This document shows positions 1-64,000 of a stretch of DNA of 64,000 nucleotides, piece after piece. This stretch comes from Alteromonadaceae bacterium (lineage in GTDB: Bacteria; Pseudomonadota; Gammaproteobacteria; Enterobacterales; Alteromonadaceae), in assembly GCA_041583135.1 (NCBI GenBank), contig JBFHGJ010000001.1, positions 41,337 through 105,336 of the forward strand. Reading direction: 5' to 3'. The translations under genes and the position numbers were made by a program. The first letter of the stretch is position 1. Each line of letters begins with the position of its first letter. The notes beneath the pieces were generated by a model. That model was not told the origin of the DNA. It saw only the letters and a program-made list of their open reading frames with translations, and ran no database searches.

Positions 1-15
1 GGTTTTGCACTGAAT

Positions 16-435
16 ATGTCACGGGTTGAAACCGTCAGTGTCGCCGCTGCCTATCAGCAGGTGGCTCAGTTTGACCCTGAGGGTAACGGCAGAGGTCCTA
101 AAGGCAACAATGGCCAAGGCAATGGTCAGGGTCAAGGTGTTGAAGGGCGTCAAAATCTTGGACAGATGATCAAACCGGTTGCCAATTATTTGCATGACCT
201 GTTGAGCTTTATTGAGCAGGCCAAAGAGCAGTTGCAAGAAGGAAGTGATCTGCAATCGCTGGTGGATCAGTCTGTTGGCCGCTATTTGGAATTTCGTGGT
301 GAGTCGGATATTCCTTCAGCCCTCGAACGCTTTGCTGAATTTAATCAACGTATGCTGGGGTCGTTAGAGCCGCAAAGCCCAGAAGATACGGCGACAGAGC
401 AACCGGCCGAGCAGAGCGCTGAACAGGCCGAATAA
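16..435 (+). CDS. hypothetical small acidic protein with a Gly/Asn/Gln-rich segment
   Basis: 139-aa ATG-initiated ORF. It has a low-complexity GNGRGPKGNNGQGNGQGQG segment and an acidic C-terminus and is followed by a strong terminator. I recognise no family. Confidence 0.45.
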   Translation: MSRVETVSVAAAYQQVAQFDPEGNGRGPKGNNGQGNGQGQGVEGRQNLGQMIKPVANYLHDLLSFIEQAKEQLQEGSDLQSLVDQSVGRYLEFRGESDIPSALERFAEFNQRMLGSLEPQSPEDTATEQPAEQSAEQAE

Positions 436-468
436 ATTTTCTGGTAAATTGCCGCTTTCTTTCGCAAA

Positions 469-506
469 ATACCCGCAACTATCTCTATAGGTGCGGGTAT
501 TTTTTT
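469..506 (+). terminator. rho-independent terminator
   Basis: Stem ATACCCGCA/TGCGGGTAT followed by a T6 tract. Confidence 0.8.
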
Positions 507-511
507 AGGCT

Positions 512-1285
512 ATGTCTGTTAACTGTGGTCATCATGTGGCTTTTATCGACTCTGGGATCGGTGGTTTTTCGATTATGCAAGAAGTCGAGCGTCAGTTGCC
601 GGGGATTGGCATCAGCTATTTTATGGATAACCTTTATCTACCCTATGGTAAGCTCTCAGAGCAAGCGTTGCTGTCCCGTCTTGAAGGTATCGTCGCCTTT
701 TTACAGCATGCGGTAAAACCGGACCTTATCGTCGTTGCCTGCAATACCGCTTCGACACAGGCATTGGATTTTTTACGTCAGCGGTTTGAACAGGTTTTTG
801 TTGGGGTGGTGCCTGCGGTCAAACCTGCGGCGTTACAATCAAGTGCCAAGCGTATTGGTCTTCTTGCGACACCTGCGACAGTGACTGGTCTTTATATCGA
901 TAACCTGATCGCTCAGTTTGCTTTGGACTGTGAAGTCAAAAAGCTCGGCTCGGTTGAACTGGTACATATTGCCGAAGGACTGTTTTGGCAAGAGCCACTT
1001 GCGCAGCAATCCGTTGAATTTAGTGAGTTTACAGGGGTCGATACTGTGGTTTTGGGCTGTACGCACTTTCCACTGATCAAAGACTTCATTGCTGCGCACT
1101 TGCCCTCACATGTTCGGTTGATAGACTCAGGCGCGGCTATTGCCAATCGAGTGTCTGATCTGCTGGGTAAGCGCTATGAACCTTCGAGTGTGAAAAATTT
1201 ATATGCCAGCGGTGAGTTGTCGCAGTTGAGAAGGCAGAGATTGAGCCAAATGGGTTTTGACTCAATCTCTATTGTAGCGTGTTAA
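512..1285 (+). CDS. murI: glutamate racemase
   Basis: 257-aa ORF with the FIDSGIGG, VVACNTAST and LGCTHFPL signatures of MurI. Confidence 0.9.
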   Translation: MSVNCGHHVAFIDSGIGGFSIMQEVERQLPGIGISYFMDNLYLPYGKLSEQALLSRLEGIVAFLQHAVKPDLIVVACNTASTQALDFLRQRFEQVFVGVVPAVKPAALQSSAKRIGLLATPATVTGLYIDNLIAQFALDCEVKKLGSVELVHIAEGLFWQEPLAQQSVEFSEFTGVDTVVLGCTHFPLIKDFIAAHLPSHVRLIDSGAAIANRVSDLLGKRYEPSSVKNLYASGELSQLRRQRLSQMGFDSISIVAC

Positions 1286-2502
1286 AGGTCATCTAACAGG
1301 GAAGATTCTTCGGCCTGATGCAAGATGACATGATCGGTCGTTTGGATGTTGCCGAGCAGGACATCGCCGACAGACTTGGCAACCGCCGATTTTTGATAGA
1401 CATCGGTCACTTGCACCTGATAGGGGCTGATCACAAATCGTGGCAAGTGCTTGCCGTTTTCGTTGATAAAGTGCGACTGCTGGATAATGTTAAACACTTG
1501 GCCTTTTTCTACGCCGTTTTCTAAGCCTAGGTTAAATTGCAGCACGGTATCATCGACTTTCATGATCTTGCCTTGCAGCGGCTGGCAATAGATTGCATCT
1601 TCAATTGCTGATTTTATTCTTGAGATCAGCTGATCGATAGCAGCGCCATAATCTGATTCCCAAAAGCGCCGTCCGTTGATGTCCACAGACTTACGTAGAT
1701 TAAAGGTCCAATCGGCAACCGCATCGAACTGCTCGCGGTAGATGAGTTCTTTGGTGCTGCTGTTAAACAACATTATATCGACGACAAAGAAACGCTCGGT
1801 GGCCTTATCTTGCCAAAACATCAGGCTTGAACTGGTTTGTTCGCCGAAAGATAGGTCGGAGATTTGGCCAAGCATGACATATTGGCTTTCGCTTGAGGCG
1901 CCTATGGTGTCGATCACCTTGAGATCGGCATCATAGTATTGTTCGAAACTGGTTCTGTTATTGATCTTCTGTTGATACCAAGGGCGGGCAATGACACTTG
2001 GGCTGTCCTTATGTAAGAGATTGAACAGTCGCATCGAGGCGCTTTTTCCAATCTCGTAGAGTCTGCCGATTTTGGCCTGTTCTCTATTGCCGATGCTCAG
2101 TTGAGTGATGGCAAGAGACTTTTTGAAGTCGGCGTTGAAGCACTGTTGTTGTTCACCGGGAATAATATCGGCGCGGATTGTCACACTGACCATGTTGCCT
2201 TGATGCAGTTCATCGACCAATTCTAATTCGCGAATACTTCCGTGTGACGATACTTTGAATTGATCTTGAGTCAATAATCCGTCGCTCACCTGGGCGATGC
2301 TGCTGACGGAGGCTCCGGCAAACAATAAGGCATCTTTTAATGCGTTTTGCACAGCCAGATTTCTGGCCTGTGCTTTGCCGCCACGACGAACTTCAGCGCT
2401 TCCGGTTGCCTCTATCCACTGGGCTTGAATATTGCTTGTAAAGAGTAGAGCGACGCCATAGAGCGCAAGCTTAAACCTTGAGGATCGTTTTATGTTAAAC
2501 AT
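1282..2502 (-). CDS. flgT: flagellar H-ring assembly protein FlgT-like
   Basis: 406-aa ORF with an N-terminal signal peptide. Its size, its divergent arrangement with flgP and its position beside flgNMA match Vibrio flgT. The call rests on synteny and general resemblance, not on a diagnostic motif. Confidence 0.65.
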   Translation of the reverse strand: MFNIKRSSRFKLALYGVALLFTSNIQAQWIEATGSAEVRRGGKAQARNLAVQNALKDALLFAGASVSSIAQVSDGLLTQDQFKVSSHGSIRELELVDELHQGNMVSVTIRADIIPGEQQQCFNADFKKSLAITQLSIGNREQAKIGRLYEIGKSASMRLFNLLHKDSPSVIARPWYQQKINNRTSFEQYYDADLKVIDTIGASSESQYVMLGQISDLSFGEQTSSSLMFWQDKATERFFVVDIMLFNSSTKELIYREQFDAVADWTFNLRKSVDINGRRFWESDYGAAIDQLISRIKSAIEDAIYCQPLQGKIMKVDDTVLQFNLGLENGVEKGQVFNIIQQSHFINENGKHLPRFVISPYQVQVTDVYQKSAVAKSVGDVLLGNIQTTDHVILHQAEESSLLDDL

Positions 2503-2550
2503 CTATAAACCCTTAACAGCCATCATCGTTATCAATCATGCTGATGCAAA

Positions 2551-2566
2551 TGCATGAAACGTGCCG
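2551..2566 (-). promoter_or_regulatory. sigma54-like promoter upstream of flgT
   Basis: The minus strand reads CGGCAC-GTTTC-ATGCA with GG-N10-GC spacing, about 50 nt upstream of the flgT ATG. The -24 element lacks the leading T. Confidence 0.4.
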
Positions 2567-2601
2567 TTAGTTTTAAGTAGCTGATAAAATTTAAGCATTA
2601 A

Positions 2602-2617
2602 TGGCGCGAATTGTGCT
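2602..2617 (+). promoter_or_regulatory. sigma54-like promoter upstream of flgP
   Basis: TGGCGC-GAATT-GTGCT with GG-N10-GC spacing, about 60 nt upstream of ATG 2676. Confidence 0.45.
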
Positions 2618-2675
2618 TAAGCTTTTATAGAGTTTAGTTAATTTGCATTTATTGCCGCTTTGGAGGTTGCCTTCG

Positions 2676-3140
2676 ATGTTGAAAGTTTTAATAAAAGCAT
2701 CACTGGTCGGTGCCGCTGTGTTATTGACCGGGTGCGAAAGTATTGTTGACAAACATGTCGAGTGGGAAACCGTCGAACCCAGTGTTTATCCTATTATCAA
2801 AGCGGTCGGTTACGCACCCATCAGTTTGCAAAAAGGCCAGTCAGAGTCACAGAAAATGATCCTTGCTATTCGCTCGTCTAAACTCGATGCCTATCGTGAA
2901 CTGGCCGAGCAAGTATATGGTCATTCTATTGACGCCTCTACTACGGTTAAGGGTATGGTGGCAAGAAACGACAACTTAAAGGCTAGAGTCAACGGCTTGA
3001 TTCGCGGCGCCAGAGTGGTAAAAAACTACGCCCTTGGCGATATTTATACCACAGAGCTTGAGCTTGATATGAAGGTGGTTTACGCCATCTACAACTCGCA
3101 AAAGCGTGAACGACGTTTGAAAAACGTGCGTTATTATTAA
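2676..3140 (+). CDS. flgP: flagellar outer-membrane lipoprotein FlgP (LPP20 family)
   Basis: Lipoprotein signal with lipobox LLTGC and FlgP-like size. I moved the start from the ORF-track TTG at 2643 to the ATG at 2676, which sits 8 nt behind GGAGG. Confidence 0.75.
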   Translation: MLKVLIKASLVGAAVLLTGCESIVDKHVEWETVEPSVYPIIKAVGYAPISLQKGQSESQKMILAIRSSKLDAYRELAEQVYGHSIDASTTVKGMVARNDNLKARVNGLIRGARVVKNYALGDIYTTELELDMKVVYAIYNSQKRERRLKNVRYY

Positions 3141-3282
3141 GCCGACTATACGTCAACATCTTACCTTACAATGGCGGCAACTCTTGCCGTCGTTGCTACC
3201 ATCGTACAATATCTACTTTTTCTGAAACCGGATAAATCTATCTTTCTACTGTGAGTGACATCATTTGCAGGGGAAGCAGGCC

Positions 3283-3708
3283 CTAAGCTTTTATTGGCCT
3301 GCTTTTAAGGGTATTGGACTTTTTGCCTAACTGATTGTAGGTGGTGGCGGTTTTGTCTTTTCGGGTGCCAATGATCAGCTCTTGCAACTGTTCGTTGCTC
3401 AGCTGTTTGTGTTTGAGAATTTTGCCATTGACTTCATTGAGCTGTTTGAGGTTTAACAGCTCTGCATCGATTTTAGCTTTTAAGGCGTGGATATCATCGC
3501 TGTCGAAGTCGGCGGGCTGGAAGCGTTCACTGATCTGTCTGTCGGTTTGTTGCAGTTTATCGAGGGCTGCGGATTTTTGTTTGGTAATGTCTACGACTTG
3601 TTGAGGGTGTCTTGAGGCTAGCGCATCGCGCTCCAAAAGCAACAACTCGTTCAATTGAACGAGTTGTTGGAATTGTTGCTCAAGCAGTAAGAGAAGAGAA
3701 GTCGTCAT
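3283..3708 (-). CDS. flgN: flagellar export chaperone FlgN
   Basis: 141-aa helical, Q/L-rich protein directly downstream of flgM, in the usual flgMN position. Confidence 0.8.
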   Translation of the reverse strand: MTTSLLLLLEQQFQQLVQLNELLLLERDALASRHPQQVVDITKQKSAALDKLQQTDRQISERFQPADFDSDDIHALKAKIDAELLNLKQLNEVNGKILKHKQLSNEQLQELIIGTRKDKTATTYNQLGKKSNTLKSRPIKA

Positions 3709-3720
3709 TACTTAATCGGC

Positions 3721-4053
3721 CTAGTTAAATAGGTCAGATTCGAAGTTGGCTAATTTCTCAGCCAATCGCTGAATGTTAACTTCGTACTTGCCTTCTGCAA
3801 TCGCTTTTTTAATGTTATCAACTTTTTGTTGATCGACGCCCGATGCATTGCTCGCTTTTTGCTGCAATTTGTTAAACTGCTGCGCTTGTGGCGTTAAGGA
3901 TACAGAATCCTGGCTGCGGGTCGTGGACTGCTGCTGCATGGTCGCTTGTTGCGTTGCTTGCTGGCGAACCTGCGTTTGCTGCTCGGCTTTGTCGGTATTT
4001 ACTTGGGTATTACCGACTTGACCCCCCGATAAGTTATTGAAATTTACAGACAT
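3721..4053 (-). CDS. flgM: anti-sigma-28 factor FlgM
   Basis: 110-aa Q/T-rich protein with a FlgM-type C-terminus (VDNIKKAIAEGKYEVNIQRLAEKL) and a sigma28 promoter upstream. Confidence 0.85.
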   Translation of the reverse strand: MSVNFNNLSGGQVGNTQVNTDKAEQQTQVRQQATQQATMQQQSTTRSQDSVSLTPQAQQFNKLQQKASNASGVDQQKVDNIKKAIAEGKYEVNIQRLAEKLANFESDLFN

Positions 4054-4094
4054 TTGAATAACCTCACACTTCTCTTTTCACTCTCGTACTATTG

Positions 4095-4121
4095 TTAACG
4101 GCCAACGGGGCTAAATCTTTA
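4095..4121 (-). promoter_or_regulatory. sigma28 (FliA) promoter for flgMN
   Basis: The minus strand reads TAAAGATT-N11-GCCGTTAA, about 40 nt upstream of the flgM ATG. Confidence 0.75.
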
Positions 4122-4206
4122 GCATTTTTTTCAAAAAAAATCGCTTTTTTTGCGGTAATTTTGTCTGCTATCGCTATCACCTTGAAACCGTTGTAATTGT
4201 ATCCCG

Positions 4207-4935
4207 TTAGAGGTTAACTTCAACCCGATTGACGGCAACCACTGTGGCTTTAATCCGCTTGCTGGTTCTTTGGTTGAGTATAGCAATATTATCGCCCAAA
4301 CTCCCGTTTTGTTGAGAAATTCCTGTGGTTTTTACCTGTAGGCCGTTGAGCTTGGCCACCACGGTCACCGAATCGCCCTTACAAACTAGGCAAACTTGAC
4401 GCAAAGTGACGGCTTGACCGGCGGCGACATAGCGACTTATCTTGGCGCCAATCAAAGGACTTGGCTCTTTGAGCGTCTGGCCACGGATTTGTGAAATATC
4501 GACCATCATGGTGCTGACATTGTCTTCGCTGATCACCGTGCCAGGAGCCAAAGTGGTGCGCGATACCACAACGGGGATCATTTGTTTGATCCTGACCTGT
4601 ACATAGAGGTTCCAGCCGACATCATCAGGACAGCGCAGTAGCACTGTGGTTTGCTTTGACAAAGTTGCGCTACCGGGAATGCTTATCTGCAATGGTGCGG
4701 CACAGGGTTTGATGTTGATCCGCTTGTCCAGCGGCAAGGTGTGGTACTCGGTTTTACCTTCTTGCGGCGGTGGAAATAGGTTTTCCACATATTGCTGGGC
4801 CATCGCTTCGATCTGCTCTGCATTGTAGCTTTGAAGGGTTTGCTCAGTGGATTGAACACTGATGCTCAGCAGTGCAAGCACAGCGTAAGCGGCAAAATAA
4901 TGTGACTTTACAATAAATTTTTTCAACTTTTTCAT
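4207..4935 (-). CDS. flgA: flagellar P-ring assembly chaperone FlgA
   Basis: 242-aa ORF with a signal peptide and a C-terminal SAF-like region. It sits upstream of flgM and divergent from cheV/flgB. Confidence 0.85.
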   Translation of the reverse strand: MKKLKKFIVKSHYFAAYAVLALLSISVQSTEQTLQSYNAEQIEAMAQQYVENLFPPPQEGKTEYHTLPLDKRINIKPCAAPLQISIPGSATLSKQTTVLLRCPDDVGWNLYVQVRIKQMIPVVVSRTTLAPGTVISEDNVSTMMVDISQIRGQTLKEPSPLIGAKISRYVAAGQAVTLRQVCLVCKGDSVTVVAKLNGLQVKTTGISQQNGSLGDNIAILNQRTSKRIKATVVAVNRVEVNL

Positions 4936-5142
4936 GACGTTTTACTATGCTTTAAGGACAATACGCGATATATAATATTGACAGCGTCAATTTTATGTCG
5001 CTCAATTTGGTTTCTCCGGGGCGTTTGTCGTATCAATGCCGTATTCAAACGAACAAACCATTGTTTTTTATTGATTTGGCATTGTATTATGCAATCATTA
5101 TTCCAAATGACTACGACAACTTTATAAAGATAGGGGTCTACT

Positions 5143-6072
5143 ATGGCGGGTGTACTTGATTCGGTTAACCAGCGAACACAATTGGTTGGTGCCAACCGAC
5201 TGGAATTGTTGTTGTTCAAACTGCGTGGTAACCAGCGCTACGGCATCAATGTATTCAAAGTCAGAGAAGTGTTGCAATGCCCACCGTTGACCCAAATTCC
5301 TAAGCAAAATCATTTGGTTAAAGGTGTCGCCTATATCCGTGGTCAAACCATTTCAGTGATTGATTTAAGTTCTGCCACCGGCGGTAGACCGTTAGAAGAC
5401 CTTTCGACTGCATTTATTATTATTGCCGAGTACAATCGGGCGGTGCAGGGCTTTTTAGTCGAGTCGGTAGAACGGATTATCAATCTCAACTGGGGTGATG
5501 TGATGCCGCCACCAAAAGGTGCCGGTAAGCAAAGCTATCTGACTGCGGTGACCGAGGTCGATAATGAACTGATCGAAATTTTGGATGTTGAAAAGATTCT
5601 CGATGAAATCGCGCCTCAACAAACTCAAGTCTCTAATGAGCTGGCTCATGATCCTGAGATCAAACAAGATCTCGGTGAGCGTATCATTCTCATTGCCGAC
5701 GACTCGGCGGTGGCACGTAATCAGGTGAAAAGGGCGCTTGAACCCCTTGGCATTGAAATGGTGCTGGCGAAAAACGGCCGCGATGCCCTAGATCAACTCA
5801 GAGCCTATGCCGACCAGTGTCAATCTAGTGTCACCGAAAAGGTGGGCCTTTTGATCTCAGACATCGAAATGCCAGAAATGGACGGCTATACCTTGGCCGC
5901 AGAGATCCGCTCAAGTCCAAAACTTCAGCAATTGCATATTATTTTGCACACTTCACTAAGTGGGGTATTTAACCACGCGATGGTGGAAAAGGTCGGTGCC
6001 AATGACTTCATTGCCAAGTTCAATCCTGATGATTTGGCCTCGGCGGTGAAAAAATGGTTGCACGTCGATTAA
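5143..6072 (+). CDS. cheV: chemotaxis coupling protein CheV (CheW-like plus receiver domain)
   Basis: N-terminal CheW-like region and a C-terminal receiver domain (ILIADDSAVARNQV, DIEMPEMDGY). Confidence 0.9.
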   Translation: MAGVLDSVNQRTQLVGANRLELLLFKLRGNQRYGINVFKVREVLQCPPLTQIPKQNHLVKGVAYIRGQTISVIDLSSATGGRPLEDLSTAFIIIAEYNRAVQGFLVESVERIINLNWGDVMPPPKGAGKQSYLTAVTEVDNELIEILDVEKILDEIAPQQTQVSNELAHDPEIKQDLGERIILIADDSAVARNQVKRALEPLGIEMVLAKNGRDALDQLRAYADQCQSSVTEKVGLLISDIEMPEMDGYTLAAEIRSSPKLQQLHIILHTSLSGVFNHAMVEKVGANDFIAKFNPDDLASAVKKWLHVD

Positions 6073-6215
6073 CTCGACGGGGCTATCGCATTTTACCTCA
6101 AAGTGGTAGAGTGGGTATGAAATGATGGGCGGCTTGCCCAAATAAGCACCTATAAAGCACAGTCTTGGATGATGTGCCTATTAAGCTAAACATGTTGAGT
6201 ACAGGTTGATAGATA

Positions 6216-7046
6216 GTGACGGATAAACAGCTAGACGGTGGTGAGTACACGCGCTTTAGAAATTTTCTAGAGCAGCAATGTGGTATCGTCTTAGGTGAGA
6301 ACAAATTATATCTGGTTAAAAGTCGCTTAGCACCATTGATGAGTCGCTTTGGTGTGACGTCTTTGTCTGAGCTGATCAGCCGTACGCTGCAACCGATGGA
6401 AAGACAATTGCGATCGGCGGTGGTTGATGCGATGACCACCAATGAAACTTTGTGGTTTCGTGATACCTATCCGTTTGACCTGTTGAAAAACAAGTTGCTG
6501 CCTGAGCTGTTGGCGAAAAAGTCGCAGTTGAAAATCTGGTCGGCGGCATCTTCTTCAGGGCAGGAGCCTTATTCTATTGCGATGACGGTGGCCGAGTATC
6601 AGGCCAGTAATTCTCGCGCCGCTGGTGCCAACGTCAGTATCCTCGGCACCGATATCTCCAATACTATGCTGGATTTATGTAAGCAGGCCAAGTATGACGG
6701 TTTGGCTTTGGCCCGTGGTCTGTCGATGGAAAGGAAGACAAAATTCTTCCAACCTTGTGAGAATGAATTGATGCAGGTGAAGGACAATATTCGCCGCATG
6801 ACAAATTTTCGCCACCTCAATCTACTCGATAACTATACGTTATTAGGCAAGTTCGACATCATCTTTTGCCGTAATGTATTGATTTATTTCTCCCCTCAAG
6901 TGAAAGCTCAAATCATTGAAAAGTTCTCTAAGTCTTTGAATGATAATGGCTATCTATTCTTGGGTGCATCAGAGTCCATGTCTGGGCTATCTGATAAATT
7001 CAATATGGTCCGTTGCACCCCGGGCATTATTTATCAGAAAAAATAA
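6216..7046 (+). CDS. cheR: chemotaxis protein methyltransferase CheR
   Basis: SAM-methyltransferase motifs (WSAASSSGQEPYSIAM, IFCRNVLIYF). GTG start. Confidence 0.9.
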   Translation: MTDKQLDGGEYTRFRNFLEQQCGIVLGENKLYLVKSRLAPLMSRFGVTSLSELISRTLQPMERQLRSAVVDAMTTNETLWFRDTYPFDLLKNKLLPELLAKKSQLKIWSAASSSGQEPYSIAMTVAEYQASNSRAAGANVSILGTDISNTMLDLCKQAKYDGLALARGLSMERKTKFFQPCENELMQVKDNIRRMTNFRHLNLLDNYTLLGKFDIIFCRNVLIYFSPQVKAQIIEKFSKSLNDNGYLFLGASESMSGLSDKFNMVRCTPGIIYQKK

Positions 7047-7049
7047 AAT

Positions 7050-7065
7050 TGGTCTGCTAATTGCT
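7050..7065 (+). promoter_or_regulatory. sigma54 promoter for the flgB operon
   Basis: TGGTCT-GCTAA-TTGCT with GG-N10-GC spacing, 37 nt upstream of the flgB ATG. Confidence 0.55.
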
Positions 7066-7101
7066 TAAGTTTATTCACGTTGATATTCGTGAGTAAAAAT
7101 T

Positions 7102-7500
7102 ATGGCGATCAATTTTGATAAAGCATTTGGTGTGCACCAACACACCATGCTCATCCGCTCGAAACGAGCGGAAGTTCTCTCAAGCAATATTGCCAATGCC
7201 GATACGCCAAACTATAAGGCCAAGGACATTGATTTTGCGCAAATGATGAAAAAAGCCCAAGGCCAGCAAAGTCAGGGGCAGATGTACATCACTCACGAAA
7301 GACATTTCAAAATACCATCGGTAGGTCAATCCGACACCCTTTATACCGTGCCCAATCAGCCGGATACCGGGGATGGCAATACTGTTGACGTTCAGCTGGA
7401 AAGAAACAAGTTCATCGAAAACTCAATGGAATATCAAGCCAGTGTCAACTTTCTTGGTGGCAAGATCCGTGGCCTTAAAAAAGCATTATCAGGACAGTAA
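7102..7500 (+). CDS. flgB: flagellar proximal rod protein FlgB
   Basis: Rod-protein N-terminal motif ([16 protein letters not shown]), size and gene order. Confidence 0.93.
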
Positions 7501-7502
7501 TT

Positions 7503-7925
7503 ATGAGCTTATATAACGTATTTAATATTGCGGGCACGGGCATGAGTGCTCAATCGGTTAGGTTGAACACCACCGCCAGTAACATTGCCAATGCCAATAC
7601 CGTTTCCAGTAGTGTCGATGAGACCTATCGTGCTCGCCATCCGGTTTTTGCCGCCGAGCTGACAAAAGCTGCCACCGAGCAACAAGGGGAGTCTGTTGGC
7701 GTTGCCGTTAAAGGTATCGTCGAGAGTGATGACCCGTTAAAAATCGAATATTCGCCGAATCACCCCATGGCTGACAAGGATGGCTATATCTACAAGCCCA
7801 ATGTCAATGTGATGGAAGAAATGGCCAATATGATCTCCGCGTCGAGAACTTATCAGACCAATGTACAAGTTGCCGATGCGGCAAAGAGTATGTTGCAAAA
7901 AACCATTTCACTTGGGCAACGCTAA
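7503..7925 (+). CDS. flgC: flagellar proximal rod protein FlgC
   Basis: Motif ASNIANANT, 140 aa, gene order. Confidence 0.93.
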   Translation: MSLYNVFNIAGTGMSAQSVRLNTTASNIANANTVSSSVDETYRARHPVFAAELTKAATEQQGESVGVAVKGIVESDDPLKIEYSPNHPMADKDGYIYKPNVNVMEEMANMISASRTYQTNVQVADAAKSMLQKTISLGQR

Positions 7926-7967
7926 CGCGTCGTTATTTTGACGATTAGATGATTTGAGGTAACAGTC

Positions 7968-8651
7968 GTGAATTCAGTATCAAATAGTGTAATTGACGGG
8001 TTGCGTAACAACCCTTCGACAGCGACCAATAACGCTGCCAACAATAACGGCGCACTGGAACAATCGGATTTCTTTGCGTTGTTGACCCAGCAACTGTCGT
8101 ATCAAGATCCCACCAAGCCGGTGGAAAACGATCAGATGATCTCGCAAATGACCAGCTTCAGTATGGCCGATGGTATTACCGGTTTGAATAAGAGCTTTGA
8201 GAATTTTGCCGCTTCTATGACGTCCAATCAGGCGTTGCAGGCATCCTCTTTGGTTGGACAGAAAGTGTTGGTGCCGGGCAATGAGGTGTCAAAAAACGGT
8301 GAAGAGGGCGTCAGTGGCGTCTTTGCTCTGCCGGTCAGTGGCCAGAACATGCAGCTGAGGGTGGAGGATAAAGCCGGTCAGTTGATCAAAACCGTTGATT
8401 TAGGGTCCTTCCCACCGGGTAAGTATCGCTTTGAATGGGATGGTACCGACAACAATGGCAATGCTGCGCCGATGGGCGAATACTCGCTTAGCGTATCAGG
8501 CCAGGTCGGCAACAAGAGTGAGTCTTTGCCACTTTCGACCTATGCCCATGTGCAGAGTGTCAGTTTAGGTGCCAATGGTTCGGGTATTACCATCAATACC
8601 AACAACGGCGCAATTAAACTGTCCGATGTTGAAGAGATTGGCGAAGGCTAG
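7968..8651 (+). CDS. flgD: flagellar hook capping protein FlgD
   Basis: FlgD N-terminal motif (FFALLTQQLSYQDPTKP), gene order. Confidence 0.9.
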   Translation: MNSVSNSVIDGLRNNPSTATNNAANNNGALEQSDFFALLTQQLSYQDPTKPVENDQMISQMTSFSMADGITGLNKSFENFAASMTSNQALQASSLVGQKVLVPGNEVSKNGEEGVSGVFALPVSGQNMQLRVEDKAGQLIKTVDLGSFPPGKYRFEWDGTDNNGNAAPMGEYSLSVSGQVGNKSESLPLSTYAHVQSVSLGANGSGITINTNNGAIKLSDVEEIGEG

Positions 8652-8750
8652 CACAGATAGCCTACGCAACATTGAATTTTTATAGCCGAATAACGATTCG
8701 GGTAACCACTAAGATAAAAGTCGCGGTATAAGCGAAAATCGAGGTAGATT

Positions 8751-10088
8751 ATGAGTTTTGGTATAGCACTTAGCGGGATCTCCGCCGCACAAAAAGACTT
8801 GGATACAACCGCCAATAACATTTCCAACGTCAACACTACGGGATTTAAAGAATCTCGTGCCGAGTTTGCCAACGTCTATGCGACGTCTATATTCAGCTCG
8901 GGTAAAACGAAAGTCGGTGACGGTGTATCGACATCGCAAGTGGCTCAGCAGTTTCACCAAGGTGCGTTAGAGTTCACCAATAACTCACTGGATCTGGCCA
9001 TCACTGGTGACGGCTTTTTTGCCATGACGCCGGATCTGGCTTCACGTGATATGACCTTTACCCGTGCCGGTGCGTTTAAGCTGAACAAAGACAATTTTAT
9101 TGTCGATAGCAAGGGCAACTTCCTGCAAGGGTTTCAAACTGACCCGAGTACCGGGGCTACCACATCTGTCAGCTTAACCACGACGACGGCTATTCAGATC
9201 CCGGATTCTGCCGGTGCACCGCGTTCGACAGACAATGTTTATATTTCGATGAACCTCGATTCGCGCGAACAAGCGCCGACAGTCGCGCCTTTTAACGCAA
9301 CCGATTTGACCACATATAACTCGTCAACCTCAACGACCATTTATGATAGCTTGGGTGAGGCGCATGTTTTGGGTGTCTACTTCGTCAAAGGACCTGCTGC
9401 AACACCAAACTTGTGGAATGTGCATCTAACCATCGACGGCACTGACTTATCTAGCCTTGCCGGTTCAGGTGTTGGTGGTGGTGTTGCCGGTACGCCTGTC
9501 GCGCCGCTCCAGTTTACCGCTTCAGGTCAGCCAAATACCGCGCCTGCGCCATTTCCTGATATCACCTTAATCGGTGGTACGGTTGCCAACTCGATTTCAT
9601 CTATTTTGACCAATGGGGCGACCTTCCCGGACCAGATGACGGTCAACTGGTCTGATGAATCTGGTACCAAGCAGCCGACTCAGTACGCATCGAAATTTGA
9701 AGTCAACAGTTTAGAACAAGATGGTGCCACCGTGGGACGTTTGACCGGGATTGATATCGATGCCGGTGGTAAGGTTGTTGCCTCTTACAGTAATGGTGAT
9801 TCTTCTTTCTTAGGCCAGATTGCCATTGCCCGTTTCGGTAACGTACAAGGCTTGCGCCAAGTCGGTAACACGGCTTGGAAGAAAAGCTTAGATTCTGGTG
9901 AACCGCTCGCAGGTGAAGCAAACACCGGTACTTTCGGCTCTATTGAAGCTTCTGCGTTAGAGACATCCAATGTCAACCTGACCAATGAGCTGGTGGACTT
10001 GATCTCGGCGCAGCGAAACTTCCAAGCCAACTCAAGGGCATTGGAGGTCAACAGTACCTTGCAACAAACGGTCTTGCAGATCCGATAA
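8751..10088 (+). CDS. flgE: flagellar hook protein FlgE
   Basis: MSFGIALSGISAAQKDLDTTANNISNVNTTGFK N-terminus and the conserved C-terminus LISAQRNFQANSR. Confidence 0.93.
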   Translation: MSFGIALSGISAAQKDLDTTANNISNVNTTGFKESRAEFANVYATSIFSSGKTKVGDGVSTSQVAQQFHQGALEFTNNSLDLAITGDGFFAMTPDLASRDMTFTRAGAFKLNKDNFIVDSKGNFLQGFQTDPSTGATTSVSLTTTTAIQIPDSAGAPRSTDNVYISMNLDSREQAPTVAPFNATDLTTYNSSTSTTIYDSLGEAHVLGVYFVKGPAATPNLWNVHLTIDGTDLSSLAGSGVGGGVAGTPVAPLQFTASGQPNTAPAPFPDITLIGGTVANSISSILTNGATFPDQMTVNWSDESGTKQPTQYASKFEVNSLEQDGATVGRLTGIDIDAGGKVVASYSNGDSSFLGQIAIARFGNVQGLRQVGNTAWKKSLDSGEPLAGEANTGTFGSIEASALETSNVNLTNELVDLISAQRNFQANSRALEVNSTLQQTVLQIR

Positions 10089-10109
10089 ACTCGGCTGCAC
10101 TTTAGTTCG

Positions 10110-10133
10110 AAAGGCCGCCTTGGCGGCCTTTTC
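10110..10133 (+). terminator. rho-independent terminator after flgE
   Basis: Stem AAGGCCGCC/GGCGGCCTT followed by Ts. Confidence 0.7.
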
Positions 10134-10212
10134 CTTGATAGCCGTCTACCCCTCGTTATATTTTCTCCATTTTTCGTCTTTTTTCTCTACTTTTCCCCGC
10201 GTCAAAATCTTT

Positions 10213-10228
10213 TGGCACTCATATTGCT
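10213..10228 (+). promoter_or_regulatory. sigma54 promoter for flgF-flgJ
   Basis: Near-consensus TGGCAC-TCATA-TTGCT, about 50 nt upstream of the flgF ATG. Confidence 0.7.
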
Positions 10229-10278
10229 TATATCTAGTTATGTTGAATTTATGGTCGAAAGTGTCAAAGAGGTGACCT

Positions 10279-11022
10279 ATGGATCGAATGCTGTATATCG
10301 CTACTAGCGGCGCCACGCAAAACCTAAATGCCATTTCGGTGCGTGCGAACAACTTAGCCAACGTCAAAACCAACGGGTTTAAAGCCGATTTGGAGCAGGC
10401 GCGCTCAATGCAGGCATTCGGCGAAGGCTTACCGACACGAGTGTTTGCCATGACCGAAAGCCCAAGTCAAAACTTTGACGGCGGCGCATTGATGACCACA
10501 GGACGTGATTTGGATATCGCCGTTGAAGGTAATGGTTGGATTGCGGTGCAGGATAAGCAAGGCAACGAAGCTTATACCCGCAAAGGCAATCTTCAGATCA
10601 GCGCCACCGGAATGCTTGAAACCTCAGACGGTCTGATGGTCATGGGCGATGGTGGTCCCATTCAATTGCCCGTTCCGGTTGAAAAAGTACAGATCGGTCG
10701 TGACGGCACCATTACCGTAAAACCTCAAGGTGCGCCACCAGAGGCCCTTGAAGATATCGACCGGATCAAACTGGTAGACCCTGATGGCCCTGAAATAACC
10801 AAAGGCAGCGACGGATTGTTTCGTCGTAAAGATGGTGAACTTGCCGAGGCATCTGCCAATGTGACATTGGTAAAAGGGGCGCTTGAGACCAGCAACGTAA
10901 ATGCCATTGAAGAGATGACCAGCATGATTGGCCTACAACGCCAATTTGAAATGCAGGTCAAGATGATGAAGACCGCCGAAGAGAACGATCAGCATCATAA
11001 TCAAATCTTTAGAATTGTTTAA
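10279..11022 (+). CDS. flgF: flagellar rod protein FlgF
   Basis: MDRMLYIATSGA N-terminus, rod-family termini, gene order. Confidence 0.92.
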   Translation: MDRMLYIATSGATQNLNAISVRANNLANVKTNGFKADLEQARSMQAFGEGLPTRVFAMTESPSQNFDGGALMTTGRDLDIAVEGNGWIAVQDKQGNEAYTRKGNLQISATGMLETSDGLMVMGDGGPIQLPVPVEKVQIGRDGTITVKPQGAPPEALEDIDRIKLVDPDGPEITKGSDGLFRRKDGELAEASANVTLVKGALETSNVNAIEEMTSMIGLQRQFEMQVKMMKTAEENDQHHNQIFRIV

Positions 11023-11040
11023 TTAAGGTGGAGGTGACTT

Positions 11041-11829
11041 ATGCATCCTGCATTATGGATCAGTAAAACGGGCCTCGATGCCCAACAAAGAGACATTTCG
11101 GTGATCTCCAATAACCTGGCCAACGCCAGCACCGTTGGCTTCAAAAAGAGCCGCGCTGTCTTTGAAGACCTGTTATATCAAAACATCAATCAGCCGGGCG
11201 GACGCTCATCAACCGATACCGAACTGCCCAATGGTTTGATGCTTGGCGCCGGTACCAAAGTCGTGGCGACACAAAAGAACTTTTCTCAAGGCAACATGCT
11301 GACGACTGAAAACCCGCTGGATATCATGATCCAAGGTCATGGTTTTTATGAGATTTTGCAACCTGACGGGACCATTGCCTACACTCGCAACGGTCAGTTC
11401 ACCACCAATGACACCGGCCAGCTAGTGACCTCAGGTGCCGGTTTTCAATTACAACCTGCCATTACTATTCCACCGGATGCCCAGCAGGTAACCGTGTCGC
11501 AAGACGGTCAGGTAACGGTTCGATTACGAGGTACTGCCGATAATGTCGCCGTCGGTCAGATCACCGTTTCCAACTTTATCAACCCGGCTGGTCTTGAACC
11601 TATTGGTCAAAACCTGTTTGTTGAAACCGCTGTCAGTGGCGCGCCAGTACAGGGGACACCAGGTCTTGAGGGCTTGGGGACTTTGGTTCAAGGGGCGCTC
11701 GAGACTTCAAACGTCAACGTGACCGAAGAATTGGTTAACTTGATTGAGAGTCAGCGGGTTTATGAAATGAACTCCAAAGTGATCTCATCGGTCGATCAGA
11801 TGCTTGGTACTGCAATTCAGCAGCTATAA
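11041..11829 (+). CDS. flgG: flagellar distal rod protein FlgG
   Basis: ALWISKTGLDAQQ N-terminus, C-terminal LIESQRVYEMNSK, 262 aa. Confidence 0.94.
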   Translation: MHPALWISKTGLDAQQRDISVISNNLANASTVGFKKSRAVFEDLLYQNINQPGGRSSTDTELPNGLMLGAGTKVVATQKNFSQGNMLTTENPLDIMIQGHGFYEILQPDGTIAYTRNGQFTTNDTGQLVTSGAGFQLQPAITIPPDAQQVTVSQDGQVTVRLRGTADNVAVGQITVSNFINPAGLEPIGQNLFVETAVSGAPVQGTPGLEGLGTLVQGALETSNVNVTEELVNLIESQRVYEMNSKVISSVDQMLGTAIQQL

Positions 11830-11846
11830 CGCTTAAGGGGGCTTCG

Positions 11847-12524
11847 ATGAGATATTTAATGCTAGCGGGCTTTTTACTACTGACCGGTTGTGCCAGCACC
11901 AACCAACAGCCACCGGTGCGAGATAGTGCCTATTTTGCTCCGGTTGAGCCGGAACAACCGGATGACATGGTGGTGCCTACCGGTTCTTTGTTTCAAAAAG
12001 TCCAAGCCAACAGCCTTTATTCCGATGCCAAAGCCAGACGCGTCGGCGACATCATTACGGTGAACCTGCAAGAGAACACGTCGGCATCGAAAAAAGCCAA
12101 AAACGAATATGAGAATGACACCTCCAATACCGTCAATCCTATTACCGGCTTTGGTGGCTTACCGCTTAAAATCGGGTCCCAGCCCATTCAGTTTGGTTTA
12201 AGTGCCAACAATGCCTACTCTGGTGATTCCAAGGCCGATCAAAGCAACAGCTTAAACGGCAGTATTTCGGTCAATGTGTTGCGAGTTTACCCCAATGGCA
12301 ACCTGCTTATCCGAGGCGAGAAGTGGATTGATCTCAATACCGGCAGCGAATATATCCGCCTGACCGGCATCATTCGTCAAGAAGACATCGGCTCGGACAA
12401 TACCATCGTTTCCACCAAAGTGGCCAATGCTCGAATCGAATATAGTGGTACCGGTGCCTTCCACAAAGGACAGCAGCCGGGTTGGTTATCAAAATTCTTC
12501 GCCAGCGACTGGTGGCCTTTCTAG
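11847..12524 (+). CDS. flgH: flagellar L-ring lipoprotein FlgH
   Basis: Lipobox LLTGCAS, FlgH size and gene order. Confidence 0.92.
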   Translation: MRYLMLAGFLLLTGCASTNQQPPVRDSAYFAPVEPEQPDDMVVPTGSLFQKVQANSLYSDAKARRVGDIITVNLQENTSASKKAKNEYENDTSNTVNPITGFGGLPLKIGSQPIQFGLSANNAYSGDSKADQSNSLNGSISVNVLRVYPNGNLLIRGEKWIDLNTGSEYIRLTGIIRQEDIGSDNTIVSTKVANARIEYSGTGAFHKGQQPGWLSKFFASDWWPF

Positions 12525-12553
12525 GCCCATAAGCAAATTCAGGAGAAGCGACC

Positions 12554-13666
12554 ATGTTTAGAAGTATTGCCAAAGTAACCCTGCTGTTGAGCCTGGCATT
12601 TATTGCCAGCGCCCAAGCAGTCAGGGTCAAAGATGTCGCCGATATCGAAGGCGTTCGCTCAAATCAGCTGGTAGGTTATGGCTTGGTCGTGGGTCTGCCC
12701 GGTACGGGTGAAAGTACGCCCTTTACCGAACAAAGCTTTAAAGCGATGTTAAGTAATTTTGGTATCACCATGCCAGCCGGCATAAAGCCAAAAATAAAGA
12801 ATGTGGCCGCTGTTGCCGTTCATGCCGATTTGCCCGCATTCACTAAACCGGGTCAGCGCATTGATGTGACCGTTTCTTCAATCGGCAGTGCCAATTCACT
12901 CAAAGGCGGCACCTTGTTGCAGACCTTTATGAAGGGCATCGATGGTGAAGTCTACGCCATTGCGCAAGGGAGCCTTGTGGTTAGCGGCTTGGGGGCAGAA
13001 GGTTTAGATGGCTCTAGAGTGATCATCAACACACCAACCGTTGGACGCATTGCCAATGGTGGTATCGTTGAACGTGCCATCGTCAGCCCGTTTAGCCAAG
13101 GCGACTATATTACTTTTAACCTGCGTAGCCCTGATTTTACCACTGCCAAAACGTTGGCGGACACCATCAATAAGATGTTTGGCGGCAGTGTCGATTCTCA
13201 CGTGGCAACACCATTTGATGCCGCTTCAGTTAGAGTTACGGCACCAAGAGATATTTCCAAGCGTATTGCCTACATGTCGATATTGGAAAACCTTGAATTC
13301 AAACCCGCCGATGCGGCAGCGAAAATTGTCGTCAACTCGCGTACCGGCACCATTGTGGTTGGACAAAACGTCAAATTATTGCCGGCGGCAGTTACTCACG
13401 GCAGCCTGACGGTGACGATTGTTGAGAATAAGCAGGTATCGCAGCCGGGGGCGTTTGCCGATGGCGGTCAGACTACCGTCACACCGCGTTCGATTTTAGA
13501 TGTCTCGGAAGAAGACTCAAGAATGTTTGTGTTCGAGCCGGGCACCAGCTTGAATGACCTCGTTCGTGCGGTCAATGAAGTCGGCGCCGCGCCGGGAGAT
13601 TTGATGGCGATTTTAGAAGCCCTTAAAGAAGCCGGTGCCATTCACGGCGAACTGATTGTGATTTAG
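12554..13666 (+). CDS. flgI: flagellar P-ring protein FlgI
   Basis: Signal peptide, [12 protein letters not shown] motif, 370 aa. Confidence 0.94.
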
Positions 13667-13676
13667 GGGAAAGGCG

Positions 13677-14606
13677 ATGGATAAGTTATCGGCAGCTAAA
13701 GATAGCGCATACTACGACTTTGCCGCGTTAGACGAGCTGCGTTCGGCCAAACCGGATGACCAGAGCGCCTTGAAGGCGGCAGCCAAACAGTTTGAGTCGA
13801 TTTTCACTCAAATGTTGCTCACCAGTATGCGTAAAGCCAGTGAAGTGCTTGAATCCGATAGCCCTTTCAATAGCCAATCCACTAAGTTTTATCGCGATAT
13901 GCACGATAAGCAAATGGTCAGCAATATCGCCGAAACCGGTGGTTTGGGCTTGGCCGATATGATTGTCGAGCAGCTAAGCGGCAATAATCCAAACTTTACA
14001 CCGGCCTCTGTATTGCGCCCTGACTCTGGGTTAGATGGTATGGGCCGAGTGTACAAAGCCCAAACATCTGGCCAAGATAAAGCACGAGCAAGCAATGAGG
14101 CGAGCGAAGCTACGGCTGAAAAAAGCGCGATGTTTGACTCACCTGAAAGCTTTGTCAAATCGCTGTTGCCAGTGGCACAAAAAGTGCTTCAAAACTCTCC
14201 GTTATCACCAGTGATGGTGGTGGCACAAGCGGCACTCGAAACCGGTTGGGGCAAAAAGGTCATCAATAAAGGTGATGGCTCTAGCAGCTTCAACCTGTTT
14301 GGTATCAAAGCCGATGAACGCTGGCAAGGTGACAAGGCCAAAGTACAAACCGTTGAGTTTCGCGATGGTGTGGCACGTAAAGAGAATGCTTTTTTCCGCG
14401 CCTATCATTCGTTGGAGCAGGGTCTTAAAGATTATGTCGATTTCATTTCAAGCAATGAGCGCTATTCGCAGGCGGTAGAAAATGCACAAGACCCACAACA
14501 GTATTTCAAATCCTTGCAATCGGCAGGTTACGCCACAGACCCACAATATGCCGATAAAGTGCTGAATATTTTGAACAGCGGTGTGTTTGAGCAGATTAAA
14601 GAGTAG
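13677..14606 (+). CDS. flgJ: flagellar rod assembly protein and peptidoglycan hydrolase FlgJ
   Basis: N-terminal rod-binding region (AAKQFESIFTQMLL) and a C-terminal glucosaminidase-like region (AQAALETGWGK). Confidence 0.9.
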   Translation: MDKLSAAKDSAYYDFAALDELRSAKPDDQSALKAAAKQFESIFTQMLLTSMRKASEVLESDSPFNSQSTKFYRDMHDKQMVSNIAETGGLGLADMIVEQLSGNNPNFTPASVLRPDSGLDGMGRVYKAQTSGQDKARASNEASEATAEKSAMFDSPESFVKSLLPVAQKVLQNSPLSPVMVVAQAALETGWGKKVINKGDGSSSFNLFGIKADERWQGDKAKVQTVEFRDGVARKENAFFRAYHSLEQGLKDYVDFISSNERYSQAVENAQDPQQYFKSLQSAGYATDPQYADKVLNILNSGVFEQIKE

Positions 14607-14623
14607 AATAATGTTGCCGATAA
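14597..14623 (+). promoter_or_regulatory. sigma28 promoter for flgKL, overlapping the flgJ 3' end
   Basis: TAAAGAGT-N11-GCCGATAA, about 45 nt upstream of the flgK ATG. Confidence 0.6.
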
Positions 14624-14665
14624 CCCTTAAGCGTACGCGCTCAATTTTGAATTTCGGAGGTTTCC

Positions 14666-16696
14666 ATGGCTGATATGCTGTCGATAGGCACCTCCGGTGT
14701 ACTGACCAGCTCATTGCTGCTCGAAACCGCCGGTAACAACATTGCCAACGTCAATACACCAAGCTTCGCCCAAGAGCGTGTTGAACTTGGTGCGTCTGAG
14801 CATGGTGGTGTCGGCAGACGTGATGTCGAGCGTGCCGTGAGTGAGTTTTCTTTAAGGCAGATGCGCCGTGATACCTCCAATTACACCTTTTATGAGCAAT
14901 ACGTCAATGAAGCAGAGCGCGTCGATACGCTTTTTGCCGGTACGGCAAACAGTATTGCCACCGCGATGGACGGATTTTTTCAGCGTATTCAAAGCGCCTC
15001 AGACGACCCGTCATCGATTGCCTCACGCCAATTGGTGATCAGTGAAGCCGAAGGCATGCTCGGTACGTTCAATACCTTGAACTCATTGGTGCTCGACCAA
15101 AGTACCACTGTAAATGAGCAGCTTGAGATCTTCACCGATGAAGTCAACAATCTGATCCAAAATATCGCTGCGATGAACAAAAACATCACCGGTCTGGGCG
15201 TCGCAAACTCTGCCAGTAATCCCAATGCCTTGATGAACGAACGTGATGAATCCCTTAGACAACTTGCCGAACTGGTAGAGATCAATACCCTAGATGGTAA
15301 AGACGGTGAAAAGCTGGTGTTCTTAAATACCGGTCAAGCCTTGGTGTTAAAGCAGGGGGATTTTAACCTAGTGACACTCAATGGCGATCCTGATCCGCTG
15401 CGTAAAGAGTTGCAACTCAACCTCAGTACCAACAACAACTTGGTCGTGCCGATGGAAGCCAACAAAGTCGGCGGCAAAATCGGTGGCTTGTTGACGTTTC
15501 GCGAAGAAGTACTGGAGCCGACGCAAAATAAACTTGGACAGGTTGCCTTAGCCTTAACCGATGCCTTTAACCAACAAAATCGCCTTGGAATGGACGCCGA
15601 TGGCCAATTGGGCGGCGATTTATTCAAATTGCCGGACTTCGGTGGCAGTGCCTATCTTGCCAATACCGGCACAGGTAGTGTGGTGGCACGAGTGGAACCG
15701 GGTAAAGGCCCTGAGCTGACTTCATCGGATATCTTGGTCACCTATACCGGTGGTTCGGTGACCATTGAACCATTGGATGAAGACGGCAACGTGCTTGAAA
15801 CCATTACTCAAGCGGTCGCTTTGCCGACCACGCTCAATTCGACCAATGTTGCAGGTGGTACGCTTTACGGTTTGGAAATCGATTTGGCCGCAGGTATGAA
15901 TGCCGGCGATAAGTTTTTGATCAAGCCAACGGCCAATGCGGCCAGTTCGATAGAAATGCTCTCAACTCGTCCCGAGGATATCGCGTTGGCGTCACCTATT
16001 CGTACAGAGGCGAATCTGACCAATAGTGGCACTTCGACGATCAGCGCCGGCACGGTATTTAATACCGATATTGCCACGTCGAACTTTACTGCCGTCGGCA
16101 GTACCAACAGTTTGGCGGTCAATCCGTTGTATATCAGATACACCAATAACAATGAATTCTCTTTTTATAATGTCGATCCTATTGCCAACCCGGCGGCGGT
16201 TGCGATTGGTACTTCGACATTTGCGACACCGCCGTTTAACGATGTGATGCGTAACTCCGCCGCGATGGCCAACTTCGGCTATGATTTTAATATCAGTGGT
16301 ACGCCGCAAGTGGGTGATGTTTTTACCGTACAATTTAACACCGGTGGTTTCCAAGATAACCGTAATGGTCTTGCCTTGGCACAAATGCAAAACCAAGATT
16401 TGATGAGAAAAAATGTAGTTTCCAGTTCTGCGGCCGATAATACATTAACGTTCCATGAAGCTTATGCCCGAATTGTGTCTCAAGTCGGGGAAAGAACGGC
16501 CAAAGCCAGAACCAATGAAACCGCATTTGATGCGCTGCTCGATCAATCATTTGGCTGGTATCAATCGATTTCCGGTGTTAATCTGGATGAAGAGGCCGCC
16601 AAGCTGGTTAAGTTTCAACAGGCATACAGTGCTTCGGCACGAGTGATTTCAGTCGCACAACAAACCTTTGATGTGCTGCTAAGCTCAGTTAGGTAA
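14666..16696 (+). CDS. flgK: hook-filament junction protein FlgK
   Basis: 676 aa, N-terminal LSIGTSGV...NNIANVNT, C-terminal LVKFQQAYSASARV. Confidence 0.92.
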   Translation: MADMLSIGTSGVLTSSLLLETAGNNIANVNTPSFAQERVELGASEHGGVGRRDVERAVSEFSLRQMRRDTSNYTFYEQYVNEAERVDTLFAGTANSIATAMDGFFQRIQSASDDPSSIASRQLVISEAEGMLGTFNTLNSLVLDQSTTVNEQLEIFTDEVNNLIQNIAAMNKNITGLGVANSASNPNALMNERDESLRQLAELVEINTLDGKDGEKLVFLNTGQALVLKQGDFNLVTLNGDPDPLRKELQLNLSTNNNLVVPMEANKVGGKIGGLLTFREEVLEPTQNKLGQVALALTDAFNQQNRLGMDADGQLGGDLFKLPDFGGSAYLANTGTGSVVARVEPGKGPELTSSDILVTYTGGSVTIEPLDEDGNVLETITQAVALPTTLNSTNVAGGTLYGLEIDLAAGMNAGDKFLIKPTANAASSIEMLSTRPEDIALASPIRTEANLTNSGTSTISAGTVFNTDIATSNFTAVGSTNSLAVNPLYIRYTNNNEFSFYNVDPIANPAAVAIGTSTFATPPFNDVMRNSAAMANFGYDFNISGTPQVGDVFTVQFNTGGFQDNRNGLALAQMQNQDLMRKNVVSSSAADNTLTFHEAYARIVSQVGERTAKARTNETAFDALLDQSFGWYQSISGVNLDEEAAKLVKFQQAYSASARVISVAQQTFDVLLSSVR

Positions 16697-16801
16697 TGGC
16701 GCCGTCAACTGACGGCCCGACCGGTTCGGAGCGCAGGGAAACCGTCGTCAATGATAGATGTTTGCGGCTCGAAGCGAGTTAGTTTTTAGAGGTGATAAGG
16801 T

Positions 16802-18022
16802 ATGCGGTTATCTACCAACCAAATTTACAACAATGGTGTCGAGAGTATTCTTGACTCCCAAGAGCGTCTGACCAGAGCCCAAGATAAGATCACCAATCAA
16901 ACCCGTCTTTTAACGCCCTCGGACGACCCGGCGGCGACTGCTCAGGTGATGCGCCTGAATGAAAAAATCGAATTAAGTTCTCAGTACGAAACCAACGGTA
17001 CGGTATTGGAAAACCGTCTCAATGCCGAAGAAGTGGCGCTTAATGCGCTCAAATCATCGATGGACCGCGTCAAAGTGTTGGCCATACAAGCCGGTAGCGG
17101 CTCTTTGTCTGATGCCGATAGAAACAGCATCGCCTTTGAGCTTGAGAGTGTCAAAGGTGAAATGTTTGATCTAATGAACACCAAAGATGCCAACGGTGAC
17201 TATATCTTTGCTGGTTTCCAGTCGAATGTACAACCGTTCGAATTCAATCCGACCACCAAAAAATATGACTATAAGGGCGATGAAGGCGAGCTTAGGCTAC
17301 AGGTGTCTACCTCGGTGACTTTGTCGTCTAATGATAATGGTAAAAAGTTGTTCGAGAATGTCGATAGCCGTTTGCGGGTGGATGATGTCACCAGCACTGC
17401 CGGCGTGCCCGGCAGCTTTGTCACCGTAGAGAACCAAAACGTCTTCGATAACTTTCACAATGCCAATTATGACACGACGACGCTTGCCAACAATACCTTC
17501 AATGTTACGGTCAGTGCGCCGAATAGTTATAGCATTACGAATGCAGGTACTGGGGCGGCGGTCGTGGCCGGTACTTATGCACTGTCAGACGGCATTGACT
17601 TTAATGGTCTTAAAATAAAGCCAGGTGGTACTGCCGGCACAGTCAGTTTTACCTTATCGCCACCTGAGAAAAAGAATATTCTCACTACTTTAGAAGAATT
17701 GACGACAGCGCTTAAAACCCCTGGCGGGTTTACACCAGATATGAGTGAGTCGATAAAAGATGCCATGGTGCAGACTGACAATGCGAAAAATCAGGTGCAT
17801 TTGGTGCAGTCTTCTTTGGGCGGCCGTCTTAATGTGGTCAGTCGCATCATGTCGTCAAATGTTGAGATCAATCACGCCAACCAAAAAACGCGTTCTGATC
17901 TGGCCGAAGTCGATTACGCTGAAGCGGTAACCGAACTGATGAAAGAAGAGTCTGCTCTTGAAGCTGCACAGGCAACTTTTAGTCGAGTGAGCAGATTGAG
18001 TCTGTTTGACTACATTTCTTAA
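16802..18022 (+). CDS. flgL: hook-filament junction protein FlgL
   Basis: MRLSTNQIYNNG N-terminus, flagellin-like termini, position after flgK. Confidence 0.9.
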   Translation: MRLSTNQIYNNGVESILDSQERLTRAQDKITNQTRLLTPSDDPAATAQVMRLNEKIELSSQYETNGTVLENRLNAEEVALNALKSSMDRVKVLAIQAGSGSLSDADRNSIAFELESVKGEMFDLMNTKDANGDYIFAGFQSNVQPFEFNPTTKKYDYKGDEGELRLQVSTSVTLSSNDNGKKLFENVDSRLRVDDVTSTAGVPGSFVTVENQNVFDNFHNANYDTTTLANNTFNVTVSAPNSYSITNAGTGAAVVAGTYALSDGIDFNGLKIKPGGTAGTVSFTLSPPEKKNILTTLEELTTALKTPGGFTPDMSESIKDAMVQTDNAKNQVHLVQSSLGGRLNVVSRIMSSNVEINHANQKTRSDLAEVDYAEAVTELMKEESALEAAQATFSRVSRLSLFDYIS

Positions 18023-18042
18023 ACCCAATTTTTAAGATAAAC

Positions 18043-18072
18043 AAAAAAGCGGCATTTATTTGCCGCTTTTTT
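18043..18072 (+). terminator. rho-independent terminator after flgL
   Basis: Stem GCGGCA/TGCCGC flanked by A6 upstream and T6 downstream. Confidence 0.8.
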
Positions 18073-18156
18073 GTTAACCAAATGTTTCATTGAATGTTAA
18101 TGAAATTGCCTCATTTTTCCGCGTCAAAAAAATTTAAAAAAAGTGGCAAAAAATCC

Positions 18157-18183
18157 TAAAGTTTCGGCAAATGCTGCCGATAA
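18157..18183 (+). promoter_or_regulatory. sigma28 promoter P1, about 620 nt upstream of flagellin 1
   Basis: Perfect TAAAGTTT-N11-GCCGATAA preceded by an A-tract. Confidence 0.75.
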
Positions 18184-18247
18184 ATAATTACGGCAAAATC
18201 TATAAACTCACACTTTTTGCCGCTTCAGACAAAAAATCAAATAAAAC

Positions 18248-18269
18248 GGCAATTTTTGCCACTTTTTTT
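18248..18269 (+). terminator. weak terminator-like hairpin with a T7 tract
   Basis: GGCAA-ttt-TTGCC followed by ACTTTTTTT. The stem is short, so this is tentative. Confidence 0.35.
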
Positions 18270-18270
18270 C

Positions 18271-18297
18271 TAAAGTCTCACCCTTTGTTGCCGATAT
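18271..18297 (+). promoter_or_regulatory. sigma28 promoter P2, about 510 nt upstream of flagellin 1
   Basis: TAAAGTCT-N11-GCCGATAT. Confidence 0.65.
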
Positions 18298-18717
18298 CCT
18301 AGATAGCTTAATAGAAGCTTTATCCTAGAGTCCTATATTTCGGTTCTTAAAAGCACAAATTAAGCGTCAGGTAAGAGAGTTATGGACAGGGTAATTAGCG
18401 CCTTTATGGCGATAATCACTCAGCGATGTGGTAGTGAGGCTAGCTCATTATCACAGCACGGTGATGAGGTATGGCTTCCACAGGGCGATATCGAGTCTGT
18501 GATTTTGACGGTTGCACTTCCACAAGAGTGTGATCGTTAAGATCAAATGGTGCAACGACAGAGCTTCCACAGGGCTTTGTTAATCGGTCAGGAGTGAAGG
18601 CTAGGCTTAAATGCTTGGTTATTAATGGAGTGATCGCAGCAATGCTGTGTACACAGGGCCTGATTAATGTGTTGCGCACATATTACGTGTCTACGCTTTG
18701 GATGTTTGTTGATTGCC

Positions 18718-18744
18718 TGGTGCTTGTGCCGCTATTGCCGATAA
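18718..18744 (+). promoter_or_regulatory. candidate proximal promoter of flagellin 1 (sigma28 -10, overlapping a sigma54-like GG-N10-GC)
   Basis: Perfect GCCGATAA at 18737-18744 but a poor -35 (TGGTGCTT). The same stretch, TGGTGC-TTGTG-CCGCT, also fits GG-N10-GC. The call is ambiguous. Confidence 0.3.
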
Positions 18745-18807
18745 GTTCTCAGGTTAATGCCCTGTTGTTGTTTGACAGGGTAAACCAATAGCATGGGAGA
18801 TAAAATC

Positions 18808-19719
18808 ATGGCTTTATATGTCAATACTAACGTATCGAGTTTGAACGCGCAGCGTCAGCTGATGAATTCAGGTAGTACCCTGGATACCGCCTTCAAACGC
18901 TTATCATCTGGTTTGAGAATCAACAGTGCTGCCGATGACGCGGCAGGCTTGCAGATCTCAGACCGTTTAACCAGCCAAATTCAAGGCTTGGAACAAGGTA
19001 ACCGTAACGCGAACGACGGTATCTCTTTGGCGCAAACCGCAGAGGGCGCGCTTGATGAGATGACCAACATGTTCCAACGTGTTAGAACCTTGGCTTCACA
19101 AGCGGCGAATGGCTCCAATACTGATTCCGACCGCGCGGCATTGCAACTTGAAATGCGCGAGCTTGGTGAGGAGATCAACCGTATCTCAAGCGACACCACT
19201 TTTGGTGGTACCAACTTGCTTGACGGTACCTACAATGCTGAGTTCCAAGTTGGTGCCGACTCAGGTCAGGTCATTAGTATGACCATGACTGCGGTAACCA
19301 GCTTTGATGGTTCAGCCGTGAGTGTCGGTTCATTCACCGTGAGTGATATTGCGACTTCTGCAAGTACCATTACCGGTGTAGGTGCTGGTGTTGCTACTGC
19401 GTTTTCTGCGGTAACTTCGCTTTCTTTCACCTCAACTGACAAAGCACAGTCAATCTTGGCCAACGTCGATGCGATGATTGGTGCGATTGATGCCAAACGT
19501 GCCGAGCTTGGTGCGGTTCAAAACCGATTCCAGTCTACTATTCGTAACCAGACCAACATCGCTGAGAACCTAAGTGCTGCACGTTCACGCATTAAAGATG
19601 CTGACTTTGCCACTGAAACCGCAGCTCTGACCAAAGCGCAGATCCTGCAACAAGCAAGTAGTACAATTTTGTCCCAGGCCAACCAACGGCCTCAATCGGC
19701 CTTGTCATTGTTAGGATAA
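18808..19719 (+). CDS. flagellin paralog 1 (303 aa)
   Basis: [19 protein letters not shown]-terminus, [13 protein letters not shown] motif, C-terminal [15 protein letters not shown] set the start at the ATG behind GGGAGA, trimming 5 codons from the ORF-track start. Confidence 0.95.
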   Translation: MALYVNTNVSSLNAQRQLMNSGSTLDTAFKRLSSGLRINSAADDAAGLQISDRLTSQIQGLEQGNRNANDGISLAQTAEGALDEMTNMFQRVRTLASQAANGSNTDSDRAALQLEMRELGEEINRISSDTTFGGTNLLDGTYNAEFQVGADSGQVISMTMTAVTSFDGSAVSVGSFTVSDIATSASTITGVGAGVATAFSAVTSLSFTSTDKAQSILANVDAMIGAIDAKRAELGAVQNRFQSTIRNQTNIAENLSAARSRIKDADFATETAALTKAQILQQASSTILSQANQRPQSALSLLG

Positions 19720-19813
19720 TAAGGTCTATTAAGTACGCTTGATTGACATGGGCATTTGGCCGTGAGAATAGCCGGGTAGAGTGTTATTTCACGTGCCGAT
19801 GTCCTGTTAAGCG

Positions 19814-19843
19814 GGCCCGGTTTATTCGGGTAAACCGGCCTTT
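19814..19843 (+). terminator. terminator after flagellin 1
   Basis: Stem CCGGTTTA/TAAACCGG extended by GC pairs, followed by TTT. Confidence 0.55.
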
Positions 19844-20032
19844 AAGTTAAACCAGAGCGAAATAAATAAGTTAAGCAAAGTAGGAATTTGAATAAAGCCA
19901 AGAAAAATAAGCGGTGGAAACCCACAAAAATTCAAAAAATTAAAAAAATGTAGATTTCAGTGTTTTCGCGCTCTAGCGTGAAGATCTTATCTATTATTTT
20001 AAGCTTTTTATCTTTCAAAGCGATTTTTTTGC

Positions 20033-20059
20033 TAAAGAAAAAATTCTATGGGTCGATAA
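20033..20059 (+). promoter_or_regulatory. sigma28 promoter of flagellin 2
   Basis: TAAAGAAA-N11-GTCGATAA, about 80 nt upstream of the ATG. Confidence 0.7.
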
Positions 20060-20140
20060 ATTAAGTAACCGGGCACGATACAACATTATAAAAAACGAGC
20101 CTGATAAAATACTTAAAGCATAGAGTTTTGGAGAAAGAAA

Positions 20141-21055
20141 ATGAGCTTATTTGTTAACACTAACGTATCTAGTCTGAACGCCCAACGTCAATTGATGAAC
20201 TCTGGTACTCAACTGGACACCGCGTTCAAACGTTTATCATCAGGTCTTCGTATCAACAGTGCAGCTGACGACGCCGCCGGTTTGCAAATCTCTGACCGTT
20301 TGACCTCACAAATCTTAGGCTTGGAACAAGGTAACCGTAACGCTAACGACGGTATCTCTTTAGCGCAAACTGCTGAGGGTGCCTTGGACGAAATGACCAA
20401 CATGTTCCAACGTATTCGTACCTTGTCAGCCCAAGCAGCCAACGGTTCAAACACCGATTCTGACCGCGCTGCCTTGCAATTGGAAATGCGTCAACTAGGT
20501 GCTGAAATCAACCGTATTTCAACCGATACGACTTTCGGTGGCACCAACTTGTTAGATGGTACTTATAATGCTGAATTCCAAATCGGTGCCGATGCCGGTC
20601 AAACCATCAGCATGACCATGACTGCTATCACCAGCTTCGACGGTTCTGCGGTAAGCGTGACTTCATTTGCAGTTAGTGACTTGGCAAGTGCGGCGAGTAC
20701 CGTAACAGGCGTAGGCACAGGTGTTGCGACTGCCTTCTCGGCAATCACTTCTTTGTCATTCACATCGACCGACAAAGCGCAATCTATCTTGGCCAACGTT
20801 GATGCGATGATAGGTGCCATTGATGCCAAACGTGCAGAATTAGGTGCGGTACAAAATCGATTCCAATCGACTATCCGTAATCAAACCAACATCGTCGAGA
20901 ACCTAAGCGCTGCCCGTTCACGCATTAAAGATGCCGACTTTGCCACTGAGACTGCCAACCTGACTCGTGCGCAAATTCTGCAACAGGCCAGCAGCACCAT
21001 TTTATCTCAGGCTAACCAACGTCCTCAGTCAGCATTGTCACTGTTGCAAGGTTAA
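20141..21055 (+). CDS. flagellin paralog 2 (304 aa)
   Basis: Flagellin N- and C-terminal domains, highly similar to paralogs 1 and 3. Confidence 0.95.
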
Positions 21056-21071
21056 TCACTGAATTAAAGGT

Positions 21072-21110
21072 CGGGGCTAAGACGCCCCGGCAGCTAGTTT
21101 TTATCACTGA
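21072..21110 (+). terminator. possible terminator after flagellin 2
   Basis: Stem CGGGGC/GCCCCG with the T-run displaced about 8 nt downstream. Confidence 0.4.
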
Positions 21111-21282
21111 CCTAAGTCGTATTGAATAAAGCAAGACCAAACCGAGTGAATGTAAAGATGAACGATATGAGCAAATACAATCAAGCAAACACCAGCAAAA
21201 TGGGTTGTGAGCTGCTGATTGCCAGCACCAATGCTGATGTTTGCTCTGATGTTGCCGTTAATGGTTTGGTTGCTGATAACCG

Positions 21283-21341
21283 TCTTTCTCTTGAGCCTAT
21301 GCTCTTTGGCTGGGGAGTATTTTCCCCAGCCGCTTTTATCG
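21283..21341 (+). repeat. 59-nt direct repeat, copy 1 (contains a 9-bp hairpin followed by GCTTTTATC)
   Basis: TCTTTCTCTTGAGCCTATGCTCTTTGGCTGGGGAGTATTTTCCCCAGCCGCTTTTATCG, matching copy 2 at 55 of 59 positions. Confidence 0.85.
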
Positions 21342-21417
21342 CAAGCGCACACGCAAGACAGACTAAGATGGCAAGTTCATACCGCGCTCAGGTTAAACAC
21401 TCTATCCAATCGACCCC

Positions 21418-21476
21418 TCTTTCTCTTGAGCCGATGCTCTTTGGCTGGGGAATGTTATCCCCAGCCGCTTTTATCG
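21418..21476 (+). repeat. 59-nt direct repeat, copy 2
   Basis: TCTTTCTCTTGAGCCGATGCTCTTTGGCTGGGGAATGTTATCCCCAGCCGCTTTTATCG. Three of the four differences from copy 1 lie in the hairpin loop. Confidence 0.85.
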
Positions 21477-21646
21477 GCTGGCAAGCGAAGGCACAAGCGG
21501 TTGGGAAGGTACATTGAATTGGTTTGAGCCGCTGGGGTAACCCCCTAGGTGACTTAAACAACCCGTTTTGATTTAATTGCAGTTTAGGTTAAATCAAAAA
21601 GCCGGATTTTTCCGGTCTGCTCTACCCTTAATATCTATGCTTTTTT

Positions 21647-21670
21647 GGCCAGGCAAGTCCTGGCCGTTTT
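21647..21670. terminator. terminator-like hairpin in the flagellin 2/3 spacer
   Basis: GGCCAGG-caagt-CCTGGCC with T-runs on both sides. Confidence 0.5.
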
Positions 21671-21789
21671 ATGTATAGGGATATGACTAACGGCAGTTAT
21701 TGCCACCATAGTGCCTGCTACAAAGCTAGTCTCCTGATTTTTATCAAAAATCCTCCAATTACTTTTAGACTTCAAACTGAAAAAAAACC

Positions 21790-21816
21790 TAAAGTCACGG
21801 CAAAAGTTGCCGATAA
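21790..21816 (+). promoter_or_regulatory. distal sigma28 promoter, about 400 nt upstream of flagellin 3
   Basis: TAAAGTCA-N11-GCCGATAA preceded by A8. Confidence 0.7.
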
Positions 21817-22095
21817 CTATTTAACGGTGAGAGAGTGTCGCAAGCTGGCAACAATCGACCACCGCAATAAAAGAAATGTATGGCAATGATTGCCGCTAAA
21901 AACAAAAGGATTCGACTTTCAATCTGCTGACACAACGGGCCATATGACCGCTTCAACGCTGTTGAAATCAATGCCCAAACCGGTTGTGTTATTGCTTAGA
22001 AAAATACATTTTTTACACTGTGTTTATGACACGGTGGTATTGCCATGTTGCATCGTAAGGGTTTGAAAAATAATAAAAAATTTATCAAAAAAAAC

Positions 22096-22122
22096 TTAAG
22101 TTACGACATCGAATGCCGATAA
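22096..22122 (+). promoter_or_regulatory. proximal sigma28 promoter of flagellin 3
   Basis: TTAAGTTA-N11-GCCGATAA, about 100 nt upstream of the ATG. Confidence 0.7.
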
Positions 22123-22220
22123 CTTAAATAACAAAAGGGTGATAAACAAAATAACAAAAAGCACTTAAATAAGTGCAACTATCACTGCTTTAAACAATCA
22201 ATGTTTTAGGAGATAGAATC

Positions 22221-23132
22221 ATGGCCTTATATGTAAATACCAACGTATCGAGCTTAAATGCACAACGTCAATTAATGAATTCAGGCAACACCTTAGACAC
22301 CGCGTTTAAACGCTTGTCTTCAGGTTTGCGGATCAACAGCGCGGCAGATGATGCTGCCGGCCTACAAATCTCTGACCGTTTGACCAGCCAGATCCAAGGT
22401 CTTGAGCAAGGTAACCGAAACGCTAACGACGGTATCTCTTTAGCGCAAACCGCTGAAGGTTCAATGGACGAAATGACCAACATGTATCAACGTATTCGTA
22501 CCTTGGCCGCACAGGCTGCCAACGGTTCAAATACCGATTCAGACCGTGCAGCGTTGCAATTGGAAATGCGTCAGCTAGGCTCAGAGATCAACCGTATCTC
22601 TACCGACACCACATTTGGTGGTACTAACTTGCTAGATGGCTCCTTTAAAGCCGAGTTCCAAGTCGGTGCCGATGCCGGTCAGGTGATCAGTATGACGATG
22701 ACTGCGGTTACCAGTTTCGACGGCTCGGCGGTAAGTGTAACCTCTTTCGCGGTGAGTGATTTGGCCCAGGCTGCAAGTACAATTACCGGTGTAGGTACTG
22801 GTGTGGCAACGGCATTCTCAGCCATTACCAGCTTGTCGTTCACTTCAACCGATAAAGCCCAATCCGTATTGGCCAACGTTGATGCGATGATCGGTGCCAT
22901 TGATGCGAAACGAGCGGAGCTTGGTGCGGTACAAAACCGATTCCAATCAACCATTCGTAACCAGACCAATATTGCTGAGAACTTGAGCTCTGCACGTTCT
23001 CGAATCAAAGATGCAGATTTTGCGACTGAAACTGCGACTTTGACCAAAGCGCAAATCCTGCAACAGGCAAGCAGTACCATCCTGTCACAGGCTAATCAGC
23101 GTCCACAATCAGCCTTGTCATTGTTAGGCTAA
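22221..23132 (+). CDS. flagellin paralog 3 (303 aa)
   Basis: Flagellin N- and C-terminal domains. Confidence 0.95.
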
Positions 23133-23205
23133 TTTGGAAACCCCCTTTAGGGTAAGGTCGTTAAGACTGACGGCCTTATCCGCTTCCTCCTGAGCATTGG
23201 CTCTC

Positions 23206-23231
23206 GGCCAGAGCAATCTGGCCACTTTTAT
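23206..23231 (+). terminator. terminator after flagellin 3
   Basis: GGCCAGA-gcaa-TCTGGCC followed by ACTTTTATT. Confidence 0.65.
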
Positions 23232-23490
23232 TCCTTTCCTCTTGCTAGGGACAGCAGGGGGGTTTTGGCCCCCTCACATACCTTTGGTCTTATCCTTATG
23301 TGCGTTCCCTTGTACAAACAGATAGGAAACAAAACGGCGGAACCACGATTTTTCTCCCAAAAAAACGTAAAGGTGGCATATGGATTGCTTGTTAATTTGC
23401 GGTTAAAAGAGGTTGTGGCGGGATTTTGGCACTTTTTAACCGGGTTTTGTCCTAGTTAAAATAAAAGCGAAAAAAAATCGCAAAAAAAGC

Positions 23491-23517
23491 TAAAGAAAAC
23501 CGCCAGACATCCGATAA
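23491..23517 (+). promoter_or_regulatory. distal sigma28 promoter with no gene downstream
   Basis: TAAAGAAA-N11-TCCGATAA preceded by an A-tract, about 1.07 kb upstream of flagellin 4. A strong terminator lies about 220 nt downstream. Confidence 0.65.
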
Positions 23518-23733
23518 CTTAAACATGCAGAGACAATAGGTTAAACGGATGAAAACCTATTGAAGATCAGCGAGATATAAAAGCCAAGCTCTGGAGAAAA
23601 GGTGATTTATATTAAGGTGAAAACTTCTGCTTTATCATTTCAATGCGTTGCCCGAACATCGTCTTGAAATGCTATATCAGACCTAACAACTAAAAGCCTC
23701 CTGTTGTAAAGTCTAATATAAATGCTCCACCAG

Positions 23734-23766
23734 AAAAGGCGATGGCTCCACACCATCGCCTTTTTT
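23734..23766 (+). terminator. rho-independent terminator
   Basis: AAAAGGCGATGG-ctccaca-CCATCGCCTTTTTT: an 8-bp GC-rich core flanked by an A-run and a T6 tract. Confidence 0.8.
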
Positions 23767-23773
23767 GCGTTTG

Positions 23774-24275
23774 CTCTACAACTCAACACCAAGCTTGAAT
23801 CGGGCTCATCTACAATTCATCACCAAACCCAAACAAACCTCCTCTACAACCCAACACTACACCCGAACAAACCATATCTCCGACCGATAGCGGTGCTCAC
23901 TTGCAGGTTTGTCATGTTGGCTCTACGTAGATGGGGTTGCGCAAATGGATTTGCATATCCTTGATGGGCAGGGATAGCCCATTGAGAGGGCAGACCCTCT
24001 CCTTGTAAGGTCAAGTGCTTTAACCAGACCCTTAGGACTGTTGTTAAGCTGACTAGTGTTAGCTTGACTTAGAGAAGTCAAGAAGATGGTCCGACCCCAC
24101 GTGTCTCCGGATTCTAGAGGCGATCTGAATAGGCCTCCTCTACAACCCAACACCAAGTTTGAACAAACCGCCTCTACCCACCTACGAAGAGCCTCAACAT
24201 CAAGCTTGAAACGAGCACCACTTCACCTCAACACCAAGCTTAATCAACCCACCTCCACCACCAAAAAAACCTTCT
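23774..24275 (+). repeat. degenerate ~34-nt C/A-rich repeat array, interrupted at 23886-24133
   Basis: Units begin CTCTACAAC (23774, 23842, 24138). The core CAACACCAAGCTTGAA or a near variant occurs at 23784, 24148, 24195 and 24229. The plus strand is very G-poor outside the interruption. Confidence 0.75.
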
Positions 24276-24397
24276 CCAAATGAGCATTTCCCCCAACTTT
24301 AGCCTTTTTTTTAAATTTTTTATTGTTTTTAATTTCATTTAATTCAATAGCTTAACTCTTTATTTGGTTTTTTTTGAAAAAAACTTAAAAAAAATCC

Positions 24398-24424
24398 TAA
24401 AGTAATTTAGGTCAAGGCCGATAG
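24398..24424 (+). promoter_or_regulatory. sigma28 promoter of flagellin 4
   Basis: TAAAGTAA-N11-GCCGATAG preceded by A8, about 165 nt upstream of the ATG. Confidence 0.7.
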
Positions 24425-24588
24425 CCTACATGTAGCGGTTTAACTTGTTTAAGGGTTAAGCACTTTAAAGCGCTAAAGGAAGGTAGACAAATTACCTGAG
24501 CATCTTGAGAACATTCGGGCGTTCTCAAAGCCATGTTCAGGAGTGGATAGTTTGTTGAACTTCCAATTGAAAACAACAGGAGGCTATT

Positions 24589-25500
24589 ATGTCATTATTT
24601 GTAAATACTAATGTGTCGTCTCTTAACGCACAGCGCCAATTGGTCAAATCAGGTTCTGAACTTGATACCGCGTTTAAGAGATTATCATCAGGTCTTCGCA
24701 TCAACAGTGCAGCAGATGACGCTGCCGGTATGCAGATCTCAAACCGCTTGACCGGTCAAATCCAAGGTCTTGAGCAAGGTATCCGAAATGCCAACGATGG
24801 TATTTCAGTTGCTCAAACTGCTGAGGGTGCATTGGATGAAATGACCACCATGTATCAACGTATCCGTACTTTGGCATCGCAAGCATCAAATGGTTCGAAC
24901 ACTGATTCTGACCGTGCGGCTTTGCAGTTGGAAATGCGTGAGTTGGGTGAAGAACTTAACCGTATCTCTACCGATACTTCTTTCGGTGGTACTAACTTGT
25001 TAGACGGTAGCTACAACGCTGAATTCCAAGTCGGCGCCAATGCTTCACAAACCATCAGCATGACCATGACTGCAATTACCAGCTTCGATGGTTCTGCCGT
25101 CAGTGTTACTTCATTCGCTGTTAGTGATATCGCCACTCAAGCCAGTACCATTACCGGCCAAGGCGCAGGTGTTGCGACTGCTTTTGCTGCTGTGACTTCA
25201 TTGTCATTTACCTCAACCGACAAAGCACAATCGGTTTTGGCTAACGTTGACGCCATGATTGGTGCCATTGATGCCAAACGTGCAGAGTTAGGTGCGGTAC
25301 AAAACCGTTTCCAATCGACTATTCGTAACGGAAGCAATATCGCCGAGAACTTGCAAGCTGCACGTTCACGTATTCAAGATGCTGACTTCGCCACTGAAAC
25401 CGCTCGTTTGACCAGAGCACAAATTTTGCAGCAAGCCAGTACATCTATCTTGTCGCAGGCAAACCAGAGGCCACAATCTGCTTTAGCCCTAATCGGGTAA
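24589..25500 (+). CDS. flagellin paralog 4 (303 aa, the most divergent of the four)
   Basis: Flagellin N- and C-terminal domains, with substitutions in otherwise invariant blocks ([24 protein letters not shown]). Confidence 0.95.
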   Translation: MSLFVNTNVSSLNAQRQLVKSGSELDTAFKRLSSGLRINSAADDAAGMQISNRLTGQIQGLEQGIRNANDGISVAQTAEGALDEMTTMYQRIRTLASQASNGSNTDSDRAALQLEMRELGEELNRISTDTSFGGTNLLDGSYNAEFQVGANASQTISMTMTAITSFDGSAVSVTSFAVSDIATQASTITGQGAGVATAFAAVTSLSFTSTDKAQSVLANVDAMIGAIDAKRAELGAVQNRFQSTIRNGSNIAENLQAARSRIQDADFATETARLTRAQILQQASTSILSQANQRPQSALALIG

Positions 25501-25626
25501 ACAATTGAGCCTAACCATGCTATTCTTGGATATGTAGTCGCCTGAAAGTAAAGGGTGACTGTGGATAGCTTATTTGCTGTCAGGCACTATATATCTGATT
25601 TTAGGGTCATGAATTGGAGGTGACTC

Positions 25627-26148
25627 ATGTCTGTCAATAGTTTGTCTTCTTCGGCTGTTGAGTTCTCGCCGCCTCAGGTGGCGCTAGACAATGCTAAGGG
25701 AGTGGCCCAGGCCAATACTCGCTCAGGTTCTGAAGAAAGTGCCAGAGCAGTTAGTGCCAGCGTTAACGGCCGAGCACATGCAGCAGAAAATGCTCAAGTT
25801 TTAAATTTTGACGCCGATAAACAAACACGAAGCGTCAACCAAGGAAACAGTGAACAGCTTGCACGACAAGCAAAAGAGAAGTTGCAGGAAAAACGCCAAC
25901 CCAGTCAAGATGAATTGACTCAAGCGTTGGAAGTGACCAATCAACTCTCGAGCTTGCAACAGCGCAAATTGCAGTTCACGTCGAGTCAGGAAGATGGGCG
26001 TACCATTATCAAAGTGGTCGATAGAGAAAATGATGAAGTGATTCGTCAAATTCCTTCAGAAGACTTTGTTAAATTGGCCAAACGTATTTCTGAATTGACG
26101 CAACAATTAGATTCGGCACAAGGTTTATTGTTCGAATCGAAGGTATAA
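25627..26148 (+). CDS. flaG: flagellar protein FlaG
   Basis: 173 aa, FlaG-type C-terminus (IIKVVDRENDEVIRQIPSEDFVKLAKRI), located between the flagellins and fliD. Confidence 0.85.
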   Translation: MSVNSLSSSAVEFSPPQVALDNAKGVAQANTRSGSEESARAVSASVNGRAHAAENAQVLNFDADKQTRSVNQGNSEQLARQAKEKLQEKRQPSQDELTQALEVTNQLSSLQQRKLQFTSSQEDGRTIIKVVDRENDEVIRQIPSEDFVKLAKRISELTQQLDSAQGLLFESKV

Positions 26149-26250
26149 CGTGCAGGTGAGCTTGAGTTGAGCTTTTGCCAAGGACTCAACGCCATGGAGA
26201 AGACTCAGGTTCACGTAGTAGCACATCAGTTTAGTTTGTAGAGGTTTGTT

Positions 26251-27666
26251 ATGGCTATCACATCAGCAGGGGTAGGTTCGGGCTTAGACCTTGAAGCGAT
26301 TATTCAGGTCACCGTTGACGCGGAGAATATACCCAAAGTTGCGCAGCTTGATAAGCGTGAAAGTGCCATTGATTTGCAGATAACCGCTTTGGGTCAAATG
26401 AAGTCTGGCCTGTCGGCGTTTAATACTCAGTTGGATATCTTAAAAGAGATCACCAGCTTTAATCAGCGTACTGCCAACATAACACAACCTTCTACCGGTG
26501 GCGATTTGATCTCTGTTACCTCAGAATCTACCGCCACCACCGGCGCTTTTGAGATCTCTGACGTGGTCACCGCTCAAGGTAGCCGAGCGCAGTCATCTGC
26601 CGGTAACGAGTTCAGCGCGACGACCGATGTGGTTACCGCCTCAGGTGGACAGCTGACCTTTACCGCAGGCGCCAAAACCTTTGCGGTCAACTTGGCCGCA
26701 GGTGCGACCTTAGACGATTTACGTACTGCCATCAATGATGCCTCCGACAACTTCGGTTTGTCGGCCAATATCATCAACACCGGTACTACCTCTAACTTGG
26801 TATTAACTTCGTCGGTCACCGGTGCCGGTAACGACTTGGTGATCTCCAACAACACCGCTGAGCTTGATAAGGTGTCTACCGTTGCCAACGGCGGCGGCGC
26901 AGGCGGTCTTGTCATCAATGCCGGTGATGAAGCTCGTAGCGCCTCGATGAAAATCGACGGCATTACCGTGACCAGTGATACCAATACATTCACCAATGCC
27001 ATTCAAGACAGTACCATTACGGTATTGCGTGACTCAGACCCGGCCAATCTTGCCACCGACAAGGCAACTTTGAACATCGAAACCGACAAAGAAAACGTTA
27101 AAGAGACCATTAATAAGTTTATCGATAGCTATAATACGCTTATCGATACTTTGAATCTGGTGGCTGAATCGAAAACTGCCGATGCAACTGCTAGGGGCTT
27201 ACGTCGTACCATCATCGATCAGATGGGCACCTTTGTATCGGGCGCCGGCAATCTGCAAACGGTATGGGACATCGGTTTTAAAATGGACAACAACAACAAG
27301 TTGTCGTTAGATTCAACCGCAGTCAACACCCTAGATGACGCATTAACCAATTCTTATGACGATGTTGGCACATTGTTTGCTGGTGCAGGTGGTGTTGCAG
27401 CCACACTATCAGCCAGTGTCGATATTTACTTAAATAGCAGCGGCGTTTTTAAAAATCAGCAAGATGCCTTGGATTTGGCGAAAAAGGACATTACTCAAGA
27501 TAGAGATAATCATACCTATCGTATGGACTTGTTTGAAAAGCGCTTAAGAGAGAAATATGCCAGCCTTGACGTTTTAATCGCCGGTATGCGTTCTCAAGGT
27601 AATGCAGTTGCCTCTGCTCTGTCGAGCTTGCCTGGCTTTGGTAGCGGCTTGAACAAAAACTCTTAG
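26251..27666 (+). CDS. fliD: flagellar filament cap protein FliD
   Basis: MAITSAGVGSGLDLEAII N-terminus, 471 aa, gene order. Confidence 0.92.
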   Translation: MAITSAGVGSGLDLEAIIQVTVDAENIPKVAQLDKRESAIDLQITALGQMKSGLSAFNTQLDILKEITSFNQRTANITQPSTGGDLISVTSESTATTGAFEISDVVTAQGSRAQSSAGNEFSATTDVVTASGGQLTFTAGAKTFAVNLAAGATLDDLRTAINDASDNFGLSANIINTGTTSNLVLTSSVTGAGNDLVISNNTAELDKVSTVANGGGAGGLVINAGDEARSASMKIDGITVTSDTNTFTNAIQDSTITVLRDSDPANLATDKATLNIETDKENVKETINKFIDSYNTLIDTLNLVAESKTADATARGLRRTIIDQMGTFVSGAGNLQTVWDIGFKMDNNNKLSLDSTAVNTLDDALTNSYDDVGTLFAGAGGVAATLSASVDIYLNSSGVFKNQQDALDLAKKDITQDRDNHTYRMDLFEKRLREKYASLDVLIAGMRSQGNAVASALSSLPGFGSGLNKNS

Positions 27667-27778
27667 TGCTGTTTTTGTTCAAAGCGATTGAAATTATTTG
27701 CAATTTAGCGGATATTTCAATGATGTTGGCGCAGCCGAACTCAAGTTTAAACAGAATTTAAGGTTTAATAGGTGCACT

Positions 27779-28201
27779 ATGTTGGCAAGACGAAAAATCA
27801 ACGCGTATCAAAAAGAGAGTGTTAAAGCACAGCTCGCTGGCGCGAATCCCTACACCATCATTCAAATGTTGATGCAGGGATTTTTGGAGCGCGTAGCCAA
27901 AGGTAAGGGCTGTATTGAACGTGGCGACTTGCAGGGTAAGGCCGAGCACTTGTCTAAAGCTTCAGCGATTTTACATGCCTTGTCTGAATCATTGGATTTA
28001 GACGTTGGTGGTGAAGTGGCGCAAAACCTTGCCTCGTTATATGAATACATGTTGATGCGGGTTACCGACGCTTCCGTTGAAAAAACCATCGAACCGCTTG
28101 ATGAAGTGATGAAGTTGATGCTTGAGATCAAAAGCGGTTGGGATGCCATTCCTAACTCCGAGGTTGACAATGCGTTGGCGCTGCAAGCTCAGCGCGGTTA
28201 A
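27779..28201 (+). CDS. fliS: flagellin export chaperone FliS
   Basis: N-terminus MLARRKINAYQKESVKAQLAGANPYTIIQMLMQG is FliS-like. The 27-codon N-terminal extension in the ORF track was rejected. Confidence 0.88.
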   Translation: MLARRKINAYQKESVKAQLAGANPYTIIQMLMQGFLERVAKGKGCIERGDLQGKAEHLSKASAILHALSESLDLDVGGEVAQNLASLYEYMLMRVTDASVEKTIEPLDEVMKLMLEIKSGWDAIPNSEVDNALALQAQRG

Positions 28202-28206
28202 CCTAG

Positions 28207-28533
28207 GTGACTACCTCATCGTTTGCCACATTGGTTGAGCAAACCAATGCCTGTAGCGTCAAAATTTATCAGCATTGTGAAACTGCCGAGTGGGACTCAT
28301 GTGTCCCATTAATTGCCGAACGCGAACAATTGTTAGCGCAGCTTTTGCAATTGAGTAGTGAGCTGGCACCTGCCGAAATTGAAATTCTTGCCGGACTATA
28401 TCAAGATATATTGAAAAACGATGAGGTATACTTACCTCGTGCAGAGTCGGCCAAAGGTGAGATCAACCTACAACTACGGCACATTAAGCGTGCTGAACTC
28501 AATGCCTTGCCGGCCTACCGTAAACACTCGTAA
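28207..28533 (+). CDS. putative FliT-like flagellar chaperone
   Basis: 108-aa helical protein immediately after fliS, with a GTG start. Assigned by position and size only. Confidence 0.45.
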   Translation: MTTSSFATLVEQTNACSVKIYQHCETAEWDSCVPLIAEREQLLAQLLQLSSELAPAEIEILAGLYQDILKNDEVYLPRAESAKGEINLQLRHIKRAELNALPAYRKHS

Positions 28534-28565
28534 TCGACCAATCAGTTTAAAGGTGCAGGTTTTCT

Positions 28566-30722
28566 ATGTCCGCAGAAAATGACAACAAAAAGGATGAGAT
28601 CAGCGAGATCCTCGCAAACGCTGAACAAAAGGTGCAGCAGTTAAGTGAGCGTGCGCAAAAGGAAAAGGCGTTAGAGAAAAAAATGGGGCAGCGTTTTGAA
28701 AAAAACATTGTGGCGCTGAAAAAATACCTGCCGGATATCGCAGCCCAGTTCCGTCATTACAAACCTGAATCTATGCAGTTCTTCTGCGCGCCCAGCGGTG
28801 ATGCCAATATCGTTGAAAGCACAAGCGGCGTACCGCTGTACAGTGATGATCCGATTGAGCAATGTCGTGATCAGGTGCAGAGAAACATCGAACAGCCAAA
28901 ATACACCAGCATTGGTTTTTCTAGCGAAGAAGAACAAAGCAATACCTTTATTCATAGCCGTTATATGGGGGCTATTTATAAGGAATTTCTCAAAGAAAAA
29001 GAAACCCTTGAGCCGCTGACGTCAATCCCTGAACACCTCGGGGCGATGATCATGTTTGGGGTCGGACTAGGCTACCATCTCCCGGCATTGTTTGAGCAGG
29101 TAACTATCGACCATATGTACATCTGTGAGCCTTCAAACGATTTATTCTATGCTAGCCTATTTACCTGTGACTGGGAATATGTGCTGAAAACCATCGATGA
29201 AAAAGACGGTGTGTTGCATTTAAGACTGGGTGTCGATTATCAAAAGTTCACCGACGACTTTATCAATGAATTAAAAGATAAAGGCTCGTTCAATGCCTCC
29301 AATGCGGTGTTATATCAGCACTACCCATCGGAGCAGATCCAAAGGATCATTAATGAGTTCTCCCAGCAGTTTCATATGGTGGCTATCGGATGGGGCTTCT
29401 TTGATGATGGTGTGATCAGTATTGCCCACGATTACGCCAATGCCCAAAACAAAACGCCTTACCTAAAAAAGACCGCCGCGCTGCCAAGACACTGGAAAGA
29501 TGTACCGGCGATCATCGTGGCCAACGGACCGTCTATTGATGCCACCATTGAGTATGTTAAAGCCCATCAAAACGATGGTATCGTTTTTTGCTGTGGTACC
29601 GCAATAAATACACTGCTTAAGCATGGTATCGTGCCGGATTTTCATGTTGAGCTTGAAAGAACCAAGCTGACCTATGACTTGTTGGTGGAGTTTGTTGATA
29701 ACGAGCAGATGAAGCAAATGAACTTTCTCTCGGTCAACGTGATGCATCCAAGAGCCACTGAACTATTTAAGTGGTCGGGTCTGGCCTTTAAGCCGGCTGA
29801 GCCTTCAACCATCATTTCATCTGAGTTTATCGATAAAGACAGCACCTTTACTCGTCTAAGTTACTGTAATCCGCTAGTGGCAAACACGGCTTTGTCGTAT
29901 GCCTGTTATATGGGCTTTAAAGAAATTTATTTGTTTGGTGTCGATAACGGTTATGTCACCAAAGATCATTTCCACTCAAAACAAAGCTACTACTACACCG
30001 AAGATGGTGAGGAGAAAACAGAGATCACTAAAATGATGCTAACCGACCAGTTAGAGGTCGAAGGTAACTTTGGTGATACTGTGTTTACTACGGCATTTTA
30101 TGATACCGGTCGTCATTCGCTCGGGCATTTGCTCGGTCGTTACCCTAAGGTCAATTGCTACAATTGCTCTGACGGTGCCAAGATAAACCATACCTTCCCG
30201 GTTTATCCCGAGGACTTGCTGATCTCCCCTTTGAATGTTGATAAAAATGACATCGTTGAGTACATCAAATCTGAGTTCTTTGCGCCACAAGATCACGACC
30301 CCGATGCCTATCAGAACTGGCTTGCGATTAATAAGTTTGACGATATTGTCGATGAAATGCTGGCATTTACCGACAAAAAGTTTACCTCCCGTGGCGAGTT
30401 GGCTACGGCGTTGAAATTACAAGTCCGTTATCTATATTCGTTCTCGCAAACGCGTTTTCGCCACCTTTACTTTATGTTGGATGGCTCAGTCATTTATGCG
30501 CATACTGTCTTTAGAATGGCGCTTTACGGTTTTGCCGATGAGAAAGAAATGCTCAGAGTGATGCATAGCCTGTTGGATCTGTATCACGAGTATTTGCGTG
30601 AAGCGAAGAAGAAGTTTAGACGTGTGCTTGAAGAAGTGGATGAGCAAGACTTTAAAGTGCTTGAAATGTTCAGAAAAGGCCACAAGAAAGCGGCAGATGC
30701 CAATGCAGGCAATCACGAGTAA
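28566..30722 (+). CDS. maf: motility-associated factor (Maf, DUF115/MptE-like) putative flagellin nonulosonic-acid glycosyltransferase
   Basis: 718 aa with a central AIIVANGPSID motif typical of Maf/DUF115 proteins. It sits beside flagellin and pse genes. Confidence 0.75.
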   Translation: MSAENDNKKDEISEILANAEQKVQQLSERAQKEKALEKKMGQRFEKNIVALKKYLPDIAAQFRHYKPESMQFFCAPSGDANIVESTSGVPLYSDDPIEQCRDQVQRNIEQPKYTSIGFSSEEEQSNTFIHSRYMGAIYKEFLKEKETLEPLTSIPEHLGAMIMFGVGLGYHLPALFEQVTIDHMYICEPSNDLFYASLFTCDWEYVLKTIDEKDGVLHLRLGVDYQKFTDDFINELKDKGSFNASNAVLYQHYPSEQIQRIINEFSQQFHMVAIGWGFFDDGVISIAHDYANAQNKTPYLKKTAALPRHWKDVPAIIVANGPSIDATIEYVKAHQNDGIVFCCGTAINTLLKHGIVPDFHVELERTKLTYDLLVEFVDNEQMKQMNFLSVNVMHPRATELFKWSGLAFKPAEPSTIISSEFIDKDSTFTRLSYCNPLVANTALSYACYMGFKEIYLFGVDNGYVTKDHFHSKQSYYYTEDGEEKTEITKMMLTDQLEVEGNFGDTVFTTAFYDTGRHSLGHLLGRYPKVNCYNCSDGAKINHTFPVYPEDLLISPLNVDKNDIVEYIKSEFFAPQDHDPDAYQNWLAINKFDDIVDEMLAFTDKKFTSRGELATALKLQVRYLYSFSQTRFRHLYFMLDGSVIYAHTVFRMALYGFADEKEMLRVMHSLLDLYHEYLREAKKKFRRVLEEVDEQDFKVLEMFRKGHKKAADANAGNHE

Positions 30723-30765
30723 AGCCGCAATGTGGCCTGTTATCGCATTGTCTTAGTAGAGAAAT

Positions 30766-30791
30766 AAAGGGCTGGAAATTCCAGCCCTTTT
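30766..30791. terminator. bidirectional terminator between the convergent maf and fusion genes
   Basis: AAAGGGCTGGAA/TTCCAGCCCTTT palindrome with an A-run upstream and a T-run downstream. Confidence 0.8.
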
Positions 30792-30899
30792 GGTGTCAAA
30801 ACAAGAGTTTCTACTTAACTCGCCTAAAGCAAACAAATTTGGGGCAGTTAGCGATGAAAATAGCTGTGCTCTACGGCCCTTCCTTACGTGAAGCTCAGG

Positions 30900-33038
30900 T
30901 TATTTAATAAATATCTCTTTAAACATATTCACCACTTGCTCTACCGTTGAGGTCTTAACATGGCGTTCATCGGTATCCCAAGCATCTTTAATACATTCGG
31001 TGACCAGCTCATAGCTCGGTAGGTAGTACACATCTTCATTGTTGTTGACCAATTCTTCGGCCGCCACCCTAAGCACGGCTTTGGAATGGGTGTTGGCGCT
31101 GATCACATGATGGGTGTCGGCGCGACCGGTGGCCAAAAATGGAATAGGAGAGACACTGATGATCAACTTAAACTTCGGATTATGGGCTTTACAAATATCG
31201 TAAAAGGTTTGAATGTTATCGATATTCTCCTGTACCGTCAGGGTCTTATGACGGACCAAAGGATACATATAAGAGCGCGGGTTGCGTGACATCACCGAGC
31301 CATCTCTAAACTGCCAGCACTCATTAAGACCTAAGGTAATAATAAATACTTCGGTTTGCTCAAGGGCCATGCGAGTGGCTTCAATGTGCTTGTTGTAATC
31401 TTCAAAGTAGGCATCTTTCGATAAAAACAGCACATTTTCACGATAAGGATCCATCCAAGTACCATCTTCTTGCTCAAACAACAGCTGCTTGGTGCGTTTG
31501 ACATCAAAAGCCCGTTCGGCCATTTGGCGAAAGCTTGGGGTGTTGAATAAGATCCCATAGTTGGCGCAGAACTTGGCATACTTGTCACCTGGCGTATAGC
31601 CATCGACGATGATCTTAGAGCCGGGGTCGTCATTGCGCTCAGTCACCACATAGTTGTAGCCTTGCTCTTGAAAGACTCTGGCAATTTCAAAGGCAAAACA
31701 ACTGCCCGCAGAGCCGATTGGGGTGCTCATATCCATGATGGGATATTTTTTTACAAAAGGGAGCGCATCGAACTTGCTGGCGGGCTTGGTCGGGTGATCT
31801 GGCGAGGGCCAGAAAATGCCCTCAGGCTCAGGTTTATTCTTCGTTGAATAACGGCTGATGGCGTCTTGAACTTCTTCTTCATACTCGGCCAAACGTAAGA
31901 GGTTGACAATATTCTCGCTGCCAAGCTCACCTTGCCAGTTAATGCTATGCTGATAGGAGTTTTTCAAGGTTTCCATCAACGATTCAATCGAATTCAATTC
32001 TACCAAATCTGGATCCAACTCAATCAAACGCTCAAACATCAGATCGGCAAAGTGCTCGTTAGAATACATGTTGTGCAGCAACAGTTTCAAATAGGCAGGC
32101 GAGCGGATCTCGCCGGTCGATGGGATCAATACCCGGTTGGCCATCTCTTGTGGATTACGATTGTAGTAATCCAGCAGCGCCGGAGGGCCGTCGTCGAAAG
32201 AGATGCTGTCGTTTTTCGGCATCCATATTTCTTCACGGGTAAACTGATAAGGATAGGGTGAAGGAATGAAACACAGTTGCAGTACGTAGCGTGAAGCCTT
32301 ATCCGGTACTACACCAATATGGGCCAATTGATTGGGGTTGAACAACAGCGCATCGCCGGCTTCAATGTCTTCATACATGGTTTCAACCGGCTCAATGCCC
32401 TTAGCACGACACAGTGGGCCTAAGTCTTCGACGCGGTCGCTGACATTATTGAAGATATAGCCGGCATTTTTGAGCTGAGTGCTTGAATGTAGATCCAAAA
32501 ACTTGGTATTGCCGCCGTGTTCTTCATAGGCGTTGAGATAAATCAGCATTTTCAGATGCTTTTCCGGGCCGCCGTCACAGTGCCAATAAGTTGACACGAT
32601 GCGTTTTTCCATGTCGGCTTCCGATTCCAAAAAGGTATACCAGTAAAGCATGTACTCACTGTTGAAGTACGAGCAAATATAGCTGTCGATTTCCTCGGTT
32701 AAGATCATCGGCAGTAGCTTGTCCATAAACTTTGGATGGTAAATGGTGGCCAACGAGTTCGAGCCTTCACGGATAAAGATCTTACATAGATCTTTAGGCA
32801 AAACACCTTTAAGTCGGGTCTGGTGGTTGCGGGTCAACTCACAGTCTTGCAGGACTTCCGGACGCTTAAAGTTATCTTGCGAGGCTTTATACAGTTCGTT
32901 GTAACGCCTCGAGTTTTCGTAAAGGTTTCGCAGTTTTATATGTGAATCTGGGGTGAGGTAATAGGTGACCCCTTCGTATTCTTCTTCATATTGCCGTACC
33001 GGACCGACGCCGGTAAATTGTATCGTTTTTACTTTCAT
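30900..33038 (-). CDS. fusion protein: N-terminal PhyH/2OG-Fe(II)-oxygenase-like domain plus C-terminal GSCFA-family (SGNH-like) domain
   Basis: In ORF-track numbering: WH155-C-D157GG, H242 and R252 fit an HxD...H...R pattern. The literal GSCFA motif is at 447-451 (IGSAGSCFAFEI), and D692-E-R-H695 lies near the C-terminus. ATG 33038 is preferred over TTG 33044 as the start. Confidence 0.6.
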   Translation of the reverse strand: MKVKTIQFTGVGPVRQYEEEYEGVTYYLTPDSHIKLRNLYENSRRYNELYKASQDNFKRPEVLQDCELTRNHQTRLKGVLPKDLCKIFIREGSNSLATIYHPKFMDKLLPMILTEEIDSYICSYFNSEYMLYWYTFLESEADMEKRIVSTYWHCDGGPEKHLKMLIYLNAYEEHGGNTKFLDLHSSTQLKNAGYIFNNVSDRVEDLGPLCRAKGIEPVETMYEDIEAGDALLFNPNQLAHIGVVPDKASRYVLQLCFIPSPYPYQFTREEIWMPKNDSISFDDGPPALLDYYNRNPQEMANRVLIPSTGEIRSPAYLKLLLHNMYSNEHFADLMFERLIELDPDLVELNSIESLMETLKNSYQHSINWQGELGSENIVNLLRLAEYEEEVQDAISRYSTKNKPEPEGIFWPSPDHPTKPASKFDALPFVKKYPIMDMSTPIGSAGSCFAFEIARVFQEQGYNYVVTERNDDPGSKIIVDGYTPGDKYAKFCANYGILFNTPSFRQMAERAFDVKRTKQLLFEQEDGTWMDPYRENVLFLSKDAYFEDYNKHIEATRMALEQTEVFIITLGLNECWQFRDGSVMSRNPRSYMYPLVRHKTLTVQENIDNIQTFYDICKAHNPKFKLIISVSPIPFLATGRADTHHVISANTHSKAVLRVAAEELVNNNEDVYYLPSYELVTECIKDAWDTDERHVKTSTVEQVVNMFKEIFIK

Positions 33039-33119
33039 GAGCAATTAAAGTCCAAAACAGGTTTCTACTGATACTTGATTTAAGTGAAGCAAACAATGGG
33101 CCGATTTGCTAATGACTTT

Positions 33120-34172
33120 TTATTTGGCGATCATTTCATGCTTGAGCGCACTACCGCGTTCAATGTCGCAGGCGGCTGTTTTGCCTAGCACCTCGTCGTA
33201 GAACTTCGGCTCAAGCCCAAACCCCGGACGGATACGACGAATGTTTTGCGCGCTGAAGGCTTCGCCTTTTTTCATGTCGGCCACCACGTAAATCGAACGG
33301 CGGAACTTTAAGTTGCCACTTTCGGCCGCCTTGGTGGTGTAGTCGCCTTGTCCTAGTGCTTGCCACGCCTCTTTTGCGCTGCGACACAGCAGCGCCAGCT
33401 CCTCAGGCTCTAGTGAAAAGGCCGCATCCGGGCCACCATCTTCACGTTTTAAGGTGAAGTGTTTTTCTATGACATGAGCACCCAATGCGACACTGGCAAC
33501 TGCCGCTGTGACGCCCAAGGTATGGTCCGATAGCCCGATACAACAATCAAAGTCTTGTTGCAGCCTCACCATGCTAAGCAAATTCGATTGCTCGATTGGG
33601 GTGGGGTAACCGCTGATGCAATGCAACAAAATAATGTCTCTGGCGCCATGCCGACGGGCCGTTGTCACCGCCTGTTCAATTTCTTGTTGATTGGCCATAC
33701 CGGTAGACATGATCAGCGGCTTGCCGGTCTTGGCAACTTTTTCGATGAGCATCACATCGGTCAGCTCAAACGAGGCGATTTTGTAGGCTGGTGCGCCCAA
33801 TTGCTCCAGCAGTTCAACCGCAGATTCATCAAATGGCGAGCTGAATATGGTGATCCCCAACTTGGCGGCTTCATCAAACAGTTGTTGATGCCATTCCCAA
33901 GGCGTGTGCGCCCATTCATAGAGCTGATAAAGCTGCTGACCATCCCACAGCCCGCCATCAATAAGAAAGTCGGGCTTATCACAGTCGATGGTCATAGTAT
34001 CGGCGGTATAGGTTTGCAGTTTGACCGCGCTGGCACCGGCCTTTTTGGCCTCACGAAGGAGTGCTATTGCGCGGTTGATATCGCCGTTGTGGTTACCGGA
34101 GATCTCTGCGATAACATAAGGCGGGTGATTGTTGCCGATGCCGACACCATCAATATGTATTTCATGATTCAT
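33120..34172 (-). CDS. pseI: pseudaminic acid synthase (NeuB family)
   Basis: PPYVIAEISGNHNGD and HCISGYPTP motifs. Start set at the ATG behind GAGGGAG, which overlaps the end of the upstream gene by 11 nt. Confidence 0.85.
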   Translation of the reverse strand: MNHEIHIDGVGIGNNHPPYVIAEISGNHNGDINRAIALLREAKKAGASAVKLQTYTADTMTIDCDKPDFLIDGGLWDGQQLYQLYEWAHTPWEWHQQLFDEAAKLGITIFSSPFDESAVELLEQLGAPAYKIASFELTDVMLIEKVAKTGKPLIMSTGMANQQEIEQAVTTARRHGARDIILLHCISGYPTPIEQSNLLSMVRLQQDFDCCIGLSDHTLGVTAAVASVALGAHVIEKHFTLKREDGGPDAAFSLEPEELALLCRSAKEAWQALGQGDYTTKAAESGNLKFRRSIYVVADMKKGEAFSAQNIRRIRPGFGLEPKFYDEVLGKTAACDIERGSALKHEMIAK

Positions 34173-35646
34173 GTTGTTTACTCCCTCGTTGATACCAGTT
34201 ATCGCCGATTGGCGTAAAACCGGCCTTGGCAAACGCTTTAATTGAAGCACTATTGTGCGCATCGATATAGGCTAGCAAGGTTTTTTCTTGGTGAAGCTCA
34301 GCCAGCAGCTTGAGTGCCAAAGGGCCAAGTCCTTGACCCAAGCCCTGGGGCGCGATAGCAATGGATACTTCGTGTCCGTTTGTTGTTGGGTTGAGCCGGA
34401 CAAAGCCGAGCGGTTGTTTGTCTTTTACCAGTAGATAAAAATCAATTTCTGGCGATTGCATGACTTTGCCGAACCAGCGTTGATGGTCGCTGAGCTTCGG
34501 TGGCTTGGGATCGCGAGCAAAGCGCCTTGTTTCAGGGGCTTGCTGCCACTGATATAACACCATCATATCCGGCCAGTCTACGCGCTCAAGATGATACCGT
34601 GAAGCATTGCGCAACTGCTGTAGTCGTTGCGTCAGTTCGCTGATACCGCTACCGTCACAAACTTTGGCGGCTTGTTTGGATAAGCTTTGCAATGGTTCTT
34701 TCGCGTCTACAAATGCCGTGAGCATCGGTAGCAGATGAGTATCAACCTGCGCTGCTGTCATGGTGCCGATGGCAGCCCCACTGTCGGCGGCTGCCTGAAC
34801 AATATGGGCTTGATTGTCTGCCGCGCAGATCAGAATATTCGGCAGGCCCAAACAGCAGCGTTCCAACATGGACGTTCCGGCGGCTGCGATAGCCATGTCG
34901 GCTTGGGTGATCACCTCTGCCATATTCTCGACATTCACTTTCAAGCTGATCCCACTTCGCTTTGCGACATATTCTCTTATGCGGTCTAAATGTTTGGCTT
35001 GAGCACTTAAAACCACCGTCACTTGAAATCGTTTTGTGTCGAGCTGGGCCAAAACCTGTTCAGTCAGATTGTCAGGATCGGTCGCGCCCAAACTCACCAA
35101 AATATGTTTCACTTCTTTGGTTTGCTCACGCTTGGCCAATGCTTGTTGTCGTTGTTCAATAAATTGCTGACGCAATAGAGCATATTTGGCCCCGACAATC
35201 AGCTGCTGGCATCTGTCATCAAGCCATGGTTGATAGTGGGCTTGGTTTCGAGCTAACGATTGGTCAAATAGCAGATCGCAGTGATAGGGGCGGTTGGCCA
35301 AATCGTCGATGACCATCAGGTGTTGGCACAGTGGGGCCATTTGCTTGTGCCATTTTGCATCTAGCTGGTAGTGATCAACCACAATCAAGTCGGGATATAG
35401 CGCTTCGAGCACTGCGCGCGAGGCAATGGCGTCAGCTTGCTGACAAAAGGCTTGGTGACCGGGAATAATCGATACGCCAAAGCCTTGGTGTAAAATCAGC
35501 TCGACCATATCTCCCGGCGCTTTGCGGCAAATAAAATGAATATAGCAACCCTGTTCGCGCAGCGCTTCGGCGAGTGTGAGGCAGCGGTAAATATGGCCGC
35601 CACCAATGTCTTTTGAGCCGTCGGCGCGAAAGACGATAACCGCCAT
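34162..35646 (-). CDS. pseG: bifunctional PseG (UDP-sugar hydrolase) and GNAT N-acetyltransferase (PseH-like) fusion
   Basis: N-terminus VFRADGSKDIGGGHIYRCLTLAEAL is PseG-like. The C-terminal ~150 aa is GNAT-like (GLGQGLGPLALKLL). Confidence 0.8.
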   Translation of the reverse strand: MAVIVFRADGSKDIGGGHIYRCLTLAEALREQGCYIHFICRKAPGDMVELILHQGFGVSIIPGHQAFCQQADAIASRAVLEALYPDLIVVDHYQLDAKWHKQMAPLCQHLMVIDDLANRPYHCDLLFDQSLARNQAHYQPWLDDRCQQLIVGAKYALLRQQFIEQRQQALAKREQTKEVKHILVSLGATDPDNLTEQVLAQLDTKRFQVTVVLSAQAKHLDRIREYVAKRSGISLKVNVENMAEVITQADMAIAAAGTSMLERCCLGLPNILICAADNQAHIVQAAADSGAAIGTMTAAQVDTHLLPMLTAFVDAKEPLQSLSKQAAKVCDGSGISELTQRLQQLRNASRYHLERVDWPDMMVLYQWQQAPETRRFARDPKPPKLSDHQRWFGKVMQSPEIDFYLLVKDKQPLGFVRLNPTTNGHEVSIAIAPQGLGQGLGPLALKLLAELHQEKTLLAYIDAHNSASIKAFAKAGFTPIGDNWYQRGSKQHES

Positions 35647-36938
35647 CAGCGCACCTTAAAAATTGGCTTGAGCACAGGACAGCGCAGCTGTTTATCCAAC
35701 GTGCCGTTATCGTCATAGTGCTTAATTTGCGCCAAAATATCGCCATAGGCGTCGAGCAGCATGTCGATATGCTTGGGTTGATGGGCAAAGTTGAGGTTGT
35801 GGCTGCCATTGGTGATGATTCCTCGGGCAAACAATTCCTGTAACCAATAGGTTTTTATGGTCCAAGCGTCAAAGTGACGTCCGTCTTTACCGACCAGAAA
35901 GCTCCAACTTGGATGCCCTGCCGTTGCGTAGAGGTGATTGATGCCTAAACTGTCAATCAGCTTGTTTAAGCGATTGAGCAGGTCCTCGCCAAGCTGATGA
36001 ATGTGACCTAGCGCATTTTCACTACGGATTTTTTCGATGCAGGCTTTGCTGGCGGCCAAGGCCATGGTATCGCCACCAAAGGTGCCGGAAAAAAAGATCT
36101 CTGTCATCAAGGCCATTACGTCGGCTCTGCCGACCACTGCGGATATCGGATAGCCGTTTGCCATGCCCTTGCCAAAAGTCGCCAGATCTGGGGTGACATC
36201 AAACAATTGCTGGGCACCGCCGAGGCTAAAACGAAAGCCGGTAATGGTTTCGTCGAAGATCAACAGCGCGCCGTGCTGATGGGTCAAATCTTTTACTTTT
36301 TGCAAAAAATCTGCTGTGGGATAGGACAAATTCATCGGCTCTAAAATCACCGCAGCAAACTCGCCTTGGTGGCTTTCAAGTACGGTTTTTAACGAGTCGA
36401 TATCGTTATAGCCAAACGGATGGGTCAATGCCTTGGTTGCTCCGGGGACGCCCAAATTGCGAGAGGTGCTGCCGATATACCAATCTTGCCAGCCATGATA
36501 GCCGCACACCGCGACGTGATCTTTGCCGGTATAGGCGCGGGCTAAGCGGATAGCCGCGCTGGTGGCATCTGAGCCGTTTTTACCAAAACGTACCATTTCA
36601 GCGCAGGGAATAAGCTCACACAGAAGCTCTGCCACTTCAAATTCAAGGCGGTGGGGCAGCGAGAAAATAGCACCCGCCTGAACCTGTTCAATAACCGCTT
36701 GGTTGACGTCTTTGTCGCCATAGCCGAGGCTGATACAAAGCAATGCGCTCATAAAATCGAGGTAGCGATTGCCATCGACGTCAATCAATTCGCAACCCTC
36801 GCCACGCTCGGCGAAATAGGGGCTGACGCCTTGCGGCAACGACAACATGCTTTTGGAAAAGGTTTGCGAGCCTAGAGGGACGGTTTTAAGCGCTTGTTGT
36901 AAAAACTGCTGCGAGCGGCTGAAATTATCGATTGTCAT
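35646..36938 (-). CDS. class-III PLP aminotransferase (glutamate-1-semialdehyde aminomutase-like)
   Basis: 430 aa with GSDATSAAIRLAR, DETITGFR and TFGKGMANG (PLP lysine) motifs. Confidence 0.8.
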   Translation of the reverse strand: MTIDNFSRSQQFLQQALKTVPLGSQTFSKSMLSLPQGVSPYFAERGEGCELIDVDGNRYLDFMSALLCISLGYGDKDVNQAVIEQVQAGAIFSLPHRLEFEVAELLCELIPCAEMVRFGKNGSDATSAAIRLARAYTGKDHVAVCGYHGWQDWYIGSTSRNLGVPGATKALTHPFGYNDIDSLKTVLESHQGEFAAVILEPMNLSYPTADFLQKVKDLTHQHGALLIFDETITGFRFSLGGAQQLFDVTPDLATFGKGMANGYPISAVVGRADVMALMTEIFFSGTFGGDTMALAASKACIEKIRSENALGHIHQLGEDLLNRLNKLIDSLGINHLYATAGHPSWSFLVGKDGRHFDAWTIKTYWLQELFARGIITNGSHNLNFAHQPKHIDMLLDAYGDILAQIKHYDDNGTLDKQLRCPVLKPIFKVR

Positions 36939-36944
36939 GGCTTT

Positions 36945-37658
36945 TTACTGTACCAAATGTTGGTTAACACAAAACAGCGCAGGCTGTTGCTGATAAAGCG
37001 CCATTACCTGATGATAATCAAATGCCGGGTCGGTAGGGTAGAGGCGACTGTATATGGCTTCGACTAGGGCAAAATCTTCCGGGTTATCGACTGTCCAGCG
37101 CTGCTGTGATAAGTCTTGTTCACAGCAAATCTCGGCCATGGCAAATTGCTCGGCATGATCGCGAATGTATTTGGTCACATGTTCTAGCTGATCTTGCGCG
37201 GTGGCTTGTTGCGCCATTAATTGTAAGGTGTTCATGGTCATCACTTCCACATCCAATCCATCGGGATAGGTGCGAGGAAACGCGTTGGTTGTGTAGTCGA
37301 AGTCACCGTCAAGGTGGCGCTCTATTACCTTATCGATAACGCCCGGGTCTATCAGTGGGCAGTCTGCGGTGAGCCTAACGACATGGCTAGGATGGTATGG
37401 TTTGGCACATTGATAAAAGCGCGATAACACATTGTCCAAGTCGCCACGAAAACAAGGTTGCTGAAACTGCTCGCAAGCGCTGGCAATGGCATCGTCGCTG
37501 GATTCTACACTGGTCGCTACGACAATCTTATCGATTCGCCGTGCCGTTTTGATGCGTTCGATTTGACGAAACATCATTGGCTTGCCCAGCAGCGGCTTCA
37601 ACACCTTGCCCGGTAGCCGATTGGACGACATCCTTGCTTGCAATATCGCAAGGATCAT
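36945..37658 (-). CDS. SpsF-like cytidylyltransferase (probable CMP-nonulosonate synthetase role)
   Basis: ILQARMSSNRLPGKVLKPL N-terminus as in SpsF-type cytidylyltransferases. Start taken at the ATG in an ATGA overlap with the upstream gene. Confidence 0.7.
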   Translation of the reverse strand: MILAILQARMSSNRLPGKVLKPLLGKPMMFRQIERIKTARRIDKIVVATSVESSDDAIASACEQFQQPCFRGDLDNVLSRFYQCAKPYHPSHVVRLTADCPLIDPGVIDKVIERHLDGDFDYTTNAFPRTYPDGLDVEVMTMNTLQLMAQQATAQDQLEHVTKYIRDHAEQFAMAEICCEQDLSQQRWTVDNPEDFALVEAIYSRLYPTDPAFDYHQVMALYQQQPALFCVNQHLVQ

Positions 37659-38521
37659 TTGCGCTTGCCCTCCGGCCACAAAAATGGACTGATCAACCCT
37701 TCTTCATGACAACTTAACTCGCTGGCGTCGAACGTTACTTTACCGGCCTGCTCATAAGCTTCGAGCACTTCTATCAGTTGCGCCTCAGAACAGACGCCAA
37801 ACACCAAGCGGTCCACCTCATCGTGGCGATGGGCGATAGTCAGTGCCGCTGCCAGCCGTGATAGACCGCTTTTTTTACACAAGCTGTCGAGCTTGTCAAA
37901 CAATGGCTTATACGGATGAAAGTAGGGGGGCAATTCGCCAAAGGGCATTAATAAGAGTCCTTGGAGGAAAATAGAACGGGCATGGACCTCAACGCCTTTG
38001 CCTTTAAGCCATTCGATGCAGCCGGTTGCAAAAAAGCGTTGATCGAACAGATTCATCGGCAATTGCACCAGATCCAGCGGAAACCGATCTTCAAGTTCAA
38101 AGGTGGGTTTGGTGTGATAGACCGAGATGCCGATTTTATCGACCAAGCCTTGCTGCTTTAAGGCGCTTAATTCGGCATAACTTTGTTCGGTCAAATCGGC
38201 GCTGTTGTGCAACATTAGGCCGTCGATTTTATCCATCTTAAGCCGGGCTAACGAGTGTTTGAGCGCTTCTGATATGCTGTAGTCATAGCTCTCTAAATCC
38301 GGCACCTTATCGACCAGCTTGAACTTGAGCTGATTTTTTGCCAGCAGCTCGCCAATGACGGTCTCAGAACTGCCGTAAACGCTACCGGTATCGAGCAGAT
38401 CAATGCCATGACTTGCCGCCGTAATGAGAATTTTCTCGACTTCTTCGACACTCACCTGACCTTTGGTATTGGAAATACCATAGTCCATGCCGAATTGAAC
38501 AGTGCCCAATGCCAATTTCAT
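37655..38521 (-). CDS. aldo/keto reductase
   Basis: MKLALGTVQFGMDYG N-terminus and AKR-like length. ATG 38521 behind GAGGA is preferred over TTG 38536. Confidence 0.75.
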   Translation of the reverse strand: MKLALGTVQFGMDYGISNTKGQVSVEEVEKILITAASHGIDLLDTGSVYGSSETVIGELLAKNQLKFKLVDKVPDLESYDYSISEALKHSLARLKMDKIDGLMLHNSADLTEQSYAELSALKQQGLVDKIGISVYHTKPTFELEDRFPLDLVQLPMNLFDQRFFATGCIEWLKGKGVEVHARSIFLQGLLLMPFGELPPYFHPYKPLFDKLDSLCKKSGLSRLAAALTIAHRHDEVDRLVFGVCSEAQLIEVLEAYEQAGKVTFDASELSCHEEGLISPFLWPEGKRK

Positions 38522-38532
38522 TTTAGCCGTCC

Positions 38533-40784
<2,252 letters not shown>

Positions 40785-40833
40785 TTACAAGGATATTTTT
40801 AAGTAAATGCGAAAAAAGCCGGTTTATAACAGG

Positions 40834-40860
40834 TTATCGGCATAAAAAAGCGGCACTTGA
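40834..40860 (-). promoter_or_regulatory. possible sigma28 promoter for the pse operon
   Basis: The minus strand reads TCAAGTGC-N11-GCCGATAA: a perfect -10 and a 5/8 match at -35, about 130 nt upstream of pseB. Confidence 0.35.
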
Positions 40861-41224
40861 GCGACCTGACGGCAAATAACATTATCAGGTATGAGCGATG
40901 TCGGACATGGATGGGCGACCATTTTCAACTGGTTGAAAATACGCGAGAAAGTTCACTTGCTGAACTTGAACGTGCTCAGTCAATAATCTTGGACGATTAT
41001 TTACTGACATTAAATAGCCAAATTGTGCTACACTCAAAGTAAGGAAATTACAGCCCTAGCGGGCTGAAAAATCATCAGGTGTCATTGGCCTTTTGTGGAG
41101 AAAGGCTGAGGAAAAAGACGCAGTATCTGATTTTTAAATGACCAAGGTTTTGCCAGCGGCAAGGTTAATCTGTGACAGGCATTCGGGGCGCTGACAGGTT
41201 AGCGGTTTAAAGAGGCTATTTATT

Positions 41225-42016
41225 ATGAAAATCAACGGTTTTCAACCTAATTTCATCAATCAAAACAGCAAAAGCGAAAGTTTGCTGGAAAAACTCGCCA
41301 GTGGCAAGCGGGTTAATTCTGCCGCCGATGATGCGGCCGGTTTACAGATCATCAATCGTCTAAGCGCTGAGCTAGACGGCTATTTGCGCGGCGCGCAAAA
41401 CGGCAATGATGGGGTTTCGTTGGCACAGACTGCCGATCAAGCCTTCTCGAATATCGGCGATACCGTATCGCGTATTCGCGAATTGACTGCCCGTGCCGGT
41501 AGTGGGGCGTTAAACGGCTCAGATCGCCAAGCCATTCAGCAAGAGATCAACAGCTTGACCGAAGAAGTCGGCTCTATCGCCGAAGATGCGACCTTCGCCG
41601 GTGTCGATTTGCTTAAATCCAGCGGCACCATCGGCATCAATTTAGGTCGTGGCGACAATATCAATGTTCAAACCAAAGATGTACAAACTGACTTAGGTGG
41701 TCTGGGCTTTAATACCATCGACGTTACCACAGCTGCCGGTGCACAAGCGGCACTGGGCACATTGGACAACATCTCTGATTACGTCAATAATGCTCGCGCA
41801 GAGTTGGGGGCGACGCAAAACCGCTTAGAGAGCAGTATTCGTGGTTTAAATGGTCAACATGAGCAGGCTGCTGCGGCTCGGGCCAGACGACAGGACACCG
41901 ATTATGCTCAAGCGGCGTCTGAGCGCGCACGCAACGACATTTTGCAGCAAAGTCAAATTGCGGTGCAGTCGCAAGCCAACCTTAATCGTCAACAGGCGCT
42001 CAACTTGTTGGCCTAA
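41225..42016 (+). CDS. divergent short flagellin-family protein (263 aa)
   Basis: Has [16 protein letters not shown] and the C-terminal ATQNRLES...LQQSQIAVQSQAN flagellin blocks. It lacks the VNTN N-terminal motif and is about 8 aa shorter before the AAG motif. Confidence 0.85.
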   Translation: MKINGFQPNFINQNSKSESLLEKLASGKRVNSAADDAAGLQIINRLSAELDGYLRGAQNGNDGVSLAQTADQAFSNIGDTVSRIRELTARAGSGALNGSDRQAIQQEINSLTEEVGSIAEDATFAGVDLLKSSGTIGINLGRGDNINVQTKDVQTDLGGLGFNTIDVTTAAGAQAALGTLDNISDYVNNARAELGATQNRLESSIRGLNGQHEQAAAARARRQDTDYAQAASERARNDILQQSQIAVQSQANLNRQQALNLLA

Positions 42017-42047
42017 CGGCCAACAGCCTACCTCATTACGGCAATCG

Positions 42048-42085
42048 ACAACAAAATATTGACATATCTGTCAATATTTTGTTGT
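42048..42085 (+). terminator. perfect 17-bp AT-rich palindrome (terminator or operator)
   Basis: ACAACAAAATATTGACA-tatc-TGTCAATATTTTGTTGT, between the short flagellin and flrA. Confidence 0.5.
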
Positions 42086-42162
42086 TTAAACTTGCCTTAT
42101 AGTCTGATTTGCATATCATTAACAAAATATCCTTATTTCTCTCAACAAGTTAAGGCAGATTG

Positions 42163-43632
42163 ATGGTGGCTGAATCGGAAAAGATCCTGATCGTCGATGA
42201 ACAACACACCCGAGCGACAGCGCTCAAAACCGTTCTAGAGTTTATAGGTCAAAAGTGTGTCATTGTCGCGGCAGATGCGTTGCAGCAAACGCTTAGTGAC
42301 AATGCGGCGAAACGCTTTTCGATTTTGGTTATTGGTGCCCTACCTGAAGGTAACTATAGTGACGTGATCAAATCAGTGCCGTTTTTGCCGGTGCTGGTGG
42401 TTGGCGATACCCTAAAGCACTTGCTTGAAGTGCCCAATGTGATTGCCTTGATGAGCTATCCGTTTCATTATGGCGAGCTGACCATTCAGCTTAGTGATTG
42501 TCAGGAATACAAAAGGCTTATTCCGACCAATCGCGGCAAGGGGATGCAATCGCATTTTCAAGGGTTTGTCGGCAACTCAGATGCCATGCGTCAGGTGCGC
42601 TTTTTGATTGAACAGGTGGCTTGCTCTGCGGCCAATGTGCTGATTTTAGGTGAGTCAGGTACCGGTAAAGAAGTGGTGGCCAACAATATTCATTTATTGT
42701 CAGAGCGTAAAGATGCGCCATTTGTGCCGGTCAACTGTGGTGCCATTCCGGCGGATCTGCTGGAAAGTGAGTTGTTTGGTCATGAAAAGGGGGCTTTTAC
42801 CGGCGCCATTTCGGCCCGTAAAGGCCGTTTTGAGCTGGCACAAGGCGGTACACTGTTCTTAGATGAAATTGGTGACATGCCGCTGTTGATGCAGGTGAAG
42901 TTGTTGCGGGTATTGCAAGAGCGCTCATTTGAGCGAGTTGGTGGTACCAAGCCGATTAAATGCGATGTTCGGGTTATTGCGGCGACTCACCGTAATCTAG
43001 AGACCATGATTGAAGCGGGCACTTTCCGTGAAGATCTATTTTATCGCTTAAATGTTTTCCCGATTGAAACCCCTGCACTTAGAGAACGGCCTGAAGACTT
43101 ACCTTTGCTGATTGGCGAGCTTATCAAACGGGTTGAGGCAGAGTGTGGTCAGGACGTCAAATTCTCTGAAAGGGCACTGGAGTCGTTAAAAGCCAGCCCA
43201 TGGTCGGGCAACGTCCGTGAGTTGTCGAACTTGGTCGAACGGATGATCATCATGTATCCGGGCCAAGTGGTCGATATCACTGAGCTGCCGAAGAAATACC
43301 AAGCCTTTGAGGTTGAGGCGTACGTACCCGAATACCCTGAAGAACTGCAAGAGCGTGATGCGATTTACGAAATGTTTTCTGAAGGCGACAGTCAAGAAGA
43401 CTTTCAAGACGCCTATGAAGAAGATGTTGCTAGCGGCGGTGGAATGTGGGGCATGTTGCCGCCAGAGGGGATCAATCTTAAAGAGTATATGGCCGAAATT
43501 GAGATCAGCCTGATCACTCAAGCGCTGGAATATAGTGATTACGTTGTCGCTAGGGCTGCGGAGATCTTGGCGGTGCGGCGTACGACCTTGGTCGAAAAGA
43601 TGAAAAAATACGGCCTTGGTAAAGAAGACTAA
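42163..43632 (+). CDS. flrA: sigma54-dependent flagellar master regulator FlrA/FleQ
   Basis: FleQ-type N-domain, AAA+ motifs GESGTGKE and GAFTGA, C-terminal HTH. Confidence 0.9.
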   Translation: MVAESEKILIVDEQHTRATALKTVLEFIGQKCVIVAADALQQTLSDNAAKRFSILVIGALPEGNYSDVIKSVPFLPVLVVGDTLKHLLEVPNVIALMSYPFHYGELTIQLSDCQEYKRLIPTNRGKGMQSHFQGFVGNSDAMRQVRFLIEQVACSAANVLILGESGTGKEVVANNIHLLSERKDAPFVPVNCGAIPADLLESELFGHEKGAFTGAISARKGRFELAQGGTLFLDEIGDMPLLMQVKLLRVLQERSFERVGGTKPIKCDVRVIAATHRNLETMIEAGTFREDLFYRLNVFPIETPALRERPEDLPLLIGELIKRVEAECGQDVKFSERALESLKASPWSGNVRELSNLVERMIIMYPGQVVDITELPKKYQAFEVEAYVPEYPEELQERDAIYEMFSEGDSQEDFQDAYEEDVASGGGMWGMLPPEGINLKEYMAEIEISLITQALEYSDYVVARAAEILAVRRTTLVEKMKKYGLGKED

Positions 43633-43639
43633 ATATATA

Positions 43640-43659
43640 CCCGAGGTGCTTGCCTCGGG
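43640..43659 (+). terminator. hairpin after flrA (no T-tract)
   Basis: CCCGAGG-tgcttg-CCTCGGG. Confidence 0.4.
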
Positions 43660-43814
43660 CCTGCTTCAAATCCCCGATGGCGTGGTACGCCTGTACAAAC
43701 TTTTGACCTTTGGTGTCAGATCACGAGTGTTTTTCTCCCGCCAAAATACCTTGTCAAAATATCGACACCGATAAAAATCCTGCCTAACTAATTGAAAAAT
43801 AACGAATAAAAATC

Positions 43815-43830
43815 TGGCACGCATATTGAA
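43815..43830 (+). promoter_or_regulatory. sigma54 promoter of flrBC
   Basis: TGGCAC-GCATA-TTGAA, about 30 nt upstream of the flrB start. Confidence 0.6.
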
Positions 43831-43857
43831 TGGTCACAGCCATACTAGCAACTTTGA

Positions 43858-45000
43858 GTGAAAGTTATGGCATCAGCACAAGTTCTCAAACGCCCTCAGG
43901 GTGATGTGGCACAACTGCCACCGATCAGTCTCGTTCCAGCGCTCGAGCAAGAAGCCTACCCCGGCGAATTGGCCGAGTTACGTGCAAAGGCGTCTCGTAT
44001 GAGTCATGTGGTTGAGACTTTGCCGGCCGGTGTCATTATCTTGGACAACAAAGGGGTGGTCGCTGAAGTCAATCAAATGGCCATCGACATGCTGGGCGAG
44101 CCGCTTGAAGGTGAAAAGTGGCGCGATGTGATCAAACGGGCTTTTAGTCCAAAAAACGACGATGGTCATGAAGTGTCATTGAGTGACGGTCGTCGTATCA
44201 AGTTGTCGATAAGTTCGCTCGACCCGCACCCCGGGCAATTGATCTTAATGACCGATTTGACCGAAACTCGCGCACTGCAAGAGCGGTTGGCACATATGAA
44301 TCGCCTTTCGGCGCTGGGCAAAATGGTTGCCTCTTTGGCGCATCAGGTGCGTACACCCTTATCTGCGGCGATGCTTTACGCTGCCAATATTGCCAATGAG
44401 CGCCTATCTAGCGAGGCGCGTTCAAAGTTCGGTAGTAAGCTCAATTCACGTTTGCAAGATTTGGAGCAACAAGTCAACAACATGCTGTTGTTTGCCAAAA
44501 GTGGCGGCGCACAGGTTGTTGAAAAGCTGTCGTTGCAACAATTGCTCAGTGAAGTAAAGGCAGGAGCCGAGGCTATGGTGGTTCAGGCCAAAGGTGAGAT
44601 CAAAGTTAACTTGCCGGAGCCGGACATTCTCATTCGCGGCAACAAAAGTGCCCTTGCCAGTGCCATTCAAAACCTAATTCACAATGCGCTTGAACTGATC
44701 GGCCATGGTGCCGAGATCTGCATAGAAGCGGCGCGTGACAAGCGTGATGACAATCAAGTCATTATCAGCGTCAGCGACAATGGCCCGGGTATCGACGAGC
44801 CATTGGCCAAACGCATTTTTGAACCTTTTTATACGACTAAACAATCTGGGACCGGGTTAGGCCTTGCCGTCGTGCAAGCCATTGCAACAGCCCATCATGG
44901 TAGCGTTGAGTTGGACATGAGCGTCAGTAAAGGCGCCAAGTTCAATATTTGCCTGCCAGTGTTACCAGCGAATAAGCAACAGGAGTCTGATCATGTCTAA
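43858..45000 (+). CDS. flrB: flagellar sensor histidine kinase FlrB/FleS
   Basis: PAS-like N-domain, H-box LAHQVRTPLS, HATPase motifs (DNGPGI, GTGLGL). The start could instead be ATG 43867. Confidence 0.88.
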   Translation: MKVMASAQVLKRPQGDVAQLPPISLVPALEQEAYPGELAELRAKASRMSHVVETLPAGVIILDNKGVVAEVNQMAIDMLGEPLEGEKWRDVIKRAFSPKNDDGHEVSLSDGRRIKLSISSLDPHPGQLILMTDLTETRALQERLAHMNRLSALGKMVASLAHQVRTPLSAAMLYAANIANERLSSEARSKFGSKLNSRLQDLEQQVNNMLLFAKSGGAQVVEKLSLQQLLSEVKAGAEAMVVQAKGEIKVNLPEPDILIRGNKSALASAIQNLIHNALELIGHGAEICIEAARDKRDDNQVIISVSDNGPGIDEPLAKRIFEPFYTTKQSGTGLGLAVVQAIATAHHGSVELDMSVSKGAKFNICLPVLPANKQQESDHV

Positions 45001-46357
45001 ATCTAAATTATTGGTTGTTGAAGATGATGCCGGATTGCGCGAAGCGCTGATTGATACCTTAGAGATCAGCGGCTATACCTGTGTTGCGGCAGACAACGCC
45101 GAACGCGCCATTATGCTACTCAAACAACACAAAGTGGACATGGTGATCTCCGATGTTCAGATGGGTGAGATCAGCGGCTTAGAGCTGTTGCGTTCAATCA
45201 AGCTCAATTATCCGACGCTGCCGGTGTTGATGATGACTGCCTATGCCACCATTGACGATGCCGTACAGGCTATGCGTGAAGGGGCGGTGGATTATCTATC
45301 CAAACCATTTGCGCCTGAGGTATTGATGAACTTGGTTAGCAAATATGTACCGGCCAATAAAGTCGAGTCGCACCATCCGGTGGTGGCCGATGCCAAAAGT
45401 CTGCAATTGATTAAGCTGGCCGGTAAAGTGGCCAAATCCGATGCGACCGTCATGGTGCTAGGCCCGAGCGGCAGTGGTAAAGAAGTCTTGTCAAAATACA
45501 TTCACGACCAGTCTAAAGCCTCCGACGGTCCGTTTGTCGCCATTAACTGTGCGGCCATTCCTGACAATATGCTTGAGGCCACCTTATTCGGCTATGAAAA
45601 AGGCGCCTTTACCGGCGCAATCAATGCCTGTCCGGGTAAGTTTGAACAAGCGCAAAACGGCACCATCTTACTCGATGAAATTACCGAGATGGACCTAAGT
45701 CTTCAAGCGAAACTGCTCAGGGTATTGCAAGAGCGAGAAGTCGAGCGTTTAGGGAGCCGTAAAACCGTCAAACTCAATGTGCGAGTTATCGCCACCAGTA
45801 ACCGAGATTTACGCGAGGCCGTAAAAGAAGGCAAATTTAGAGAAGACTTGTTCTATCGCCTCAATGTTTTTCCATTGACTTGGCCTGCCTTGAGTGAGCG
45901 TAGAAATGACATTGTCCCTTTGGCTACGCATTTGATTGACCGTTACTGTCAACAATCTGGCGAAGCGGCGCCGCAGCTCAGCGCTTCGGCACAGGCCAAA
46001 CTGCAAAATCACAGCTGGCCGGGTAATGTTCGTGAGTTGGATAATGTCATCCAGCGTGCCATGATCATCAAGTCAGATGACAAGATTGACAGCGAAGACA
46101 TCTTGTTGGAAAACATGGAAGCGGTGGCTGAGCCGACTGAAATTGCCGACATCACCTTAGATCCGACATCGACTTCGACCATCGATCCGATGTTTAAGAA
46201 CGAGCTTAAAAATCAAGAGCACAAGATCATACTCGACACCTTGGCGTCCTGTAACGGTTCACGCAAAGGCGTATCGGAAAAACTCGGCATCAGCCCGCGC
46301 ACCTTGCGCTACAAAATTGCCAAAATGAAAGAGCAGGGCATTGAAATCCCCGCTTAA
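44993..46357 (+). CDS. flrC: sigma54-dependent response regulator FlrC/FleR
   Basis: Receiver domain, AAA+ motifs GPSGSGKE and GAFTGA, C-terminal HTH. Confidence 0.9.
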   Translation: MSKSKLLVVEDDAGLREALIDTLEISGYTCVAADNAERAIMLLKQHKVDMVISDVQMGEISGLELLRSIKLNYPTLPVLMMTAYATIDDAVQAMREGAVDYLSKPFAPEVLMNLVSKYVPANKVESHHPVVADAKSLQLIKLAGKVAKSDATVMVLGPSGSGKEVLSKYIHDQSKASDGPFVAINCAAIPDNMLEATLFGYEKGAFTGAINACPGKFEQAQNGTILLDEITEMDLSLQAKLLRVLQEREVERLGSRKTVKLNVRVIATSNRDLREAVKEGKFREDLFYRLNVFPLTWPALSERRNDIVPLATHLIDRYCQQSGEAAPQLSASAQAKLQNHSWPGNVRELDNVIQRAMIIKSDDKIDSEDILLENMEAVAEPTEIADITLDPTSTSTIDPMFKNELKNQEHKIILDTLASCNGSRKGVSEKLGISPRTLRYKIAKMKEQGIEIPA

Positions 46358-46465
46358 GCCAAAAAGCAAAACCCCGAGGTGCCGGAACAGTGTCGGACGC
46401 TGATTTTTTCGGTACTCATGTTTTGCTGGCTATTTCTTGTAGCATCAATGTTTGTTAAATGACTA

Positions 46466-46513
46466 GTCCCAATAAATATGGTGTCTGACACTAAATTTAT
46501 TGGGACGTTTTTA
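46466..46513 (+). terminator. terminator after flrC
   Basis: 12-bp stem GTCCCAATAAAT/ATTTATTGGGAC followed by GTTTTTA. Confidence 0.7.
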
Positions 46514-46576
46514 TTGTTAACTTTCTGTTTATGGCTAATTTAACTGTAACCTATTGAAAAATAACAGTTAAAAATG

Positions 46577-46592
46577 TGGCATACTCCCTGCA
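46577..46592 (+). promoter_or_regulatory. sigma54 promoter of the fliE operon
   Basis: TGGCAT-ACTCC-CTGCA with GG-N10-GC spacing, about 55 nt upstream of fliE. Confidence 0.65.
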
Positions 46593-46648
46593 TTACTCTA
46601 GTTATCTTATTTCTGTTCAATTTTTTGACGTAGCAACTGGGGTAGACC

Positions 46649-46996
46649 ATGAATATTAAAGCCAACGCCTTATACAGTGACTTGCAAGCCATGGCTTCGC
46701 AAGCCCGCCGTATGAATGACATTGCGCCAAACGTGGACAATACCGTTGTCGGCGGAGTCAACAACTCCAGTCAGGCTGACTTTGCCGGTATGCTTAAGTC
46801 GGCTATCGATAACGTCAACTCTGTACAGAAACACTCGGGTGAATTGAAAACCGCCGTAGAAATGGGCGATAGAAACGTGTCTATGGCTGAGGCCATGATT
46901 GCGTCGCAAAAGGCCAGCGTTGCCTTTGAAGCGACTGTTCAGGTGCGCAACAAGTTACTTGAAGCGTACAAAGAAATCATGAGTATGCCGGTTTAA
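46649..46996 (+). CDS. fliE: flagellar hook-basal body protein FliE
   Basis: 115 aa, FliE-type C-terminus (QKASVAFEATVQVRNKLLEAYKEIMSMPV). Confidence 0.9.
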   Translation: MNIKANALYSDLQAMASQARRMNDIAPNVDNTVVGGVNNSSQADFAGMLKSAIDNVNSVQKHSGELKTAVEMGDRNVSMAEAMIASQKASVAFEATVQVRNKLLEAYKEIMSMPV

Positions 46997-47016
46997 TTGG
47001 TTAAGGGGTAAGTGAC

Positions 47017-48738
47017 GTGGCTGAAGCAAGTGCATCAACAGATATGGTAGTCGCCAACGACGGGGCGGCCGACCCTTCTTCACAAGAACAAAAATCCGGC
47101 TTTATGGGCGGCTTTGGCGGCATCGATGTGCTGCGTCAGGTCACGCTCATTTTGGCGTTGGTGATCTGTATCGGTATCGCTATCTCTATCTTTTTATGGG
47201 CCAAAGAGCCGGATATGCGTCCATTGCAGGCGGCTAAAACCGACCAAGAGCTGATCCAAACGCTCGACTTTTTGGCGCTGAACAATATTCAGTATCGCCT
47301 GGATGGCAAAACCATTCATATCCCAGAAGAAGACTACGAAAACGTCAAGTTGTTGATGATCCGTCAAGGCATCGAGCAAGGTGGCGGCGATGGCTTAGGC
47401 AGCGGTCATGACATCATCATGCAAGACCAAGGTTTTGGTGTCAGCCAGCGTATGGAGATGGCACGTCTTAAGCTGTCGAAAGAAAATCAGATTGCCCGTA
47501 CTTTAGAAAACCTCAACAACGTAACCAAGGCCAAAGTCTTATTGGCCATTCCTAAAGAGCAGATCTTTGCCCGCAAGGCCAAACAACCGTCTGCCACCGT
47601 CGTACTGACCATCAAGCGCGGTCGCGTTTTAAGCTCAGAAGAAGTGGATTCGATTGTCGATATTACCGCCTCTGCCGTGCAGGGGATGGAGCCGAGCCGT
47701 GTTACAGTTACTGATCAGAGCGGTCGTCTATTGAATTCCGGTTCACAAAATTCGATGTCTGCCCGTGCTCGCAAAGAATATGAAATCGAGCTTAAGCGTG
47801 AACAAGAGTACATCAATAAAATCGACAGTATTCTTATTCCTGTCATTGGCTTAGGAAATTATACTGCACAGGTTGATGTGTCGATGGACTTCAGCCGGGT
47901 TGAAGAAACGCAAAAAAGCTATGACCCGGATATGCAGGCCACTCGCTCAGAAAACCTTATTGAAGACAACAATGTCGGTGGTATTGCCGCAGGTGTGCCG
48001 GGGGCGCTATCAAACAAGCCGCCACTCAATTCCAATATTCCAGAGACCGTCGGCACCGACAGCAGCAGTGAAAGTGTTGTGCCCGGCAGCACTCACAAGC
48101 AGACTACCCGCAACTATGAGTTGGATACCACAGTACGTCATAAATCTTCGCAAGTCGGTGTTATTCAGCGTTTAACTGTGTCGGTTGCACTGGATTATCA
48201 ACAACAGGAAGACGCCGAAGGCAATGTTACCCAAGTGCCTCGTACCGAAGCCGAATTGATGAACATTCGTCGCTTGTTGCAAGGCTCTATTGGCTTTGAT
48301 CTACACCGAGGCGATACAGTTGAAGTCGTGGCTATTCCATTCCAGAAGGAAAAACCGGCACCAGCTATCGAATTACCGCTTTGGCAGCAGCCTTGGTTTA
48401 TGAAAATGTTCCGTTTGGCCTTGGCCGCCCTCATCATCATCGTACTGATTTGGGTTGTGATGAAACCAATGCTGAAGAAACTGATTTATCCTGAGGATAC
48501 GCATGACGACTTCGAAGAAGATGCCTTCAGCAGCGGTCTTGATCTAGGCGACGATACGCTGGATATGCTGAGCAACGAGTTTGACGCCGGTGCGGTTGGC
48601 TTCTCACCTGACGGTACGCTACAATTGCCAGACCTACATGGCAATGAAGACTTGCTCAAAGCGGTTCGAGCGCTGGTAGCCAATGAGCCTGAGTTGTCTT
48701 CACAAGTGGTGAAAGCCTGGTTGAGCGAAGATGAGTGA
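47017..48738 (+). CDS. fliF: flagellar MS-ring protein FliF
   Basis: 573 aa with two TM segments, gene order. Confidence 0.92.
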   Translation: MAEASASTDMVVANDGAADPSSQEQKSGFMGGFGGIDVLRQVTLILALVICIGIAISIFLWAKEPDMRPLQAAKTDQELIQTLDFLALNNIQYRLDGKTIHIPEEDYENVKLLMIRQGIEQGGGDGLGSGHDIIMQDQGFGVSQRMEMARLKLSKENQIARTLENLNNVTKAKVLLAIPKEQIFARKAKQPSATVVLTIKRGRVLSSEEVDSIVDITASAVQGMEPSRVTVTDQSGRLLNSGSQNSMSARARKEYEIELKREQEYINKIDSILIPVIGLGNYTAQVDVSMDFSRVEETQKSYDPDMQATRSENLIEDNNVGGIAAGVPGALSNKPPLNSNIPETVGTDSSSESVVPGSTHKQTTRNYELDTTVRHKSSQVGVIQRLTVSVALDYQQQEDAEGNVTQVPRTEAELMNIRRLLQGSIGFDLHRGDTVEVVAIPFQKEKPAPAIELPLWQQPWFMKMFRLALAALIIIVLIWVVMKPMLKKLIYPEDTHDDFEEDAFSSGLDLGDDTLDMLSNEFDAGAVGFSPDGTLQLPDLHGNEDLLKAVRALVANEPELSSQVVKAWLSEDE

Positions 48739-49783
48739 TGTTGACCTTGACATCGACCTGTCCCCCTCGGAGGGGGGCTTCGATGTCAATAAGTTAGATG
48801 GCGTAGAAAAAGCCGCCATCTTACTGTTGAGTTTGTCCGAGGAGGACGCTGCACAAATACTCAAGCACCTTGAACCTAAGCAGGTGCAAAAAGTGGGGAT
48901 GGTGATGGCGGGGGTAGATGACCTCAACCAATCGAAAATCGCCGCTGTACACCGCCAATTTATTGACCAGATCCAAAACTTCAGCACCATCGGCTTCCAA
49001 TCTGAAAGCTTCATCAAAAATGCCCTTACCGCAGCCCTTGGCGAAGAAAAAGCCACCAACCTGATTGAACAAATCGTACTGGGTAGTGGCGCCAAAGGAT
49101 TGGACTCTTTGAAGTGGATGGACTCTAAGCAGGTGGCCAACATTATTCGCAACGAGCATCCGCAGATACAGACCATCGTTCTATCTTACTTGGAGCCGGA
49201 GCAAAGCGCCGAGATCCTCGGACAGTTTGCCGAGAAAGTCAGACTCGATTTGATGATGCGTATCGCCAACTTAGAAGAAGTACAACCTGCCGCTTTGCAG
49301 GAACTCAATGAGATCATGGAGAAACAGTTTGCCGGCCAGGCGGGAGCGCAAGCGGCGAAAATGGGCGGGCTAAAAGCGGCCGCCGACATCATGAACTATC
49401 TCGATACCAATATCGAAGGTCAGTTGATGGATTCGATTCGCGAGCACGACGAAGAATTGTCCCAGCAGATCCAAGACTTGATGTTCGTCTTTGAAAACTT
49501 ACTCGACATTGAAGATAGGGGCATTCAAACCATTTTACGTGAAGTGCAGCAAGATGTGCTGATGCGGGCAATTAAAGGTGCCGACGACGGGCTCAAAGAC
49601 AAGATCATGAACAACATGTCAAAACGTGCCGCCGATATGATGCGCGATGATCTCGAAGCGATGCCGCCGGTACGGGTCAGTGAAGTCGAAGCGGCACAAA
49701 AAGAAATTCTTTCAGTTGCCAGACGATTGGCCGATGCCGGAGAGATCATGCTAGGCGGTGGCGGCGGTGAAGAATTCCTGTAA
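48731..49783 (+). CDS. fliG: flagellar motor switch protein FliG
   Basis: 350 aa, MFVFENL motif, gene order. Confidence 0.94.
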   Translation: MSDVDLDIDLSPSEGGFDVNKLDGVEKAAILLLSLSEEDAAQILKHLEPKQVQKVGMVMAGVDDLNQSKIAAVHRQFIDQIQNFSTIGFQSESFIKNALTAALGEEKATNLIEQIVLGSGAKGLDSLKWMDSKQVANIIRNEHPQIQTIVLSYLEPEQSAEILGQFAEKVRLDLMMRIANLEEVQPAALQELNEIMEKQFAGQAGAQAAKMGGLKAAADIMNYLDTNIEGQLMDSIREHDEELSQQIQDLMFVFENLLDIEDRGIQTILREVQQDVLMRAIKGADDGLKDKIMNNMSKRAADMMRDDLEAMPPVRVSEVEAAQKEILSVARRLADAGEIMLGGGGGEEFL

Positions 49784-49845
49784 AATAAAAGTTTGAAGGT
49801 GATGGCTGTTGCCGTTACTGTGAACCCGTTTGCCAAGCCGCTTAT

Positions 49846-50688
49846 GTGGAAACCCTGATGCCGCTACCCGATAGAAAAGTAAAGAAACTGCAAGAATTGA
49901 CCGACGAAGAAATGGACTTGGTCAATTGGCACCTGCCTGATGTTGAGGACGACTTCAAAACCAATACCGGCAAAACTACCGCCATGGGTAAGCCTCTCGA
50001 TTGGTATTATGATAAAAAACCTCATCATCAAGAGGATGAGGAACAAGAGGAACAGCTACAACCGCTCACTGCTGAAGAAATCGAGGAGATACGACAGGCA
50101 GCCTATGAAGAAGGCATCTTGCAAGGCCACAACGACGGCTTTGAAAAAGGCCATGTCGAGGGGATGGAAAAAGGCTACGCCGATGGGCTTGAAAAAGGCA
50201 AAGAAGAAGGTTTTGAGAGTGGGCTAGAACAGGGCCGTGAAGCCGTCGAGCAAATGGCGGCAAGATGGCAGTCGATGATGGCGCAGTTGAATGCGCCGCT
50301 CAAAGAGGTCGATATCGAAGCCGAGCAGCAACTGGTTGAGCTGGCAGTGATGTTGGCCGAAGCGGTGGTTGGGGTCGAGGTTAAGACCAATCGCGAGGCG
50401 ATTTTCAATACCCTGAATGAATCGGTCAAAGCCTTGCCCATTGCCGATGGAACCTGCGAGATTAGGGTGCATCCGGATGATCTAGAGCTCATCAAACAAC
50501 ACTACAGTGACGAGCAGTTATTGGAAAATGGCTGGCAAGTCAAATCCGATCCCACCATTGAAATTGGCGGTTGCTTGGTAGAAAGCCGCACCTCATCAAT
50601 CGATCAGCGTTTAAAAACCCGGTTGAACAACACCTTGGAAAGGTTTTTGCAAGATACCGGTATCGCTGAAGCTAGGGAAAAAGATTAG
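49846..50688 (+). CDS. fliH: flagellar export-apparatus protein FliH
   Basis: Acidic N-terminus, a GxxxG/AxxxG-type repeat run (GHNDGFEKGHVEGMEKGYADGLEKGKEEGFESGLEQG), and position before fliI. The start could be GTG 49846 or ATG 49858. Confidence 0.88.
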   Translation: METLMPLPDRKVKKLQELTDEEMDLVNWHLPDVEDDFKTNTGKTTAMGKPLDWYYDKKPHHQEDEEQEEQLQPLTAEEIEEIRQAAYEEGILQGHNDGFEKGHVEGMEKGYADGLEKGKEEGFESGLEQGREAVEQMAARWQSMMAQLNAPLKEVDIEAEQQLVELAVMLAEAVVGVEVKTNREAIFNTLNESVKALPIADGTCEIRVHPDDLELIKQHYSDEQLLENGWQVKSDPTIEIGGCLVESRTSSIDQRLKTRLNNTLERFLQDTGIAEAREKD

Positions 50689-50694
50689 TCCTAC

Positions 50695-52053
50695 ATGAAT
50701 TATGAATCCGGCCCATTTTCACCGCGTCTGGCCCGCTACAAAAAGTTTGTTCGTCACGCCAAACCTACGGCAGCCGGGCGCTTAACCCGTGTCGTCGGAT
50801 TGACTTTAGAGGCGGTAGGCTGCCGTGCGCCCCTTGGCAGTTTGTGTCATGTCGAAACTTTGACGCAAACCATCAGCGCCGAGATTGTCGGTTTCTCCGA
50901 TGAAAGTATTTTTTTGATGCCGACCGAATCGGTGCAGGGCGTGCTGCCCGGCGCTCGGGTTGTGCCGCAAATGCAAGATACCGGCATACCAGTGGGCATG
51001 GCCCTATTGGGCCGAGTGATAGATGGTGCTGGTCGGCCGTTGGATGGCCTCGGGCCTTTAGGGGTCGAAGATACTGCCAACAATCTTGGTGTTGCCCTGA
51101 ATCCTTTAGATAGACGTCCTATTCGCGAGCCACTTGATGTGGGTGTGCGTGCCATCAATTCAATTATTACCGTTGGCCAAGGCCAGCGTATGGGTCTGTT
51201 TGCCGGCTCAGGTGTCGGTAAAAGTGTGCTGTTAGGTATGATGACTCGCGGTACGACGGCCGATGTGGTGGTGGTGGGGCTTATCGGTGAGCGCGGCCGT
51301 GAGGTGAAGGAGTTTATTGAAGAAATTTTAGGTGAAGAGGGTCGCAAGCGTTCTGTTGTGGTCGCCGCGCCTGCCGATAACTCGCCATTGATGCGGCTTA
51401 AAGGTTGTGAAACGGCGGCAACCATTGCGGAATACTTTCGCGATCAGGGGCTTAACGTGCTGTTGTTGCTCGACTCGGTAACCCGATATGCACAAGCTCA
51501 GCGTGAAATCGCCTTGGCTGTGGGCGAGCCGCCAGCAACTAAAGGTTATCCGCCTTCGGTATTCGCCAAATTGCCAGCATTGATTGAAAGGGCGGGTAAC
51601 GGTGGTGAAGGACAAGGTTCGATCACGGCTTTTTATACCGTTTTGACTGAAGGGGACGATTTACAAGACCCCATCGCCGATGCGGCAAGGGCCATTTTGG
51701 ATGGCCATATCGTACTGTCGCGGCAATTGGCCGACTCCGGTCATTATCCGGCGGTGGATATCGAAAAGTCTATCAGTCGTGTTATGCCAGCGGTCACCAG
51801 CGAAGAACACCAGTTGATCGCCCGCCAATTTAAACAGTTGTACTCTATCTATATGCAAAACAAAGATCTGATCTCTATCGGTGCCTACAGCAAAGGCTCT
51901 AACCCTGAAATTGACGCCGCCATCTTTATGATGCCCAAGTTCAAAGAGTTTTTGCAACAACGCATGGTTGATGTCATCGGTTATGATCAATGTCTTGCCA
52001 TGCTTGCTGATGTGATGGCGCCAGTGCAATCGACCAATGGTCAAGGCCAGTAA
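50695..52053 (+). CDS. fliI: flagellum-specific ATPase FliI
   Basis: Walker A GSGVGKS, Walker B LLLLDS, 452 aa. Confidence 0.95.
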
Positions 52054-52073
52054 CGGCGTAAAGGAGCGATTCG

Positions 52074-52514
52074 ATGGCGATACAACAGTTGATCATGGTG
52101 GCCAAATTAGAGCAGGAAAAAGAAGACAAACTTGCGCGCGAGTTTCAACAGGCCCAGCAAAACCTTGAGCAGAACAAACAGAAGATGCAGGGCATCGAAA
52201 GCTATCGTATGGAATATTTGACACAAATGCGTAACGAAGCCAATCAAGGGATGAAGATCAACAGTTATGGTCACTACCAACAGTTTATCTCCAAGCTCGA
52301 AGAAGCCGTCAAACAACAATCTGAGGTGATCCGTACTGCCTTTAAAGTGGTAAATCAACGACGCACCTTATGGCTTGAACAGCAACAAAAGCGCAAGGCG
52401 GTTGAAATGCTGATAGAGAAACATCGAGCCGCCGAACAGGCCAAAGCCGACCGCGCCGAACAGGCCCTGCTTGATGAAGTGGCGACGCAAAAGTTTTTTA
52501 GAACGCGAAAGTAA
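52074..52514 (+). CDS. fliJ: flagellar export chaperone FliJ
   Basis: 146-aa coiled-coil protein after fliI. Confidence 0.88.
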   Translation: MAIQQLIMVAKLEQEKEDKLAREFQQAQQNLEQNKQKMQGIESYRMEYLTQMRNEANQGMKINSYGHYQQFISKLEEAVKQQSEVIRTAFKVVNQRRTLWLEQQQKRKAVEMLIEKHRAAEQAKADRAEQALLDEVATQKFFRTRK

Positions 52515-52520
52515 AAATAA

Positions 52521-52562
52521 CCAACACAACAAGCAACATTGACTTTGCTCAGGTTGTGTTGG
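52521..52562 (+). other. 10-bp hairpin immediately after fliJ
   Basis: CCAACACAAC...GTTGTGTTGG with a 22-nt loop, followed by the palindrome TTGGCAAtTTGCCAA. Confidence 0.7.
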
Positions 52563-52629
52563 CAATTTGCCAAATCAACGAGGGTGTACCAAACTCTTTG
52601 TTTTACCGTCCCTGTTTGGAGACTATTTC

Positions 52630-53274
52630 ATGAACATCAGAAGTTGCTTGCTGACCGCGCTGTTGTTTGCCTCACTGAATGTATTTGCCCAACAGTCGCT
52701 CACGCAATCCTCTAGCCAATTGACAAAAAACCTTCAACTGCCTGAACTCAATATACCGACTAAGCTTGTCTTAGATAACTCGCAGCTCTCTGAGGTCAAT
52801 TCGTTTAAGTTACAGCTTCAGAACAATACGCTTGAGCAATATATTGAGGCAAACCGGTTGGCACAAATTAAAAAGGTTAGCTTCACAGACGAGGAAACGC
52901 AGTTATTCAAAAAGTTTTTGCCGCCCAAAACGCCTATTGAGAAGCTGCCTGAGATCAAATATTACTGGAAAAAGCTCAAGGAGGTTTGTCTTGCGTGTGC
53001 TGATGTCAGCGGCAGCCCACAGGCTGGAGATTTTCAGATCTCAGATTTCTATCGGCCTAGCGCTGGCGCAAGTGGTACTGGAAACATTGCCGCTCAGACT
53101 GATAAAGACGAGGCATCTGAGTGTGAAGTCCCCGGCTGGCTTGTGCAGCAGAAACTATTGCTGATAGGTATCGCGTTAAAGCAAGGGGTTGAACTACCAA
53201 CGATCGAAAAATACGCATGTGACAAAGGCTATATTACAGAGCTTATAGAGAGAATGAGTAAGGTTGAATCATGA
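52630..53274 (+). CDS. hypothetical secreted protein (214 aa, Sec signal peptide, 4 Cys in the mature part)
   Basis: ATG behind GGAGA, signal peptide MNIRSCLLTALLFASLNVFA/QQ. I recognise no family. Confidence 0.7.
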   Translation: MNIRSCLLTALLFASLNVFAQQSLTQSSSQLTKNLQLPELNIPTKLVLDNSQLSEVNSFKLQLQNNTLEQYIEANRLAQIKKVSFTDEETQLFKKFLPPKTPIEKLPEIKYYWKKLKEVCLACADVSGSPQAGDFQISDFYRPSAGASGTGNIAAQTDKDEASECEVPGWLVQQKLLLIGIALKQGVELPTIEKYACDKGYITELIERMSKVES

Positions 53275-53789
53275 AAACAATAGCATGGATCGTTCTACTA
53301 CTGTGCAGCAGCACGTTTAGTTGGGCCGCTGCCGAGAATGCGACAACACTTGAGCAAACCTATGTGCTTGAACGGCAAAAAGCAAGTATTGCCAGTGTTC
53401 AACGGGCTGAGAGCTTTGAACAGCTGCGCTTGGCCAATCGTGAAAAAGAAGTGTTGCACCGGCAAAAAACCTTTGAATTTCAATACATTCAAAGCTGGGT
53501 CATTTTCATCATGGTGATTGTGCTGGTGATGGGCGGTTTTGTCATGGCCTATCAGCAATTTAGAAAAGACATCAAAACGCCAGAACAAGAGGGCAATGGC
53601 GACTCACAGCAGAACAAGGATAACACCACCTTAGAGCTATCCACCTCGGGTATCAAGATTAGCTCATCTGTCATTGGTCTGATTGTTTTGGCCATGTCCT
53701 TTGCCTTCTTTTATATGTATATTACCCATGTATACAAAATAAACGACTTGTCTTTGCAGCCACAACCGCAGCAAGAAAAGCAAAAGTAG
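53271..53789 (+). CDS. hypothetical membrane protein (172 aa, signal/anchor plus two TM helices)
   Basis: ATGA overlap with the upstream ORF. Hydrophobic helices WVIFIMVIVLVMGGFVMAY and VIGLIVLAMSFAFFYMYI, and a Q/P-rich tail. Confidence 0.7.
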   Translation: MKTIAWIVLLLCSSTFSWAAAENATTLEQTYVLERQKASIASVQRAESFEQLRLANREKEVLHRQKTFEFQYIQSWVIFIMVIVLVMGGFVMAYQQFRKDIKTPEQEGNGDSQQNKDNTTLELSTSGIKISSSVIGLIVLAMSFAFFYMYITHVYKINDLSLQPQPQQEKQK

Positions 53790-53800
53790 CGGGTTCCCTC

Positions 53801-53847
53801 GTTGAGTTTGTGATGAAAGGCCACATCGGATAAATCACAAACTCAAC
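53801..53847 (+). other. perfect 14-bp hairpin after the inserted gene pair
   Basis: GTTGAGTTTGTGAT...ATCACAAACTCAAC with a 19-nt loop. Confidence 0.75.
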
Positions 53848-53895
53848 AATACCCGTAGCAACCGTTGTTTTTCATCCTTCAGTTATGCGTCACAT

Positions 53896-53911
53896 TGGCC
53901 TAAATCTTGAA
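53896..53911 (+). promoter_or_regulatory. sigma54-like promoter of the fliK operon
   Basis: TGGCCT-AAATC-TTGAA, with the same TTGAA -12 variant as the flrBC promoter, about 45 nt upstream of ATG 53955. Confidence 0.45.
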
Positions 53912-53954
53912 TAACTCTTTGTCAAATCGCAGTCGATTGATTGGAGTAAATCCT

Positions 53955-56162
53955 ATGCAGCACCAGTTAAGAATTATGCCAGAGGCCATTCCAGAGGTCC
54001 CAAGAGATAATAAAGTTGATAAATTTCAGTCGTTTGACGACTCTGGCAGAGAAAAATTCGATACCGTATACCGTCAGCAGTTTGGCGCACAAGACAATGA
54101 GCCCGGCACCGGGGCGATGGATAAAGCGGCAAAAATTGACGCCGCCCGTAGCCGCAATGAAGCCGGACATGAGGCAGACGAAAAAATTGACGGCAACGCC
54201 GACGATGCCGAACAGCCGGTCAAAGTGTGTGGCAAGTCGCCTGAGGCCCCGGTAAAGGTTTGCGGTAAATCGCCAAGTACAACAGGCGCTGCCATCGATG
54301 GTGAAAAGGCCGCTGAGGTTGCTGCTCAAACCGGCCAAAGCGATATTGCCGGGCGCGACAAAATTGACGGTAAGCTTGAACAGCTGCTGTTGTTGATGGA
54401 GCAGTCCAATCAAGTATTAAACGGTGGTCAAGGTATTGCCAAAGGCGAACCCAATGGCGCCGATAGTGAGCAAATGCTGCGTCAAAACAAGCTCTCTGCT
54501 GCCATTGAAGCGGCACTGGATAAAGGCAAAGAGGGCAAGTTTAATCTTGCCGCTTTACTGGAATCTTATGGGGATGGCGATAATAAAAAGCTTAACCTTG
54601 ACTCTGACGAAGGCAAACTGGTGGCCAAAGAGCTCAAGCAGATGCTGTTGGCAGACGGTGCACAGGGCACGAAATCACTAAATCTTTCTGGTGCCGATAA
54701 AGCCGCACTGTTAAGTGAATTAAAGGCGCTCACCTCACAATCCGGTGGCGGTAAATTTGACTTGTCGCAATTTGAAACCCCAGGGATCAATGGTACGCCA
54801 AATGCGCCAAGCAGTGATGAGCTAAGTGCCGAACCACTCAAACCGCAGATGGATCTGGCACAAATTCACAAATCGCTTGGTAATAGCGGTCAAACCCCAC
54901 CAATTCGTCCTTCAACCGACGTCAGTGATGAAACGGCTACGCAAACCAAAGGTGGCAGTGATGGGGTAAGTGCTGAGGTTAAAGCAAACCTTGCCGCACA
55001 AATGCAAAGCATGGGCAAAACCAAGCCTGAAGGGAGTGAGGCGGCGGCAAATGACAAAGCGGAGCCTAAGCTAACCGAGCAATTGGCGCAAACGCAGGCT
55101 AGCGAGGGTGACAAGTTTGATTTGGAACAATATCAAACGCCGGACATCAAACCAAAACTCGACGGTCAAGCGTCAGCGGATGACAATGTTCAGGCTCAAG
55201 TGACCAAACCGATGGAAAATACGGGCAAAAGCAGTCCTTTTGAGCACAACCTGACGGCGCAAAATACCACTGGGCAAAACGCGGCTCAATCAGGTGCCGA
55301 GCAGACCAAACCAATGGAAAAGGCCGATCCGTTGACGGCGGCGTTGCAGGGCAATGCCAGCCAGCGTGACAACAAGAATATTTTAGGCACCAGCGATAAA
55401 GTCAAGTCTAATGGCGCGACAACCATTACTAAGGACATTCAAATCTCAGAGCAAGCCGGTGCTGCTGGCGACGCTGAAAAACGGATGCAGTCCGATGAAA
55501 GTGAATTGATGGCCGAGACCAACCTTGGCGAACAAAAAGCGGTGGTAGATGAGAAAATGACACGCTTAAATCCCAAAGAGCTGGGACTTGGCGCTGCAAT
55601 AGCCGATAAGCCGCAAGGCGCCGTTGGCGGCACGAGTCAGTTTGCTGAGAGCTTAAATGCCATTCATTCGGCCAATCAAAGTGCCGATAAGTTTGCAGCT
55701 AAGACCCCAGAACCACTTGCTCAGCCGCTTAATATCGTTAAACCCGATGTGGCCGCAGGCAGTATGAAAGAACGCTTGGTGGTGATGATGAGTAAAGGCA
55801 TTCAAAGCGCCGATATTCGCCTAGACCCGGCGGAGCTGGGACAGATGCAGGTGAAAATGAGCATCGACAATGATGTTACTACGGTCAATTTTGTGGTGCA
55901 AAACCAACAGGCAAAAGAGCTTTTAGAGCAGGCTATGCCTAAACTGAAAGATATGTTGGCTGAACAAGGCATCAATTTAGGTGAGGGGACGGTACATCAA
56001 GACGATAAAGGTCAACAGCAATGGCAGGCCAGTCAAAATAATGACGGTCGCGGTCAGGGTGGCAGTCATGGCGAACACGCTGAGGCAGAAGTTGACCCTG
56101 TAGTGGCACAACAGCTAAAAATTGCTGGTGGCGCTTTAGGCGGTATCGACTTTTTTGCCTGA
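53955..56162 (+). CDS. fliK: flagellar hook-length control protein FliK
   Basis: Long low-complexity N-region and a FliK C-terminal domain (IRLDPAELGQMQVKMSIDNDVTTVNFVVQNQQAKELLEQ). Start set at the ATG behind GGAG. Confidence 0.88.
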   Translation: MQHQLRIMPEAIPEVPRDNKVDKFQSFDDSGREKFDTVYRQQFGAQDNEPGTGAMDKAAKIDAARSRNEAGHEADEKIDGNADDAEQPVKVCGKSPEAPVKVCGKSPSTTGAAIDGEKAAEVAAQTGQSDIAGRDKIDGKLEQLLLLMEQSNQVLNGGQGIAKGEPNGADSEQMLRQNKLSAAIEAALDKGKEGKFNLAALLESYGDGDNKKLNLDSDEGKLVAKELKQMLLADGAQGTKSLNLSGADKAALLSELKALTSQSGGGKFDLSQFETPGINGTPNAPSSDELSAEPLKPQMDLAQIHKSLGNSGQTPPIRPSTDVSDETATQTKGGSDGVSAEVKANLAAQMQSMGKTKPEGSEAAANDKAEPKLTEQLAQTQASEGDKFDLEQYQTPDIKPKLDGQASADDNVQAQVTKPMENTGKSSPFEHNLTAQNTTGQNAAQSGAEQTKPMEKADPLTAALQGNASQRDNKNILGTSDKVKSNGATTITKDIQISEQAGAAGDAEKRMQSDESELMAETNLGEQKAVVDEKMTRLNPKELGLGAAIADKPQGAVGGTSQFAESLNAIHSANQSADKFAAKTPEPLAQPLNIVKPDVAAGSMKERLVVMMSKGIQSADIRLDPAELGQMQVKMSIDNDVTTVNFVVQNQQAKELLEQAMPKLKDMLAEQGINLGEGTVHQDDKGQQQWQASQNNDGRGQGGSHGEHAEAEVDPVVAQQLKIAGGALGGIDFFA

Positions 56163-56258
56163 AACGCGAAAAATCCTTAAATAACAATTGATATTGTGCT
56201 TAGCTGATAGCAATAATATAAACCAGACGTTAACCTTTAACTTAAGTGGGTAACAGTA

Positions 56259-56840
56259 ATGGCAGATGCGGGAAAAGGCAAAGCAAAAGATAAAGCACCG
56301 GGTAAAGGTGAAGAACTGGAAATGGAAGAAAGCAGTGGTGGCGGCAAAAATAAGATGATACTTATTGCCGCTGCGGTTGGTCTTTTGGTGGTCGGTGGTG
56401 CCGGTGCCTACTTCTTGTTTGGTTCTGGTGACGACAGCGCTCAGCAGGCGTCTTTAGATGATGATACCGCGCAAGCCAGACCCGTGGAAAAAGTTGAATC
56501 CGATAGGGGCGTCAGTCCCGGCACTGCGCTCTATGTCGCCATGCCAAGACCGTTTGTTTTCAATGTACCCGGTTCGGTTAGAGATCGACTAGTACAGATC
56601 AAAGTACAATTGTTGGTGCGTGGCGATAGCGATGAAGAAGAAGCCAAACGCCACATCCCATTAATCGAAGGGGCCTTGCTTAAAACCTTCAGCTCAACCA
56701 ATGCCGATGATTTAGCGACTACCGCCGGAAAAGAGGCGCTTAAGGCCAAGTCGTTGCAAGATGTTCAGGAAACGATGGTGGAAGTGACCGGTAAGAAAAT
56801 TATCGAACGGGTCCTGTTTACCGGTTTCGTAATGCAATAA
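56259..56840 (+). CDS. fliL: flagellar basal-body-associated protein FliL
   Basis: Single TM helix, FliL size and position. Confidence 0.88.
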   Translation: MADAGKGKAKDKAPGKGEELEMEESSGGGKNKMILIAAAVGLLVVGGAGAYFLFGSGDDSAQQASLDDDTAQARPVEKVESDRGVSPGTALYVAMPRPFVFNVPGSVRDRLVQIKVQLLVRGDSDEEEAKRHIPLIEGALLKTFSSTNADDLATTAGKEALKAKSLQDVQETMVEVTGKKIIERVLFTGFVMQ

Positions 56841-56862
56841 TGTTAGTTTAAGTGGTGTAAGC

Positions 56863-57987
56863 GTGAGTGATTTACTGTCCCAAGACGAAATTGATGCCCT
56901 ATTACATGGGGTCGATGACGTTGATGAGGATGACGATGATGAGGAAGGTGGCTTTGATGGTGGTGGCGGACTAGGGTCTGAAAGCCCGGTCAACACCATC
57001 GACTATGATTTCTCGTCGCAAGATAGGATCGTCCGTGGTCGTATGCCGACCTTGGAGATCGTCAACGAGCGCTTTGCCCGTCACATGCGTATCAGTCTGT
57101 TCAACATGATGCGGCGCACCGCCGAGGTGTCCATCAATGGTGTGCAGATGATCAAATTCGGCGAATATGTGCATACCTTATTCGTCCCCACCAGTTTAAA
57201 CATGGTGCGTTTCAGACCGCTTAAAGGCACAGGGCTTTTGACCATGGAAGCGCGTTTGGTGTTTATCTTGGTGGATAACTTTTTCGGTGGCGACGGCCGC
57301 TACCACGCCAAAATCGAAGGTCGTGAGTTTACCCCGACCGAGCGACGTATCATTCAAATGTTGCTTAAGCTGATCTTTGAAGATTACAAAGAGGCTTGGG
57401 CACCGGTAATGGACGTATCGTTTGAATACCTCGACTCCGAGGTCAACCCGGCGATGGCCAACATCGTCAGTCCCACCGAGGTGGTGGTGATCAGCTCGTT
57501 TCATATTGAACTCGATGGCGGTGGCGGCGACTTCCATGTAGTCTTACCCTATTCGATGCTCGAACCTATCCGTGAACTGCTTGATGCCGGTGTACAGTCC
57601 GATAAGGAAGATACCGACATGCGCTGGTCTAAGGCGCTGCGCGATGAGATCATGGATGTCAAAGTGGATTTGTCCACCAAGTTTATCGAAACCGAATTGC
57701 CGCTGTCCAAAGTGATGGAGTTGCAGGCCGGCGATATCATTCATGTCGATATGCCTGAGCATGTGGTGCTGCTGGTTGAAGATTTGCCGACATACCGCGC
57801 CAAACTTGGGCGCTCGCGGGATAATATTGCGGTTAAGATCACCGAGAAAATTAAGCGTCCTGAATCTGTTAAATCCGAACTGCATGTCTTTACCAAAGGT
57901 GGTCGTCGTATTGACGATGACAGAGACATCGCGGTCTTGGAAGAAGATTTGGTATTAAATGACAATTCAGATGGGGAATGGCAATGA
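56863..57987 (+). CDS. fliM: flagellar motor switch protein FliM
   Basis: CheY-P binding N-terminus LSQDEIDALL, 374 aa. Confidence 0.94.
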   Translation: MSDLLSQDEIDALLHGVDDVDEDDDDEEGGFDGGGGLGSESPVNTIDYDFSSQDRIVRGRMPTLEIVNERFARHMRISLFNMMRRTAEVSINGVQMIKFGEYVHTLFVPTSLNMVRFRPLKGTGLLTMEARLVFILVDNFFGGDGRYHAKIEGREFTPTERRIIQMLLKLIFEDYKEAWAPVMDVSFEYLDSEVNPAMANIVSPTEVVVISSFHIELDGGGGDFHVVLPYSMLEPIRELLDAGVQSDKEDTDMRWSKALRDEIMDVKVDLSTKFIETELPLSKVMELQAGDIIHVDMPEHVVLLVEDLPTYRAKLGRSRDNIAVKITEKIKRPESVKSELHVFTKGGRRIDDDRDIAVLEEDLVLNDNSDGEWQ

Positions 57988-58388
57988 GTGATGATCAAGA
58001 TACAATGGACGAATGGGCAGCGGCCATGGCCGAGTCCGGCGACCTAGGTGAAGAAGATGAAGTCGAGGTTGAAACCGCAGAGCTTGAAGTGCTCAATGAA
58101 GACAAAGCGCCCATCAGCAACGAAGAAAAGCGTAAGCTTGATACCATATTAGATATTCCGGTGACCATTTCGATGGAAGTGGGCCGCTCTCAAATCAGTA
58201 TTCGTAACCTGTTGCAGCTCAATCAAGGCTCGGTGGTTGAGTTGGACCGGGTAGCTGGTGAGCCTTTGGATGTCATGATCAACGGCACTCTTATCGCCCA
58301 TGGTGAGGTGGTTGTGGTCAATGATAAGTTTGGTATTCGTCTGACCGATGTGATCAGTCAAACCGAACGTATTAAAAAATTGCGTTAA
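57978..58388 (+). CDS. fliN: flagellar motor switch protein FliN
   Basis: SpoA-type C-terminus (PVTISMEVGRSQISIRNLLQLNQGSVVELD). Confidence 0.93.
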   Translation: MAMSDDQDTMDEWAAAMAESGDLGEEDEVEVETAELEVLNEDKAPISNEEKRKLDTILDIPVTISMEVGRSQISIRNLLQLNQGSVVELDRVAGEPLDVMINGTLIAHGEVVVVNDKFGIRLTDVISQTERIKKLR

Positions 58389-58402
58389 TCCGAGGGACTT
58401 GC

Positions 58403-58894
58403 GTGTTGGGAAATCTTGCACCCTGGTGTCGTACCATCTGTTGGCGCCTATCGCTAGTGGCAATGATGCTGCTCTCACCGTCGCTTTGGGCCGCCAGTGA
58501 CACTGCTAAGGCGGCTGAGGCAGCAAAAGAGACTGGGACTACGGTCGGCGGTGTCGCTGGTAAAGGAGAATTGTCGGTGTTGCCGGTGATCTCCTCGCTA
58601 TTTGTGGTTATTGTGGTGATCCTGTTGCTGGCCTTGGCGGTCAAAAGGTTTAACTTGGGCTTTCCCGGCAGCAGGGCAATTAAAGTGGTTACCGCTTTGT
58701 CTTTGGGTGCCAAAGAGCGCTTGGTGGTGGTAGAGATCAACGGTAAGCAACATGTGCTGGGGGTGACGTCAAATCAGATCAACCACTTGCTGAGCTTGGA
58801 TGAACCACTTGAAAGCCAAGAGCACAGCCCACCTAGCGGTCAACAACCGCTGACCTTTCAAAAGATCCTCGAAAACCTGGGAAATAAAAAATGA
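58403..58894 (+). CDS. fliO: flagellar biosynthesis protein FliO
   Basis: Small membrane protein between fliN and fliP. Confidence 0.8.
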
Positions 58895-59634
58895 TTAAAT
58901 GGATAGTGGGCGCCTTGCTGCTTCTGTTTGTTCCAGACACTTTCGCCAATTTCGGCGTGCCAGCGGTCACTTTTACCGAAGGCGCCAATGGCCAGCAAGA
59001 GTACACTGTGACCTTGCAGGTTTTGGCTATCATGACGGCGCTGAGTTTTATCCCGGCAATGTTGATCATGATGACCTCTTTTACCCGCATCATTATCGTT
59101 TTGGCGATAATTCGACAGGCCATCGGTTTACAGCAGTCTCCGTCCAATCAAGTGCTTATCGGCATGTCTTTGTTTATGACCTTTTTTATTATGTCGCCGG
59201 TATTTAAGCAGATCAACGACCAAGCACTACAGCCTTATCTCAATGAAGAAATAAAGTCATTCGAGGCGTTAGAGGCCGCCAAAGTGCCCATAAAGGCTTT
59301 TATGCTGTCGCAAACTCGGGTCAAAGACTTGGCTACTTTTGCCGATATTGCCGGGCTTGAGCCGTTGAATTCGCCACAAGATGCGCCGCTGACCGTGGTC
59401 ATTCCTTCATTTATCACCAGTGAACTTAAAACCGCATTTCAAATCGGCTTTATGTTTTTTATTCCGTTTCTGATCATCGACTTGGTGGTCGCCAGTATTC
59501 TCATGGCCATGGGTATGATGATGCTCTCGCCAATGATAGTGTCCTTGCCCTTTAAGCTGATGCTGTTTGTATTGGTAGATGGCTGGGTGCTGGTGATGGG
59601 GTCTTTGGCGACCAGTTTCGGGCTTGGGACATAG
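58891..59634 (+). CDS. fliP: flagellar export-gate protein FliP
   Basis: Motifs [11 protein letters not shown] and [16 protein letters not shown]. Confidence 0.95.
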
Positions 59635-59643
59635 AGGTGAACG

Positions 59644-59913
59644 ATGACACCTGAGGTTTTTGTCGATGTTTTAAGTGACGCGCTGTTTTTGGTGATCATG
59701 CTGGTGGCGGTGGTGATCATGCCAAGCCTCATTGTCGGCTTGATAGTGGCGATATTTCAAGCGGCAACCTCAATCAATGAACAAACCTTGAGCTTTTTAC
59801 CGCGTTTGGTGGTGACCTTGCTGGCGTTGATATACGGCGGCCATTGGCTGACGGCGACGCTGATGGATTACACCATTGAGTTGGTGAGCCGGATCCCAAG
59901 TACGCTGGGCTAA
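59644..59913 (+). CDS. fliQ: flagellar export-gate protein FliQ
   Basis: 89 aa with two TM helices, gene order. Confidence 0.93.
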   Translation: MTPEVFVDVLSDALFLVIMLVAVVIMPSLIVGLIVAIFQAATSINEQTLSFLPRLVVTLLALIYGGHWLTATLMDYTIELVSRIPSTLG

Positions 59914-60693
59914 GTGATGCTGAATTATCCGTTAGATATTGTGATCCAATGGCTGGCGGATTTTCTGCTGCCTTTGGTGCGTATCTCGGCGATGCTTGGG
60001 GTGATGGCAGGCCTTGGGGCGAGAACGGTCCCCCTTAGAATAAAGTCAGCTTTGGCATTGGCTTTGACGGTGATGGTGGTGCCGGTGTTGCCGCCTTCGC
60101 CTTTTACCGAACTGTTTTCCTTTACCATGATCACTGTGGTGATCCAGCAAATGATCATTGGCATTATCATCGGTTTCGTGTCGGTGATGATGCTCAATAC
60201 CTTTGTGGTCGCCGGTCAAATTGTGGCAATGCAAACCGGTCTTGGTTTTGCTTCGATGGTCGATCCGGTCAACGGCCTTAATGTACCGGCGGTGGGCCAG
60301 TTTTATTTGATCTTGGCGACCTTGTTGTTCTGGGCTGTCGATGGTCATTTGGTGCTCATTAAGATGGTGGTGTTTTCTTTTCAAACCTTACCGATAGGCT
60401 CCGGCTGGCTCGATGTGCCCCATTATCGTGAGTTGGCCGAGTGGGGGAGTTGGATGTTTGCCACCGCCTTGGTGCTTTCATTGCCACCTCTGACTGCGAT
60501 GTTGTTGATTAACTTTACTTTTGGCGTTTTGACCCGAGCGGCACCTCAGCTCAATGTATTTACCATCGGTTTTCCTATTACCATGACATCAGGTTTGTTG
60601 ATCATGTATTTGACCTTGGAGAACTTTTCACTGCATTTTGACACCCAATGGCAACAGGCGTTGTTGTTGGCCTGTAAGATTGTCGGTTGTTAG
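59914..60693 (+). CDS. fliR: flagellar export-gate protein FliR
   Basis: 259-aa polytopic membrane protein, gene order. Confidence 0.92.
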   Translation: MMLNYPLDIVIQWLADFLLPLVRISAMLGVMAGLGARTVPLRIKSALALALTVMVVPVLPPSPFTELFSFTMITVVIQQMIIGIIIGFVSVMMLNTFVVAGQIVAMQTGLGFASMVDPVNGLNVPAVGQFYLILATLLFWAVDGHLVLIKMVVFSFQTLPIGSGWLDVPHYRELAEWGSWMFATALVLSLPPLTAMLLINFTFGVLTRAAPQLNVFTIGFPITMTSGLLIMYLTLENFSLHFDTQWQQALLLACKIVGC

Positions 60694-60702
60694 GGGAAAA
60701 CT

Positions 60703-61830
60703 ATGGCAGGTGATGACCAAGAACGCACAGAAGAACCCACACCCAAGAAGCTGGCCGACGCCAAAAAGAAAGGCCAGCTGCCTCGTTCTAAAGATTTAGG
60801 CACCGCTTTTGTGTTGGTGTTTAGCGCTGTGGCGATATTGGTGCAAGGCAAGGCCATGGGACTTGCGCTTGCGGAGGTGATGACAAGAACCTTGTCGCTC
60901 AATCGTGATGAAAGCTATGACACCACGAAGATGTTTGCCATCTGGGCGGAGGTGGGGCCGCAATTGGTGGCGCCATTGGCCACCATTTTCTTTATTATTT
61001 TGATGGCAGCCTTTGTCGGCAACAGTTTGCTTGGCGGATTTAACTTTTCATCCGAAGCGATGATGCCCAAAGCCAGTAAGCTCAATCCGGGCAAAGGTTT
61101 GGTGAGAATGTTTGGTCCGAAGGCCGCAGTTGAACTCGCTAAGTCGTTGCTTAAGTTTTTTACCGTCGCCGGCGTTGCCTACTTTATCTTAACAGCGTTC
61201 TTCATGGATATTTTGCACCTCGGTATTGAGCAGCTGCCGATGAATATCTATTCGGCGCTTGAAATGCTGGCTTGGGTGTTTTTTGCCATCAGTTGTAGTA
61301 CCTGCATCATTGCTTTGGTCGATGCGCCATATCAAATGCATACCCATACCAAGCAGCTGAGGATGACCAAGCAGGAGATCAAAGACGAATACAAAGATAC
61401 CGAAGGTAGCCCGGAGATCAAAGCGCGCATACGCCGTACGCAGCGAGAGATGTCGCAGCGTCGCATGATGTCCGATGTGCCTACCGCCGATGTCATCGTC
61501 ACTAACCCGACACACTATTCGGTGGCTATTAAATATGACCAAGATAGCCTGTCTGCGCCAATGGTGGTTGCGGCGGGTATCGATCAATTGGCGATGCATA
61601 TCCGTACTATTGCCAAAGAAAACGACGTGCCTATCATTCAATCGCCGATGTTGGCGCGCTCGTTGTATTACAACACCGAGGTTGGTGATGAGGTGCCGGA
61701 ACAGCTGTTTGTTGCCGTCGCCCAAGTTTTGGCATATGTCTACCAACTCGACCAGTTCAAAAGGCGCAAAGGTTCAAGGCCCAAGCCTTTGGCCAAAGAG
61801 CTGCCTATTCCACCTGATTTTAGGCGTTAA
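60703..61830 (+). CDS. flhB: flagellar export switch protein FlhB
   Basis: TEEPTPKKL N-terminus and the NPTH autocleavage motif (VTNPTHYSVAI). Confidence 0.95.
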   Translation: MAGDDQERTEEPTPKKLADAKKKGQLPRSKDLGTAFVLVFSAVAILVQGKAMGLALAEVMTRTLSLNRDESYDTTKMFAIWAEVGPQLVAPLATIFFIILMAAFVGNSLLGGFNFSSEAMMPKASKLNPGKGLVRMFGPKAAVELAKSLLKFFTVAGVAYFILTAFFMDILHLGIEQLPMNIYSALEMLAWVFFAISCSTCIIALVDAPYQMHTHTKQLRMTKQEIKDEYKDTEGSPEIKARIRRTQREMSQRRMMSDVPTADVIVTNPTHYSVAIKYDQDSLSAPMVVAAGIDQLAMHIRTIAKENDVPIIQSPMLARSLYYNTEVGDEVPEQLFVAVAQVLAYVYQLDQFKRRKGSRPKPLAKELPIPPDFRR

Positions 61831-61845
61831 ATCGGTGCCCTTGAA

Positions 61846-62063
61846 CCGCATTAATTGCCTTTTGGTGGTCGATGAAGGTTCGGTGGCGTTGGACGTCCAT
61901 GTTGATCATCCGCCATCCATAGCGGCGGTGCGCATAGCACACCCTACAAAATGATGAATGCAACGGGGTGCGCTGAGCGCACCGCCATCATGGATGATGG
62001 AGGTGCAACATATACGTTCGGTTCCACCGAAACCATCCCCATCATAAAAGGCAATTAATGCGG
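61846..62063. repeat. 218-bp imperfect palindrome with perfect 18-bp terminal inverted repeats (MITE/ERIC-like)
   Basis: CCGCATTAATTGCCTTTT at 61846-61863 and AAAAGGCAATTAATGCGG at 62046-62063. The inner arms are about 70% complementary. Confidence 0.8.
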
Positions 62064-62085
62064 GTCGTGTGCATCAAATCAATTG

Positions 62086-62101
62086 TGGCTCAATCCTTGC
62101 T
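62086..62101 (+). promoter_or_regulatory. sigma54 promoter of flhA
   Basis: TGGCTC-AATCC-TTGCT with GG-N10-GC spacing, about 50 nt upstream of GTG 62151. Confidence 0.6.
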
Positions 62102-62150
62102 AAACCATCAATAGTGTCAAAAATCCGTTGGGCGTAGTGAGGATTAACAG

Positions 62151-64000
62151 GTGGACTTAAAAGCACTTTTTGGTTCTATAGATAGAGAAAAAATGCGGCA
62201 TATCAAAGGTATAGGCACACCAATTATGGTGATGGCGACCTTGGGTATGGTGGTGTTACCGCTACCGGCATTTCTGCTGGACATTCTGTTTACTTTCAAC
62301 ATCGCGCTTGCGCTGATGGTGATGTTGGTGGTTATCTACACCATGAAACCGACCGAATTCGGTTCTTTTCCAACGGTGTTGCTGATAGCAACGGTGTTGC
62401 GTCTTGCGCTTAACGTCGCCAGTACCCGTGTTGTTTTACTTGAAGGCCACAATGGCCCGGAGGCCGCAGGTCAGGTTATCGCCGCGTTCGGTTCGGTGGT
62501 GATCGGCGGCAACTATGCCGTGGGTTTGGTGGTCTTTTTGATTTTGATCATCATCAACTTTGTGGTTATCACCAAAGGTGCCGGTAGGATATCTGAGGTA
62601 TCGGCCCGCTTTACGCTCGATGCGATGCCCGGTAAGCAAATGGCCATCGATGCCGACCTCAACGCCGGTTTTATCACAGCCGATGAAGCCCGTAAACGCC
62701 GTGAAGAGATCACCAATGAAGCGGATTTTTACGGTTCGATGGACGGTGCGTCAAAATTTGTGAAAGGTGATGCCATAGCCGGTATCGTTATCTTGGTGAT
62801 CAACGTGGTCGGTGGGTTGTTTATCGGCATGATACAGCATGATTTGCTGTTTGCCGATGCGATGGAGATCTACACCTTGTTGACCATTGGTGATGGTTTG
62901 GTGGCGCAAATTCCATCGCTTTTGCTTTCAATCGGTACCGCGATTGTCGTAACCCGTCAAAATTCTGAACAGAACATGGGCGAGCAGATGACCGGTCAGT
63001 TGCGCAACAACCGTGCTCTGTATATTTCTGCCTTTATCCTAATGATCATGGGGATTATCCCCGGCATGCCACACCTTGCCTTTTTGGGGATGGCTGCGCT
63101 TATTTTTGCCGTTGCCTATTATCCTGAATCGAAATGGGCGAAAGCATCGCCGAAACAAGAGCTGGCACAACAAAGTGCCGCCCTTGAAACCGCCGACTCT
63201 GCGCCAGTTGAACATAAAGAGATCAGCTGGGATGACGTGCAACATGTCGATGTTATCGGCCTTGAGGTCGGCTACCGCCTGATCCCCTTGGTGGACAAGT
63301 CGCAAGGTGGCGAGCTGCTCAATCGCATCAAAGGGGTGCGTAAGAAATTGTCTCAAGAGCTTGGCTTCCTTATTCCGCCGGTACACATTCGCGATAATCT
63401 CGACCTTGAGCCAAACACCTATCGTATTTCGCTAATGGGGGTTTCCAGCGGGGAGTCAGAATTACGTCACGATGCTGAGCTGGCGATTAACCCGGGTCAG
63501 GTATTTGGCAACATCGAAGGCATTGAAACCACCGATCCGGCCTTTGGCTTAGAGGCGGTGTGGATCAACGGCAATCAACGCGAGCACGCCCAGTCGCTTG
63601 GTTACACCGTGGTTGATGCTGCAACGGTTGTTGCGACCCACTTAAGCCAATTGCTGACCAATAATGCTGCCTTGCTGCTAGGTCATGAAGAAGTACAGAA
63701 CTTATTGGATATGTTGGAGAAAACCCATCCGAAACTGGTTGAAGGTCTGGTGCCGGATGTGATGCCGCTTACCTCAGTGGTCAAAGTGCTGCAAAACTTG
63801 TTATCTGAAGGCGTGCCTATCCGCGATATGCGCACCATTATTCAGACCTTGGTTGAGTACGGTCCTAAGAGCCAAGACCCAGAAGTGTTAACGGCTGCGG
63901 TTAGGATTGCGCTACGCAGATTGATCATTCAAGACGTGGTTGGCAGCGCCGATGAGATCCCTGTCATAACATTGACGCCTGAGTTGGAACAGATGTTGCA
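62151..64000 (+). CDS. flhA: flagellar export-gate protein FlhA (3' end beyond the window)
   Basis: Absent from the ORF track because no stop codon occurs before the window ends. GTG start 8 nt behind GAGGA. The translation includes PAFLLDILFTFNIALAL, ARFTLDAMPGKQMAIDADL and GDGLVAQIPSLLLS. Confidence 0.93.
   Translation, partial: MDLKALFGSIDREKMRHIKGIGTPIMVMATLGMVVLPLPAFLLDILFTFNIALALMVMLVVIYTMKPTEFGSFPTVLLIATVLRLALNVASTRVVLLEGHNGPEAAGQVIAAFGSVVIGGNYAVGLVVFLILIIINFVVITKGAGRISEVSARFTLDAMPGKQMAIDADLNAGFITADEARKRREEITNEADFYGSMDGASKFVKGDAIAGIVILVINVVGGLFIGMIQHDLLFADAMEIYTLLTIGDGLVAQIPSLLLSIGTAIVVTRQNSEQNMGEQMTGQLRNNRALYISAFILMIMGIIPGMPHLAFLGMAALIFAVAYYPESKWAKASPKQELAQQSAALETADSAPVEHKEISWDDVQHVDVIGLEVGYRLIPLVDKSQGGELLNRIKGVRKKLSQELGFLIPPVHIRDNLDLEPNTYRISLMGVSSGESELRHDAELAINPGQVFGNIEGIETTDPAFGLEAVWINGNQREHAQSLGYTVVDAATVVATHLSQLLTNNAALLLGHEEVQNLLDMLEKTHPKLVEGLVPDVMPLTSVVKVLQNLLSEGVPIRDMRTIIQTLVEYGPKSQDPEVLTAAVRIALRRLIIQDVVGSADEIPVITLTPELEQML

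Follow-up and report, generated by a model that had tools for sequence, protein, structure and literature searches.

A predicted PhyH-like oxygenase fused to a GSCFA domain is encoded in a flagellin glycosylation island of an Alteromonadaceae bacterium

Results

A two-domain gene lies between maf and a nonulosonic acid operon

We analysed a 64,000-nt stretch of the genome of an Alteromonadaceae bacterium (hereafter, the window), in which a gene for a two-domain protein is found between maf and an operon for nonulosonic acid biosynthesis (Table 1). The initial annotation had described an ORF of about 712 aa, convergent with maf and downstream of pseI on the same strand, and the ORF list and the Pfam assignments of the neighbouring genes agreed with this. 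The longest ORF (30900..33044, minus strand) has 714 aa and starts at a TTG at 33044, while an ATG at 33038 gives a protein of 712 aa that begins with MKVKTIQ. As the N-termini of the homologues coincide with the Met of this ATG, 30900..33038 is the likely extent of the gene. The gap of 75 nt to pseI given previously is true when counted from the TTG, and becomes 81 nt from the ATG. All motifs listed at that time exist after a shift of two residues, as they had been numbered on the 714-aa ORF, and their codon coordinates were checked. In the 712-aa numbering used here, they are W152-H153-C154-D155-G-G, H240, R250, G445-S-C-F-A449 and D690-x-x-H693.

The genes of the upstream operon are transcribed in the order pseB-like, pseC-like, aldo/keto reductase, CMP-sugar synthetase (CTP_transf_3), class-III aminotransferase, PseG-GNAT fusion and NeuB/PseI, an order that is identical in two other loci (L083 and L084). 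The gap between NeuB/PseI and the fusion gene showed no promoter-like site. On the other side, the 177-nt convergent gap that separates the fusion gene from maf contains a perfect hairpin, which is likely to be a bidirectional terminator, as judged from its sequence. The CMP-sugar synthetase of the window has 244 aa and lacks an esterase domain, and we saw no second hydrolase-like gene (SGNH- or peptidase-like, PipF-like) among the window neighbours. A FliT-like ORF adjoins maf.

We found 135 homologues of the 712-aa protein, nearly all of them full-length, and the nearest species-level relative shares 64% identity. Neither a signal peptide nor a membrane segment was detected in the 712-aa protein (highest 19-residue Kyte-Doolittle mean, 0.88), and export or periplasmic action was ruled out on these grounds. 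The fusion protein is thereby predicted to be soluble and cytoplasmic, which fits a modification made ahead of flagellin export and forms part of the overall reading that we tentatively hold.

Table 1. Coordinates of the fusion gene, its domains and proposed catalytic residues, and the neighbouring features of the window
Feature	Position	Strand	Residues and remarks	Basis
Whole gene	30900..33038	-	712 aa plus stop; stop codon 30900-30902	ORF list, translation, homologue starts
N-terminal domain, predicted divergent PhyH-like Fe(II)/2-oxoglutarate oxygenase (double-stranded beta-helix)	32169..33038	-	aa 1-290	AlphaFold model and Foldseek
H153-C154-D155 (HxD)	32574..32582	-	Proposed first two iron ligands	Conservation; codons verified
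H240 to R250	32289..32321	-	H240, proposed distal iron ligand; R250 (+10), proposed 2OG C5-carboxylate binder	Conservation and model strands
Middle region	31749..32168	-	aa 291-430	Secondary structure of the model and A1 alignment
GSCFA domain (PF08885, SGNH clan CL0264)	30903..31748	-	aa 431-712	Pfam
G445-S446-C447-F448-A449 motif	31692..31706	-	End of strand 1/start of helix 1; S446 or C447, proposed nucleophile	Conservation and model secondary structure
N572-E573 of 'GLNECW'	31320..31325	-	SGNH block III equivalent	Invariant in 120 homologues
D690-E-R692-H693	30960..30971	-	SGNH block V (DxxH) equivalent; H693, proposed general base	Conservation
maf, flagellin nonulosonic acid glycosyltransferase	28566..30722	+		Maf_flag10_N E=5e-64, MptE-like E=1e-32
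Perfect 11-bp hairpin AAAGGGCTGGA-loop-TCCAGCCCTTT	30766..30790	.		Terminator scan, consensus match only
Upstream operon	33120..40772	-		Pfam

The N-terminal domain is predicted to be a PhyH-like Fe(II)/2-oxoglutarate oxygenase

The initial annotation had proposed a PhyH-type dioxygenase at the N-terminus. At the sequence level, aa 1-290 of the window protein did not pass any Pfam or NCBIfam model, including PF05721, PF13640 and PF03171. The NCBIfam scan of the 712-aa protein was empty, and PDB sequence searches with either the whole protein or the N-domain profile returned nothing meaningful. Among the homologues, PF13640 was matched in 4 of 36 and PF03171 likewise in 4 of 36, these matches being mostly weak and at or below the curated cut-off where scored, and a divergent homologue (P0120) showed a sub-threshold match to PhyH (PF05721). 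The AF2 model had a pLDDT of 93 (about 90-98 in the N-domain). When the N-domain was compared with the PDB using Foldseek, the best 50 matches were all 2-oxoglutarate (2OG) dioxygenases, at prob 1.0 and with target-normalised TM values of 0.21-0.56, the first being PtlH (2rdr, E=8e-7, prob 1.0). PhyH-like enzymes that act on small molecules (PtlH, SnoK/SnoN, SptF and a free-proline hydroxylase) make up most of the closest structures, and protein prolyl hydroxylases are found among the matches as well (for example P3H1 in 8kc9). None of the best 50 is a TauD-named protein.

The residues of the proposed metal and cosubstrate site are strongly conserved. In the alignment of 120 homologues, H153 is present in 109, D155 in 114, H240 in 111 and R250 in 109, with the four residues jointly present in 109, and none of the four varies when 28 stand-alone relatives (22-36% identity) are aligned. 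H240 and R250 sit on consecutive strands of the model (240-242 and 250-260), and R250 was aligned by hhalign, in a low-probability match, to the Arg of a canonical PF13640 protein. In eight sequences (paralogues and relatives), the four site residues are lost jointly while the GSCFA site is still carried, and four of these eight are extra tandem copies or same-genome paralogues. Because the structural match, the sub-threshold matches of the homologues and the conserved HxD...H...R pattern concur, assignment of the N-terminus to the double-stranded beta-helix Fe(II)/2OG oxygenases of the PhyH-like class is supported by both model and sequence. The earlier proposal is thus supported for the fold and the motif; the window protein itself has no match to PF05721 or any other 2OG model. 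As an Asp, and not Gly or Ala, comes after the first His, the predicted site is of the hydroxylase type and not of the halogenase type. A halogenase reading of the domain was ruled out by the conserved Asp155; a match to WelO5 was weak and occurred in one homologue only.

Like PtlH, SnoK/SnoN, SptF, FtmOx1 and proline hydroxylase H11, the N-domain combines a double-stranded beta-helix with HxD...H and an Arg about 10 residues past the distal His. It differs from these PhyH-like dioxygenases in sequence, with 9-18% identity among the listed matches and no PhyH or 2OG-FeII_Oxy match for the window protein, and represents a separate, unmodelled family. Most of the 745 clusters recovered with its profile are stand-alone proteins, 250-320 aa long. 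W152, T178, Y194, R202 and P245 are this family's own invariant residues, and members are also found fused to, or adjoining, SAM methyltransferases.

The C-terminal half contains a GSCFA domain preceded by a helical region

At the C-terminus, aa 441-706 match PF08885 over model positions 2-237 of 237 (E=4e-47, 161.2 bits versus a cut-off of 25), in agreement with the GSCFA/SGNH-like domain recognised initially. In the model, the GSCFA motif spans the end of a strand (441-444) and the beginning of a helix (447-458). Within the clade of 120 homologues, A444, G445, F448, A449, G495, N572, E573 and D690 are invariant, and S446 (118/120), C447 (119/120), R692 (119/120) and H693 (118/120) are nearly so; SGNH blocks I, II, III and V (S446, G495, N572 and D690/H693) are thus conserved. 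In the distant split-form GSCFA protein of locus L087, Asn572 is replaced by Ile and Asp690 is also replaced, while the Glu and the R-H pair are kept. Given these replacements, and since the GSCFA protein PipG points to the Cys and not to the Ser, the true catalytic set of the domain is uncertain.

Foldseek comparison of the C-terminal model gave SGNH/GDSL hydrolases as best matches, although the similarity is weak: 4h08 came first (E=2e-3, prob 0.98), and the matches ranged from E=2e-3 to 0.1 and from prob 0.6 to 0.98, with large rmsd. CE2 esterases, PAF-AH and a sialate O-acetylesterase were among the others, and sub-threshold Lipase_GDSL_2 matches were seen in 6 of 36 homologues. The domain shares with sugar O-acyl SGNH enzymes (sialate O-acetylesterases, CE2 and acetyl-xylan esterases) the clan CL0264 and, in this clade, the SGNH block pattern, and its nearest structural neighbours are of this type. 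In contrast to them, GSCFA is another Pfam family, with weak structural likeness and a conserved Cys beside the Ser.

The middle region consists of a low-confidence linker (about aa 290-310), four helices (314-395) and a KP-x-P...FWP-x-P segment, of which K402, W410, P411 and P413 are invariant in homologue alignment A1. Unfused proteins of about 420 aa contain this region along with a GSCFA domain, and it may be part of the GSCFA half. Foldseek returned no structural matches for this region. A role of the helices as a FliT- or GlfM-like adaptor for flagellin or Maf was ruled out by hhalign comparison with the FliT-like ORF beside maf (probability 0.3).

The fusion recurs in flagellar islands and also occurs in split form

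The fusion is common in marine Gammaproteobacteria, and database entries for it, labelled 'GSCFA domain-containing protein', are abundant. Cultivable carriers include Litorilituus sediminis, Thalassotalea castellviae and Thalassotalea euphylliae. In line with the initial annotation, we found no described example of the fusion in the literature, nor any report of oxygenases or SGNH proteins in flagellin islands. Of 38 loci in which the encoded form has 600 aa or more, 26 have a flagellin, maf or NulO gene within 10 kb. In Alteromonadales, Cellvibrionales and Oceanospirillales the fusion gene is often placed directly beside maf or pseI, pseB, pseC, with varying placement, and flagellar-island synteny was seen in L080, L083 and L084. 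The accompanying nonulosonate clusters differ in gene content, as between the window and L080. A word-indexed search with a mixed N-domain alignment returned only two proteins, and one of them pointed to L087. In this locus and in L088, the N-domain and the GSCFA protein are encoded by two distinct genes, 41 nt from each other, within a further Maf/NeuB/flagellin island. The context of stand-alone N-domain genes was mostly uninformative, as the contigs carrying them tended to be too short.

Since the synteny holds across several orders and the split form occurs in another flagellin island, a link of the fusion to flagellin glycosylation is supported by genomic context. Of the role in this process that had been suggested initially, the genomic association is upheld, with the qualification that some copies are non-flagellar. 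These include fused orphan copies, such as L081 and L082 amid housekeeping genes, so that the module is not restricted to flagella; in the L081 orphan (P0080), the oxygenase site is degenerate. In Rhodospirillales, the two halves are abutting genes in seven loci, and one split pair (L047) adjoins CoA-transferase, MaoC-hydratase, SDR and AKR genes. No flagellar or NulO genes were found in two unfused Rhodospirillales neighbourhoods, one with a split pair and one with a partnerless GSCFA gene. About 30 unfused genes for the middle region plus GSCFA have no oxygenase gene within 10 kb, which indicates that the GSCFA half does not require the oxygenase. Finally, the gene also occurs in tandem arrays of two to four copies that have diverged and in part carry a dead oxygenase site, a pattern suggestive of a surface structure that is diversifying rapidly.

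Discussion

In 2022, GSCFA was one of five SGNH families without known activity or structure. The view that it has no characterised function, taken in the initial annotation, is slightly out of date, as genetic evidence of December 2025 showed that the GSCFA protein PipG, together with PipD and PipF, is needed for an O-acetylation in pseudotetraivprolide biosynthesis, for which the 2OG dioxygenase PipE adds the hydroxyl (PMC12828459). Cys47 of PipG, which corresponds to C447 in the motif of the window protein, is important in vivo (PMC12828459). A GSCFA gene likewise occurs with a gene for a TauD-type dioxygenase in each of the detoxin, rimosamide and miramide clusters (PMC9503745). PipE with PipDFG is the nearest precedent for the fusion described here: in both cases a 2OG oxygenase is coupled to a GSCFA protein (fused in the window, split but adjacent elsewhere), and both systems are cytoplasmic. 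They differ in that the Pip proteins are encoded by separate genes, with a TauD-type oxygenase, an obligate requirement for PipD and PipF and a peptide-polyketide substrate, whereas the window protein is a covalent fusion with a PhyH-like oxygenase and a helical middle domain, encoded in a flagellin sugar island.

Maf islands, for instance in Campylobacter, contain tailoring genes for acetamidino, O-acetyl and N-acyl derivatives of Pse and Leg, which like the fusion gene lie between maf and nonulosonate genes and vary in copy number by strain. O-acetylated Pse variants are known on flagellin (PMC3068675). Heterologous reconstitution has been achieved for Shewanella Maf systems. We found neither a 2OG oxygenase nor a GSCFA protein in the literature on known Maf-island tailoring genes.

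Tentatively, we favour the view that the protein is a cytoplasmic tailoring enzyme that acts twice at one position of the flagellar sugar, first by hydroxylation and then by addition or removal of an acyl group. We infer that the sugar and not flagellin is the substrate, that both domains are active and that O-acylation follows hydroxylation, the last because of the PipE/PipDFG precedent. The target would be the nonulosonic (pseudaminic acid-type) sugar that Maf places on flagellin, most likely at the stage of the free or CMP-activated sugar. Iron would be bound through H153, D155 and H240 and 2OG through R250, and the N-domain would hydroxylate an unactivated C-H of the sugar, for example at a deoxy carbon or on an N-acyl side chain. 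The GSCFA domain would work through an SGNH-type acyl-enzyme, for which S446 or C447 would be the nucleophile and H693 the base, and would then transfer an acyl group to the new hydroxyl or strip one from it. The fusion or direct adjacency of the two families in unrelated lineages and contexts argues that they catalyse consecutive steps on one substrate. A scheme in which a hydroxyl is first made and later capped is also in keeping with the detoxin, rimosamide and miramide clusters, and with the SAM methyltransferases that are fused to, or adjoin, members of the N-domain family.

Several observations count against this reading. The GSCFA domain resembles SGNH structures weakly (best E=2e-3), the window protein falls below every 2OG-oxygenase HMM, and N572 and D690 are replaced in the GSCFA protein of L087. 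PipG depends on PipD and PipF, and among the window neighbours we saw no further hydrolase-like gene. Cytoplasmic SGNH enzymes are also esterases more often than transferases. Oxygenase-free genes for the middle region plus GSCFA number about 30, and copies lie in non-flagellar neighbourhoods.

An alternative is that the protein makes two independent edits of the same glycan. GSCFA would then be an O-acyl esterase by which O-acetylation of the nonulosonic acid is trimmed or regulated, the oxygenase would act at another position, and the fusion would serve only co-expression or co-localisation. The nearest GSCFA structures are indeed esterases, including sialate O-acetylesterases and PAF-AH, proteins with the middle region and GSCFA are commonly found without the oxygenase, and paralogues with a dead oxygenase site retain an intact GSCFA site. 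The predicted cytoplasmic location is also compatible with this idea. NeuA of sialic acid pathways carries a C-terminal SGNH esterase that acts in this way on sialic acid, a precedent for an SGNH domain in a nonulosonic acid pathway. However, the repeated fusion or adjacency of both families in unrelated lineages points to consecutive steps, as does the sequence of PipE followed by PipDFG, and we consider independent edits unlikely.

Our preferred reading, with the sugar as substrate, also has to be weighed against action on a polypeptide, either flagellin or Maf. Here the N-domain would hydroxylate a protein residue (Pro, Lys, Asp or Asn), and GSCFA would act afterwards on the protein or its glycan. 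Prolyl hydroxylases are among the Foldseek matches (P3H1, 8kc9), PF13640 is a prolyl-4-hydroxylase-type model, and the varying gene content of the accompanying nonulosonate clusters suggests a constant substrate, which could be flagellin or the sugar core. Nevertheless, the closest structures are mostly small-molecule PhyH-like enzymes, the module is also found in places without a flagellin gene nearby, and the middle domain is unlike the FliT-like ORF beside maf, all of which makes a polypeptide substrate quite unlikely.

It is improbable that the module is a general small-molecule hydroxylase/esterase, acting for example on an acyl-CoA or lipid-like metabolite, that is present by chance in a variable island. 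The orphan copies L081 and L082 in housekeeping neighbourhoods and the metabolic genes beside the L047 split pair would agree with such a function, but they are set against the 26 of 38 fused loci near flagellin, maf or NulO genes, which span several orders with shuffled gene order, the split pair within another such island and the degenerate oxygenase site of the L081 orphan. Highly improbable, lastly, is a protein in which one or both domains are catalytically dead and which assists Maf as a scaffold or specificity factor: the oxygenase site is clearly dead in some paralogues, and small cis-encoded specificity factors for Maf such as GlfM exist, but all proposed catalytic residues of both domains are intact in the window protein and strongly conserved.

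The sequential reading that we favour can be taken further, in a form that we regard as possible but unlikely: the flagellar nonulosonic acid would gain, by action of the module, an acyloxy group at an unactivated carbon (for instance C3 or C9 as deoxy positions, or an N-acyl side-chain carbon), with GSCFA as a self-contained cytoplasmic O-acyltransferase that works without partners of the PipD/PipF type. If true, this would be the first 2OG oxygenase-dependent hydroxylation of a bacterial sialic acid-like sugar, would define a new class of Pse/Leg derivatives and would provide the first substrate-level function for the orphan GSCFA family.

For this family, a single genetic clue has emerged since 2022, and the fusion to a likely partner enzyme offers a clean test system, in which the product of the pathway can be weighed on flagellin by mass spectrometry as a route to GSCFA chemistry. 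The N-domain, in turn, represents a family of 2OG oxygenases, about 745 clusters in size, that escapes the present Pfam and NCBIfam models. C-H hydroxylation, if true, would be new chemistry in the tailoring of nonulosonic acids, and could account for unassigned mass additions on the flagellar glycans of marine bacteria. The constant position of the gene among flagellar sugar genes makes it a testable candidate for a new flagellar sugar decoration.

The fusion gene lies in a polar-flagellum region

The window is a polar-flagellum region carrying flgT, flgA, a gene for a CheW-receiver protein, flgK, a flgL-like gene and five flagellin paralogues, four of about 303–308 aa and a shorter fifth (263 aa) set apart beside fleQ. 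On the plus strand the flagellin genes are followed by flaG, fliD, fliS, a FliT-like ORF and maf. The minus strand carries an operon in the order pseB-like, pseC-like, aldo/keto reductase, CMP-sugar synthetase, class-III aminotransferase, PseG-GNAT fusion, NeuB and the fusion gene studied here, and beyond the pse operon lie this fifth flagellin gene, fleQ and fliK. As described in the initial annotation, the fusion gene is convergent with maf and follows NeuB/pseI on the same strand by 75 nt, a distance measured from the TTG of the longest ORF that becomes 81 nt from our preferred ATG. All motifs listed there were found and their codons verified; their numbers shift by two because they had been counted on the 714-aa ORF, and in 712-aa numbering they read W152-H153-C154-D155-G-G, H240, R250, G445-S-C-F-A449 and D690-x-x-H693. 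We found no sigma-70-like site in the gap preceding the gene, so that, judging from the sequence, it is likely co-transcribed with the pse operon. Neither a signal peptide nor a membrane segment was found in the protein.

The small ORF preceding maf may encode FliT or a factor like GlfM; according to a recent preprint, GlfM is a small specificity factor of four helices whose gene lies in cis with that of Maf-2. In Litorilituus (locus L080), the slot before maf holds a 110-aa ORF without a Pfam match. The class-III aminotransferase and the aldo/keto reductase, which accompany the fusion at 13 and 7, respectively, of the 77 surveyed loci, lie to our knowledge outside the canonical pseudaminic acid pathway and may build an unusual substituent. 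In the closest relative (locus L084, fusion protein 80% identical), the PseG-GNAT gene is missing between the aminotransferase and NeuB.

Coordinates of features in the window and, where a locus is named, on contigs carrying homologues (each contig's own numbering)
Feature	Position	Strand	Description
Fusion gene, longest ORF	30900..33044	-	714 aa, TTG start
Fusion gene, preferred start	ATG at 33038	-	712 aa; same Met begins homologues
maf	28566..30722	+	
Perfect hairpin	30766-30790		11 bp; between convergent maf and fusion gene
FlgL-like gene	16802-18022		
Flagellin paralogues (n=5)	18793-19719, 20141-21055, 22221-23132, 24589-25500, 41225-42016	+	
FliT-like ORF	28207-28533	+	108 aa; immediately 5' of maf; modest FliT match, E=3.7e-7
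PseG-like (Glyco_tran_28_C) + GNAT fusion	34162-35646	-	494 aa
Class-III aminotransferase	35646-36938	-	Within pseB-pseC-...-pseI operon
Aldo/keto reductase	37655-38536	-	Within pseB-pseC-...-pseI operon
Second fusion type, PhyH-like + GSCFA	L082 7860-10223 (protein P0120); also L040		787-788 aa; P0120 PF05721 E=7e-8
Giant flagellin	L087 15757-19665; L088 9492-13400		1302 aa; adjoins maf
Protein with two tandem GSCFA domains	L060 1946-5038		1031 aa; MAG labelled Asaia bogorensis

The N-terminal half belongs to an unmodelled oxygenase family

No Pfam or NCBIfam model matched the N-terminal half of the window protein, and searches of the PDB by sequence and by profile returned nothing for it. 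The proposal that this half is a PhyH-type dioxygenase found partial backing from HMMs, in the form of weak PF13640, PF03171 or PF05721 matches in some homologues. Structure comparison supported it. With a full-length AlphaFold model built from 120 sequences (pLDDT 93.2, pTM 0.70), 50 of the 50 PDB matches listed by Foldseek were Fe(II)/2OG dioxygenases (~220–270 aligned columns, prob 1.0), among them PtlH (E=8e-7), SnoK/SnoN, SptF, TlxI, proline hydroxylase H11 (target-normalised TM up to 0.56), P3H1, FtmOx1 and the CurA halogenase domain. H153, D155, H240 and R250 were jointly present in 109 of 120 homologues, and H240 and R250 lie on consecutive model strands, as expected for strands VII and VIII of the double-stranded beta-helix. 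An exhaustive profile search with this domain recovered 745 clusters below E=1e-3, of which 326 fell below E=1e-10, mostly stand-alone proteins of 250–320 aa; in an alignment with 28 such relatives (22–36% identity), W152, H153, D155, T178, Y194, R202, G228, F233, H240, P245 and R250 were invariant. We conclude that the domain represents a distinct, unmodelled PhyH-like 2OG oxygenase family with a hydroxylase-type (Asp) site, and it is probably competent.

The C-terminal half is a GSCFA domain with SGNH features

The predicted GSCFA domain was recovered by PF08885 at aa 441–706 (E=4e-47, 161 bits against a cut-off of 25). A444, G445, F448, A449, G495, N572, E573 and D690 were invariant across 120 homologues, and S446, C447, R692 and H693 were each retained in at least 118. 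These residues follow the SGNH pattern, with a block I Ser ending strand 1, the block II Gly, the block III Asn and the block V DxxH. When aa 301–712 were modelled separately with AlphaFold (pLDDT 82), the best PDB matches were SGNH/GDSL enzymes with weak scores (top E=2e-3, prob 0.98), including BT3161, CE2 esterases, acetyl-xylan esterase, PAF acetylhydrolase and sialate O-acetylesterases. A distantly related GSCFA protein (29% identity) retains the GSCFA motif, the Glu and the Arg-His pair and has substitutions at the Asn and Asp equivalents, so the exact catalytic set is uncertain. We nevertheless consider the domain probably catalytic.

Between the two domains, aa ~291–430 form a lower-confidence linker, then four helices and a conserved Pro/Trp-rich segment. 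This region neither resembles the FliT-like ORF nor matches solved structures, and it accompanies the GSCFA domain in unfused proteins of ~420 aa.

The two halves form a recurrent module linked to flagellin sugar islands

We found 135 homologues, nearly all full-length, and those with a named source came mostly from marine Alteromonadales (Colwellia, Thalassotalea, Algicola, Pseudoalteromonas and Litorilituus). A survey of one genome per species gave 77 loci. Fused forms, about 700 aa long, are present in Alteromonadales, Cellvibrionales (Agarilytica), Oceanospirillales (Bermanella, Oleispira) and a few other bins, and proteins of ~420 aa with only the middle region and GSCFA domain in Rhodospirillales and others. 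In Bacteriovoracaceae proteins and the P0120 type, a GSCFA domain of the same clade carries a PhyH-like N-terminus of more canonical type. Fusion contigs also bear the labels Klebsiella pneumoniae MAG (L034), Chitinophaga pinensis MAG (L063), Prochlorococcus single-cell genome (L066) and Phenylobacterium MAG (L007), which look like binning or contamination errors; the first three additionally hold maf and/or pse genes.

In the co-occurrence survey suggested in the initial annotation, 38 loci had forms of 600 aa or more, and at 26 of these a flagellin, maf or nonulosonate gene lay no more than 10 kb away; among the 12 exceptions, four are contigs that consist of the tandem copies or are only 2.2 kb long. 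The fusion gene often lies less than 1 kb from maf; at other loci its direct neighbour is pseI, pseB, pseC or a flagellin gene, and the arrangement is shuffled from order to order. Two metagenome contigs (L087, L088) carry the N-domain as a gene of its own, with a stand-alone GSCFA gene starting 41 nt further on and then a GNAT gene; the surrounding island includes pseB and pseC, two NeuB genes, genes for CMP-sugar synthetases and Maf, and a giant flagellin. At seven loci in Rhodospirillales, a gene for the middle region and GSCFA domain has the N-domain gene as its immediate neighbour. From these fusions, split pairs and neighbourhoods, the oxygenase and GSCFA halves therefore constitute a recurrent two-part module, recruited, mostly fused, into flagellin sugar islands of marine Gammaproteobacteria.

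A bifunctional tailoring enzyme is the best reading

On our best reading, which is plausible, the protein would be a bifunctional enzyme that tailors the sugar in the cytoplasm. Its oxygenase would hydroxylate a C-H of the nonulosonic sugar or of its N-acyl group, and the GSCFA domain would then esterify the new hydroxyl, or cleave an ester there, with S446 or C447 forming the acyl-enzyme and H693 acting as base. The specific order of hydroxylation followed by O-acylation is tentative, and we lean slightly against it. A 2022 review lists GSCFA as one of five SGNH families without known function or structure. According to a paper of December 2025 on how pseudotetraivprolide is made, PipE, a 2OG dioxygenase, hydroxylates a proline ring, and O-acetylation of the resulting hydroxyl requires the GSCFA protein PipG together with PipF and PipD; the GSCFA-motif Cys of PipG is important in vivo (PMC12828459). 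Genes for a TauD-type dioxygenase and for a GSCFA protein likewise occur together in all of the detoxin, rimosamide and miramide clusters (PMC12828459; PMC9503745). The N-domain family of the fusion protein also occurs joined to a Methyltransf_11 SAM methyltransferase, in proteins of 544–547 aa (P0127, and P0142 at L078), and a stand-alone copy (P0126, L086) adjoins a Methyltransf_11 gene, in keeping with a general scheme in which a hydroxyl is first made and then capped. For flagellin glycosylation islands, we found no paper on an oxygenase or a GSCFA protein. In Maf systems, modification of flagellin before export is established (PMC4065374).

Among the rivals, the GSCFA domain might act as an independent editing esterase. 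For about 30 unfused GSCFA genes, no oxygenase lies in the vicinity, and eight sequences have jointly lost H153, H240 and R250 and retained the GSCFA site; in a ninth (P0024), H153 and R250 alone are missing. Four of the eight (P0013, P0017, P0019, P0023) are extra copies with an intact copy on the same contig or genome. Tandem arrays of two to four diverged fusion copies are present in Algicola and in Alteromonadaceae/Colwelliaceae genomes, including MAGs (L001, L002/L012, L003, L004, L008), and among the copies matched to proteins there is one paralogue with this loss per contig or genome. Alternatively, flagellin itself might be hydroxylated; the protein prolyl hydroxylase P3H1 is among the listed structural matches. 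A non-flagellar role is a further rival: the only abutting-pair neighbourhood examined (L047) and an unpaired GSCFA gene (L072) are non-flagellar, and two orphan copies sit in unrelated contexts, namely P0080, with a degenerate oxygenase site, and the PhyH-type P0120, whose non-flagellar neighbourhood (L082) is the single one examined for that fusion type. With the islands on the other side, we somewhat favour a role in flagellar glycan tailoring. The last rival is a non-catalytic scaffold, against which stands the conservation of both sites.

The domain assignments for the proposed tailoring enzyme are supported by HMMs, structure, conservation and co-loss patterns, and its functional interpretation is plausible, strengthened by synteny, split forms and recent precedent. 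The protein unites an unmodelled 2OG-oxygenase family with a nearly orphan SGNH family, both from known superfamilies, and its flagellar-glycan context would make the product measurable.

Follow-up and report, generated by a model that had tools for sequence, protein, structure and literature searches.

A coupled pair of uncharacterised envelope-protein genes, probably a passenger, between fliJ and fliK of an Alteromonadaceae bacterium

The fliJ–fliK junction

The DNA considered here comes from an Alteromonadaceae bacterium (GCA_041583135.1, contig JBFHGJ010000001.1) and is 64,000 nt in length; it is referred to throughout as the window, and all positions are given in its own coordinates (Table 1). 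In this DNA fliJ is the last gene of the fliE–fliJ operon and fliK is the first gene of the next, and a sequence-only reading of the window had placed two additional genes between them, ORF-A and ORF-B, the second of which begins within the first through an ATGA overlap. Both the coordinates and the identity of the flanking genes were confirmed, and the gene call for fliK in a twin contig (L015) begins at the equivalent ATG. The closest named FliJ proteins are those of an Alteromonadaceae MAG (70%) and of Bowmanella (52–55%); a first genome scan with FliJ gave no match.

Table 1. Features at the fliJ–fliK junction and the promoter candidate of the upstream operon
Feature	Position	Strand	Description
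Sigma-54-type promoter candidate of the fliE–fliJ operon	46577-46591	+	TGGCATACTCCCTGC; read directly from the sequence
fliJ	52074-52514	+	Pfam FliJ E=1e-30; TIGR02473 E=7e-28; left flank of the insert
Inserted segment	52515-53890	+	~1.37 kb; from junction alignment, boundaries good to a few bases
Hairpin just 3' of the fliJ stop	52515-52568	+	Arms 52515-52530/52553-52568; 16 nt, 88% complementary
ORF-A	52630-53274	+	214 aa; predicted secreted periplasmic protein
ORF-B	53271-53789	+	172 aa; membrane protein; overlaps ORF-A by ATGA
Hairpin 3' of ORF-B	53801-53847	+	Perfect 14-bp arms 53801-53814/53834-53847; 100% complementary
Native sigma-54-type fliK promoter	53896-53910	+	TGGCCTAAATCTTGA; left intact by the insertion
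fliK	53955-56162	+	Pfam Flg_hook E=5.5e-24; right flank of the insert

Genes for FleQ/FlrA-, FlrB- and FlrC-like regulators (42160–46357) lie upstream of the candidate fliE promoter, the sequence of which resembles the RpoN site of Vibrio cholerae fliE, TGGCATACAAATTGC (PMC3439928). The earlier suggestion that fliK has a sigma-54-like promoter of its own was borne out by motif enrichment and by conservation: TGGC-N7-TTG[AC] occurs 24 times in the window against 8.0 +/- 2.5 expected, a count reached by 0 of 100 shuffles, with no enrichment of the corresponding pattern at N8 spacing, and the fliK promoter, together with the ribosome-binding site GATTGGAG, is conserved 5' of fliK in three related loci (L017, L019 and L021). 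A separate RpoN promoter for each of fliEFGHIJ and fliK is known in V. cholerae (PMC3439928), and fliK of S. putrefaciens also has its own RpoN-type promoter.

Direct succession of fliJ by fliK had been taken as the rule for polar flagellar loci, Pseudomonas included. This stands for V. cholerae, where VC2129 (fliJ) is followed directly by VC2128 (fliK) (PMC3439928), and for relatives of the present organism, but does not stand for Pseudomonas, in which hsbA–hsbR–hptB lie between the two genes or the cluster is split there (bioRxiv 10.1101/2021.08.29.457346); Pseudomonas flagellar clusters preferentially take up additional genes, or are split, downstream of fliJ (10.1101/2021.08.29.457346). 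The site of the present insert is a known operon boundary and insertion point.

Boundaries, hairpins and promoters of the insert

In the related locus L017 the conserved fliK promoter block begins 7 nt past the end of fliJ, and the window re-enters this block at ~53892. The insert occupies the space from the fliJ stop codon to just 5' of the conserved sigma-54-type promoter of fliK, with flanking genes and promoter left intact. The 1.37-kb insert contains no mobility gene, and neither a target-site duplication nor a significant terminal repeat was found at its ends, where 10-nt direct and 13-nt inverted repeats are at chance level. An Rfam scan was negative, and a tRNA scan found none in the window.

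The two stems previously noted as bracketing the pair are both more stable than expected of the sequence. The hairpin next to fliJ (dG -20.3 kcal/mol, z -3.2) is not followed by a U-tract and is, because of this, probably not an efficient intrinsic terminator. The 14-bp hairpin beyond ORF-B (dG -27.8 kcal/mol, z -4.1) was equalled in none of 200 shuffles. A small stem and a U5 tract, which ends at ~53874, come after it, and it likely serves to terminate transcription or to insulate the fliK promoter. Each hairpin sequence is unique, without a repeat elsewhere in the window. No convincing sigma-70 promoter for ORF-A was seen in 52515–52629, the best candidate by eye agreeing at 8 of 12 positions, and a sigma-70 scan returned only two sites, both inside the ORFs and at chance expectation.

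ORF-A, a predicted secreted protein with four invariant cysteines

Translation of ORF-A is assigned to the ATG preceded by GGAGA 7 nt upstream, although a longer, TTG-started reading from 52567 is also present. Its N-terminus, MNIRSCLLTALLFASLNVFA/QQ, was judged by eye to be Sec signal peptide-like, and a hydrophobic stretch followed by AQQ recurs among members of the family; the mature part contains four cysteines (C120, C123, C165 and C197), all of them invariant in the family, so both features that the sequence-only reading had picked out, the signal peptide and the cysteines, hold. Further invariant residues are P98, P168 and W170. The N-terminal half is variable, and the four cysteines reside in a conserved C-terminal domain of ~115 aa.

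Direct homology searches were uninformative for this protein, with a word-index search of 5.8 billion clusters returning ORF-A itself only and an exhaustive phmmer search of 1.84 billion representatives giving no significant match other than self; Pfam and NCBIfam likewise gave no match. The family was reached through gene order, since a profile of syntenic partners, built without the window, recovered ORF-A over its full length with E=3e-16. Within this family dN/dS is 0.28–0.47. Most members carry CPxC where the ORF-A of the window has CLAC. A thioredoxin- or DsbA-like oxidoreductase, for which the CPxC motif provided the lead, was rejected, hhalign probabilities being 0.1% against E. coli TrxA and 1.0% against DsbA, and no Pfam thioredoxin-clan match was found for the family. 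The best match of the family profile among PDB sequences, Spt4, is insignificant (E=0.21). The codon adaptation of ORF-A, 0.61 against 0.68–0.75, is the lowest in the locus.

ORF-B, a membrane protein whose second helix is nearly invariant

ORF-B has three hydrophobic stretches (residues 3–21, 67–97 and 126–155), and its structural model (pLDDT 71) consists essentially of two helices, a long one spanning residues 2–102 and a second at 132–154. The arrangement read earlier from the sequence, in which an N-terminal signal or anchor and a helical stretch precede two further hydrophobic helices, holds. The predicted order is a signal peptide or anchor, a periplasmic helical stalk of ~50 aa, TM1, a loop of ~30 aa, which we infer to be cytoplasmic, TM2, and a short Q/P-rich tail. 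Eleven homologues were found, with 36–62% identity and E-values down to 4e-31; TM2 is strongly conserved among them, a motif around SGIKISSSVIGLIVLAMSFAFFYMY is invariant, and the family dN/dS is 0.14–0.19. Both ORF-A and ORF-B are under purifying selection. A broader two-helix domain family reaches into soil bacteria.

The two genes have the lowest GC values in the locus (0.45 for ORF-A and 0.44 for ORF-B), and the codon adaptation of ORF-B (0.70) falls inside the range of the flagellar genes; the deviation of the pair in GC and codon use is modest.

Structural comparison had been suggested for both proteins; Foldseek with the ORF-B model against PDB gave 0 matches, and the single-sequence AlphaFold2 model of ORF-A (pLDDT 37) is unusable. 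A profile of the B family against PDB sequences found opsins or gp41 at E>0.1, which is insignificant.

The earlier impression that neither protein belongs to a recognisable family was upheld by searches of Pfam, NCBIfam, PADLOC, PHROGs and PDB. No family, flagellar families included, reaches its curated Pfam or NCBIfam cut-off for either protein, in searches that clearly identify FliI, FliJ and FliK, and nothing in PADLOC or PHROGs is above threshold. The Pfam and NCBIfam matches of ORF-B are all sub-threshold and driven by the TM helices: Saf_2TM (PF18303) scores 15.5 bits (E=0.016), short of its cut-off of 29.5, and the two-TM models of PADLOC, over ~40 residues, give E=0.018 for ‘Effector 2TM’ and, with the Alteromonas homologue, E=0.022 for SAVED_TM. 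Among the neighbours examined, no sensor or signal-generating domain (SAVED, cyclase) is fused or linked to B. A phage lysis protein (holin or spanin) was also considered and rejected, as PHROG lysis families match only at E=0.08–0.09 and there is no phage context. Neither 50,697 phage records nor IMG/VR gave a match, and on plasmids only distant two-helix-domain relatives were seen, on unannotated replicons of 1–2 Mb.

The pair outside flagellar loci

In each of the 12 gammaproteobacterial-type loci with sequence available upstream of B, the gene immediately before B is an A homologue, with gaps from -4 to +11 nt. The pair is rare, being present in 3 of 185,579 species genomes, and is known from Alteromonas, Pseudoalteromonas, and marine and soil metagenomes. 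The term lineage-specific accordingly fits the location of the pair and not the genes themselves.

Profiling against flagellar loci found the pair only outside them, save for the window and its twin L015. Fifty further loci with B-like genes, namely 48 module loci (217 kb in total) and two megaplasmid loci, were searched for FlrC, FliE–FliN and FliK, and no flagellar gene was found at any of them. In Pseudoalteromonas (L012 and L013) the pair stands alone in an ordinary chromosomal setting, with genes for an AraC regulator, a methyltransferase, an isochorismatase, a GNAT protein and a phosphatase as neighbours; it occupies the same locus in two species with the flanking genes conserved, which suggests vertical inheritance.

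At some other loci the pair forms part of a five-gene lipoprotein cassette. The example in Alteromonas sp. KUL150 (L001) comprises KUL150_06710, which is 43% identical to ORF-B (E=2e-20), and, encoded 5' of it, a 182-aa protein that is 22% identical to ORF-A with all four cysteines aligned. Both are uncharacterised, and their order and tight spacing are those of the window. Unlike in the window, however, they are accompanied by genes for two lipoproteins and a Cys-containing protein of ~55 aa, and there are no flagellar genes; an integrase-like gene and a Transposase_mut gene follow the cassette.

Related flagellar loci

The arrangement fliJ–ORF-A–ORF-B–fliK recurs in the twin contig L015, which comes from an independent assembly and is 99.6% identical, with both genes intact and with three synonymous differences against one nonsynonymous in ORF-A. 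The relatives compared at this junction, from five lineages, are metagenomic contigs, which may be chimeric. fliK directly follows fliJ with a gap of 68 nt in L017/L018 (FliJ 87% identical), 222 nt in L019/L020 (82%) and 267 nt in L021 (75%), and in L016 (89%) fliJ is followed by a different gene, with an ABC_membrane domain. By tblastn, neither A nor B is present in L016–L021. The fliE–fliR locus is structurally plastic in this clade, with three states at the fliJ junction and a deletion of fliG in two relatives.

Passenger or flagellar component

We consider that ORF-A and ORF-B in all likelihood make up a self-contained, translationally coupled module inserted between the fliE–fliJ and fliK operons as a passenger, and not as a component of the flagellum. 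This is argued for by the finding of the pair elsewhere only outside flagellar loci, and by the fact that it is conserved, is absent from relatives in which the junction is intact, and lies between the fliJ stop codon and the fliK promoter. Of the two possibilities raised by the sequence-only reading, an unrelated cargo insertion is therefore the one supported, by the non-flagellar loci of the homologues and the pair-free relatives, and a new basal-body or export-gate accessory is not supported, with flagellar genes at 0 of 50 homologue loci and with fliJ leading directly to fliK in the closest relatives that have an intact junction. The pair does belong to a family found mostly outside flagellar loci, the outcome that the sequence-only reading had named as a refutation; that family is itself uncharacterised.

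A competing reading is that this lineage has recruited the pair to the flagellum, its products serving at the basal body or export gate and its genes being co-transcribed with fliE–fliJ. In its favour, the genes lie inside a flagellar operon array on the same strand, behind a U-tract-free hairpin that makes read-through plausible; both products are envelope-facing, and the envelope is where accessories of the basal body work; and two independent assemblies show the same arrangement. Against these points stand the lack, among 50 loci, of any homologue beside flagellar genes, the absence of the pair from otherwise collinear relatives with FliJ 75–87% identical, the lack of likeness to any known flagellar family, and an insertion site at an operon boundary known to accept unrelated genes, and we regard such recruitment as very unlikely. 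FlgT, FlgP, FlgO, MotX, MotY and FliL, periplasmic or membrane proteins with genes in or close to the flagellar clusters of polar-flagellate gammaproteobacteria, co-occur with flagellar genes across taxa, and the ORF-A/ORF-B pair does not. We give equally little credence to the related idea that the flagellar regulon has captured a general-purpose envelope module, which would now work at the polar basal body, for instance by assisting the MS ring or the export gate from the periplasm or inner membrane. The hsbA–hsbR–hptB genes of Pseudomonas provide a parallel to the pair as non-structural genes at the junction downstream of fliJ, but they encode cytoplasmic signalling proteins that are conserved genus-wide and functionally tied to FliA/FlgM (10.1101/2021.08.29.457346), whereas the present pair codes for proteins of the envelope, is not homologous to these genes and is missing from close relatives.

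A conflict or defence module carried as horizontal island cargo, with B as a membrane-perturbing two-helix effector or pore and A as its periplasmic regulator, trigger or partner, is unlikely too. B shares with Saf_2TM and ‘Effector 2TM’ modules a small size and a core formed by a pair of transmembrane helices, and the weak but repeated matches of its TM1 to such models, the patchy and rare distribution of the pair, the integrase-like gene and transposase adjoining the Alteromonas cassette, and an extreme conservation of TM2 that would fit a functional pore or packing helix are all in keeping with it. Those matches, however, are far under family thresholds and are confined to a hydrophobic stretch of ~40 residues, the vicinity contains no defence partner such as a sensor, cyclase or nuclease, no cassette protein has a significant PADLOC or PHROG match, no phage matches were obtained, and the conserved Pseudoalteromonas locus points to vertical inheritance. 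Unlike the Saf_2TM and ‘Effector 2TM’ proteins, B has a signal peptide, a periplasmic helical stalk and a secreted Cys-containing partner, and no link to SAVED, cyclase or sensor domains. That the ORFs are non-functional, either chance reading frames or decaying remnants in an expanded intergenic region, could be entertained on the grounds that direct search finds no significant relative of ORF-A, but is effectively refuted by the profile match of ORF-A with its four invariant cysteines, the homologues of ORF-B, dN/dS well under 1 in both families, a good ribosome-binding site with ATGA coupling, and the intactness of both genes in the twin contig.

A proposed model for the probable passenger module

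Under the passenger reading, we take the pair for a periplasm-facing membrane module, most likely gained by horizontal transfer, and its cellular role is most likely a general accessory function in the envelope that is unrelated to motility. The earlier description of one periplasmic and one inner-membrane protein is supported; we infer, rather than observe, the A–B interaction, the topology and the oligomerisation. ORF-A would be exported by Sec, with its four invariant cysteines forming two stabilising disulfides. Two helices would hold ORF-B in the inner membrane, with its N-terminal helical stalk in the periplasm and its inter-helix loop in the cytoplasm, and ORF-B may self-associate via the small-residue-rich, nearly invariant second helix. 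Docking of ORF-A on the periplasmic stalk of ORF-B would then yield a periplasm-facing membrane complex of the two.

Transcription of the pair probably occurs by read-through from the sigma-54-dependent fliE promoter, which is plausible because the fliJ-proximal hairpin has no U-tract, and a weak promoter of its own may contribute. Transcription would end at the 14-bp hairpin, and the regulation of fliK would therefore be undisturbed. If read-through takes place, position alone would give co-expression with the MS-ring, C-ring and export genes, and a recruited flagellar role would for that reason keep a small probability; were the module indeed captured in this way, the locus would be a snapshot of lineage-specific flagellar accessories being recruited from unrelated membrane complexes.

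Implications

For flagellar biology the finding is of little import: the pair is most likely a passenger, the fliJ–fliK junction was already known to tolerate extra genes, and the pair should not be annotated as flagellar on location alone. What is newly defined is an undescribed coupled pair, a secreted four-Cys protein together with a membrane protein in which the second helix hardly varies, both without relatives in Pfam, NCBIfam or PDB. ORF-A further illustrates how synteny combined with a profile can assign to a family a protein for which exhaustive sequence search finds no relative.

The pair between fliJ and fliK

In the window lies a polar flagellar region of the Vibrio type, where the regulators are followed by fliE, fliF, fliG, fliH, fliI and fliJ (FliI and FliJ confirmed by Pfam), then by two further ORFs, and downstream of these by fliK, fliL, fliM, fliN and other genes. 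The region also holds a flagellin-glycosylation-type island (28566-40772) of mostly minus-strand genes, bordered by flagellin and fliD genes. Among its products are a Maf glycosyltransferase (28566-30722), a GSCFA-family protein, a fusion of GNAT and glycosyltransferase, and an aminotransferase of DegT type.

The two ORFs, ORF-A and ORF-B, had been proposed by the sequence-only reading, and their coordinates and ATGA overlap were confirmed. ORF-A has the signal-peptide-like N-terminus and four mature Cys that were claimed for it, and in ORF-B residues 3-21, 67-97 and 126-155 are hydrophobic. The view that neither belongs to a recognisable family also held, as Pfam, NCBIfam, PADLOC and PHROGs gave no match above threshold; PDB sequence searches found no relative of either protein. 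The predicted model of ORF-B (helix 2-102, disordered 105-128, helix 132-154; pLDDT 71) returned 0 Foldseek matches, and its TM1 repeatedly matched models of two-TM effectors, weakly (E about 0.02), a likeness taken as a hint only. A thiol oxidoreductase identity for A, prompted by CPxC, failed when checked. None of these results points to a particular biochemical function.

The ORF-B family comprises 11 clusters at 36-62% identity, one of which is a hypothetical protein from Alteromonas sp. KUL150. Around the second transmembrane helix (SGIKISSSVIGLIVLAMSFAFFYMY) the sequence hardly varies. ORF-A matched only itself, whether against 5.8 billion clusters (word-index search) or against 1.84 billion representatives (exhaustive HMMER search). 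A gene of about 160-290 aa lies directly 5' of gammaproteobacterial-type B in every contig with upstream sequence, at gaps of -4 to +11 nt, and a profile of these partner proteins built without the window matches ORF-A at E=3e-16; with an earlier six-sequence profile, ORF-A scored E=1e-11 among 727 window segments, the next best being 0.13. Synteny places ORF-A in a family, whose alignment has C120, C123, C165, C197, P98, P168 and W170 invariant. Both families are under purifying selection, with dN/dS of 0.28-0.47 (A) and 0.14-0.19 (B). ORF-A and ORF-B are real genes, working as a pair.

Features of the window and of the comparison loci
Feature	Locus	Position	Details
FleQ/FlrA-like activator	window	42160-43632	first of the regulators, then FlrB-like kinase, FlrC-like activator
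fliE promoter candidate	window	about 46577	TGGCATACTCCCTGC
fliJ	window	52074-52514	Pfam FliJ E=1e-30
ORF-A	window	52630 (ATG)-53274	214 aa; GGAGA 7 nt upstream
ORF-B	window	53271-53789	172 aa; ATGA overlap with ORF-A
Sigma-54-type site before fliK	window	53896-53910	TGGCCTAAATCTTGA
fliK	window	53955-56162	Flg_hook E=5.5e-24
ABC-transporter membrane-domain gene past fliJ	L016	6443-7240	Pfam ABC_membrane E=2.6e-14; FliJ identity 89%
fliK 68 nt past fliJ	L017/L018		FliJ identity 87%
fliK 222 nt past fliJ	L019/L020		FliJ identity 82%
fliK 267 nt past fliJ	L021		FliJ identity 75%
Five-gene cassette	L001	1529-4378	
Five-gene cassette	L004	158-3011	
Five-gene cassette	L006	930-4080	
Five-gene cassette	L010	1115-3968	
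Five-gene cassette	L005	2-2622	rearranged
Distant B-like locus	L047	2415-3475	
Distant B-like locus	L052	6568-7799	
Distant B-like locus	L039	5487-6056	
Distant B-like locus	L046	9578-10378	

The junction in related bacteria

The FliJ proteins most similar to that of the window belong to Alteromonadaceae-like contigs; among named sources, an Alteromonadaceae MAG (70%) and Bowmanella (52-55%) are closest. None of the relatives' flagellar loci compared at the junction (L016-L021) encodes A or B. When the junctions are aligned, a block comprising, in order, TGGC-N7-TTGA/T, GATTGGAG and ATG is kept 5' of fliK in the relatives, and begins 7 nt past the fliJ stop codon in L017; the corresponding gap in the window is about 1.37 kb (roughly 52515-53890). 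The most parsimonious history is a single gain of the pair in the window's lineage. Within the locus, codon adaptation is lowest for ORF-A (0.61 vs 0.68-0.75) and the two lowest GC values are those of ORF-A (0.45) and ORF-B (0.44), deviations that are suggestive but modest. In L016, fliJ immediately precedes the ABC-transporter gene, within which the contig stops; with this the junction shows three states, and it looks like a recurrent breakpoint.

The closest relatives, L016 and L017, have no fliG between fliF and fliH (3643-3798 and 3636-3798, compared with 48731-49783 in the window, where fliG is intact), and window FliG had no tblastn match in either. In L016, 35 nt of the 3' end of fliG remain as a relic just 5' of fliH, with 91% identity to window 49755-49789. 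Either fliG lies elsewhere in these genomes or the loci are decaying.

Hairpins, promoters and repeats

The two stems said to bracket the pair were confirmed, and their stability exceeds that of shuffled controls (dG -20.3 kcal/mol, z -3.2; -27.8 kcal/mol, z -4.1). The sigma-54-like promoter ascribed to fliK was likewise borne out, and both it and the fliE candidate are intact. Its motif, TGGC-N7-TTG[AC], occurs 24 times in the window against 8.0 expected, a three-fold enrichment reached by 0/100 shuffles, with examples at 10213, 43815, 53896 and about 46577, several sites being directly 5' of plus-strand flagellar genes; a minus-strand copy within ORF-A (52704-52718) is probably chance. Near the insert ends lie an exact 10-nt direct repeat, AACTCTTTGT (52592-52601 and 53913-53922), and a 13-nt inverted repeat, 12/13 complementary (52572-52584 and 53796-53808), which were not taken as insertion scars because about one such match is estimated to occur by chance in 1.6 kb.

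Accessory or cargo

Considering whether the pair is a new basal-body or export-gate accessory or an unrelated cargo insertion, both of which had been suggested, its distribution favours the latter. Flagellar context is confined to the window and its twin contig (L015, 99.6% identical). Eleven window flagellar proteins had no tblastn match in 48 module loci (217 kb), nor were flagellar proteins found in two megaplasmid loci. The pair fails every test of flagellar-family membership, and a role as a basal-body accessory is unsupported and, in our estimate, very unlikely. Cargo insertion is supported by the pair's occurrence elsewhere and its absence from L016-L021. Separate RpoN-bound promoters serve fliEFGHIJ and fliK in V. 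cholerae (PMC3439928), and in S. putrefaciens a sigma-54-like start site belongs to fliK alone (10.1101/2022.07.21.500047). The fliJ-fliK interval of Pseudomonas is taken up by hsbA-hsbR-hptB, and the point beside fliJ is counted among preferred extra-gene sites (10.1101/2021.08.29.457346); the insert therefore fills an inter-operon gap, disrupting nothing. Accessory genes are known to insert at operon boundaries of flagellar clusters, a pattern that this arrangement matches.

Occurrence elsewhere and possible function

Only 3/185,579 species genomes gave a match, and phage searches gave none. In several marine contigs (L001, L004, L006, L010, and rearranged in L005) the pair closes a five-gene cassette at its distal end, in the order small lipoprotein, 341-435-aa lipoprotein, ~55-aa protein, A and B, for no member of which a family could be assigned; the other cassette genes were not found in the window. 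The larger lipoprotein has repeated GYKR-x-E motifs, and the ~55-aa protein contains Cys in L001, L004 and L010. Past the cassette, Alteromonas sp. KUL150 (L001) has genes for a membrane protein, an integrase-like protein and a Transposase_mut protein. By itself, amid ordinary chromosomal genes (AraC regulator, methyltransferase, isochorismatase, GNAT, phosphatase), the pair is found in Pseudoalteromonas sp. S16_S37 and P. caenipelagi.

In this genome, read-through from fliE-fliJ would probably supply transcription of the pair, as the first hairpin lacks a U-tract, with termination expected at the 14-bp hairpin and the U-run after it. A would be exported and disulfide-bonded in the periplasm, where it may bind the N-terminal stalk of B (~50 residues, predicted periplasmic); the lysine-/arginine-bearing loop 98-128 of B would be cytoplasmic and its tail periplasmic, and B may self-associate via its small-residue-rich second helix.

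A further 34 metagenomic loci, apparently mostly from soil (from Ga sample ids), share just the C-terminal two-helix domain with B, and the A profile detected no partner in them. Directly upstream of the B-like gene, the two that were read, L047 and L052, encode a small secreted protein that bears four Cys at its C-terminal end. This protein has no sequence relation to A, and in L047 the end of its gene overlaps the B gene by 4 nt; in L039 and L046, B itself bears a Cys-containing N-terminal domain. This suggests a wider architecture, secreted Cys protein plus two-TM protein, that has no Pfam model. A and B represent an undescribed pair of protein families, alongside a wider family of two-helix domains in soil bacteria.
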